A stretch of DNA of 64,000 bases, from positions 5,704,001 through 5,768,000 of the forward strand of contig NC_135252.1 in assembly GCF_964204865.1 (NCBI RefSeq), written 5' to 3'. The notes under the pieces were generated by a model. The model searched no databases and had not been told where the DNA came from. It saw nothing but the letters and a program-made list of their open reading frames with translations. The DNA comes from Styela clava (lineage: Eukaryota). The translations under genes and the position numbers were made by a program. This document shows positions 1 to 64,000 of this stretch, one piece after another (position 1 is the first letter of the stretch; each line of letters begins with the position of its first letter).

Positions 1-9
1 GTACCGTAC

Positions 10-2673
10 CTTAAATTCCTCAGAAATGCTTGCTCTCTCTAAATTCGGTTGTTGAACTGTGTATCCTGGAATGCAAAACAACACCATTAATGTTATCACA
101 GAGCTCCAAAGTAACTAACAAACCTTATAAAGTACCTTATCATGAATTTGACCGTAGAAGAATTTGTTCAAATTTTTATATCTATTGCTTGAATTTATAC
201 TTATAGATTTAATCCATGAACAACTGAAAATTAGATAAAAATTTAGACTAACCTCCATCAATTGTCTGTATATTTGATATGAAGTTTGTTTTAGAAGCTG
301 AGACAGATGAAGCAACTTTTCCCATTTTAAACAAGATTGGGCTGCCTGTCCCTGATAACAATAATTGAAAAAAAAAATCCATTACCAAAGACATATCTCA
401 AAATCCAAGTAATAGCCAAACATAAGAAACGCTTGATAAATACTAAATCCATCCTAATAGTTTTAAACTGGCCCTTTCTATGTTGTTAAAACCACTATTA
501 ATAACTGTCCTTTATGTGCAATTAGTATTTACCTTTCAATGTAGAAGTTTGAAGTGATGAGGCGTATGCTCCCATATTAGGATGCACAATCTTCTTCTTT
601 ACATTAACCTTCTTTGCTTGAATGTTAATAGAAGGTGATGGTTTTCTGTACACATAATTGAAAGAATATTAAATATCTTAGAGAATAGCATATCACAAAA
701 TACACTATTACAAAACCATATCTGCATTACAAATATGCGTGAATAATACCAATACAAATTATTCAACTAATTAATACTGAGGCAAGTACATATAAACAAC
801 ACTCTGTACTGTGGATGAGCATTAAACAAGACATCACTGAAAAAAACAATGTCAAATTGCATACTTTTGAGACATCATGGTCATATTGTTAGTATTCGAT
901 GGAGCCTGGACGACCGCTATACCCATGGATCGAAGTAATGATATTTGTTGCTGTGTTGACATGTCACTGCGAGAATTCAACACATCAACGAGTTTTTTCA
1001 ACGTACTTTCATCCACAACAACAGACTGAGTGGACACCTACAAACAAAAACACCAGAAAATTTACAAGCAATCCCATTGTTACATCAGTACAGGTTTTTA
1101 GATTGAAGTGTAGAGAGAGGCACATATTACAGTGAGGATCACAAATAAAAATTAACCCTTTACTCACTACTCACCTTATTTGGAGTTTGAGTAATGCTAC
1201 TTCCAATACTTGTAGGAGTGGGGCTCTTTGGAAAAGAGTTAACTCTGTGTGTCTGTGCCTTCGTCGCACTTGATTCAACTTTCTTGTAATACGGAAATAC
1301 ACTACTTGATGTTGAGTTTTTCACTACATTCAGACGAACAGCCTGAAGAGGTTGCTGAGAGTTGACAACTGTATGAGATTTCTGATCATTTGATTGAGCA
1401 AACTGGGTGAGATTGGTTGTAGATACCGGAACCGTTTTGAAAGCTTTCATCATGTTACCTTCAGACATTTTCATGACAGGCATTCTGTTGGGAACTGTAA
1501 TTTGTTGTCCAACTTTCCTAACAACACAGTATTTGGATATTTTATCTTTAGTAGGAGTTGAATTGGATCCACCGAAACCTGCCTTGTCTGGAACATCTAC
1601 TCCTCCAGCCTTCTGAACAATTGCAGAAACTGGTTTTAAAATTGACAAAGGTTTCATAACACATTTCGCATTTGATACATTAATCGGTGATGCAAATGTC
1701 ACTGTTTGTTTGAGCAAATTTGAAGGTATCGGCTGACCAAGTGAAGGTTTATTCATTCCAGTTGTTGTTACAGTCATTTCAGCACCAAAATGTTGACTGC
1801 AAAGCCTTAACAAAAATAAATATTACAATACTTGCAGTTATCTTTCTAAAAAACAGAATACCATACAGGTTATTATCATAAAAAAAATCTCAAAGTAGTG
1901 AGAAACTTCTCTATCTAGCATTTGGTAATAGATTTGAAGAGAATATTAATCTGGTGAAAGGAATTCTACATAAAAGACACATAGTTGCACTAAAACGTAA
2001 TATAGTACTTTATTGCACATCCAGGATTTTACTTTGATCCTGATATCCTGAAAATGTGATTAAATTTTGCAAAACGAAAACTAACCTTTTTCCTTTTATA
2101 TTGACCAAGTTCGTACAGCGCAAATTGTCAAAGGACACATGACTGCACAAGGATGCGACAGTAACACTACCTGCACTTGGAGAATGATCTGCCAAGTCGG
2201 ACAGAAATACTTGTTGTTGAATTCCATTCGAGTGTAACTAAAAATATTTTTCATTAGTCGCAAATTTTTTCACTGCATCAAAATATTACAAGGCAAAACA
2301 AACTAGAGAGATCTTAACTTATGTAGAGATCTAGAGTACTAGAGATCTAATTATGTAACTAATACTTGAATATATATCAATATAAAACATATTTCATGAC
2401 ATATATTTACCCTAAAAATATATATATTTATGGCCCTGGCTTATACTGCACTCCATCGTATAAGAAAAAATTCATGCTAACCTTCAATGGAGATGTTACA
2501 ATCGATCTTCCAGAAGTTGAAGAGACAGAAAAGGTTGTGCTACCACATGGTGGAGACTGCTGCAACAATGATGGGGACAGATGATCATTCAGACCTTGCA
2601 ATGTGGTGGAAGAATCCCCAAAGAGCCCATACAGTGAAATTTGTTCTCTCTGTGAGTTGTCCTCATTGTCCAT
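10..2673 (-). CDS. Partial multi-exon gene (3' end outside window); Ser/Thr/Pro-rich protein with a C-x9-C-x11-C-x2-H motif, possibly INO80D/KANSL2-related
   Basis: Phase-consistent GT-AG exons 2482-2673, 2085-2237, 1175-1805, 864-1037, 533-645, 253-351, 10-65 give one open frame (MDNEDNSQREQ...). The motif CSHVSFDNLRCTNLVNIKGKRLCSQH spans exons 2-3 and resembles half of the zf-C3Hc3H repeat (recalled similarity, not searched). Confidence 0.7.
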
Positions 2674-3796
2674 CGCTGCAGATAGTAGTCAAACTAAAAA
2701 AAAAATGTAGGAATATACACTCTGTTTTTCTAAATAAATACTTTCGAGCTAAAAATTAGTGAAACAAGTGATTCTAATCTAGACTGTGGCTCAATAAACT
2801 GCAAATTATGCCATATTAAGATATAATACAAATGTTATTATATAAAATAATCATTAAAAGTAAACTTCAGAGGCGGTACGTGTGTCATCGCATTAAACTT
2901 GACTTGTCAAATTCAGATACACCTTTCCTATTGATAAATATGAACTTGAGATAACACGAAAATTCAAGCAGATATCGGACTGAATGACTACGATTTTTTG
3001 ATAGATCTCTAACAAATGATGACTAGTAAACAATCATAATTTAACAATAGCAAAAGTAACAAACACACACTAAAATCTAGGACATGATGATCAGTATGAA
3101 TGAAATAAAAAGATCTTCATACATATGAAATGTACCTTTACAGAAATATTCCACAACCAGAATAAATACTTTATTCCTTCGAATGTAGAATAATCCTTCA
3201 AGGATTTTAATTCATTAAAATCCTCAAAAGAAGATATGAAGTCCATCATCTTTTCCATCACTGAGCTGAAATAGATTAAAGATGAATAACAACACGGATT
3301 AATTATACAGAAAACAGATAGCCACAAATATTATAACTTCAGTACAGCTAAGAATTGCACCCAGATTAAATAAAATCAATTATAACAGTAAGTGCAACCC
3401 CCTCTTTTACGAGACAGTCTGGGCCCTCCTATTGGCAAACGGGCACTGCGCAATAAACTGAAAGGAAGCGCAATCTAAAAACGTCACCTTTGGATTCCCT
3501 GGAAAAAAAATGATCTGATTTACCAAAGGAAAAAATTTTACTGTAGCATTCGCGAGTTTCAAAAAAAAAACACAATTATGTTACATGACAGACAAAGCAT
3601 GTCGCGACCGATTTAAATTATTATCGAGACAAGCATGGTTTTTATTTATTTATTTTTGTTTCCTTTGTAACTTATCTTAGGTTTCTTTTACCTCATTATA
3701 TCTCTGTGATTGTGTGCGAGTGTGTGAATTAATTTAATACTTTTACGTGAGTGACACTTCTTATGGCAAAACCTTCAATCCTCTGGCATATAATTT

Positions 3797-4247
3797 AGGT
3801 CTCATGTAGTTTCGTACCTAACATACTTCTAGTGGGTGTACCATGACAATTTTTTCATGTATCAATCCTAACCCCCACCTGACTACACCATCCAAAAATT
3901 ACATCAACACGACGTCACAGTAACGTAATAGAGCCCTTCAAACTATACGAACTGCCATCCAAGACGCGCAAACGAGCACCCGAAATCGAACAGTTATGTC
4001 TCTCGTTTTTTCGTCGCAACGATTCCAATAGGAGAGAGATCGATAATGTCAGTCAGTTCCTTATCGTCGGCGCCAATGCCATTTCGGGCGATTATACGTA
4101 TATTTGGCAAGCTCTATGAAGTGATTGTGATGTCGTAGTGACATAATTTTTGGATGGTGTAGTCAGATGGGGTTAGGATTGACATATCAAAAAATTGTTA
4201 TGCTACGCCCACTAGAAGTACGTTAGGTACGAAACTACAAGAGACCC
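3797..4247. mobile_element. MITE with ~120-bp TIRs ((A/G)GGTCTC...GAGACCC) and 8-bp TSD TATAATTT
   Basis: Long imperfect inverted termini; TATAATTT at 3789-3796 and 4248-4255. Confidence 0.9.
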
Positions 4248-4255
4248 TATAATTT

Positions 4256-4457
4256 GGGTCTAGTGTAGTTTCGTACCTCAAGTATTTCTAGTGGATCGTA
4301 GGTATACTTTGGCAAGCTCTATGAAGTGATTGTGTGTGATGTCATTGTGACATAATTTTTGGATGGTGTAGTCAGGTGGGGGTTACGATTGACATGTACA
4401 AAAATCGTTATGCTACGCCCATTAGACAGTTAGAAGTAAGAAACTACACAGAGACCC
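4256..4457. mobile_element. Second, internally deleted copy of the same MITE, in tandem
   Basis: GGGTCTAGTGTAGTTTCGTACC...AAACTACACAGAGACCC; flanked by TATAATTT at 4248-4255 and 4458-4465. Confidence 0.9.
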
Positions 4458-5176
4458 TATAATTTAACATGTTCAATAAGCTATAAAGTTATTAATAACA
4501 CAGACTAAATAGGATTTACATATGCCAACTCGCAGACTAGGGTAATGCAGTAATATAATTTTCTTAAAATTATTGTGTCACACTTCTTTTATTCTTGATT
4601 TCCAATTATTGCCAAAAGGCAGAGGGTGCAAAAAAAACTATTGCTGTATTCTGGTATTGGTTAACTTAAGTATGATATGATTCTGAAATCAACAAGCCGT
4701 GACTTGTCAGAATAATCCTAACCTAAATCAAAAGTGCTGGTGCTGCCATTTCCTTGTCTTAATTTTAATGGGTTAGTTTGGCAGGTTTGAGTCAGTTCAA
4801 TTATGAACTAACTAGTCTTGCTGAAGTGCCTAATACTTGCAGATGATAGGTACATTCGATTCTGAACTACACTGTATTGTGTTTCCGGCATATAATGTGT
4901 TGATTTGAAAATATATTCTTTTCGTCAGTTCGTCGCCATGTGCAATATCATCTACGCTACCGGGAAACAAAGACTCAAGTGACGGCAAATACACAGACGC
5001 CCCTCGAAGATTTTAATGTAGCCTAGTCATGTACACCAACACTAGCTCACATATACGCATAAAAATATTTAAACCAAATACCTCAATATTCCTCATTAAA
5101 TCCATCACTTTTGCTATATTATTAGTTCTCAGCAAATTCGTATTTATCATGGAGGAAGGTGACCAAAGCGAAAAAT

Positions 5177-5189
5177 CCAAGATGGCGGC
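5177..5189 (+). promoter_or_regulatory. YY1-type motif CAAGATGGCGGC
   Basis: Exact match to the YY1 consensus in a CpG-richer patch upstream of the first gene; a related motif (CACATGGCGAC) reads on the minus strand at ~4932-4942. Confidence 0.4.
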
Positions 5190-7892
5190 GAGCGCCTTTT
5201 CGCGGCCGTTTCACATAGCGTAACATACAACCGCCGTTGTAAGTAGAGCAATACGCGCGGCAGCACGACAAGGGTTTTTGACAGTGCATTTGAGGTGTGA
5301 AGTTGCAAAAAGGCTATTAAATCTGTATTAAAATTTTCCTTATAATGAGTTTTGCTAAAATGCGACATAAATGTTCCTTTGAACCCCAGGTGCATGGTAT
5401 GGTGATTTAATTTCTCTTCCCAAAACGGTCACATACAACAGATTCACGGCCCAAATTCCATATCCAAAGTGAGGATGAAGTCGTCGAGAGAAATTGGTTA
5501 CGCCATCAACTGCTTTTTTCTGGTTCACGACAGTTCGTTCCATGGATTTTTTTTGAAACGTGCTGATTTATTTCATAGCCTCATGTAAGTTATCGAAACA
5601 TTTTCATACCTTATTGTGAGCTGGCCCCGTATGCGATATGGTTACAAAAAGTAAGCCTTTGCGACAGACAACGGGCGTAAACCGAAGTGTTGCAATACAG
5701 TTGGACTTGCAAAAGATTATATTAAAGTTTTGGATGCTGAAATGAGTGTGAGCAACCACGGTTTTCTCAAGTGCAGGCCTTGGGAGGGGGGGGGGGTCCT
5801 GAATCAGAATTGCGCTGGAGAGAATTGGTCAATTCGCGAAAAAAGATTATATGACGTTGCGAAGTTATTAAATGCATTATTGTGTTAAACACCTTTTTCT
5901 TCAATCCTCGTTAGTACAAAACAGCTGATTTCACGGTGAAAACACACAGGCGTAAACACGATTGTTGTAAGCCAGCGGATGAATATGTATTTGCGTCGCA
6001 ACCAATCGTGACCGTTTCTCATTTATGACGTACATTTTCGCTGCAGCGAGGAGTTCAGTAGCAGCTGTTCTAAAAATAAATCCATCCACAGAGAAATGTG
6101 ATGAGGGCGACTTGCATGTTATGGCGGAGTAGCCGTTACTATGCGTGGAATTAACAACGCCTTTCGGAATACCAGAGTGCGTTGTTTCATGATTAATTCA
6201 CCGGTGAAGAATACAATCAGCCTATCATTATTTTTCATCAAAGCCGCCCAGCCTCAACAAATAGATAAGTTCAAATATATTAAGTAGACTTTCTTCACAT
6301 TGCTCACCAATATCACGTAAACGGTATTTGTGTAACATTTTAAAATAATGTCCTCCCAGAAGTCGAAACTCACCTCTGCCGGTAACTAGCGAAACGCCTC
6401 TCTTGTTTAACTTTTTGCATCTGACTAAAAATGTAGGAATGAAACGCTTCAATCTTCAACTCCATAACTAATAGGCAAAGCCCACCAGTCATACCCTACG
6501 TACGTCTGAACTATTGCCTCGGCATCATTGGTTGAAACGTACTTCGTTCGACGTAAAGAAAAAACGGACGAAGATCACCGTTGCATATGATTGATTGGCT
6601 GTATCGTACATACTGCAACTCTTTCTTATAGCAATTCAATAACGTAGTGTGTGTGGCTTTATCTTATGATTTGAATAAAATGAAGTATGGGAAGAGACCT
6701 TTTTTCGTTTGCAATGAGAGAGGAGATGAAGAAGTAGGGAAGATACACGTGTCGATAGGCGTAGTAATTTGGCCATCGCGTAGAGTGATTCCGCTCTCCG
6801 AATGTTTTGACGAGTTAAAAAACTCGGGGGTGTTTCTAGACAGTCTTTTCACTGCGATATGCCTCCGCGATCACGTGGTTTAAAGTAGCCTTTGCTTAGC
6901 CTTTTTTCGCGCTTTATGTCATGATTATCCACATTTGGCACCCGAGCTTAATAATTTCTAATATAGGTCAACTGTATGAATGACCAGAAAGAAAAAAATT
7001 ATACACTTACTCCAAGAGTAGTTTGGTTGTGAAAAACAAGACTCAGCTTCCCTGTCTTGGACTCAATACATCGGCATCTAGAATTTTTGAATGCCGGTTC
7101 ATAACTGACAAATGCAGAAGCATATTCGACAGCTCTAATAGATCACGATTGTTACATACAATCTGACCAATTCCGATATCAACGATTAGTGTCACATTTC
7201 ATATATATAGTTTTCACCCATTCAAGGTCCAACCGTATATCAATCTCATTTTTTCATCGCTTTCACGTATGTATATGATCGAGTTGATAGTTATTAGCAA
7301 TACCTTTCGAGCGCTGCCGCCATTGCTAGACCACTCGTTTTGGATAATGACTGGCTCGAATTCATCACGTGATGCGTAGTAAGTGACATTTTCTCTCGTA
7401 AACGTCACCATCCAATAGTATTCCAGTGATGTCGTTAGCATTTGTTGTCAATTTGCCCGTGGCTAGTCTTGCATGTTCGATTCCCAACTTTGACGTTAGA
7501 TCGCGCATATTTCCCTGATTGAGGCCAAGTACTTCCAAATTTTCACAAGCTTTGTCCTATTATACTGCTTATCATTACAGATCCACAAGGTTAGATAATT
7601 CTGATTATTTGCATGATTTGGAGAAATGTATGTATGTTTATTCGTCTTGTAATAGTGAAAAGTATAAATAAATTGACAATTAATAATATTTGAGATGGGA
7701 TGCATGCACAAGACCTACTGGCCTAAAACACAAATGTGTGGCGTTAGATTGAATAGTATAATATGGTCCCTTATACAGACAGTTGTGAAAGTGGGGCAAT
7801 GGGTTGGTGTGGTGAAAGTGGTCAGGGAGAAGTATACAAAACTGTTTATACATGGGAGTTTATAAGACAGGGCAATATATATAAGTAGGGAC

Positions 7893-8002
7893 GGACCTCC
7901 TGAAGTATGCGCACCAAGATGGCGCACAACCTGAACTCAGGTTGTGTACCAGGTTATGGTTCAGGTTGTGCGACATCTTGGTGCGCATACTTCAGGAGTA
8001 CC
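7893..8002. mobile_element. 110-bp Merlin-like MITE, 8-bp TSD GTAGGGAC
   Basis: ~45-bp TIRs GGACCTCCTGAAGTATGCGCACCAAGATG / CATCTTGGTGCGCATACTTCAGGAGTACC; TSD at 7885-7892 and 8003-8010; near-identical copy at 49680-49789. Confidence 0.9.
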
Positions 8003-9012
8003 GTAGGGACAACACAACACCAAATATACATAACGATGAAATTAAAATTTTGGCGTAAATGCAGCACCCTTGAGTGGTGATACCATATAATATGAATGGG
8101 CGAAGTATTGTAATACTTATGCTATAATCAGTTTTATTTATTTTGTCTTAAACATTTATTTTATCGTCTATTATGCTGATTGTGGAATCGAAATGAACTT
8201 ATACTATCCTCCACCCGACAAGACCGTTGAACGGATGCTGCACCCTGCTATATGGACCTATAGCGCCGATATCGGAAACGCGAAGCAATATTTTTTAAGC
8301 ACGTGTCCATTGAAATAAATATAATGGCCCGTACTCATCCTTTACTCGATAGCTTATATCCCTGTTTTGCTGTTTAACAGAATTGGACTCCAATTGTCAA
8401 ACCAAACAAAGAGAGAGATCTCATTAATGACCTTTCATTTCAGTCACCCCGCTGTTAATTAATTAAGAATTCGCTGATTTTATTGATTATTTAAAATGCG
8501 TAACTCCCAAACTTTTCCACTGATTGTTTAAATATGCATGCAACTGCATTTTTTGCTATAGGATCATAGGTGAACTATGTATGTCTGAAGAAGTCTGACC
8601 TTGGTGAGACGGAACGTATATACGGAAATATATTTGTGTTAGTGTGCAGCAAGACTCTTGAATCACTCAGTACAGTAGCTATGTTGTATTTTTTCTCAAG
8701 GGATGAATTATCTGTGAAAATATGTCGCAAAATCATTGATTTAAACATTTGTAATCTTCGTTGTGAATTGTCTCGGAAAATCTATATTCTTCTCATTTTG
8801 TACGCTCCCAGAATAGGTTGCTATCATAATTGGGCGTAATTTCATTGATTTTAGAGTATTTGGAACTCCATATCCAAATTTTTAAAAATTATTTTCTCAT
8901 AAAATATTAGAGATTGATAATTATTCGCATTTGGTAAATATTTGAATGCATCAAATAATGTAGTTTTAGGTTCACAGCATTGCCTATGGAACTGTTAATT
9001 ATTAAATGAGAC

Positions 9013-9188
9013 GGTTCCATTTCATTTGAATCCACGAACCCATGACAATTGCACCTGCATACTATTGCACATATGGACTTTTTGTTTTACGGATATTTGA
9101 ACCCATACTAACCTTAACCCATGGGTTTTAGCACCCGCACATAGATTGAACCCGCGGATATACACATGGGTTCAAATGTACGGTTACC
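9013..9188. mobile_element. MITE with GG...CC termini and 9-bp TSD AAATGAGAC (Merlin-like)
   Basis: TSD at 9004-9012 and 9189-9197; internal TTGCACC/TTGAACCC subrepeats; related copy at ~47135-47292. Confidence 0.8.
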
Positions 9189-9225
9189 AAATGAGACTGA
9201 CTCCAACAATATTCATAGCATGTTT

Positions 9226-9990
9226 ACTTTTATTGGACACGTAGTGGACATAACGATCGTTTCAATATTATGTTGTTGTTCTTGTTCTTGTTCTTGTTCT
9301 TTGACACGTTTTTAAAAAGTCGCTTTTCTCTTTGATTACTGGACTAATTGCTTTGAAATTTTCAGTGGTTGAAGATGAAATTTTTCTCCAGAAGGCTATT
9401 ACTTTTATTTATTTCAAATATTTCTGTTAGCTCTGTAAGATTTGTTTTTGTTTGCTATGACGTCACTAAACGTTCTGCAGATATCGGACGCCATTTTGTG
9501 TCCAACGGACCATCTTGCAATTTCAATTCACGCTGTCACAAGACAGGAGTTCTGGTACCGTAACACAGCGCGGTGACACTGAACTAACTCGTAGCTGTCA
9601 AAAGCTTGAAAATCCATACAAATATGAGAAATAAAAAGATGAAACTTGGCAGGTGGGTAGAGTTGTGTTTCTTTTAACCATATTTGAAAGTTTCGCGTTT
9701 CTACATTTGAAGGAGGGGGAATAGGGGGTGTGCATTTCCGATACGTCGATAATATCTTTGTCAACCAATTTACGGCCACCGTGTTTTCGTCTGTTTGATT
9801 GCTGTGATGTGGTGCTTTGTTTATAATTTAACGAGTTTTGTTCGAAATAACCTTGTTCTTGAAATATATGACGGTCAGAAATGCAATTAGAAGCCCAATG
9901 TTTTCACGCTGTCACAAGACCAACAATTGTCAACCAATTTGCGACCACCGTGTTTTGTCTGTTTGATTGCTGTATGTGATGCTGCGTATG
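9226..9990. mobile_element. Probable Helentron/DINE-like non-autonomous element remnants with a (GTTCTT)n tract and internal direct repeats
   Basis: T-rich start, (GTTCTT)n at ~9272-9301 followed by AATTGCTTTGAAATTTTCAG; direct repeats 9759-9816/9928-9984 and 9528-9544/9904-9920. Family call is by architecture only. Confidence 0.35.
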
Positions 9991-11677
9991 CGATAGTCTC
10001 GACGCAGCATAAACGATGATCAAGGCTTGAAATCCGTGGTCGCACACTGGTCGGTCGCAAATACGTCTTTCGAGTGCCGTACTTTGGGGATTTGTATAGC
10101 TTCAACCCTTTGTCGTAGAAAGTTAATACGAGGTTTAGCGTGTAGAATAAATGCCGCCAATGCACCCACGGTGAAAAAATTAACGGGTTAGATATATTGG
10201 TTTTTGTTTTATAGCGGTTTGAATGAAATTGTCCGCAGACTGGCTACACCACCCTAGGCCTGGTGAGTTGTCCGTGTAGTCGAATTGTCCATCAGCCCTA
10301 AACGGCTATGACAGTCACTGTACCAAAAATTGTACCCCGATTCGGCTGGTGTTAAGTTGACGCATTTTATTTAGTAACGTTTTTATCTGAAATGTTTGAC
10401 TGTGGTTCGGTACCTGATCCGATAATACGGTACATAATTGACTCATATCACGAGATATTTCAACTGATGTTTCAATTGTCACAGGACCTAAAATATCTAT
10501 GACAGTCCCTGTACCGTCACGGTACCCCGATACAGGTACTGGTAAGTCACCGCCGGTATGTTAGTCGTTGGTCACCGCATATGATTTTTGGGGAATTGTT
10601 CTGCGTGTCCATATATTTGAGCATTGCTCTCTTGTTCTATGTGTGTTTATTTTCAAATTTGTGTTAATGTAGAACATTTTCACATTTTAATTGTCCGTAT
10701 CAATATGTATATTAGAAATATTTATTCAATTGAGGAGACTAATTGTAGATCTTTGGGCCATATCACATTTAGTCTAGGCCAGATTTACCTATAGGCAAAG
10801 TAAGCGGAAGCCTAGATGCCCCAAGCCTGTGAGCGTTGCCAGAGATGCTTGAGAGGCCAGTTTAACACTTTACAAACCTGGTATTTTTTTATCAGATTGA
10901 TAATTCTTGTTGCAAATATTTATCGTTTAAAATTTAAAAAACTAAACACGATCAGATAAATGAATTCGTTTAATTTGAAACAAAAGAGTGCTAATTTGAA
11001 GTAACAGTTTGTACTCTAATAATGTCTTTATTTTTTAGGGAAAAAAGATCTATGAACATCTATACTAATTTATCTAAAAAACAACGAAGATTTATTATAT
11101 TTTTTATCGTGAACCCATTTATTTTAACATTTTATTACAGCACTGAATTCGTTAAAATGTTGTTAAATTCAACTTACTATACAATCTACATGATTAGCAT
11201 ACGCATCTTGTCTGTAATTAAAATTTCATATTTTGCGCAATCCCAATTTTTTTTTATAACATAATATATTTATATAATCCAAATGCTTACACTCGTCATT
11301 GGTATGAATACTAATACGTGGACAGTGAATGAAATCGAAAAATAAAAGCTATCGTGTAATCCTCCACACGCGATGTACTTCAAACAGTATAGAACCCGAT
11401 TCATTCCTAACTAAACTAATTTTAAATTTAATCTAAATTGATCGCTTGAATCTTCAGTGTCTCGTCCCTGGTAGTCAAGATCAAATGTGGATATGAAAGT
11501 GTATTTTTTTAGTATTTCATATAATATATATATATATATTCTTCTGCATATATGATGCAAAAACAAACACAACACTTCGTTCTCAAACAATCGATGAATT
11601 AAAACGCTAAAATAATCGAAGTTGAAATAAACGATTGTTTCTATCTTTTTGCGATCCTTGTTCACGGTTTCCGTCTC

Positions 11678-12715
11678 TCATATGTCTGTGTTCAGTGAGA
11701 TATCTTCATGTGACTGGGATACACTTGTGTGATATGGAGAAGCCACTGTGTGTGTCGCCACGGCTATTGACAGGAATTTATTCACTATAGGACAAAAAAA
11801 CCAGATAGATTGCTTCAAATTAAGTCCGTGAATTAGCAATTTTGCGAAACTTGATGCTCTCACCTCCTTCGACACTCGAATCAGTAGGATCTCGCTTTCC
11901 TCTAATAGATGGGGAGGACCTTCGAATAGCCACAGGAACTTTACTCAAGGGAGACATCCTTCGTCCAGTTGATATACCTTGATTATTTCTTCTAAAAGCG
12001 CTGCAACAAGTGTTGAATATACCGGCAGTTAAGCAAGTACATTTAATCTTATTTCAATACTTGTATAACCAAACATACATTGAAAATGTGTCAGGTAACA
12101 TACTCTGCGTTCACCGACTGACTTTTAGTAAATTCGTGGTGCATATTCTCTCATGAAAAATTTGCATTTTTTAAGCGGTAAATGTAGACGTGCGTCTCAG
12201 ATGCTTTCGTAAATAAAATAAAATGGAAATTCTATTCAGAAAACTGTTCGCGATGAATGTCAGGCTAATTTTATGGAATAGTGCGTCCTCGGATTTCTGG
12301 ATTCCTGACTATTAATGGTCTACTATAAATTTCGATAAGTTTTAATTTTTAAATAAACGAGATTGATTTCATTATGGAATAAGAATTTTTATATTTAACC
12401 AGGCAAGTCTAATTATATGATGTACCATGGCATCATGCCCGATTGCCAGACCAAGTCGTTTGTGGGAATTCTTTACCAGGTTATCTTTCCAGATGCTCGG
12501 CTTTAGATTATGATATTATGTTCAGGCATCCATGTGCCAAAAAAAGCCTTATCATCATATTCAATAAGATACGTAGTAGATAATTTCCAAAATGTCTTCA
12601 CCTCGTCCCAGCCACAATTCCCACAGGACCACTGTTACATTTCCTTTTCACGCAAAATAAGTCTCCAGATGAGTTTTTCAGCTGCTTCGAAGTTTTGAGT
12701 ATCCCGTAGTTGCTC
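11678..12715 (-). other. Putative exons of an uncharacterised transcript (coding status uncertain)
   Basis: Exons ~12426-12500, 11864-12000 and 11678-11785 splice in phase (PSIWKDNLVKNSHKRLGLAIGHDAH-ALLEENNQ...SVEG-VNKFLSIA...NTDI*), but I could not join them cleanly to an upstream start. Confidence 0.35.
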
Positions 12716-12894
12716 TAAAGTTATAATGTGAACTCAATTTAGGTTTGTCATGTTAATTAAAGTCAATGTAGATCGTTTTTTTTTTCAAGATGGTTAAAAG
12801 AGAAGTCTATATTTGTAGACATCACTTGGGCACTACAGCCGTAAGCCAGAATAACAAATAGAATTTCTCCTCATGCAAAAATCGATCATCTGGG

Positions 12895-13391
12895 CATTGA
12901 TCTTCAACCGGTTTCCGCGGAACACGAAAACGGGTTTTCCGTGAAAGACTTTCAGGAGTTCCGCGTCAAATTACTGCTTCAATTTCTTTCTATAATTGAT
13001 ATATTTTATGATATAAAATATTACAAATTTTATATCAACTTATTTGGTTTTAGGTCGAGCCTGTTGCGTGATAATTAAAAGTAACAGTGCGAATATTCTT
13101 TGAGTTTTTATGACATCATAGGAGGAATTTCATTTATTTTAATTTTTATTTAATTTATTTATTAATTTAATTTATCATTAGCATTTGTCAGTATACTAGG
13201 CAATTTGCTAATGATATCACAACGAATACAATTATATCAATTACTTTGTTATGGTGGATAGATATCTGAAAACAAAAACAGACACTCAAAAACGGTTATT
13301 CCGGAAAATTCTGAATTTTCATTTGCTGTTCAGCAAAAATACGTAATATAAGAAGTTGTCCCGAGGCTTAAAAAGGGGTTGAACATCACTG
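12895..13391. mobile_element. hAT/Charlie-like MITE
   Basis: Termini CATTGATCTTCAACC / GGTTGAACATCACTG are inverted; no TSD recognisable. Confidence 0.55.
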
Positions 13392-13690
13392 AATTAGCAG
13401 ACCCCAACAGAACCTGTTTGATGTTATTTATCCCCATTATCTCATTGTCAATTTTCGCGCAAATGCAATCGCCAGAAACTCAGTTTTGTCGTTGCCTTTT
13501 CGAGATATTGTTGCTTACAAGCCCGATTCAGGCACTATTGTACTATGAATATCTCCAGCCCCGTCATACTAATCAACTCTAGCAATAGCAACATTGGCTC
13601 TGACAGAAAGAAGTCGACCGAATTTACACACTATCCGTGAAAAGTACAAAACCCGGTTTCTTATTATTCGAAATTAGGAATATAGTGTTA

Positions 13691-16322
13691 TCAACCAACT
13701 TTGTTCTGAAGATCTTGTTCCCCAAATGGGCGTTGTTGTGACGGTCGCAATGTTACTGCATTAATTTCCATCGTTGACTTAGGAAGAAAGCATGCACCTG
13801 TAATATTAGGATTAAAAAAATGTTATTTATTATTTTTTAAAATGAACATCAGTGATTTTGCTAGAAGAATCAAAGAGGAACTTCCGTCTCCACTAGTTCA
13901 ACTATATTTTGTTAATAACGTTAATGTGAATAAATGTAGCTTTTTCAAAAAGTTTTTGTTACACTTATTTTAAACATGTACAAAAGTAGACGAAGAAACT
14001 GTGCACAGGCATTGCTTATGCATAATTTAAACTAAAGAATAATAGAAGTTAAACAATGTTTCTTAAGTTGTACCTGCGCTCGGTATAAATTCGCCATTTT
14101 TAGTTATTGCACTTCGCACGCTGACTGGTCCACTTTGGCATTGGTCGGTGTAGTAAACGATAGGAGATTGGTGATACGTTGCACTACCATGCTTCTTACG
14201 ATGAATATTTCGACATCCATGGATCTGCGTAAACAACAGAAGAAAATATATACCGATATTAATGACAGCAAGTGCTGTGCAGAAGCGTAATAGCCATTTT
14301 GCGAAAAAAAGTTACAGAAAAAATTGCGTGGATGGCCATTCACCTAAAACACTTATCGGAAAGTGCGTTATTGGTGAATTGTCATTTGAAGACATGTGTG
14401 TGAAAGAAGTATTGGAAATTGTATACGGCAACAGTGTACCTTTTTGGAGTACCAAACGAACAAACCATGAAAATATGATCTAAGTTTAAATTACCAGTAA
14501 CGTACATGGACATGGCCAAACCATGGTAGGCGAGATTCTGATGCTGAATATAATAATATAGTTGTTGTGATTATTCATTACGCATTTAAACTTACGTGGT
14601 TTTGGTCTTTGTGCTGCTCACCCTGGCAGGATGAAATATTGAATCTTAGTGCAGCTTGGAGTCGGTTCCCAATCAATCCGGTTGCTCTCAGTTCGCGAAA
14701 ATTCCGAATTAGTATATATGTATAAGAGTTTCTGCAAAATGATAAGCTATTGAATACAGTGACAGTACTTTATAGTTTCATTTGAAAATATAAAATATTT
14801 AAGTAATCAAACTGAAAGTTAGATGAAAAACATGCAATACACATCTTCTGGAATCAACCACATCTTTTTTGATCCCGTGAGATTGAGGTATGTGACAAAG
14901 GCTCGAAACATGAAAACTTTCGATGCTCACCTGTATGCATCGGCGTGTTGTTGGTGATGACAAAACGGCCTGAATTCATATTTGATTTCTCGAATTCCGT
15001 GAAATAACATTGGAAATCTGCTATCGTAACGAATGCCATGTTGCTGATTAGATCCCCAACTTCTCAACACTGCTGCAGGAGGGCCTGATGGAACACACCG
15101 GGAGCTTCTAGATATAATGGCACCGATCACATGTTATATAATTCATAGGATAAAGGTTAACAAATTTGCTATCATTTTACTTGCTACGCCGTATGGCGAT
15201 GTTCAGTGAACTGACAACTTTGTTTCGTCTTTTTACTTCGCTATTGACTGATGTCGGCCGATCAGGGACTTCGCCATCTGCTGCTTCTTCTGTGTCCTCA
15301 AGTGTCATATGGATGAGATGTAAAGCCCTAAAACACATCACATTCATTCTAGTAAACCAAGATCAATGACTGATAGAACATAGACTACACACATACCATT
15401 CACACCAGAACATTCTCATACCATCAACTTCGAGTTGCGAAATACCAATGGTCAGGCCCTCGGCGTCACCATAATTTTACGTTTTGGCCGATTGCAATAA
15501 ACAGTTGCACGCCCCTGGTCTAATCTCTAATTCTCCAAAGTACAACACCGTCTTTTATGTTAATACGTATATACGTCAGAGCAGCTGAAATAGGTATCGA
15601 AATATGGTCCAAATCGCCTATTGAATGGCCTTCCCCGAAGGGCTGGCTATTGGACTGTTTTTAGGACAAATACACAAGACATGTACAGCCAAACAAGTGT
15701 GGTGTTTTATGTAAAGGCTTCTACTTGAATAAATGACTTTGAATGTCTCCGGCCCAAATTAAAAAAAAAACAATGTGCCATAATCTGTGTATACATTTTA
15801 TTTAAAAATAATTCTGATAACAGACTACAGCCATGCTATGAAAGCCTATGATACTGTGGAATGGAAAACTCACGCATACGGACGATTTGACTCGCAGTTG
15901 AAAGGTAACTCTTCCTCATGTAGATTTTCGCAAATTTTCCATCCAAATATAGAATCACCCTATCAAAAATAGAATATACAATATATAGGTACCTCATTAT
16001 GCAAAAATCCTCGATTTTAGGTTACGAAAGTCTATATCAGAGTAGTAAATACCTTATCACTACGAAATATAAGATTTGCAAAAATAATTCCCGATCTTCC
16101 GCAAACTGTGCGCGTAACGTATCAAGTAAGCACATGCAAGCAGTTTAGATATCGATAACACACATGTAGCCTATAAATGTCGAAGACGTCTTAGCGCACT
16201 TTACTTTAACTCATCCTGACAATGATTTGGAATACCCTACTCCACTATAAAGTGACTTACCTTCTTGGATGTCGTTGTCTGCTGGTTTTTAGAGTGAGGT
16301 GCGAATAATGAATAAAGTTCAT
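13691..16322 (-). CDS. Uncharacterised ~259-aa protein, 6 exons
   Basis: Exons 16261-16322, 15181-15327, 14931-15107, 14596-14731, 14074-14224, 13691-13797 sum to 780 nt, all GT-AG, frame open throughout. No family recognised; the start codon is uncertain. Confidence 0.55.
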
Positions 16323-16938
16323 CCGAGAATTCCGTGACTGGAGGATCTAACAAGTCATGACACGACATCCTCAACCCAAAGCTTCCGTGCATATGTCAAG
16401 AGGAAAATGGCGTGTGGCGAAAAGTCTACGCAGAACCATCCGTAGAGAATACAGTGAGAGAGATGTAGCTGAACGGGCGACCATGGTTTTATTGTGACGC
16501 CATACTAACCTAGGCTCAACGGCCGAAAGCTTGTGTGTCACGATTCACGATGGTTTAGCATTCAACAAATAAACTGGCGCAGTATGGCGCCATTGTTATG
16601 TTTTTTTCTAGACTAGAGTGACGCATGGAATGGTGGTAACAACGGTGGGTGGAAATAAATTTTGTGCTAAGCGTCTATGATCGCACTAGGAGTTGTAGTC
16701 GAATTACCTTATCAAATAATAATAATACTCCGCATTTTTGCATGACGTCGATCCATTTTGATTCTTACAAAAAAGAGAATATCATTTTATACAGGTAACA
16801 AAATACGAGTAAGCGGAATAGCACGACCTATTGAAGTCCCTTCTTGTCATGAATGAAACTCAATATATATACGGATATCAACACAAATGTGGCGTTGTTC
16901 ATAAGTTTATTTAAATTACCAAACATATTTTATCACAA

Positions 16939-19900
16939 TCATTTGACTCCGTCGTTCGTCCCACGAAAATATTTCGAAGCGTCGTAAGTTTGCACTGTCG
17001 TTGCATGTTTTTTAATATCTACATCTTTCGCCCCCTCAGAAAGTGACTGGAAAAGAAAAATTGAATAAATAAAAATTTTTGTTTTAACGTTTGAATATCA
17101 AATTCAATATGTAACGATCTCCTTCATTTCTCCTAGATTTAAAATTGATCTGGGCAGTGTGCATGATTCCAATATGTTTTTTTTTCTCAGAACAATTTTT
17201 TGGTTTATGAGATTAAGGCAAAAAAGCAGCACATAAAAATATTTGGATATGAAGTAAGGTTGCCTGAAATATAGATCCTTAACTTGGATAAGCGATAAAG
17301 TCCTCGCGGTAACATAACTTCACAGTTGGAAAATGTGAGATTTTTATATGGAACACTTGGTGGTGAAAATTTAAGCATGGGAAGAAAAAAAAAAATAGTT
17401 TGATCAAACGTATTTATAAAGTAGCTACCATACCTGTGACAATTAAGGTAATCAACTAAAAGGAACAGATTACAATAATAGATTGTTAACAACAGAACAT
17501 TTATATTCAAGTTGGTTTAAAGAAACGTTAACTCACCCTCACATGCTTCGAAGATTTCGAATACAAAGACTTTTTAGAGCTTGTTTTTCTGTGGTCGATA
17601 GATCTTGAAGTACTTTTTTCTTCCGCGTCCGGCAGTGGAGATCGTAACTTTATTTTGGGCGAATTTTCTGACGATATAAGCTCTTTGGTAACTAGCGTTT
17701 CGTTTTCAGAGAACAGACTATACGGTATTGACAACGAGACATTATCGTCATCTTCGTCGATTTGAGTACTTGCATCTTTTTGAGTTGTATTAGGTAATGC
17801 ATCATTGTCGTTCACGTCATAGACTGGGTGGTGAATTTCAGATATTAGAGTGCTATTATGTAAAGGTGCAACTTGAGGCTTGTTGCGTACGGAAAGATTT
17901 GCGATCTTTCCAGCAAAAAGTGTACTTGATGAGGTGCCAGGTGCTTTTACCCCCGTTAAATATGAGAATGTATATGGTTTCGTGAACATATTGGACAAAT
18001 CTTTTGGTAATTTGGGCTTTCTTTTATATACAATTTTTTCATCTACTTTTATATGGTATTGTCCATGTGTGTATGTTCGAGTTTTTTTGCTTCCCTGTTT
18101 GCTTTGTTGAGTAGGCCTATTGTTTTTTTCCGGAACGGGTCCCAATCCTCTTCTGTGGCCGATTTTCTGGTTTTCTTCTGAAGTCTTACCAACTGCCTTG
18201 AATCGAACATTTTTCTTTGGGGTAGGATATACTAAATCTTCTCTTGGCTGTTTTAAAGCTTTGGCGCCGAATTCAGGCAAATTGATTTTAGCGCCGAGGT
18301 GTTCTTGATTAGGGTGATGATTGTCATGTGAAGACGCTGGTGTGCAAGGGGGTGCGTTAATCTCAGGGGGTGGGAGGGTTATAGAGATGCTTTTTATTCC
18401 ATTGTCATTGTACCCCTCATGTTGTTTATCAAATTCTGCGTTCGGTACTCTTTGAATTGAATTTTTCATTTCCGTTAAGATAACTTTGCCTGTCAACTTT
18501 GATGGCTCTTCCGGAGTTTTAAGTTGTTCGTCAATGTCCCATGGTGACGTATCTTTACTCCTGGATACCGTGTGATTTTCGTCGGCATCATTACGATGAT
18601 TGTATTTTAACTTGATAGGTTTGTCACTTTGTTGATTTTGCGACAAGTATTTGCGTTCAACACCTTCGACATACAAAGCTTCTTCTGGTCGACCTGAATA
18701 ATAGGAACAGAATAGGATTGTGTGGTTTGATTCTTCGTCACAATTTACGAATAGTTATTATATTAAATAGTTTAAAGCTGTGTACGGTAAATATCCTTAA
18801 TGGCGCCTACGAACCAAAATTGGATTTAGACATAATATCTTTATTAATATTTTTCAAACGATGTGAACGACATAAAATGTGGGTGCATGGATATCACAAT
18901 ACAACCTGTGGGAATGTAGATCACGCCGGGATTATTTTTCTGCAGCTCTTTCTTTGAAGAAAAGTACGATTTCGGTAAATTTCTTCTTCCATTATGAACA
19001 AGATATTTCCATAAATGCTCATATGTTTGCTGGAAATGCTGACCAACTAAATCAGCGGGTAATTTGTCGAAGGAAAACTCTCCTATTTTCCGGTCAATAG
19101 TTGACGATTTTTCTTGCTGGTTAAACGCAGCTTTTGCAACGTTTTTAACACCTTTGTTGTCGACTAATCGCATATATTCTTCGGAATACAGGATGGAGTT
19201 TGATTTTTGCAGAACAGTGGGTTCTTGTTTGTTTGTAGTTCGTTTGTCTTTTTCCATTCTACCCAATAAACTTGTCAACAATTTTTTACCAGCTTGAGTT
19301 TTTGGATTCGGATCTGGATTTAAGATGCGAGAAAACGTAGATTGATTATGTGTATTTGCTATGCGATCGACTTTCGTAACAGGAGCCGCTTTCTGCTCCA
19401 AGTTTGGGACGAACATATTTGTTTTTGTGAACATTCTGTGAAGAATTATAGTACGTTACTGCACGTCAAATCTTTTACAGTTTTGAAATAATAATACCAT
19501 GATTTCAATGAATGACAATCTAATCACTTGCAATAGACTCAATATTACAGTGCTTATTGCAGAATTCATAAGTAATTCAATATTAGGAACTCATAAGTTC
19601 ACTGATTTTCTCAAAATGCGGAATGCAAAGAGGCATTTATGCTTGGTGCATAAAAATATTTGTTGATAATTAGAACTACATTCACAAATATTTTTCATGC
19701 AGTATATTTTTTAATTTAGGAGCTGATGTTGATATCAATCATCAGGAACAAAGAAAAAAACTTAATTAGTAATTTCTTTCTGAAATATAATACAATATCC
19801 CAAATGGTACCTTTCACTTTTTTTGCTTCTCATGTCTCCAAAATCAAATGTGTGTAAAACAAATTTAGGTATCTGTTTCTTATTGTCTTCACCTCTGACG

Positions 19901-21858
19901 TCTATCTGCATCTAAAATATTATATTACGTTTTGTATATCAAAACAGGATTAATTGAAAACAAAAATGAGGATGTGGTTTTGTTTGTTGTGTTTGGCCGC
20001 ACTTTCGTCGATGGTTGAACCACTTGCTCCCTTACAACCAACGGTCTTGTCAAGGGCCATTAAACGCCGTTGAATCGCGATATCAGATCTCAACAAATTT
20101 AAGTGTTTTTGTCATTGTTTGTACCAACCACATGTTCATTGAATTCGTGATATATGAAACCTATTATGGGTCAAATTCTAACAAAATAACTTTTACGCAA
20201 TAAGACTGTTTAACTTTTCTCTCTCTCATTAATCAGGAAAATAGTTACTCTCACCCATATTGGTAGTCTATTTTTAGTGATATTACTGCTATAAAATATA
20301 CTAGATTATTATTGATGCTTGGCTACATTTATAAACGATTTTTTGAATTCGAATTTCAGAAAAACTATGGCAAAGGTATTGGCGGCTCGTCGTTAACCAT
20401 GTATGAATATGTGAATTGTGAATATGTGGTTAAAATTTGTTAGCCCCTCATTTTTACAAATTCATCAAATATTGAACATGTCATTGATTTGGAAAACCTT
20501 TCGAGTTGGATTATGTTAGTAGCTGATAGTATACAAATAGTTTTTTTCGTGCTGTGAATTCCAAATTTTGTCAAACTTTTTTCCTGTACTGAAATGTCGC
20601 TGTGGCATCACCGCGCATGTTTTTTTTACTCTGATGTGCGTCAAAATACATATTGTAGCCAAATTCACATCACGTCTACGTAATTCGTGTCTACCTTACC
20701 TCTTCCACCTCTTCTCTATATTCGCTGACAACATCAGCTTGTTTCTTGATTGGTGGTAAAGGCGGATGTTTGACGAGCGTAGTTGCATCACCTTGTTCAC
20801 CTTTGAGATTCGGCGTTTGCTTGACTGTTTCATGTCGGTACGCCTGTACAATTTCATGGGAAGTATTTCCATCGAGAGCATTTCTTGTCCACTCGGCGTC
20901 CTCGTCTTCTTCGTCAAATTGATAGTACCGTTCGTTTGCATCATGTTTGGGACCAAGGCGGTGTGTTTCGGTTTTTTGTCCTCTGATGTATGGCGCTGCA
21001 GTGTGAGAGTTTTCAACGGGTTTGTCGTCCAGCTTGGGCAGGAAGCGAGGACGTTTTCTGCGCGCATATTTAGAAAGGATTGCTTTGCCCGCGTCCGATT
21101 CATTATTAGGGTGTCTCCGAAGGACTTGATCAAGATACAAAGTTTGGTTCCAAAGAGAATTCTGATAAAAGAATGATGATTGAAAAGCTACCTGTAATTA
21201 ATTAAATTACATTGAAAAATTGTTTGGTAAGCGTTGAAACTAAGTAATTACATGGAGTATTTTTCGATTCTAATTATGCAATACTTAGCTATATTTTTTG
21301 AAGTTATAGGGCCGATAGTTTTTTAATTCACGTAGAAACGTGTAGGCAATATCTCGTTAATACAAGTTCGCTCACATTGCCTTGTAAACTCATCCATCCT
21401 CGATCTCCAATCCCAACATGCCGCACAATTTCGGGAATTTTGAAATTCTAGAAATCAAGACAATATGTTTTATATCAAGTAAATTTGCTCAATTTGTACA
21501 CGGTTGCAAATAGAATAACATTCTTCGTGCTCGGATGCCAAAAGAATTTTAATAGTGGGACCGAAGGAAAACATAAAATATATATATAATAAGTTATAAT
21601 AAACTTTAAATATATATGACACCAGAGCGAACAAACTTTGAAAATTATAGACAAGCAGAATATTTTGGTAATAATTAGAAATATATATAAGCAGGTGTGC
21701 GTACAAAAGTTAAATAAAAAAAAAGGGGAATCAGAATTACTCACTCTATAACCATTGGATAGTAGGAGGTCGTGCTTTGTCGACTTCCCTTTTTTTGCAT
21801 AATTATCCGCGGCGTTGTGAAGACGTGCGATGATAGCAGGCAGGTTGAGGGTGGACAT
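16939..21858 (-). CDS. Uncharacterised ~847-aa Lys/Ser/Pro-rich, probably largely disordered protein, 7 exons
   Basis: Exons 21745-21858, 21376-21447, 20700-21161, 19811-19911, 18906-19435, 17537-18693, 16939-17046 (2544 nt) are phase-consistent and include the 149-, 196- and 382-aa ORFs; AATAAA on the minus strand at ~16907-16912. Confidence 0.8.
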
Positions 21859-23830
21859 GATATATTATTGTTGCCTCTTATTTCTTTACAAAGGATATAT
21901 CATTGTTTTTGAAACTGCACAATGGTGCGGTGCAAACAATTAACTAATCAAATAGTTGAATCAACCCAGAGGAAATAAACCCATGCGACCATTAACTTAA
22001 AACACTAACATAAAGGGCACTATAACTCTCATCTTGCACGAAACATTTCCTCTCGTAACCTGCAAAATAATATGTCTACAACGGAAGATGAAAATAGTAA
22101 AGCAGTCAAATCTTTATTTCGTTCGTTGACTTCAAAGTCTTGCGGCCTAAAATGTTCTACGATTGAGCCCACGGTTGATAACAATGCTGTCGGTCGAATC
22201 TAAGCTTACCGATCAAAAGACTACAATGTTTTATACGCGCCTAACAAAAGAAATTATTGGAAAGCAAACTTGATTTCGCCTGACCTTTCCGCAGAAACAA
22301 CAAGGGAATTTAGTTAACTTAACAAAACCAGCGGAGTGCAAACACACGATCAATTATTTTACATGAATGACCAGTGACAGTTCCCTACCTCGTGTCTTTC
22401 GGGAAAGGACAGCAATAAAAAATTAAATAATTCGGCTTTCTAGGTCCAATTTGTAAACCGCGCATTGGTGAATATAGACATGTACGTGGTAAACTGAATC
22501 CACAAGGAAGAATAAAAAGTTCCAACCTAGATTATTAAAGAATTTATAGTCCAGCAAACAGGTCTTTCCTAAACAAAATACAGTCGCCGAGCACAACAAT
22601 CTATACCACGTAATGTGTATTACCGTATCGCGTCCAGCCAAACAAAAAACTTTCAATCAAATATATCAAACTGTAACTAACCGACTTGACTAGCAATTCC
22701 TGTTTTCCATCCGACAATAAACCAGTACTCACTCCTTATACACCATTCTCGCAAACAACATGAATTAAATGGGTATTGCCCTGAAAGTCCCACGCCATGT
22801 TTGACCAAGCTCCGTAATCCCACTTGATAGAATGGTTCGAGATAATCCCACGCCCTATTCATGATGCATCAGGAGAGTTGTCGACCAATATTTGATTTCG
22901 AAATTTTTATACTAATTTAATCACGTATGATATATTGTATCAAACGGATCATTGGAATAAAAAGTCCAGAATGACTTGAAGATATCAATTTCGAAGATGA
23001 TTTGATTAAATTAAAAGTATTTGCCCTTTATAGTGTTGGTAAAATATTACATTGTACCGCCTACAATAGGCACGAAGTATATGTTTACACGTGTTTCGAT
23101 TGATCACACAAACAAGTTAGAATTGTTTCGGTTTGTTTGGGGCGTCATTGTCTAAGAAAGTAACAGTTTAGCCCCACGTTATAATAACAGTGAAACGATA
23201 ATTATGTTATTGCACAGAATTTATTAATACATTTAATAGTATGATATTATGTCATCCATAAGCAATTATTAAAACAATTACAAAATATAATATTTGTTCA
23301 ATAAATGATTGACATCAAATATACATAAGTCTGCACACATTACACAAAATACTGCTTCCAATGGGTATAACACATTACATAGGGTATATACTACCAATAC
23401 CAATACTAACATATTATTGTCATGTAAGAAGGGATCATTGCAGAAACACAGATTAATGAAAGATAATCCCATAAAGTCAATCTAGGCATAATCTCAATGA
23501 CCTTAAATACAACTGCAACAATTAACTATGAGGAAAAACAGGACCAACACATAGTAATACGCTATGATAGAGGGAATAGTTGATTTTAGGAACTACTTTT
23601 TCTCAATATTTAGACTATATTATAATTATAACATATGAACTGACCCAAAATATGGAAAAACTAGACCAATATTTCCTAGAATTGTTCGTGAGAAGACTGT
23701 GTATTCAAAATATAATGAAAAAAGGGCAAATTCATATATTTGGTACTCCGGGTGAAGGTATATGTATATGTATGTATATGTTGTGAAATTAACTGATATC
23801 TTGAGATGTGGAATTTTCAATTATATAGAA

Positions 23831-24075
23831 TAGTGGTTCTCAAATGGTGCGGCGCACCGCACAAGCGGGGGCTTAGACAATTTTTTGAGGGGAAGTGAAG
23901 CTAATTGAGAATAAAAATATTTGTTAGATTTTATATTGCATGCCCTATTTTGGATATCTACATTCCATCAACGTATTTTCAATGTGTTTTTCGAATAAAA
24001 GATACTTCGCCCTACTATCTATTATTTGTAGCTTATTGTTAGCTAGTTATTGAAGTGGGCATGAGACTTGACAAA
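23831..24075. mobile_element. Degenerate hAT-like MITE
   Basis: Starts TAGTGGTTCTCAAA; the segment TTATTTGTAGCTTATTGTTAGCTA...GTGGG is shared with ~54270-54366. Confidence 0.45.
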
Positions 24076-25120
24076 GGCAATAAACTATTTCAAAAGTTAC
24101 AAATTTTTGACGTTTTTGGGTAAGGTATGCTCATGAACAAGAAATTTCAACCGATAAAGTAGGTAACAAAATTTGCTTTTATGTCAAAAATATAAGTTAC
24201 GTCTCACAGCAAACAACTATTGTTTTTAAAATGGAAGTTATAGAAAAGGGGAACAGTATAGAATATTACTAAGTTATGGTGGCATTGTTTAATGGCTAAG
24301 TATATGCAAATTACAGGGAATCTTGTCTCATTTTACGCAACTAATTCATATACAGGAAGTCAGAGCTTTTCAGTATCGAATAGAAGTAGTTGAAAGGTGC
24401 AACAAAGATCCATATGTTACGATCATTAATCTGAAACTTGAGTATAGACTTTATAAATTGCAAGCTATGGCAAATCAAAATGGCCAAGCATTTATAGAGT
24501 ATATGTAACAATCTTAAAACATGTCAAGATTTGAGTAAAAAACATACAATACAGTGCACATTTCAAGTGACAACATTAATAAAATATACAGATAAAAATA
24601 TATACAAGAAATGATTTAATCAAAATGATAAGAAATTGGTAATTGTAATTCTGCAAAACTTTTTAGACACCTTGGATAATGAGAAATCACACATAATATT
24701 ATTTAGTTAGCACAATTCCTGAAGACTGCCACCATCTCACTTATATGAAATTGAACACTAGAAGTGAGACACTGACGAAAAGTCATAAAATTTTCATGAT
24801 CTCATATAAATATTGTTAAAAATTAATATACCAAAACAGAATCCCACACTTTATACATTATACTGTTTAAAATATGAAAAATGGTATCATGTCTGAGCAT
24901 ATTATTATTAAGAGGGACATGCTTTCAGTAGGTATACAGATATGATAAAATAATAGTCTGTTATTATATAATTTGTACTACATGAAAATACAGCAGTTAG
25001 AAGCATACAGATTGATCAAGAAAATTGTACAAAAACACATTCATAATATGACAATCACAACTATGTGGAAGCAGCGTCAAGCTGATCAAGTTAACTTCGT
25101 AGAAATAATGAAACAACGTT

Positions 25121-28100
25121 CTATTGGAGATTGTCATACATCCGAGCTGTATCCTGTAATTTACTCACTATGTTCTGATAGAAGACAACTTGTTGTTGCA
25201 CAAAACTTTTCATATAAGCAGCAAAATCTCCAACCCTGCAAAATAAGGTCAGTTTAGTCAATCTTGATAAACAAACGTACATGGTGTCCATAAAGTCTGG
25301 AAACATAGGATAATTAGATTTTTTCAATATGTTATTTAAACTAATATTATTTTCACTATTTACGATAATTATTATTACCGATAATATCACTAAAAATATC
25401 ATGTGTACCCAGACTTTACGGACAGGACACTCTGCATATACATATAAAAGTCAAATACAAAACCAAATTCATCGACAACTTGATATCGGCTTAGCTATAT
25501 CATTATATCAGTAAATGCAATGACAAAATTTGTATCAGAGCAATTCAAAACTATGGTTGTTTTCCCAAACTAGGACCCTAGGAAACTTATTCTATACTTT
25601 ATCATTGCAAAGTTTTTAATGTTTATTTGAGATCATGTTATTGAGATTTTTCAGGAATTCATTTTTGTTGCAAGTCTGCAACTAAATTAAATCACTTCGG
25701 AAGACAAAATGACCATTCAGTTATTTTATTTAGACCGGTACCTAAATTTCTAAAAGACAACTAAGAGCTGTCAAATATATAACGAGACTAGGAAAACATG
25801 GCAATGTTTACAACCATGCATAAAAATCTGTTGAGTGAAAAAATATCTTAAATGGCTGCTAAAGTTTCAAATGTCTTCATTGGCAAGTTGCTGATTAGTC
25901 AATGTTACAGAAGTTTACAAGGAAGTCAATGCTTGAGAAACTTCCTTTGTGGAAACCAGTTTCCTTGCTCTTTAACCAGTTTCTTGAAAAGAATCACATT
26001 CATTATATCTATTGTCATATGAGGATGCCTGACACATAGAAAAACCTTGGTCAGGCCTAATTCTGAGGTCTGAACATTAGTATAGTAATGGCAAAGCATG
26101 TATTCATTTAAGTTGTCTCTGACATCTAAATTATAAACTTTATGAGTGAGAACTTATAAATTACACTTGTGTTTTAATAATCACAATTAAGTTTGTGCTT
26201 TAGGGTATATCATATGAATATAAAATATTTATAATGAAACAATCGATGCAACAAATGCACAAATAATTTTGTTTTTTTAATGATATAATTTCCTCTCATT
26301 CGCAGCATTATTAAAAGAGACAGTGGTGCGATAAAACAGTATTTTCGAAACACCACATGTGTTATTTATAATGCTGGATACATATGGTGATTGCTGAAAT
26401 TATTGAATTTTTGAGTCTTTCATTTGGTGATAATTTTAATTTGAGATTTTGAAAATGAAATTTTCTTTGGCATATGCTTTTTATCAATAAAGATTTGCTT
26501 TGTGGGTGTATACTGAAAACAAAATTCATTTTATGTTACTAAAAAGCAGATTTAGTAGTTATCATTGTAATGCTGTTAAAGTATATATATGCATTCATTT
26601 TGGTTTTGATTTGTTGGAATTGGAACTACTGTCGAATATAATATTCATATGTCTAGGTTCATATTATGGTCATCTTGAAATTAGGCTTCAGTCTGATATA
26701 GGGCAGCGTTATTGGAAATCAATACATTCTTTCCACTTGATATTATTAACAACACAAGGAATGCACAAAGGGATGAAAGAATATTGCTGATGAGAACATT
26801 GATCACTGCATTTGCTTTAATTAAGACATCTGTTGTTATTAGTGAAACATTCATTTTACTGACAATAAGGCAATTTATCTTAGAAAATCGTTGATTGAAA
26901 ATTTAAAACTACTGGGAGATAGAGCATCTGAAACAAATATTTACAGAAACAGAGTAAATAAGCTAGCACTGTGTAAAACATTCATAACCTTTGTGCACGG
27001 CACAGTTGTGAAGTTGTATATAATGAAATAATCCACAGGGAATTTAACATTCGCAGACAGAATATGAAGTCAATCTAGATACTTCCCCTCGGTTTTTCAC
27101 GATTTTAGTATAATACCACCTAACTTATCATATATACCATTTGAACAACTGCTATTTATATCAACTATATTTTACAGATATGCACCGAAATGGCAACTCC
27201 AAACTATACAGGGTGTCCATGAGGTCCCTTTACAATTTTGATATGAAGTCAGTTCTCAATATATCCTAACCAGGTTTGTTGTTTTTAAATCAGTAATTGT
27301 TCAAGTATTTTTACCTTATTTAATACATATGTAAGGATCAAAACTATATATGGTATCGATGAATTCCCTTTGCAATTTTAAGACTATTTGGACACCCCAT
27401 ATATTGTATGTATCAATCCCATTATTCTTTTCAAATTGTTAGAAATAAAATGTTTCTATTCCACAATTGATAGAATGATCATAATATTAACGGGTTATAG
27501 TTTCAAAATGATCAAATTTGTTGATTCAAAATTTGAAAAATATCAAAATCATACAGATACAGGCCTATCAAGCCAATCCTTTACTCACTATTACATTGCA
27601 TTTGTCAAATGCTAATTCATAAGTTTAACATAAATACAATAGCAGTGGCTAAAAATGAATAAATATATTGGCAATTGGATGACTATATATATTAAATATA
27701 TATTTGCAAACTCGAAGCGAAAACGACCGACTCATATTATCACAATAGAATCATAACCAGAATAAGGAAATTGATATTGCTGGTGAATGACAAGCATCAT
27801 GTCAACTTCTATTCAGTACAAAGTAAAGTAGCATTGATCAGTATTGCAATATGGAGTCATTAAAATTGCATGAGGAAGCCTGATTTGGATGACCATTCAC
27901 TCAAGTAGAAACTAGAAAGTCTGATGTTATTATACATAAAATAAGTTACTTGAGACAAGTAACAAAGCTCACATGGGTTTGGAGTGGTGCAGTTTTATAT
28001 ATATGTGTATGACCAGTCCATAGTACATTTTGCATAAACTGATGATTGAGTGCAACTCAATGATTTAAATCAAGATTATATTTTATTATGATTAAGCGAT

Positions 28101-30529
28101 TATAATTGAATTTCAATCAATTGATTTTCATCGTCTTACCTGTAATACTGCATGTGATTAATTTCTGCTTGAACGGCATATGAAAGAGTTTCAGCTCGTA
28201 ATTTAGCATTTTCAACATCATCCTCTGTGTATTTTCCTTCTAGCTGAAGACGCATCATTTCTCGTTGCTTGTCTATCGCACTCTTATTATTGCCAAGGAT
28301 AGTTGGGAAACACGCCATGATTCCTAAATTGTGAAAACACAGAACAAATTGTTAGTTGTAGTTACTAAGTGGACCGAGCTAAGTCTTAGAAACATGATTG
28401 CCATTGCACCTTTAATTATCCTGAAAGGGCCCCGCAGGTACAAACCCCATAGGTGACAATTATATGTGTCATAAAAACTAAAAAATGCTCCATATTTCAC
28501 CAACCATCAACTATTATATGATGCATATATCGCAGGTACCACAATCCACATTCTTTATATTACCAAATTCTTTGTATTAAATACAGTATTTTAGAAGAGT
28601 GAATCATTATTTATAACTCATTTTCGAGCAATGGGGTATTTGTGAAGTACAATTATTCGGTACTGCCCATTAGAACCTACATCAATGCATAGAAAATCTT
28701 CAGTAAATATTTTCTACCTTTATATTCATTGAGACCATCCAATAATGGATTCCAATCCTGTTTTGGTTGCTCTTGATACATCAACCCAATGTCCTCATAA
28801 GTTTTACCTGGAAGAATAGATTTAATTCAGCAATTTAATATACATAACTCTAATAAAACAATTCCAGTATCAGAAAAGGGCAGCCCGATCATGAACTATG
28901 ACAAGCACAATAATATTGCCGAATATATGGATACAGACTTATTCATTTGAGTGTACAAACTTTGGTTAAAAAAATTGCAATCTGGGTGTTATGGTATACA
29001 TATGACTTATATTGTCTCAGATTGCAAAGATCAGAATTAATCTGATTTCAGTTTTCCTGAATGGATTTGAAGGTTCATTTGAGCTACACTATTCCCATCA
29101 GTCACATTTAATTAGTTAGGCTACTTAATAAACTTTTATCAATATAATATAAATACACATATCCTCTTAATACATTTATTAATTACTATACTTTATACAT
29201 AAATATGATAGTATAATTCATAATTATACCTGTATGCTTTATTGCCTCTGTTAATGGTGCTGCATTTTGTCGCTTATCCATAGCAAATGAATCTCCTAAT
29301 GCTCCGAAACACTGTCCCATTTTCTGGTATTCTTGCATTAACGGACCTTGACATTTTCTTGAATAAGCAGCACCATGAGCAACAATTTGCTTTAATGATT
29401 CATCCATTGCCCTTGTAAACTGTGAATAGTATTGTAAAGTTTGCTCAGCAGTGGATAATTCCATTCTATTCTCAGTGACAGGTACAATAGTTGTACAAAA
29501 CGCTCCGCCAACAGCTGGGTCACTTTCAGCTTTTCGTTTTCCTTCCTTCCATGCCTTTTCTGAATCTTTTGAAACAAGAAAGTGTTGAAATACTTCTGAC
29601 TGGGATATGACTGGATGCAAAGACATTCTAGAAAGCCATCCTTGCAACTGGTGCATTCGTCCTTCTATGAATTCATCTTCATATCTCCCAGTAAGTTGCT
29701 TGTCTGGCAATGGAGGAACGGCAATAGTTACATTGAATTTCTTCACAAGCTGTTCCAACAACCAATCAAAGTGTTTGTAACGCCTCGATACAGTCTTCCC
29801 TGAATGGCTAGGTGTGATATTATACGTAATATAACTTTTGAACCCAGAAAACTTGCTCGCTTTTTGGGGATCAGATATAGTGCACGTGAAATGTTGCTGA
29901 GCAGTATTATCCCACATTGGACCATCCTCTGTTAAAACCATATGAATCTTAGGTTTAGATGATGTATCTGCTTTTATGTCACCCAATATAAAAGATTCAG
30001 CCGGAGTAACACTGAAAGCTGAAAAAATGTTTCCGGTGAGACTGCTGAATAATCCTGTATTTTTTGCATTCTTCTTGGGTGAGTCGCTCTCTGATGATTT
30101 TTTAGTTGATCCCTCTCGAGCAGGTGATGAGGCTATTGGTACAGGTTGAGAGGTAGCTGTTGGCGCTTGGGCTGAGTAGTTTTGAACACCCCATGACGCT
30201 TCCCACTCATCATCATCCCCACCATCATAAACTTCCTCGTGTTGTTGTTGATTATCTCCATTGTATGATGTAGTTTCTTGTGGTTCGGGTGGAGCATAGG
30301 ATTCATCATATTCTGCATCACCAACAGCACCATTGTCTTGCACCAATTCACAATACGCAGAAGGAAAAAGACCTACTGTTCCATCAGAAGCTTGACCCTC
30401 CCACCATCCTTCACCTACATCTGGATTGGTCAATGTCACAATATCTCCTTCACGAAGAGCCAGCTCGTGATTATCAACAATTCCATCAAACTCATACAAT
30501 ACTGTAACTTTATCTCCCACCTGAGCCAT
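25121..30529 (-). CDS. SH3-PX-BAR sorting nexin (SNX9/18/33 family), 562 aa
   Basis: Exons 29230-30529, 28718-28807, 28140-28323, 25121-25235 (1689 nt). SH3 (VLYEFDG...ELAL...GEGWWEG...GLFPSAY), PX (SRRYKHFDWL...PPLPDKQLTGRYEDEFIE) and BAR end (YAVQAEINH...DFAAYMKSFVQQQVVFYQNIVSKL). Confidence 0.95.
27209..27399. mobile_element. Tc1/mariner-type MITE in the last SNX intron
   Basis: TA-CAGGGTGTCCA ... TGGACACCCCA-TA. Confidence 0.7.
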
Positions 30530-30939
30530 ACTGATTTTACAAAGATTGCTACTTATTTATAGATGTTATTTAAAAAATAAACCTATTTCTATGATGCAAC
30601 ACAATATATAAGTAAAAGTGCTCTCACTTCTCTTTACAGTTTTAACACATATGGACATAGCTAATACATGGCATGAAAAAATTTAAGTTTTCATAGCACA
30701 AATTTTAACCAAACTATCAACCTTGGATAGCCCAAAAAGTGTGACTAGGCATAAACTAGACTGAAGAGAAGATCTAACTTAAAACCATAGAGTAAAAAAA
30801 CCACAACCACAACATTCAATTTTAAATATCATTACACTGTTACAATTGTACAACCAGTGAATGCCATAGTAATTTTCACGACTGAAATCAAGGCCGATAT
30901 ATTTAATAGAAAACAGGATAAGCCAGTTAAACTGACTCG

Positions 30940-31263
30940 ACGGTGCGGCGCATTGTGATAAGCGTTAGGATTAAGCTTGCCACATCATTTCTGATTACCC
31001 TGCATGGCTTCACAGGTACGAATCCTGTAGGGTATAATTATGTGCGAGAGGATTGCTGGACTCATCATAGCCGTAGGGTGATTCACGTAACCAATGGTCA
31101 CCATCAAGTCCATGCAACTGACAACAAAGAAATAACTGGCTAACTAATCCCATACTGACATGCCCGACATGGACTCGTATCCGGACGAGATGCTGTGGTG
31201 TGCCATACTTCCATATGACAGTATGATCAAGCTGTATTATCGGCTTTCCCATTCCCTGGAATT
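30940..31263 (+). mobile_element. Degenerate full-length tRNA-derived SINE
   Basis: A-box-like GGTGCGGCGCATTGTG and B-box-like GGTACGAATCC; the 3' tail (AACTAATCCCATAC...GGACGAGA...TTATCGGCTTTCC) recurs at 52395-52502 (-), 55375-55445 (+) and 56528-56590 (-). Confidence 0.65.
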
Positions 31264-31396
31264 TCTCCTTCTATCTAAGTGTGATAATGACAATCCCAAT
31301 AGTAATCAAGCATATTGTTCTAAGAATTTAAATATACAGATATAGTTCCAGTAACAATAGACTGTTAGAAAAGAGATTTGCATAATACAGGTAGAC

Positions 31397-31560
31397 GGGT
31401 CTTGTGTGGTTTCTTACCACAATAACTTTTAGTGTAGCATATGCAGTATATGATGTGATTATGAGTTGTGACAACGTAGTGACATAATTTTCGGATGACT
31501 TAGTCAGGTGGGGGTTAGGAATAACACAAGCAAAAAAGGTTTTATGCCCAGCCCACTAGA
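31397..31560. mobile_element. Degenerate copy of the 3797-4457 MITE family
   Basis: Shares GTGACATAATTTT(T/C)GGATG...AGTCAGGTGGGGGTTAGGA...GCCCACTAGA. Confidence 0.7.
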
Positions 31561-33891
31561 CTAATATTGTTACTTTTGTAAGTTTGTTTAACAATTATTA
31601 TTCTCACACAAATTTTGCTTTTTCCAGGGGCATGCTTGTCAGCTTGGAAAATTCCAGTGATTAATAACCACATTCTGACATTCAATATTGCGATGATACA
31701 ACTCAGCAATACCTGAATACTGCACTAACCTGATACAGTGATAAGTAAACATTATCAAACCATTGTCTGTTGGTCAGTCCTGGTCTATTGTGATCTTCTG
31801 CTATTTCTGTATTCTGATACCTGTAGGCCTATATCATTCTTCGACTTATACAGGATTGCGTGTGAGATCTCATACTTTCATCTCTGCATTGAGGCATTTG
31901 TTCGCCTGCTACTGCTACACCACCAATTGCCGCTAAATTAATTTCGGATATTACTTCAATTCATGATAGTTACGGCTGACTTGATTTGTGAAAATGAAAT
32001 CTACTGATATTTCTTCTCTGACAGTTCATCCGACATCGGTCGCGTCATGAGAACATTTGCAGAACTGCGATTCCAGGCGCCCACCAACTTGCTCAAAACT
32101 GCAGAAACTAGTTCTGTTGCAAGCAGGGGTGGTTATCCGGATAATGCTGATCGGTTGAACTGGATTTTTTATTACCTTTTGAAACAACAACAAGGAATGG
32201 AAAAATACAAAGAATACCAACAACAACATAATAACAAAACGTACGTTCCGTATCCAATAAATAGAAGTAAGGTTAGCAAAATGCGATAACAGCTGTAAAA
32301 ATATTCCGCTGAAAATTCAACTGGAAATTTTGTAGACTCTTCCTTACGAAACTTCGGCTGTGTTACGACATTTCAACGTAATTATTTGATCAGTTCATCA
32401 TCAATCGATCAGTTCAATCAATTGTAATCGATGTTCTAACTATCCGGTTAACGGGTTAACTGACCAGATAAAATACAAATATACGAATACATATATCAGT
32501 TATCCTAATTTTATTTATAGTTAAAGTTTATTTTTGCGCAAACATAAAGTTAAAACAGGCAAATGGGGAGACACCTGGAACTCGTCCAACACCTGTAATC
32601 AATTCAAAACGTAATATGCCTAATGTGCAGTTCAGCGTTCGTCAAAATTAGATAGACTTGTCCAAAAATCAATAGATATGTAAATCCTATCGTATCCAGA
32701 TCCCTAGTCACAAGTCAAATCTAGTCACTACCGTTTCTGATTATACTAGATTTTATAAACAATCGTGAAATGTATAAAAAGGAGTATATACTACTACGGT
32801 TAAGCCAATCTTATTTTGAAAATCATAAGTAGTTACGTTGGCATCAATAAGGCCTATTCCAAGTGGGGTTGGGATTCTGGGGGAGAATTGAAAATTTCAA
32901 GATCACAATTTTCTGGGATTAAACAAATTTGAAAAAAGTAGGCTACTAACATAAGCTGAAAATTTGATAAGTACACACATTTATTTCCTGTCAGAAGGAT
33001 GTTTCTCCAACCCTTGACCTCATAAATATTTTTCGATTCTTATTTTGTAAGATTGCGCTCACAAACCAGTTTGAATTTTCATAAAAATAATTTTGTTTCA
33101 AACTATTTAGCCATCCGCTATTCGAAATGATAGCTGACGGCTAGTCTATTGAAAAAATTTTTGGATTTACGTTTAGTTAACTGCAATTAAACTGAAACTC
33201 CACGAAAGACCAAAATGACCATTGAGTTATTTTATTTATACCCAAGTTTTGGAATCACAATTAAAAAATGACAAATAAATAGCAAAAACCACGAAAACGA
33301 TGTAAGCCTATATCGCCATGCCTGAAATTCTGTCTTTGTGAGTAGTCTCTGAGCGGATTTCTAATGTTACAGAAGTAAACAAGAAAGCCGGTGACATCGT
33401 ATCCTTATATAAAAGTTGTTTGGACTCGTCATTATAATCGGAAAAACTTTGGATGAAAGAAAAGTGATTTTATTAAAATTAAAAAATAATATTTTTGAAT
33501 TTATTTTCAAAAAATCATTAGCAGACACTATTACACATATATATCTTAAAACAAACGCTGCTATTTTACTGCTGGGTAAATATATTATTTTAATTTAAGT
33601 ATCCGTATTTATTCAAATTACTTATTCGTGTTTACAAGCAAATTCAAATATAATAAAATTTTAGTATTGACCACAATTGATTTAAGTTCAATGTCTAAAT
33701 CTTAGTATATATTGATCCGACGAGCTAAATATTACAACACAAATTGTAATTACGAGTTCAATCGTATATCATCGTATATGATAAAATGGATCAAAAAAAT
33801 ATGCGTAAAATGGAATATATATATATATGTGAAACAAAATATAGAAAAATAACCGAAAAAACATTAGTAATCCGGAGGTATCAAAAAGTTG

Positions 33892-36800
33892 TCAGTTTTC
33901 CGTAGGATGATCCCATCTTATCATGGTATGATATAAAGACACATTTGCGGCACTCATTACTGTCGTATATGTTGTTTCTGAGTTAAATACCGGAGGTGTC
34001 GACATAACCTGAAAAATACACATTTTGCCGAACAAGCGTATATATCAGACACGTTCTTACCATAAAATAAATCGATAACAAAATAATATTGATTTAATTG
34101 ACTAAAACAGACCTTATAAAGATTATCAGGATTCATTTTATCTTGTCCAAATTCACTCATGGATTTTACTGCAGCATCTCTCCTGTGATCTGTTGAAGGT
34201 GGCGTCTTCCAAGGGTCGTAGTTTGTTTCAACAACAAACCATCTGTGATAATAGTGATAATTAGACTGGCAGCGACAAAGTTTACTAAATTCTAGATGAT
34301 CAGAATAAAATTCGCTTTAAATAAAAAGCAAATACATTAATTAGGATATATATTATCGTTAAGTCCAGTGGCCCCAGAAGGTGAGTTTCCAAATAAAATT
34401 GCAAATAAAAAATGTATCAGCTTTCTTACACTCACTTATGAGAAGTATCTATCATCCTCGTAACATTGACTGCTCCCCATCGATCCCGAACTACTATGGC
34501 CCCTTCTTGTGGTTTCAGTCCACCCACTATGAAATAAATCGGTGCAATGGTCTTTGCGTTTTGTAGCATGTCTATTGCAGATTCATAGTTATCAGCCTTT
34601 GTAACGACCTATGAAATCAGTATATATTTCGTTGTAATTTAATCACCAAAGGAGAAAATTCCCTACTAAATATGGAAAAAAGTGATTGCTATTACAGGAC
34701 CTTTTATATATTTGTGAATCAATGTCAATAAATTGCATCAAATCGTTTTTTGCAATAGAACATACTTCTCTTGCCATCAGCATTGTGGGCCATGATTTTT
34801 CCAAGGCGGCCAAAATATTCTCCCATAGAAACCCAGTGTTACGCTGATCTCCAGACAGGGAAAATTTGTTTGGCTTTGCTGCCGTCAACAACCCGACATA
34901 GCCAACGTATGTTGTTCCAATAAATACAGTCTGCGAAACAACTTACAGTAAATGTTTGCTATGCCTATGAATTAAAAGTACTGTTAAAAAATTTGCAAAG
35001 TTACAGCAGTTTTAAGCATAGCCAATAGTTTAATGAACAACTCTTAATTTATTTGTGTATTTTGTGTAGTTAGTGGGAAGCACTTAATTCACAAACCGCC
35101 GCTGTAAGATATTGTAAAAAAATATCACGGAGGAAAATATATGATGGGAAGCAGGTTTGAGTATATACATATGTTTTGAGTAGTGTTTGCAACTGTCTTA
35201 TGTTGTTCACAGGTGTTTACATAATAAGGTCGCAATAAAGGTCATGCTACAGTAAGTATTACAATATTTCAATAATTAAAGTGATGACACAAGTGAAACA
35301 ATCTAATTGTATGCATTGGTGATAAAGGAAGTTTCATTAAACCAAGCTCAAATCTTGGTGCGTAACATGCAGTATAAATATCCATATTTCAACATAAATC
35401 ATTAAATATGAAAATGTTTGGTTTTAGCATAATATTTCTTTAGTGCAGGGTAAAGATTTATGCCATCATCATATTTACATTTTAAATATTTTTTTTATTT
35501 ACACTTTCAGAAATATAAGACAAAGATGGCAAATGAATAAAACTATAAATTTGAGTTGGGTTGCGCGAGACTAACTTCCTATCTTTTCTCTATGCCTTTA
35601 TGCTAGTGGATCCGTATGCGTATACTGCAAGGATAACGTAGCTGGAATAAATATGACTATTCTATTCAATTAAAGAGTCCAGCTGCACACTAACACAAAT
35701 GTATTTCTGTAACGTTTCGTCCGACCAGAGTCAGACTTCCTCAGACAAGCAGTTTACAACAATGGCTCTGTTGGCTGTTGGCTTGTCTGAGGAAGTCTGA
35801 CTCTGGTCGGACGAAACGTTACAGAAATACATTTGTGTTAGTATGCAGCTGGACTCTTTAATTGAATAGAAGAAAAATACTATGATTGTTTTTCCAGAAT
35901 ATGAACAATAGAAAATAATCGATGGTTGTAATTTCTATTTTAACCTGAATTTTTTTAGATTTAATTGATACAATATTAAAAAATCAACCAACTTCTCCAC
36001 TTTTGTGAAATTCTATCTCGGCAGTTATCTTCCGCAATTCATCTCCAAGTACGTAGTCAAGATTTCTCGCGTGAATTAGCCCACCATTTTCATCAACTGT
36101 GACAATGCTTGTACAAGCTCGACCCCTACATTGAAAAATATCGTGCTTTAATAAATTGTAAACAGCTAATATCAAGCAAAAATATTTACGACTTAATCTT
36201 ACTTGAAACGATTTGAATTCCATGCTGATAGGTCATAAGCTAGGTTTTCTAGTACGAGGTCGCCCAATTTCATGTTGTAAAAGTTACTGATTCCTCGTAT
36301 TTCATCGCCATATGGATGAGGAAAATATCTTTCGAGATCTTTAGCTATTACTTCAGCCAAAGCAATCAATTCCTCGTTTTTGACGTATTCTCTGGATACA
36401 AACAAATAGTTTTTATAGGCTAACCTATCACAATTGATTAAATTTACTTCCATAATGTCAAACAATGACATTCAAGAAGCGAGACTCATAAAATTAATGT
36501 CGTTATTGCGATTTTTATTCCGTGTTTTGTGCAGAAGTTTGATGTTTACCCCCAAGAATATTTTGCGCTCTAATGAGCCAGCTTCCCGGAAGTTACTTCA
36601 ACTTAAATAAAACTGAAAGCTACGTGGTTTTGATATTTCTATTGGGATTTATACACAGTTTTACGTAACTAAAATGTTGCATAATTTTGTACATACGTTT
36701 CAATTTTGTTTCAATGATATAGGAACGGTGTATAGGAATATATATATATATATTCTCTATCCGGCTAATTTTAGTTTTACGAATGTGATCAAGTCATATA

Positions 36801-37256
36801 GCATGAGAATATTTACTTCAGAAGTGTGTCCATTACATCTCGCAGAAGAGATACATCAAAATTCTTCAATACGGGTTCCCACCTGAACAAAATGTTTCAT
36901 CTTAAAAATTGAATTAACGCCGAACAAATTTTTTTAACGTTACTTATTTTATAAAGTTCATTATAACGAGGAATCAATTCCATGCTAAGCACTTTGCAAT
37001 ATCCTGTTGGATATATTAAACGAACAAGAGATTCGAATGAAATTAAAATCCTCTCAGTAGCACAGACCAAACAATAGCCGTTGGTAATGTAATTCGATCA
37101 GATTTACATAATGTTAGCCTACCTTTCCAATGGATCGGCGTCTAAATTTACTTTGAAACGTTTGGCTGGCAGTGCGTCTTTGCACGTAGAGCTTTTCCAG
37201 AGACACAAAGCGATGACAAACACATTTAGGAAGCCCGAAAATCTCATTTCTAACAT
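33892..37256 (-). CDS. NAAA: N-acylethanolamine acid amidase / acid ceramidase family Ntn-hydrolase, copy A
   Basis: 8 in-phase exons; signal peptide MLEMRFSGFLNVFVIALCLW, VNLDADPLERW, nucleophile motif CTSIV...HARNLDY, GYVGLLT, APIYFIVGG, WFVVETNYDPW, DHRR, PVFNSETTYTTVMSA. Confidence 0.9.
35660..35871. repeat. Near-perfect palindrome (91-bp arms, 1 mismatch, 30-nt loop), probably an inverted Penelope-like pseudo-LTR fragment
   Basis: 35660-35750 is the reverse complement of 35781-35871; absent from the paralogous intron of copy B. Confidence 0.9.
35784..35823 (+). ncRNA. Minimal type I hammerhead ribozyme motif (mirror copy on - strand at 35708-35747)
   Basis: UGU-CUGAGGA-A-GUCUGAC(UCUG)GUCGGAC-GAAACGUU-ACA: CUGANGA and GAAA boxes, 7-bp stem II, palindromic ACGU stem III, 3-4 bp stem I. 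Confidence 0.7.
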
Positions 37257-38423
37257 TTGTTATTTTTGTATGACAGTTGTACCTACTCTGTGATATCAGA
37301 AAGAGTTCGCTACCACAGTAAATAAATATTGCAGACAGACAGTGAAAGTAGTAAAGAGTGAAAACTAATTGTCAATGCTGTTGTAATAAAAAAAAATGGC
37401 CATTCCACCGCTTTCACTCAAAAACTCCTTCTTTACAATGTTTTCCGCCTGGATATCTTGTGAAAGATATCTTAAAATCCTCCAGAAATAGACGTACAAA
37501 GTGACTATTTGTAAAATAAGACGCTAGCCCAGAAAACCACAATCAATACGATAAAAGTATATTTTTTTTGTACATAGCCTAGTCATCACGGGCATCACGC
37601 TTTGTTGTATTGATCTCCAAAGCCGGTTAAAAGTTCATTTTGAGACGCATTCAGTGCAATGCTTTATGATTATAGAAGAGAGCAATGCTCAAATATATGA
37701 ACACGTAAGCTAATTTTAAATTTAAATGACGTCATCGGACAAAAAAAAAATTCTTACAGAGTCCACAGAGTTTTTTTGAATAAATTTTTTCACAAAAAGA
37801 AGAATTCTAACAAGATATTCATCATTAGTAAGCTACTAACATAAACTGAAAATTTGATAAGTACACACATTTATTTCCTGTCAGATGGATGTTTCTCCGA
37901 CCCTTGACCGCATAAATATTTTTCGATTCTCATTTTGTAAGATTGCGTTCACAAACCAGTTTGAATGTTTATAAACATAATGTTGCTTCAAACCATCTAG
38001 CCACTTGTCATTTACAATGATACCTGACTGCTAGTCTATTGAAGAATTTTTTGGACTTACGTTTGGTTAACTACAATTCAACCAACTGAAACTCCACGAA
38101 AGACTCAAATGACCATTGAGTTCTTTTATTTATACCTAAGTTTTGGAATCACAATTAAATTGCAATTCAAGTTTACAATCACATTCGCATATAGTGAAAC
38201 TTTGAAATAAACCACAATTGATTTAATTAAATAACTAAATCTTAGTATTAATTGGACGAGTGAAATATTAATTAACACGTGAATTAAAATTAGTGGTCAC
38301 GTCTTATATCATCGAATATGATCAAATGGATCAAAAATTATGCGTAAAATAGAATATATATTTGGAACAAAATATAAAAAGATCAGAAAGAAAATTAGTA
38401 AGATCAACAATCAAAAAAGTTTA

Positions 38424-41400
38424 TCAGTTTTCCGTAGGGTGATCCCATCTTATCATGGTATGATATAAAGACATATTTGCAGCACTCATCACTGTCGTAT
38501 ATGTTGTCTCTGAGTTAAATACAGGAGGTGTCGACATAACCTAAAATATATATATAAATACATTTTGCCGAACAAACGTATCGGAAACGTTTTTACCATA
38601 AAACAAATCGATACCAAAATAATATTGATTTAATTGACTCAAACATACCTTATAAAGATTATCAGGATTCATTTTGTCTTGTCCAAACTCATTCATAGAT
38701 TTTACAGCAGCATCTCTCCTGTCGTCTGTTGGAGGTGGGGGCTTCCAAGGGTCGTAGTTTGTTTCAACGACAAACCATCTGTGATAATTATGATCATTAG
38801 ACTGACAGTGAAAAAGTTTATTTAATTCTAGAATCTAGATGATACCAATAAAATTCGCTTCAAAACCAAAACCAAACACATTAATTACAATATTATCGTT
38901 GAGTCCAGTGGTATCAGAAGGTAAGTTTCCAAATAAAATTGCAAATAAAGAATGAAGCTATCTTTTACTTACTTATGAGAAGTATCTATCATCCTTGTAA
39001 CATTGACTGCTCCCCATCTATCCCGAACTACTATGGCACCTTCTTGTGGTTTCAGTCCACCCACTATGAAATACATTGGTGCTATTGTCTTTGCGTTTTG
39101 TAGCATTTCTATTGCAGATTCATAGTTTTCAGCGTTTGTTATGACCTATAAAATAAGTATATAATTTCATTGTAATTCATTCACCAAAAGAAAAAATTTC
39201 TGACTAACTATGGAAAAAACTTAGCTAGCAAGGTAAAAATTTGACTGCAGAAGATATTTCAAGACAGTTTTATATAAAACTATTATTTATCAAAATAAAC
39301 CGTAACTTATATATGACAATAATTTCCATTTTTGTTCACTTTGAACCGTTGCACATTTGATGCCCAAATTCATACAAATGTTCCAAATTGTTGTTACAGG
39401 ACCTACTATGTTATGCGAATAAAACGAAAGTAGATATACTTAGCGGAAAATAATGCTTTCGTTAATGAGACAAATATTAATTTGCAAACCATTTTATGAT
39501 TGCTCTAAAGCCTATAATAAACATATATCTTAAAATGATGCCGGAAACGAATTACATGCAATAATTCGATTTGTATATTTAAATAAAAAATTAAATACAA
39601 TCGTTTTCGCAATACAATGAGTAATCGTGTTTATATAAATACTCGTTTTCAGAACATACTTCTCTTGCCATCAGCATTGTGGGCCATGATTTTTCCAAGG
39701 CGGCCAAAATATTCTCCCATAGAAACCCAGTGTTGCGCTGATCCCCAGTCAGGGAGAATTTGTTTGGTTTTGCTGCCGTCAACAATCCGACATAACCAAC
39801 GTATGTTGTTCCAATAAATACAGTCTGCAAAACAACTTACAGTAATTGTTTGCTATATATATGTTAAAATACTGTTAAAAAAATTGAAAAATTACAGCAT
39901 TTTCAGCTTAGCCAATAGTGTAATGAACAACTTTTAATCAGTGTGTGTATTTTTGTAGTTGGTTGAAAGAACCTACTTCACAAACTGACGCCGTGCTTTA
40001 AAGTAGAATATTGTTAAAAAATCACGATGGAGATTTTAGGCTGGGAGTTAGGGTTTAGTATATATTATGAGTAGTGTTCGCAACTACCTTTCATGTTGTT
40101 CATAAGTGTTTGAATGACAAGGTTGTAATAAAGGTCACGATACAGTAAGTATTACAATATTATAATAATTGAAGTGGTGAACAAGTGAAACAATCGAATT
40201 GTGTGCTTTGATGATAAATCAGATTTCATCAAGTAAAAGCTTAATCGACTGTGCGCAACATGCAGTAATAAATATCCCTATATCAACATAAATCATTAAA
40301 TATAGAAATATTTGTATTTAACATATTTGCTTCAGCGAAGAGTTTTACAACATAATCATATTTAGATTTCAAAGATATTTCTGATTTACACTTTCAGAGA
40401 AATGAGACAACGATGAAAGAATAAATGATAATATACGATTGTATTCCAGAATATGAAGAATAGAAAATAATATTCGATGGTTGTTATTTCTATTTTAACC
40501 TCAAGTTTTCTATATTTGAGATACAATATTGAAAATCAACCAACTTCTCCGTTTTTGTGAAATTCTATCTCGGCAATTATATTCCGCAATTCATCTCCAA
40601 CTACGTAGTCAAGATTTCTCGCGTGAATTAGTCCACCATTTTCATCAACTGTGACAATGCTTGTACAAGCTCGACCCCTGCAATGAAAAAAGCGCACATT
40701 AATCAATTGTAAAAGCTGATATCAAGCAAAAATATTTACGACTTAATCTTACTTGAAACGATTTGAATTCCATGCTGATAGGTCATAAGCTAGGTTTCCT
40801 AGAACGAGGTCGCCCAATTTCATATTGTAAAAATTACTGATTCCACGTATTTCATCGCCATATGGATAAGGAAAATATCTGTCGAGATCTTTCCCTATTA
40901 CCTCAGCCAAAGCAATCAATTCCTTGTTTTTGACGTATTCTCTGGATACAAAATTAAATGAATAGTTATGACTCATCACAGTCAATTAATTTTACTTTTT
41001 TACTGGGTTTTGTGCAGAAGTTTGATGTTTCACCAGAAATATTTCGCGCTCTAATGAGCCAGCTTTTCGAAAGTCACGGCAAAAAGCTACGTGATTTTGG
41101 TATTTCTATTGGAATTTATATACAGCTTTTCCTGTAACTACAATGCTGCATAATTTTGTACAAACGATTTCGTGATAATTGCATATCACAATAAATTCAC
41201 TTTTGTTTCAATGGTAGAAGCGGTATAGGAATATATATATATACTTATCGGGCTAATTTTAGTTTCACGAATGTGATCAAACCATAATGCACACAAATAT
41301 TTACTTCAGAAGTGTGTCCATAACATCTTGCAGAAGAGATACATCAAAATTCTTCAATACGGGTTCCCACCTGAACAAAATGTTTTATTTTAAAAATCGA

Positions 41401-41754
41401 ATTAACGCCGAACAAATTTTTTCGACGTTACTTATTTTATAAAGTTCATTATAACGAGGAAATAATTTCATGCTAAGCACTTTGCAGTATCCTGTTGGAT
41501 ATATTAAACGAACAAAGGATTCGAATGAAATTAAAATCATCTCAGTTTATCTCAATAGTACAGACCAAACAATAGCCGTTAGTAATGTAATTCGATCAGA
41601 GTTACATAATGTTAGCCTACCTTTCCAATGGATCGGCGTCTAAATTTACTTTGAAACGCTTCGCTGGCAGTGCATCTTTGCACGTAGCGCTTTTCAAAAG
41701 ACACAGAGCGATGGCAAACACATATAAGAAGCCCGAAAATTTCATTTCTAACAT
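38424..41754 (-). CDS. NAAA: NAAA/acid ceramidase family amidase, copy B
   Basis: Same 8-exon structure as copy A, intact frame and CTSIV...HARNLDY motif. Confidence 0.9.
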
Positions 41755-43641
41755 TTGTTTATTGTACGTCAGTTGTACCTAATCTGCAATATCAGAGAGA
41801 ATTCATTACCGCAGCAAATAAATATTGCAGACAGACAGTGAAAGTAGCAAAGAACTACAAAACTAATTGGCAATGCTGTTGTAATCAGAAAAAAAATGGC
41901 AATTCTACCGCTTTTACTCAAAAACTGATTCTTTACTACGTTTGGCGCCTGGATATCGTGTGAAAGATATCTTAAAATTCAGCAGAACAGACGTACAAAG
42001 TAAAAAACCCAAAACCAAAAGTTTGTATTTATCTTTGACTCGCCAGTATGTTGTCTACCATCCGTCGCGGTTCACGGCGTTGAAACAACTGAGATTTGCC
42101 TATGCGGAACACGAGTTCGTCATAAAATATTAAGTACACCTCCGATTTTCGGACGTACGGGCAAGCATAACCGTATTTACACAAAAGGTTGAGGTCACGA
42201 CATAGGTTTGCCTAACAAACTCAACAGATAATATCAGTATTTATAGAGAATTGATTTATAAATTGGCAATCTGTGTAATTTTTATTATCAAACAATGTGA
42301 ATATTTACCCGAATTAAGGACGGAACCCGTGACGTATGACGTAACTGTTGATGCAGAGTAATGACAAAAACAAATCCGCGCCGCAGTTTCGTGCTTTGGC
42401 TGACGGTTATTCGATGTTTGTTTCATAAAACCGGATACCACGCAGTTGTGCTAACTGTACCCAGTATTGGCATCTTGTATTTTGTAGAAAAAGATGAAAG
42501 CTCAAAAAAGTATAATAAATGTGATGAAAGTAATTTTTTTGCACGCTTTGATGTATGGATCTTCAAGTCGGGTAGAAGTAGAAGTCCAATGATTAGAGTA
42601 TAAAACAATAAGAAGATACCAAGGGTATGTAATTAAATGTCCCGCAATATTGGTTTCGTCTTTTGAGATAGACGATTTCGAATTTTAAAGTTATTATTTA
42701 ATTTTAAAATAGCGTTTCTATATAGGGCCTAGAGCACGTGTAACCTTGCCTACCACGAGTACAATAAACATAGCCTGACATAAGCCGATTTCCCTTTGCA
42801 GTATACGGTCGCCTAATGTATGTGTATAGAACAGACCGGGGTGTGGCACCATGATCCAAACGCCCAACATTTAAAATTCCTTGAGCTATTTATTTACCAA
42901 TGAGGTTACTGCATCTCCGGTTGAAGTCACAAAGCCCAAACGATTACATAAATATGTCGCGAAAAAAAATGACAATTTTTGGCCACATATTTTATTGTCA
43001 AGCTAAACTGGACGGGATACACCGGCTGGACATATATACTACCGGATAGTTAGAAATCCCTCATCCTACGATCCCACAATAAAATTCATGCGTAATGGTC
43101 GACAATAGTAACCACTTTTTATATTGACTGGAAATGCCCATTTATTCATGTAACTCCTTGTTAAATTATATCAAGAGCGGCTATATATAACAAATTCTTC
43201 TCCTCACGGAAATATTATGAAGTTTTTTTACAATAATTTTTTAATTCACAGTCACCGAAAAACAATAAAAGGTCACCGTGACCCCCCCATCCCCTCCCCT
43301 ATCCCTTTTTTTTATGTTCAGCATTGTGATCATATCGAAAGGCGTCGAACAACCCACTCAAATGTCAAAATAATATTTTGGTGAACAGTGTTCTGTATTG
43401 TCACCAGTATCGTCATAAAGATTTAAGAACAAAAAGAAAGAAAAGTTAAACAGAAGAAGAAACATTCCCGACAACAGTTTGGTCAATAAGAATAATAATA
43501 TCAATATTTGAAGTAAAATTCATAATACTGTTATGTCATGGCAAAAACAAGGCCACCAAGTGAGTAATGTCACTCTGCATGTAGTAAGCCATCATCTTCA
43601 ATAAAACAAGCTGATTTGTGATGAAATAATAGAGGATAAAG

Positions 43642-46600
43642 CTATGGCAACGCTTGTATTTCCTCAGCAAAATTATCAAAATCTACTGCATCCTTTTCAT
43701 AATCTTCCAATTGTTTAGTAAGATCGAGCTTTAATGAAGAAAAAAATAGAGTTACACGACTCGAACATAGATAAAAGTGCACTAAAAGCTTTTGTCAATC
43801 TTTCAGACTAACCATTGAGAATGTGCTCTTGAAATAATCTAGCCCTAGTTACACATCACTGGTTGATTGTGATACCATATCATATTAGCTACTATATTAT
43901 TATATTTTGTGCACAAAAACTGAAAAGACTGTAGAATGAAAACTTTACGCATGATGCTTATTAGGAGTTACCCATAAATAAACCAACTTACAAGAGTCAA
44001 AAAGGAGTGCTTATATATGGCACTTCATAATCATAAAAAGACAAAAAATAAAGAAAAACGTACAAGTGCTTCCTGAGTTTCCTGGCCATTGTTGTCTTGA
44101 AACATTACAAGATCTGGAGCATTCTCACATTCTCGATAAAATGTTCCAAGATCCCCTGCTGAATCATTTTTTCCAAATGCGGGATTCTTGGAAGCAAGGA
44201 ATAAATAAGGATCAACATTGAGTAAGACATGGGAAGGATAATACAATTCAAACTTACAAGATCAACCATTACAAATTCATCTGCGGGAGATGGCAAGCCT
44301 AATATGTTTTCTTTACTGGGGCTTGATTCACTGCTTTGGTGAGATGATAAACTGCTTTGACTTGACAGTCTTGTAATTGTGCTGAAACAATTAATAAAAC
44401 AAATATGGTATCCTCAAATGTTTTACATTTCATTCGTATATTTTGGATATGAAACTAAATTATGATCCACGAATGTCTATTACTCGGATTGTAACTTAGG
44501 AGTAGTAAACTTGTGTGTGAGATATCTTTCAAAAATAAACCATTTAGATTTAAATATCACTGAAAAGCTTGTCTGACAAATCAAATTTGAACTGAATATA
44601 GATAGAAACTGCTGCTTTGATGCACATTATTGTGCACAACTTTATCATTATTAGGTAAAATCCCAAATGAGAATAGAATACTAACATGCTAACAGCTAAC
44701 TACATGCAGTATAAGATGCAGTATCTAAGCTGATAAGCCATCTTCAATAAGATTGAACCAAATTAAAGTAGAGATTGGATAAAAAGACGGAAAGTTTGAT
44801 CCATGTACCTGGCATCTTCTCGTCCACTCTCAGGAGACGTATCTGAACTTGAATTAGTTTCATTTGTCGTATTATTTCTTTTTGTTCTCCTTCCAGAAGT
44901 TCTGGAATTATCTTCAGTAATTAAATCTTCAAATGGTAATTTGTGACCTCCAGAAACACCAATTAGTGTATCCTGTGCTCTAGCTGCTGTTTTGCTGTTC
45001 GACACAAATGCACCAGTGCTGAATGCATAAAAGTGTGCTTTTTAACAAAGATTTACTTTACTTTGGCCCGACAGTGTGGCACCTATGATTACCATGCATG
45101 TGTTCGTAAAATAAATATGTAAATTCTATCCTTGTATGAAACTGTGCGATTTACAGGTCGAGTATATACAGTCCTTATTTTCAACTTAACAAAAATATAC
45201 AGGTGGAATGTATACAATACCTTGGTTTGTGTAACTGATGCTGTTGCTGTTTAGGTGCCGTGGATGAAACTTCAGTTACCACAGATGCAGCATGATGAGA
45301 AGGTGGAAGATGTGCTAAATGAGTTGTTGTCTCTGCATTATCAGGGAATCCAACTCTTGCATTAGAAGGTGAATTGCTTTTCAATGCAGTTACGATGTCA
45401 GTGTTTGCAGTTCTATTTCCACTCTTGACAGTTATAATCTTTCGACTTCTTCTATGATTTGATGATGATCTTGAAGAGTTTTCATTAAATGATTCGTCTG
45501 TTATAGGTTTAAATACATTTCTTTTGTCCATTAGGATATCGGATGAAGTGTTGTCTTTCGGTACACTGGATGAAGTAGTTCTACGACGATTGCTTGAACC
45601 TATTAAAACAAGAATAGTAAGCACATCAATGAATGGCCCGCGGACCAAATTTGGCCCACGAGGAAAAATTGTGCGGCCCACAGCCAAGTGCCAATTTTAA
45701 ATGGTGTGCGGCCAGGGAAACAAGTTTTTTATTTAGTTTAATCTGGTAGGTGCAAGTAATTCCAATTCCTTTGCGTTGCAAAGCCTATACCTGAGTCCAA
45801 TTTATTATCTATGCCAATGACGTTAAAATGGCGTACGACTCATGTCATACAATTATTGAACCAAAAGTTTTGTGCCTGCAACTACTAGAAATCCTATTTT
45901 AAATTAAGGTGCGACCCACAGTTTCACCCAGTTTGTATTCGACCCTCCTGTATTGAGGTTGCGCACTCCTGCTGAACACGATTCATCATTGATATTAAGT
46001 TATCATGTGGACTTTCATTAGACTTACCTATGATATTGCAAGGGAAGAACATCAAAACATAGTAAGACAGAAACGTTTTATTACAAATAGACCATAATTT
46101 AAACTAATTATTCATATTACATTATTTTCTAACAACTGAATCTAGGAAAATAATAAATCAGTTTCTATCTGATACGCACCCTGCATATGATGAACATTCT
46201 GCTGTTGCGATGTTCTGTAAAAATGATGAAAAGTAATGTAATCTAAGGTAATAAGATATGGTACTTTGCATCTTCAATAATTTAACTTCCAAACAATAAC
46301 TACAAATATTTTGTATATGTTTGAGATAATACAATATTTGATTTGTTTATCGTTACAAACTTGTGTATTTCCTCAATGCAACACAAAATGCTTTATAATT
46401 ACATCATATTCAAGTCAAAAAATGGCCAGTTTCCCGGTTCAAATCCAATGATACCCCTCACCCTACTCAGATTGTAATAAACTGTGTAGGCAATGCCAAA
46501 TCGCAAAGATTTCAGTCCTACCAAAAAGAGTAGCTTACCGTATATCATAAAAGTGGTGGTTTATACCGGGCAGTCGGGCACTGTTCAGACCAGAGCGATA

Positions 46601-49600
46601 ATAAAGCTTGTATATAAAAACATGGCTTAATGTAATAGCTGAAAGCATTGGCGGAAAAGAAATACTAACAAAACTCAGTTTAAGTGGAATTATTTACCTT
46701 GTTCCATCATCTATTGGGTCAGAAAAGTTCTTTTCCGATTGGGAATGAATAAAAGTCTGTTGTTGTATTCTGCTGGTATGAATTTGTTTTCCCTCTCTGT
46801 CCCGAAGATAATCACTATGTCGTCTGTGATCCACAGAATGAGATGAAGTAGTTTTTGATTTCATTGTTGAATTTTGTGTCGGTGGTGTGCCGACACTGAA
46901 TATTGCACCCTGTTGAAAAACACAATTTTCTCAATATGATGTATTTACTATTTATATGCATTTCGCGCAGAACGAGGCTCCGCACAGGCAGCTCCCGCAA
47001 GGAAAGGAGCTACAATAGTTCGGAAAGACCGAAATCTTTTCGGTTTGCCATTGCCTTCCAAACTTATTTTCTCGGCCCACAAACTTTATTATATAATTTA
47101 ATACAACATAATAAACATAACAATATGAAGTTTCCAACCCAGGACAATTGCACCTGAATACTATTGCACCCATGGAAATTTGCACCTACGAACATTTGAA
47201 CCCATACTAACCCATAGATTTTAGCACCCTTGTATAGATTGAACCCGCGGATATACGGGTGCAAATGTTTGGGTTCAAATGTGCTGTCACCCAATCTGAA
47301 CATATTATTAGCAATTTATCGCTTTAATTTATTTTGAATGATAAAGACAGGAGAGTGACAGTATTTTGTTATCTCATAAAATTAGGTTTACTAAGAAACA
47401 AAAACAATACATGTTGGACAGCAACAAATTATAAGTATTTAATAGTTCTTACAGCCATATCACCAGGAAACTTATGTTGTGACATTCCTAAACCAAGTTC
47501 ACCAGGTGATGTTGAGAATGATGTTGGTAAGACACCATATGAAGGTGACTCTATAGGGTGACAAGTTGGTGATTCTCCATCCATATCTCTAGAACTAAAT
47601 TAAATAGTGTATTTAGAACCGAAACTGAAATAGTTGTCTGAATCAGTGGTTCCTGGACTGTGGGTTGCAAAATAAATTCAATATTAGTATTATCTCGAAT
47701 ATTGAGGAGTCAATAAACAATAGGAAATGATAAGTAAAAAATATCAGTGTATTGTTAAAAAAAGATAAGATTATAAAGAGTAATATATAAAAAAAAACTT
47801 AGGTTCATAATTGAACTTATTTATACTTACCTCATTATACGTGATTGCAGCGTATGACAAGGTCGTGCTGGTGACAGAGTAGCATTCTTGGGTGAAGTAA
47901 AATGATCAGGACTGACCTTCATAAGGTCTCCAGTTCCAGGATGTCTGATTAGAATTAGAGGATGTTATTCACCAGATTTAAGAGCAATGTGTTATCTCAT
48001 CACTTAGAGCTATTTTTCAATCATATCCATTGTAATCTGAACTTGGCAACTTTTCAAGTCAAAAACTTAAAAGATTGAAGATTGAAGAAATTTCCCTGAA
48101 AATACTAGTATACACGGGAAGTGTTCAAAGAAGAAATTTGCACAACAAGAAAAAACACAAAAGTTTCCTTTATCTAATAGCATGCAAATGTTACATACAG
48201 TTTTCAATTAGATCGAGAAATTGTGGCATTATCATTATATAACAAATATGAAACAGTGCAACAATTAGAACTATGCGCCGTGTCCCGTTAATAATTTCAG
48301 TTGGAAACTGTAGGTAGGCTACCTGGCAGATTAGTAATTTCTTGAATTTGTGTAAACAGCAACAATGATGTCGGTTTAGGAAATTGGTAATCTTATATTC
48401 AACAGTTCCATTTTAAATATTGGCTTAACAGGGATAATATACTTTATTTTAACGCCCCAACTTCGATTGGTTCTTGTAGGCATCAAAATGGATAATGGAC
48501 TGATTACAAACGTGGTTGCATTAAGGCAGGCAATGACTGAGCCAAAAAAATGCCTCGACTTGATCTGATAATATCTAACATGCAAGCTCAAGTTTCGCAT
48601 TAATAGTAAATCACATGAGGATACATTGCTTTCTTTCCATATTATATTAATAAAAGCTCATTGTGGGTCGAACAGGAAAAATGGCAATAAAAGTGGGTGG
48701 GGAATTGAAAAAGTTGGGAAGCACTAATGTGGAGTAAGATTCTTGGTGAAATACTGGGACCTATTATAAGAGATTAAAACATAGAATACAAGTAATAGCT
48801 TTCTAGCAATCTTCTTCCATCTTCAAGTATCGAAAAATTTAAAATAGATTGAGCCATTGAATAATAGCAAATTTTTGAACATCAATACCAATAAGAATTT
48901 AGCCAAACGATCTGTATGTGAATTTTGTGTTCAAAAGTTGCAAATTGAAATATTATATTCAATTTAAAACTAACAAAAATCTTACAATTTCTTTGTTGAC
49001 ACATGCAAATTTTCAGCTGTACGAAAAACTGCAGACAACATCAATGTACCAGTTGGAGTTCCGATTGAACCAACACGCAGGGTTTTAAAACCCTCACCAA
49101 GTCCACTGATATCAACTTTTCCCATGTAAACTCTATAAATTCAAGTCGTCAAATTTTCGTATATATTTACCAAATAAAAAGTATATATTATCAAGACTTT
49201 TATTATAAATGGATTATGAGTTATAATTCATAAATTATTATTATAAATATATTATAATTTATAAATGGATACCTGAAATCATTAACCAATTTCCCGCCGA
49301 AATAACGATCCATGTGAAATTTAGCAACTTTAGAACATACCATGACTGTGTTGAAACATATATACGGTACCTACATTAAGACTATTTATATAAAAATAAA
49401 TTATTTTCAATGCAGACCAACGAACAGAATGACATGACTATGCTATTTTTTCAGTGGGAGTGACAATATAAAATCCAACCTGAAGCAAATGACATATTCG
49501 GATCCCTGTTTTTGTGATAGTTTATATGCTGGTGTTGCACGAGAAACACACATAAGGGATTTCAATAAAAGGGACATTCTGTTGTAAACAGTATGATGAA

Positions 49601-50935
49601 TTCGGACATCTTCATACCTAGATTAGTTGTAGAAAGACAATATTACAGTATTTCTGTTAATATGAAGATTAAATTTTGTGGACCTTCTAAAGTATGCGCA
49701 CCAAGATGGAGTACAATCTGAACTCAGGTTGTGTACCAGGTTAGGGTTCAGGTTGTGCGACATCTTGGTGCGCATACTTCAGGAGTACCAATTTTGTTTT
49801 ACTGATATATGTAGTAACCAACTAAGGAACAGTCTCACAAACCACCCTTATTAAAGATTACTCATACAATATAGTAAAAAAAGATATCGTGATAATTCAA
49901 AATAAATTTTGTTTGATCTGGCAGCATTTCAATGCTTTTCTGAAATATAATTGTCAATTAAATAACGAAATTATGAAATTTCATGAGTGGAATAGCATAG
50001 ACGAATGATTAATAATTTAACTAATCCCCAGTGGATTCATACACTACATGAATAGCATAAGTTTACTGAAAAACTTTGGCATCAGATCAGTGAACTTTTA
50101 CATTAAGGCTTAAAAACAATGAACATACTTCCTTTTCACACTCAAAGACCACACCTCCAGGGTAAGCGATTCAGAATCGCTTGTTCTCAGTGAAATTTCA
50201 ATAATAAAACTCGAATCAAAAGTGGGATTTCCTTCAATTAATGCGAACTTCGCTTCTTTTTGTATTTCAGGATAATCTTTAATCGCAAGATTGAACTAAA
50301 GAGAGAAAAATGGAATCAATGAGGAAAGGAATAAAAAAACAGATAAAATTTATATCCTACTAAAAAAGCCCTGGCTCCCGCGAAGTAAAATGATTACAGC
50401 AGTTTTATGTTAGAGGCATTGGGATTCAATGAAAGGGAAGGGGAGAAGCCAAATACTCCTAATTAATTACATGTTACAGCGGTTCCTAAAGTATAAATCA
50501 AGATTGGTAAAAATGGGTCGTAGGTCTACAAAACACACTTCCTAGTAAGAACTAGATTAATGCATCATAAGCAGTTTTCTGAAAGTTTCAATAACCACTG
50601 GCATTAAAGTATATGTTGCGAATCCAAGTCCAAGTAGATTTGAGTTTGATGAAATGATGCCAAATGGGTCTTTCAATGCTAAAGGTTGCCGACCTTTGAT
50701 AAAATATCAATAAGCCATTTGATCAATTTCGCATTTCAAAATATTTATCAGTATTTGAAAACTTAATTGTAATATAGTTTACCCATTCTGCACCAGTTGG
50801 CAATGGACTGCACTGTGATGATATAGATTTTCCAAGTCGACCCTGAACAATAACTTGTGCTGTTTTCACACATAGAAACTTTGAGAATTTATCCAAGTCT
50901 TTTTTGTCTTGAGCAGATATCAAAGGTTGTTGCAT
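43642..50935 (-). CDS. ATG13: Autophagy-related protein 13, ~676 aa, 13 exons
   Basis: Exons 50783-50935, 50129-50295, 49480-49617, 48986-49132, 47831-47944, 47453-47594, 46698-46909, 46180-46214, 45221-45599, 44809-45018, 44258-44381, 44064-44186, 43642-43728 (2031 nt). HORMA domain ([26 protein letters not shown]...WFNLAIKD...[19 protein letters not shown]), TSFSTSP, LIR DEFVMV, C-terminal [15 protein letters not shown]. Confidence 0.95.
45630..45971. mobile_element. hAT/Charlie-like MITE in an ATG13 intron
   Basis: GGCCCGCGG/CGGCCC subterminal repeats and terminus AGGTTGCGCACTCCTG. Confidence 0.5.
47135..47292. mobile_element. Partial copy of the 9013-9188 MITE family
   Basis: Shares GACAATTGCACCTG..ACTATTGCAC..TTTGAACCCATACTAACC..TAGATTGAACCCGCGGATATAC..GGGTTCAAATGT. 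Confidence 0.8.
49680..49789. mobile_element. 110-bp Merlin-like MITE, 8-bp TSD AATTTTGT
   Basis: Same family as 7893-8002; TSD at 49672-49679 and 49790-49797. Confidence 0.9.
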
Positions 50936-53259
50936 TGTAAATAGTCTATTAAATAACTATCATGATCTATTATTATTTTAATACGAGATTTCTTCAGTCA
51001 GTCAATGGAGATCAAACTAGCACAGAAATAAAGTACCGTAGGAATTTAACCAAAATTATGCCTTGAATGTCAAAGCATCCAATAATTGCTATATTTATGA
51101 CAATTTGTGTAAAAATACTCCATAACTCTCAAACTTTATCTGCTTCCGTGCTGTCTGATATGATATTTGAACTTTTCGCTTGATTGCACACAAAGGTCAC
51201 CGTGAGAGTCACTTCACAGTGGTGTCAGTACCGGTACTACAGTACTATCCAATTTTTTCAAATACATATTATCCAGTTGTTTAATATTATCAAATATTTA
51301 AGATATTATGGTCATAAATGTACAATAGTTACCGTACATGAAAAACAAAAATGACAATTAGCAAATAAATAATTCACACTATTACTATTAGTAATAAATT
51401 AAGTTAAAACAATCTCATCTTTCATTTTTCAGTACCAGAGTACCGGTAGTCTACCTAGGGCTGATGTATTTATGTACAAAACTTTGGCATAATATAGACT
51501 ATTAACATATTTGTTATCATTCCTATGACTTTCTAAACTAAGTCTGTGTTCCAACACCCTTCTACATCCACTCTCTGACTCTTGTTACATCTGTTTTTGA
51601 CCTCCCCACTTTTAATTTTTTCTTTCACCATTCTTACATACCGTTTTTGACCCCCTGCGCAAAGGGGCCAGGCTTACTGGCAAATGTACCATCGATAATT
51701 CAAATAAAAAACAAAAATATTTCAATGGTTTGAAGAACCCTTGCTGTATTGGCCTGTAGACTACAATAACATAATAATTAATTGTCTTCCAATTGTCTAA
51801 ATTTTGGCATTGTATAAATATACGGTATATAATAGAAGACTTAATATGACAAAACAAAATGTTCTCCGAGTTGTAGAAGGTAAAACGCAACGGTGGCAAA
51901 TCCAAACCTTTTGTGGGTTACACAGCTCTATGCAATGGGATTTGTTTGTTTGTGTGCGATCGCGATGACGTAAAGAAAATAAAAATAGCGCATCTTGTGG
52001 CGGTACCGCGTTGGTGCTTTCTGGTGAGAGGGAGCAATGAGCATATATACAATGAGTGGAAACTTGCAAAGATTTGCTCATTTTGGTATTGTTCCCTGCA
52101 TTTTTTACGTCGTCCGGCTAAATGGTTCGTTGCATATTAAGAAAACGCATTGCTCGCTGCCAAAATCCCTTGCTTCGGCCAGGTCGGGTGCGAAATTGGC
52201 CGTATTGAGGTCTTTAATTCTTCAATACATATTTGGTTTTGGGTTTCGAAGTATGGTATGCTGAAAGCATACAACTATGAGCATATGCTTATTGGGAATG
52301 CATATCTATTAGACAGAAAACGTAGCTACAGTACAGAATATGAACCAGTCGCCCAGTGGAGTGCGGTTATTTATGTATTTATCAGGATAAGGATTTACAT
52401 ATTTATCCCGGGGGAAAGGAAAGCCGATAAGACGGCTTATTCATATGGCGAACCACGGTCTCTCGTCTGGTTACCATTCCAAGTCGGGTATGGGATTAGT
52501 TATATTGTTTGTTTTCGGAAGCATGGACTTGAAGCATGGAAATATGGAGAAAAATATAGAGAATTATAGAATAAACAACCCATTTGAGAGGGAATTGAAA
52601 AATTTATGTAAAGCGTTATTTCAAAAAGAAAATTATATGTTTATGATATGTATTTTATATTTACTAATTTCATTTTTATTGTTTTATATAATGCATTTAT
52701 TAAAATAACCTAATTATGGTATGGATTACTACTGGAATTGAACAAAATAAATACTGAATCATGGATGCAAAATGGAATATGAACTTATTTATATTATATA
52801 TATTATTTTATATTAACCGTAATTAAAATCACTCATTGAGTGAACGAATGAGCATACTGTAATGCTTATTGGGAATACATACCATCTATTAGGCAGAAAA
52901 CTTAACTACAGAACAGAATATGAACCAGCCAAGTGGTGACCTGGGATATTGTATTCATTGATATAGATAGAGATAGTTTATTTTGAAAAGTTCACAATCT
53001 GACAATACAAACAAATAAAAAATGGAGAGTTCTGGAGAGCGAGCAAAACCTTTAAAAAAGTTTAAAACACGATGAGTATTATGTGCCCGCCGTGTTATAG
53101 CAAGTAGTAATGTGTAATGAATTTAATTCACTGTGGTAAATGAATTGCTATCTTTTTATTTGTTATGAGCACACTTGCTGGAACTCCATAATCTATTATT
53201 TTATTTGTTAGTAACACTTTTTATAAAAATATCGAATTGTTTATCATACTTGCATCCAT

Positions 53260-53615
53260 ATTTCGCTCTAAATTCAATGACACTTCCTCTGTATCCAAAT
53301 ATCTATGTACATGACCACATTATTTATTTTTTAGTAATACTTCATTTAAAAGAATCTTAATGTTTATTATACTTTCTATTCTGGTATTTAATCAGTTTTC
53401 TGCCTTGAATTTTATTCTATGATACTTGCTCTGTATCCAAATATCTATATGTATATGAGCACCTCATTTATTTTTTAGTACCGGTAGTACTCATTTAAAA
53501 ATAACCTATTGTTTATCATTGCTATTTTAGTATATTATCAATATTTCGCCTTAAAATTCATTCTATGATACGTGCTCTGTAGCCGAATATAGATATGTAC
53601 ATGAGCACTTTATTT
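53260..53615. repeat. Degenerate ~140-bp tandem repeat, ~2.5 copies
   Basis: CTCTGTA(T/G)CC(A/G)AATAT...ATGTA(C/T)ATGA(C/G)CAC recurs at ~53287, 53429, 53575. Confidence 0.7.
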
Positions 53616-54579
53616 CATATATATATATATCTGCTGGAGAAGGGTCAAATCCTGATCATGTATTAATGTGTGTCACTATCCTCCAAATCACTTGCCAGTC
53701 ATAATCAAGTATTATAATTTGATGGGTTCAAATTATAGTGTATAAAGAAATATACTCATGATTGCTATAATAATAGAATTTTCCTCATCTTTGCTCATAA
53801 AAAACCCATGTCCTATCACATTCATTTTTAGTAGACAAATTTTCCAAATAATAGGTATCCTCGCTAACCCATTTTTATGCAGTTGATATGCAATACATGT
53901 CAACTTATCAGCTGAATAAATGATGATCTTAGGACAAAACATGATTATTTAGTACTTTCCAAATCAAAAATTCTTGTGAATAATGTATATAGTGAATACG
54001 GTATATGAGAGCTATTGAAGAATTTAACACCGAACCTGTTAATTGACCCCAAATGTTGTAACGTTGTCTCCCAGTCAAACACCTGAGCATCTGTTTTTTT
54101 TTTATTATAATTTATATATGTTCATGGTTTGACGAACGAAATAAACTCTCCCTCTCTATTAGTTTAAAATACTGTAAATATTTGCATATCAAAACTTGTC
54201 ACTTATTTTGTTCCATCCATGTATTTTCAACTGTTTTTCCAATAAAACGTACTTATGCCTTACTGTTACTACTGTTATTTGTAGCTTATTATTGTTAGCT
54301 AACTATTTTGAGGTGGGGCGCAAGACTTCACAAATTCTAAAAAGGGGGTGCGGCTTGAAAAGTTTGTATGTAGTAGACCCTAACCTGGTACACATGGTTC
54401 CGGTGTCTACCAACTGGGTTTACATACTTCAATTTGTATTACAGTTGTAAAACAGAAAAAGGCTGAATGTCGGTCTTATTCCATCTGTAAATTTACCAAA
54501 AACTCCACAAAGAATGAACAATGTGCCAGACCATGTGTATTATCGATGAAATGAAAAGTGACATATAAAAAATACAGAA

Positions 54580-54990
54580 GCTGTAGAAAATATTTTGCAT
54601 TCCAAAAAAATTAGTTCACATATTAAATATTTTACATTACAAAAAAATGGTGCTCCAGAAGTATGTGTACCAATATGAAGGTAACTAATTTTGTTCGCCT
54701 ATTTTATATCAAGTTGTGTAAATGGACTAAATTCTATCGGTAGGGGGATATTCACTTGTGTAACACAGACAATTCCCGAACTTTTAATAGAACAAAAATA
54801 AGGAGAATCGTAACCTAACCTGGTACACATACTACAAGAGTACCGAAAAAACAGCCCACATAGTAAAAGCAGTTATGGAAATACTTTACATTACAGAAAA
54901 ATTAATTCACATAGTAAATAGCAGACGCAGGATGTATTTTGCATTGCAGAAAAAATAGCTCACATAGTTAATAGCAGTCCTGAAATATTT
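54580..54990. repeat. Degenerate ~52-bp tandem repeat interrupted by a MITE
   Basis: Recurrent TATTTT(G/A)CATT..AGAAAAA.TAG.TCACATAGT.AATAGCAG. Confidence 0.6.
54649..54844. mobile_element. Merlin-like MITE, TIR-related to the 110-bp family
   Basis: GGTGCTCCAGAAGTATGTGTACCA ... TGGTACACATACTACAAGAGTACC; degenerate A-rich TSD. Confidence 0.75.
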
Positions 54991-55890
54991 CTCACTATTG
55001 ATAACAAAAGTATAATTGCATCCAAATCAACAGTATCTATATGACTATATAAAGAATCGTTAAAATTAAATGATATGCAAGAATCATATTGATAACAAAA
55101 TGTATTCTAATCAATTTTAATATATCTAAAACAAAATCTTCATAAATATTTTTTGTAATTTACAATACATGAAAATATGTGAAACAAACTCAGGTTCTCC
55201 ATTACATAATACACACATTTCATTCCCTGATTTTCTTCCAATTTCTGGGTTTTGTTTTCAAAGGCAAGATACCAGGTATCCCAGAGTAATTTATAGTTAA
55301 AATCAGTATTTTAATAAGTAAACGAATAGCTCGCAGAGCCATGTGATTCATATGGAGGACAGAGCTATGATTGTGAGAGGCCGTGGTTCGCCATGTATTT
55401 AGGCATTCTTCTCGGCTTTCCTCTTCCATGGATAAATATGTAAATCCCATGTTATATCAATGAATAAATACATAAATAACCGCACCCCTCTCGGCGACTG
55501 GTTCATATTCTGTTCTGTAGATACGTTTTCTGCCTAATAGATATGCATTCCCAATAAGCATATGCTCATAGTTGTATGCTTTCAGCGTACCATACTTCGA
55601 AATCCAAAACCAAAGATGTATTGAAGAATTACATACCTCAATACGGCCAATTTCGCACCCGACTCGGCTGAAGCAAGGGATTTTGGCAGCGAGCAATGCG
55701 TTTTCTTAATATGCAACGAACCATTTAGCTGGACGACGTAAAAATGCAGGGAACAATACCAAAATGAGCAAATCTTTGCAAGTTTCCACTCATTGTATAT
55801 ATGCTCATTGGAGGGAGGGAGTGATTTCATTTTTTCGTGAACCAAAATAATATAACAGTATAACATCGTAAGAATAAAAATGATAACAAC

Positions 55891-56135
55891 TACTGTATTT
55901 CCCGGCGAATAAGTCGCTTTTCTAGACCCAAATTTTTTGCCTGATTTTGGGCGAATCTTATGAGGCGAGTATGATCATTTTCATTTTTTTGGTGTCCCTT
56001 ATTATTAAATCCGGACAATAGAATACCTTCGGCGATAGGCGATAGCATCTCCTTCTCATCAGGTTAGTTTAAATATATCGACATTCTCGAGCATCTCCCT
56101 CTCATCAGGTTAGTTTAAATAAATCGACATTCTCG
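55891..56135. mobile_element. Left end of a Tc2/pogo-like element with a 46-bp tandem duplication
   Basis: TA-CTGTATTTCCCGGCGAATAAGTCGC terminus; GCATCTCC.TCTCATCAGGTTAGTTTAAATA.ATCGACATTCTCG twice at 56045-56135. Confidence 0.5.
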
Positions 56136-58049
56136 CGCGGTGAATCTGGAATTTCAATGCTGTGATTATCATATTTGAAGTTGCCGCATTTGTGTGTCTA
56201 TTAGTTGGTGATCATGAGTTTCTCACGAATTGGGCCAATTTGGTGTAGTTTTGTAGTTACATAATAACTAATTGGCTACAATAATACCGTAATTACGATA
56301 ATGTAAGGTATATTTAATTCATTATTTTGACATAAATTTACTCGGTGGAATATTATCGCCGACTTAAGGTTTTTTCCCACCGTAAAACCCTCAAAAACAA
56401 CATACAATCCCAATTAAATCAATGAAGCAACACATTTCGTTTTGTTGAGATTTCGAGATGATGAATGTAGGCTATGTCTCATATAAACACTTTATATGTA
56501 AGGATAAGGATAAGGTAAAATGTACGTATTTATTCCGGGGGAGAGGAAAGCCGATAAGACGGCTCAACCATATGGCGAACTACGGCCTCTGGTGGAAACA
56601 TTATCCCGTCTTTATCCCAGGATGTTGTTATGGAAATTATCCGAGTAAGGTAAAAAGCATGTAATAAATTGTAAGGTAAATGAATGCTGCATTAGCCAAA
56701 CGTCCATATTTCGGATCGAAAACTGTCGACATGTCGAATTTCTACATTTCCGCATTTGGTATTAATTTTCGACACTTCTGCAACTTTAGGATTAGGGTTA
56801 TTCAATTCATTTATTACTCCAGACTGCAGCGCTCCATATAAAAATAACACAAACAAATGAATATGAGCAAAAACAAAAATAACGCAATAAATACAAAAAA
56901 TGCCTGATACGACAATCAGATTCACAGTAGATCTCAAAAAAGAGTTAATACAGTAATCTAAGAGGCCTAAAGTGGAGTGTAGAATCCAAGATAGCCCGCC
57001 ACAAAAAGTATCTGGGAATCAAATAATGATTGTAATAGGATGTTATTGGAGTTCCTGCATCTCGCCATGAACAACCACAGATTTTTTCTATGGAGTGCTT
57101 CGAAAGAGGGAATGTGCCCAGATACCATTTTGTGACGGACACTCTGTGAGTGTCACAGTGAATTACGCGATAAGCATTATTAGTTTTAACTTTTTTTTTA
57201 TATATAATTATTGAAAATCAATAAATTATTATGCAAATTAGTTAACTTGTCGCACTCTCGATATTTCAGTTGGATATTTGACAATTTCGGTAGCATTGTC
57301 GAAAACTGACATATTTTCGAATGTTTTACAACTCCACATTTTATACAAATGCTCCCGATGTCCGGTTTGCTAACGCTCGTGATACGCGTCTGCTGCAGGT
57401 GTAAACTCCATTTTATTCGGTTCAAGTCCTATAATAACAATCTATGTACAATGAGGTCTCGATAAACGATATTTCGCCATGGTGTCCTTTCTGTTATACA
57501 CAAACTGAAACATAATGCAGTGTGTTTGAAACAAACGGCACTTCACCAGCCAACAATCAAAACTCCCAGGCCTAGATGTATCAATTTCTGCAACCCAAAC
57601 ACGAACTACAACGAATGGTATACCAAAAGTTTTTATTTAGGGCATATATATATATATATAGATATATGTATAATTGTAACAGTCATGCATCGGTGCTCAT
57701 CAACCTATAAAGAGGACATTATGATAATAAAGCACACTCTATTACATACACTCCCACATACAAGAATTACAAATGAAATATTACCATTACTTAGTTCGAC
57801 ATATCATGCTAAAGGTTGTTGAGTGATACTATGATAACCAGCTTTTACACTGCTTTAAATTTGAAACGAACAAAATGATTGTCTTGTTTCAACTCTGAAA
57901 AACGACAAACAAGATCGAAATTGAGGGCTCCCACGATGATGAAGAGAGTTACTGCACATGCATAGCTAATGATACGAATCTGTCTGCATCAAGGACATTA
58001 TAATAAGGCTATGCCTACGCTAATTCAAAATGAGAATAAAAAACATAAT

Positions 58050-61000
58050 CTATATAGAGACTAGAAAAATGGATGAATTATACAATGATCGTCCAATAAC
58101 ACCTGGAAAAGCAAACAAACCCCAATATGACTTGACAATGAAATTTTTACTCCAAATGATCTTTCAACAGGAACTGTCTTATAAAATATCAAAAACGAAA
58201 GACAGTGACTGTAATTGAAGCACATTATGACATGAAACTTGATAATCTTTATAAATGAACATATTCTAGAATAAAAAAAATAGTAGTCATAGTTGATATA
58301 TACATGGGGTTACATGTGCATAAATAATGTTTTTTTCAATATTTAATATTATGAAAAATATGAATCATATACTAGAATAAGCAATGTTTTAAAAAATCAA
58401 AGACATTTTTGTGTCTTGTGAATGATAATGTCATAATTTTTGGTGCACAGTACACACAATATTTTGCTATGTTAATACATCAGTAAAATTGTTTGTCATT
58501 TTATTAATGTATATCAGTGATTTATTGAATAACTCGAGCAAATCTGTATTACCGCATTGTGATAATGTAACAAACATATTTTCAATTTAACAGTAAAATA
58601 ATACAAATTTACAAAGGCCAATAAAAATTGGTATCATAATAAAAGGAGACCTACTAAGTCACCGAGACTTATAAGAGATATTTTTTTTTTGAAAATTGTC
58701 AGCGATGTGTCACATCGTTGAGACTGAGTGATCGCTGGATGAATACTTTTGTAATTGAATTCTATTTGTAAATTGATAGGAGTAAAACGATGACTCTTTT
58801 TCACTTAAAACAGTTCACCTGTTCGTCAAATCAGTTGTCACAATGCGAACTGACAATAGCTTGAAATATTCAAGTATGTTGTTGATCCTATTTATTCTTC
58901 TGGCATCATGAAGTTTTATTAATGGTTTCTAGCATTTCTGTCGTATAATTCTCATCAAGATCCAATTCTTCTGTCAACATATTATCTTCGCGAACAATCT
59001 TCTCATATTCTTTTTCATCTTCTGATTCATGAATACTTCGATCAATAGTAAATGGCAGGAGGCTTCTCTTTTTAGGGTCAACTAATCTTCCTCCCTCTCT
59101 TCTACAAATGATCTTTCTAATTGAAAAAACCGGATAATGACTTTTCTCATGAACCATCTCCAGGGCAACTTTTATCCTGTAAATGAGGCAAATTTGTTCT
59201 TAATAATAAAAATTTCTGCTTTCACATTACATTAAAACCTTCCAAGTTTCTTCCAGTAACATGACATTCGCTTATGCAGTGTCGCAACTGTTTAACTATA
59301 AGCTAAATACCCCAGTGGTTTTTAACAGGAGATCCATCCAATTTTTTTATATGTAAATATGCATATTGCTGAAACCATGACACATGTCCCCTTATTTATA
59401 TATACATACTCAACTGAGTTTTGAAGAAGAATAGTTCGTACAAAAAAAGGGTTAGTTAAATATTTATTAATATACTTTCACTTCCATTTTTAGGTATGAT
59501 ATTGGATGAAATATGAGTTATCATCCTTACCCGCATTTCGGATTATTGCAGTTAAAATCTGCTGTTCCATATACACTGGGTCCCTTTTTCTGCTCCTTCA
59601 GTACTTTGGTGACTTTAGATTCAAATCCAGGATCTTTCACAACAACGTGCTGCAAAAGAAATAATTTAGTTTAGTACAATTTTCACTATGTTGTCTTTCC
59701 AACAACATTATCTTGTGATTGAAATTTGTATAGAATATCCCCTAAATGGGTACAACAATCAAGAGGTCTACCGTTTCGTCAATGTGACGAAGTTTATCTC
59801 CAGTTGTTAGGAAATTTTTACATTTTCCGCATAGAATTTCCCATTTTGATGGTGGGTCATTCTTGTTTGCTTTCAATCCAAACTCTTTTTTACGCTTTCT
59901 TTCTTCTCTTTGCTTGATTTGAATGTTTTTAATCTGAAGAAAAATAACGAAAAAAGAATGAGCATGAATATGAATATTTGTATTATAGGGAAAAATAGTC
60001 ACATTATTTTTTGTTAACTTACAAGTTTTGTGTAATTGATACTAAAAATAGTAAAGTGTCATTCAAAGAATGGAAGATGCACCAGCACTGCATTCAATAA
60101 AATAACATGATCATTTTGTATAGCATAACCTTCATGCATAACATTAAAGGATATATTGTAAAAATACGAAACTTAACACTTGCCACCATTACAATACAAT
60201 GCAATTATTATAGATTTTGACATCTTAAGGTTTTTCCCATAATCCGAGGTTTGCTTGTAATTATGCAGGTATAGAAAATTCGTACAAAAATCATTTAAAT
60301 GAATTATACAATAATTGTCCCTGATATAAAATAACACCAGGAAAAGAAAACCCCACTATGATTTGACAAAGAAATTTTTACTCGAAATTATCATTGAGCA
60401 GGAATTTTCGCATTAATTCAATAATACAAAAGATCAAAAGCTGAAGACAGTGACTGTAATTGAAGCACAGTCAGAGTGGCTGTTATGTAGTGCCATTTAT
60501 TACATTTCTTCATGACATTTCGAACAAATCAAGATATCATACCTTTTGTTGCAATTCAGCAACTGGGATTTTTCTCACATCAGCAATAGCCTGATCAGAA
60601 GCCATGGCACAAATTTTATTGTTTTGCTCCATATATACATGCTTGCTGTCCATGCATGTGAGCAATATTGCTCGGCCATCAGCAGCCCTTATTCTTCCTG
60701 GATGAAGAAAGTGACAATATTTACAAAAAAACATGTCTTAACAAAATGATTATACAGAAACCCAAAATAGAGGTTCAGGAATGGTGAATCTTTTGTAATG
60801 AATGGGTCAAAAAATACACTTTCATTATCGAATAGTGGACGGTGGACGTACATAAATATCAATGTCTGCAGCAATTAGATACTTGCTATAGCATCTTCTC
60901 TGAAAATCTTATAATTCTTGGTTGTATTTTGTAGTTGAGCTGCAGCACTTACATCGATTTCTGGTACTCAATTTTATGAAATTTACGCACAACAAAACAG

Positions 61001-61481
61001 ATACACATGCATACGTTTATACGGAAAATATATTCATGTGTTTCAGTTCCACTGCAAAATTTTTATATTATTCGATCGGCTTCTAACCACATTGAAGTTA
61101 CTGCTGCCCTGCTTCATTGTTATTTCAGATTTCTTTAGTCGTTAATTTAAGTTTATGAAATTTGGGGATCATAGCTACTCAAATAACCCGCAATAGTAAT
61201 GACTCATGAAATGAATTGCTTGAGAAGCTGCGATGACTAACATCCGCTGTGTGCAAGCAGAGTAATTTTACCATTTTTTTTTTTTATAATATTATGAGAA
61301 TTGACTGAAGAAATAGGTAAGAATTCAAAACAAGGCACGAAAGAGTGCCTGATACAAAATTACAATAAAAAACCATAACCTGTATAGAGACTAGAAAAAT
61401 GCATGGATTATACAATAATCGTCCAATAACACCAGGAAAAGCAAACCCCACTAATCCACTATGACTTGACAAAGAAATTTT
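58050..61481 (+). repeat. Locus-specific ~100-180 bp repeat, three dispersed copies (~58052-58224, ~60301-60469, ~61383-61481)
   Basis: Shared ATTATACAAT.AT.GTCC...ATAACACC.GGAAAAG..AA...ATGA.TTGACAA.GAAATTTT; two copies also share AAGACAGTGACTGTAATTGAAGCACA. Confidence 0.8.
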
Positions 61482-64000
61482 GGCGCTCCCGAAGTATGTG
61501 ACTGATGTGCACGAATGTATAACATTTTTGAAGGAGTACCGGTATCAACTTTTGGCAAAAATACTAAAGCAAGTGAAGAGGATAGTTATAGATGGCGTTG
61601 TAAAAAGCCTCACCAAAGTGACACATAGTTTTAATAGATGAAATGCAGGTAGCACAATAAAAATAATGCTCAAGGACACCCTAGCCTAGAGAGTCACAAT
61701 GGCTATTTGAAGGTACAGACCAATCCACAAGAGAAGTTTTATTAAAATAGTATCGGAACCGGGACATACAGCAACTATCACGAAAGAATTAATAACGAGA
61801 TTAACACATTCTGAGAGGAACTACAATTTGGTCAGATGCATTTGCCTTCGTTAAAAACATAGAGAGGCTGGACGGAAGCTATAGTCACAGGGCAGTAAAC
61901 CACAGTCCCATGTACCTCACCGAAGTCGGGGTCCATACCAACAATATTGAAATCATAAGGCCGAACAGTAGAAGTAAATGGAAGCGGATGAACAGTTTGG
62001 CTCGTCACTTACTTTCATTATATTCAGAATCAAATAGTAACAGTTGTTCACACAGATGGAGTAATGAATAAAAGATGAAAAAAATGGCTATGAATGCAGA
62101 ATATTTGGCTCATGTTTTACTGGTGTTTCCCAATTAGGAAGTATGTGACAACTGACAACGACGTCACTACTTGACCTCATGGTTATGGATGTAATGTCTA
62201 ATTTTGAGAACGCTACAAGTACACAAGGCATTGGTGCAAAAAACTACCAATGGGGGTAAATTAGAAAGTAATGGGATTGCAAATGCTGGAACTTGAACCG
62301 ATAAGATTAAACAAGCTAGTATGACAACTAGAACCGATTTATGCAAGATCGACGATAACAGTAACACTGCTCTAGAGTAAGAGGATAATATGGTGGCAGA
62401 AAAGCCGGAATATTCTCAGAAGGTTAGATAGTATGATGAAACAGAGAACGATCGTCGTGTTGGAATGATAGAAATTTTTGATAAACAATCTCAAGAGGTA
62501 TTGGATCATAAACTTCAAGTTTATACCACAAAACTACAACTAAACTACAAGGAAAACCATAATGAAGAGATGGTGCTCAATATCATGGAATATCCAAAGA
62601 TGCATTATTTTCAGACCGTTGATAGACTAGGTCGGCCTTGTGTGAAGCATTGTGAATATGCTCGCCATTGTGTCTCTGATGACCCTGCGTGGGTTCACAG
62701 AATTAAATCCCACGTGGGGATAATTGTGAGTGAGAAGATTGCTGGACTGGACTGGAACTTGATAATGCTTGAGAAAAAAACTCAGTCAGAGCACCATATT
62801 GCATCATTGGAATTAATTGTTTAACTCATAATGACAAAGAAATTGAAAATGATCACTTTGTAAACCGCTGGTCAGTGGTTCGTTATCTCTGGCCCAGTCT
62901 ATTTTGGACAGTAAACAGCATGTTGTGTTGCAAAGTTGGTTGGATTGGCTCCAGGCTGGCACAAGTACGTGTCTTGCCCACAATGCTGTTTACTGTTAAA
63001 CCCCTGTGTAGATAGATATGGACACAAAGTGATTATAAATCGTTTTCCATGCTGTTGTTGCTGGAACAAAGCAAACACTTCTTTTGAACAACTAGACCAA
63101 ATGCTTGCAGTTGGAAGGAAGTGTTTTCTAGAAGACTCGAGACCTTTCATTTCCCATATTCTCTGTGGGTGGCCTCAAGCCTGTCGTTTTGTCCAAAATT
63201 TTAATATTTCTTAAAAATTGTTCAAGCATATGGATTTCAATTAATTTTATCAAACTTGTGGTCTGCATTGCTGTATTGGGTTATGGTATTCACTGAATGT
63301 GGAAAACGCATCCATACTATACCAAAGATGCTATTATGGCCAATGCTTGAATTCGAGTCTCAAAGAAATTTTTAATTAGTTGAAAAAATAAGCAGTTTCA
63401 TCCAAAAAAAATATTATGCATCTTTATATCTTGGTTATTATGAGATGATATGGCTCAACATATGATAAAATCGAAAATCAAAATATTTCGAATAAATTAG
63501 AACGCAATGATTTTCACAGCAATGAGTGCGCCATATATTACTGCTTTTTACAATATGTATTAAAACGTTATGCAGTACCTACCCATTCTTTGTACTGTGC
63601 CAACCTCACCAGTCACATAATTATACATAACAACCAAATTACATTTTGGAATGTTGAGACCTTCTTCTGCTACTGATGTTGCTATAATAACTTTAACCTT
63701 CCCTTCATGAAACAACCCCACAATCTGTTGTTGGGCAACTTTAGTCATAGCTGCAATGCAAATAAAATGTTGCAAGTTGCTGAAACATGACAAGAACTGT
63801 ACTTGCCCATTCTTTAAAATACATTAACTAATATTTGCATTAGTCAAAAATATTTACCATCAGGTTCTATTGCATCACTATCATGAGCACCAATCATAAA
63901 TTTTGCATTGAGAAAAGCCAGCTTATCATCATTAGCAAAACATTCTTCCAGACTCCTGGCAGTCAATTTTCTTTTAACAAATATGATGCACCGTGCATCT
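58906..64000 (-). CDS. RIG-I-like receptor helicase (MDA5/LGP2/RIG-I family), 3' part: Hel2, pincer and zinc-binding CTD
   Basis: Exons 63858->64000, 63583-63750, 60543-60697, 59772-59933, 59531-59649, 58906-59176. Motif IV IIFVKRK, motif V IATSVAEEGLNIPKCNLVVMYNYV, motif VI QRMGRIRA, CTD LCGKC...LRHIDETHVVVKDPGF...CNNPKCG...YPVFSI. Confidence 0.9.
61581..62110 (+). mobile_element. Decayed Merlin (IS1016/IS1595-like DDE) transposase
   Basis: DSYRWRCK, then in one frame with several stops: HIVLIDE...QWLFEGTDQSTRE...RD...HILRGTTIWSDAF...YSHRAVNHS...GVHTNNIE. This matches Merlin motifs (IDE, WVFGG, ILPGTTIWSD, HxTVNHS, HTNxIE). Confidence 0.85.

Follow-up and report, generated by a model that had tools for sequence, protein, structure and literature searches.

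An insertion in one of two tandem NAAA-like genes

The window, that is, the whole stretch of 64,000 nucleotides of Styela clava DNA analysed here, contains tandem NAAA-like duplicates at 32937-37502 (copy A) and 37827-42001 (copy B), which are 81-92% alike. NAAA was the best match of the exon next to the insert described below (PDB 6dy2_B, E 2e-08), and Pfam gave no match for this short exon. The following intron of copy A carries a pair of inverted arms of 91 nt each, at 35660-35750 and 35781-35871, with a spacing of 30 nt and a sole mismatch at 35688/35843, as an earlier reading of the sequence alone (hereafter the sequence-only reading) had reported. The extent which that reading gave to the element, 35660..35871, proved too short, since a tail of 115 nt had been missed and the insert extends to 35545. 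The 91-nt palindrome is the stretch in which two arms of unequal length, T1 and T2, overlap, and 16 bases of the 30-nt loop are element sequence. In the element numbering used below, +1 is the ribozyme core's first C. The features of the locus are as follows.

34931..35992, minus strand: intron of NAAA copy A that houses the insert (1062 nt, GT..AG), seen spliced out in X1 and X5 contigs
35993..36124, minus strand: NAAA exon in which the beta subunit begins with the catalytic CTSIV
35545..35871, no strand assigned: whole Penelope-like insertion (327 bp, ends uncertain by 1-2 bases)
35545..35766, minus strand: long arm (T2, with the tail), covering -22 to +200 of the element
35545..35659, minus strand: tail of about 115 nt, between both preferred element ends
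35711..35744, minus strand: minimal type I hammerhead motif with the same sense as the NAAA pre-mRNA, cleavage predicted at 35711/35710
35745-35748 with 35707-35710, minus strand: stem I of the minus-strand motif
35763, minus strand: probable start of transcription of the element, at its position -19, judged from the inner-end pile-up and the extra G
35767..35780, no strand assigned: filler of 14 nt at the joint, absent from the parent element
35781..35871, plus strand: short arm (T1, without a tail), covering -6 to +85 of the element
35787..35820, plus strand: minimal hammerhead motif, antisense with respect to NAAA, cleavage predicted after 35820
40425..40430, no strand assigned: matching empty place in NAAA copy B

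Position 34930 is joined to 35993 in contigs of two probable RNA runs, X1 and X5, which come from two studies and from animals that may or may not carry the insert. This join, with GT..AG on the minus strand, makes the element intronic, at 121 nt from the intron donor, and means that the antisense arm is transcribed first in the NAAA pre-mRNA, in agreement with the earlier proposal. In the X1 transcript contig, exon 1 departs from copy A at 12 positions and the remaining exons match, which reflects either another allele or a mixed contig. Between the paralogues, 34757-35541 aligns to 39651-40425 and 35876-36402 to 40430-40952, and the insert is missing from copy B; its presence in copy A only, as the sequence-only reading had stated, was thus confirmed.

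The left junction of the insert is spanned by contigs of runs X10 and X11 and the right junction by contigs of X10 and X12, X10 and X11 being possible sources of the window DNA itself. Since contigs of other runs cross both junctions, the insert is not an assembly artefact. No empty allele was seen at the site in the contigs of four runs, contigs being able to show presence and not absence. The insert diverges by 1-2% from other genomic copies. No clear target-site duplication (TSD) was found at the window copy; an imperfect candidate, a 10-of-12 match noted by eye, was rejected.

The parent element and its copies in the genome

A parent encoding a reverse transcriptase (RT) and a GIY-YIG endonuclease, to which the sequence-only reading had pointed as a possible origin of the arms, was found in the same genome at locus L031. 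This locus comprises an inverted truncated copy, a pseudo-LTR (pLTR), a 960-aa open frame (4839-7721, stop to stop) and a second pLTR, in that order. Two Pfam domains above cut-off are recognized in the protein, RVT_1 (PF00078) at residues 442-626 (E 2.8e-10) and GIY-YIG (PF01541) at 865-949 (E 5e-05), together with the motifs DKG and YYRYIDD and a C-x4-C-x2-C linker at residue 827. A CX2-5CxxC linker between RT and endonuclease is described in PMC8557442 as a feature of the Neptune and Nematis clades, and the L031 protein has this sequence feature. Loci L031-L033 also display the partial tandems and the inverted truncated copy with a one-sided tail. Sister elements with 64-75% protein identity carry a hammerhead motif at the same place.

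Both window arms, 35545-35766 and 35781-35871, match both L031 pLTRs at 98-100%; the long T2 arm has 4 differences in 222 nt relative to this copy and the short T1 arm a single one in 91 nt. The genome contains 97 copies of the exact 34-nt core, against none for controls, and a loose core pattern is found 1128 times, against 52 in the control. A search of the genome with a query containing the filler returned at least 51 matches (40 of 1505 candidates scored), L031 among them. By its sequence, the insert is thus composed of two pieces (222 nt and 91 nt) of the pLTR of a Penelope-like element (PLE), placed head to head with a 14-nt filler between them, and that it is a Penelope stump, as first suggested, can be regarded as virtually certain.

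Several related sequences were also encountered. At locus L034 (G000:C3:14331570-14332661), three 360-bp units from the family of the window insert (-57..+304) stand in tandem, each with an exact ribozyme core, an arrangement that would agree with the definition of retrozymes as tandem repeats. Within the window, a solo pLTR piece from a sister family lies in decayed form at 8574-8670; it is 83% alike, and its core GAAA is altered. Also associated with Penelope elements is a second hammerhead family, distant from the first, whose site is GUC; it likewise forms head-to-head pairs and is found at L188, L205, L211 and L212-L236. Other palindromic or inverted repeats in the window (3789-4465, 7891-8004, 31449-31561, 49680-49789 and 52035-56593) apparently belong to unrelated families.

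The hammerhead motif and its predicted folding

Each arm carries an outward-reading motif composed of CUGAGGA-A, a 7-bp stem II with one U-G pair, and GAAAC-GUU. The hammerhead motif suspected on both strands is therefore present at 35787-35820 (plus) and 35744-35711 (minus), and it has the sequence features of the minimal type I class: the CUGANGA and GAAA core, an NUH site, an extra base before helix II and a palindromic 15.2-16.2. Cleavage after 35820, as originally predicted, would apply to a plus-strand RNA and not to the NAAA pre-mRNA, where the site would be 35711/35710.

Conservation was assessed in 11 hand-picked rows, namely the window arm and 10 of 35 distinct motifs. The core columns are invariant in all 11 except at position 7, and 95% of the cells of helices I and II are paired, compared to 31-46% in slid controls. 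In 7 of the 11 pairs of these helices both sides have changed (0/500 shuffles), almost all such double changes coming from two rows of the one distant family, in which helix I is wholly different and the cut site is GUC; pieces of a Penelope-like ORF are present at 7 of the 28 loci of that family. The changes in helix II depend on the alignment register, so that the covariance which the sequence-only reading had expected among genomic copies was found at a strength of about one independent comparison. The hammerhead-model search that it had proposed was unproductive, as no hammerhead family was among the seven Rfam matches up to E 10 in 35000-36500; these were hairpin-type microRNA models only, all below their gathering scores.

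One of these models, RF03760 (mir-2041), aligned to 35692-35839 with 47.6 bits, below its gathering score of 70. Its consensus has letters in common with the arms around the GAAACGUU part, beyond mere hairpin shape, and the mir-2041 hairpin may itself derive from a head-to-head Penelope stump; no paper on the origin of mir-2041 was among those listed by a literature search.

The minus-strand RNA of the insert is predicted to fold as one helix (-174.2 kcal/mol, z -29, equalled by 0/200 shuffles), which is unbroken because the mismatch becomes a G-U pair in that strand. In a lone arm the predicted pairing probability is 0.77 for helix II and 0.11 or less for helix I, and in the NAAA pre-mRNA that of helix II falls to 0.000. 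The earlier idea of a trapped ribozyme is thus upheld at the level of folding predictions, according to which the motif would be locked in a 91-bp duplex of the host pre-mRNA.

Census of the family

The census drew on the DNA surrounding every one of the 97 exact cores, together with that at the first 100 of 177 and the first 100 of 215 matches to two downstream probes. Five duplicates were removed from the last of these sets (100 of 215), giving n = 95, and two from the set of pairs; the census is built on exact-match probes, and pairs were counted only when their inner ends lay within 120 bp. The outer ends of the copies concentrate at two places, +78..92 (50/95) and +195..207 (40/95). Among the loci fetched there are 56 short head-to-head pairs: 43 combine T1 with T2, one is T1/T1, none is T2/T2 and 12 have an unclassified end. 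The supposed 'self-muzzling' of the ribozyme thus follows incidentally from an insertion layout that is common. TSDs of 7-15 bp flank 33 of the 43 T1/T2 pairs, compared to 6% in mismatched controls, and are mostly of 12-13 bp with junction homology included. The window copy is among the 9 of 43 pairs which have no TSD, and PLE insertions lacking a target duplication are known (PMC3846280).

Inner ends pile up at -22..-16 (33/95). An extra G precedes 23 of 55 starts of this kind, where 12.7 would be expected (p 0.0014), as opposed to 3 of the 16 starts further in (3.1 expected). Its distribution is uneven by position, with 9/14 at -19, 1/11 at -20 and 0/6 at -17. A second apparent pile-up, at -166..-184, was set aside as most likely a misalignment at a variable T-rich stretch.

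The whole ribozyme core is spanned by 72 of the 95 copies. With a probe placed further downstream, starts do not pile up at the cut site (+35), there being 5 at +31..36 (one of them misaligned) against 12 at +37..59. An apparent cluster near the cut site obtained with the first downstream probe was discarded, as it lay at that probe's edge and was not prominent with the probe further down. Most templates were therefore uncut. Starts are sparse within the core (6 at +1..30), a pattern that RT stalling could explain.

Routes by which the insert may have formed

For the window copy, the route towards which we incline is priming from both ends of the target. The endonuclease would make a staggered cut, and both target 3' ends would prime reverse transcription near the front of the element RNA. 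One end, primed at +200, would be copied to the RNA 5' end (about -19 to -22), and at the other, primed at +85, copying would have ended at -6; the two cDNAs would then be end-joined with the addition of 14 nt, the RNA template having escaped cleavage by its own ribozyme. Priming at two different fixed sites would leave a tail at one end only. Extended to the family, this would make the stumps an in vivo record of Penelope insertion, in which two fixed sites in the 5' leader are primed by opposite cut ends and the short arms terminate by run-off at a capped start, the cap being copied as an extra G. Reverse transcriptases can copy a cap as an extra G. We regard the family-wide account as evenly balanced between true and false. 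Two internal RT start sites bounding the tail, with both strands cut and extended, are reported in PMC11167929, where the element's protein is required for ribozyme cleavage and cleavage is dispensable for insertion.

A plausible but clearly less probable origin is a single cDNA, primed at +200 and run to the RNA 5' end, followed by a self-primed fold-back to +85, or else a longer palindrome trimmed at its centre. Long palindromes undergo such centre deletion. The short arm is nested in the long arm in 25 of the 43 pairs, the window copy among them, and there is coupling between the inner ends of both arms, which lie within 8 nt of each other and away from the start site in 11 of the 43 pairs against 2.2 expected (0/20000 shuffles); both inner ends fall at the start site in 10 pairs, against 5.9 expected. 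Fully independent priming does not predict this coupling, so that for some members of the family fold-back, or subsequent trimming at the centre, contributes as well, and self-priming has been proposed for Penelope-like insertions (PMC3846280). In the other 18 of the 43 pairs, however, the T1 arm contains sequence that is missing from T2, with zero overlap in 10; such arms are impossible from one cDNA and are therefore not fold-backs of it. A fold-back would also have no reason to stop at +85, a position which ends arms without partner overlap as well. The window copy itself fits either route. The sequence-only reading had also entertained a non-autonomous retrozyme-like unit. A unit of this or of the MITE-like foldback kind, mobile as a whole element of 212-327 bp, would account for the length of the inverted repeats and for the abundance of arm copies, but it is extremely improbable, given that the inner ends and the filler vary across the 56 pairs, that among the at least 51 matches (40 of 1505 candidates scored) the filler is covered by the window locus only, that the units are not tandem and their TSDs range over 7-15 bp, and that the arms are parts of the pLTR of an autonomous element. 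A non-LTR retrozyme requires at least two tandem ribozyme-bearing units, and the window locus is a single head-to-head pair, whose joint and filler are unshared among the copies sampled; a MITE or foldback DNA transposon should have fixed ends and a fixed TSD, and here the joints differ. Duplications of the DNA-transposon type, to which the sequence-only reading had looked as evidence against a Penelope origin, were likewise not seen, the family having variable ones of 7-15 bp in 33/43 pairs and the window copy none.

There is little reason to expect that the hairpin is used by, or relevant to, the host, whether as a substrate of Dicer, ADAR or RLRs or through a promoter inside NAAA. A 91-bp helix is indeed predicted in the pre-mRNA, and the Penelope promoter lies within the pLTR and is able to drive downstream exons (PMC2377424); in this variant an RNA begun at 35763 would be devoid of the antisense arm and have a free ribozyme. 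Against such a role, the insert is of recent origin, at 1-2% divergence from other copies, it occurs in one paralogue only and is one among dozens alike, and even in an isolated arm stem I is predicted to form poorly (pairing probability of at most 0.11). In PMC4209133, moreover, metazoan minimal hammerheads did not cleave as monomers and did so little as dimers. Very probably the insert has no function for the host, being most likely a neutral passenger which leaves with the intron. As a whole, the picture of head-to-head pLTR pieces in an NAAA intron, likely placed there by two-ended priming and with a ribozyme predicted to be locked, is one that we hold with good confidence.

Comparison with known systems

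The layout has already been published, both as an inverted truncated copy with a one-sided tail (PMC8557442, PMC3846280) and as opposed minimal hammerheads (PMC4209133). The closest parallels are the inverted-pLTR insertions of Pen2a_Av of Adineta (PMC3846280; Fig. 2 legend of PMC8557442), which share the truncated inverted copy placed head to head, the tail at one end, family target duplications near 10 bp and a parent with an RT, a C-terminal GIY-YIG domain and partial tandems. The window arms differ from these in being reduced to pLTR pieces without an ORF and in having no clear TSD, and the tail is of about 115 nt, as compared to 30-40 nt in the published Penelope-like insertions. With the minimal hammerheads of metazoan PLEs described by Cervera and De la Pena (2014, PMC4209133), the window motif shares a 7-bp helix II with one unpaired base before it, G10.1-C11.1, a short helix I and the palindromic 15.2-16.2; its cut site is instead GUU (GUC in the distant family of the S. 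clava genome). In Schistosoma, minimal hammerheads on opposite strands occur in pairs 100-700 bp apart (PMC4209133), whereas the window cores are just 42 nt apart and each pairs with the other's complement.

The in vitro work of Frangieh et al. on PAc, the Poseidon element of Anolis carolinensis (2024, PMC11167929), offers similar findings in the two preferred ends bounding the tail, the AT-rich flanks and the use of uncut RNA as the main template. The S. clava parent differs in its Cys linker of the Neptune/Nematis type and in the location of the element ends and ribozyme before the first ATG, those of PAc lying within the ORF; in contrast to the in vitro data for PAc, the evidence for the S. 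clava family is genomic. Non-LTR retrozymes (bioRxiv 10.64898/2026.07.22.740005) are also non-coding, derived from PLE pLTRs and provided with a type I hammerhead, but as described they are tandem repeats with one ribozyme per unit, and the window locus is a single inverted pair. Among the papers listed by literature searches, which include few subscription papers and were judged by title and opening of the abstract, none applies twin priming or a cap-derived G to Penelope elements.

Implications

Alone, the window locus carries little weight, being one of dozens of similar stumps. The stump family is useful because the insertion cycle of Penelope elements is only partly worked out, and it also cautions that a palindrome in an intron, when it bears twin hammerheads, is usually a stump of this sort. 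It is young, it has relatives with open reading frames, and it yields exact predictions, namely RT starts near +85 and +199 and an RNA start near -19, which are open to the published in vitro assay. If the reading of two-site priming with a cap-copied G is true, it would map a promoter from DNA alone. The relatives of the window copy in the S. clava genome likely record how such elements insert.
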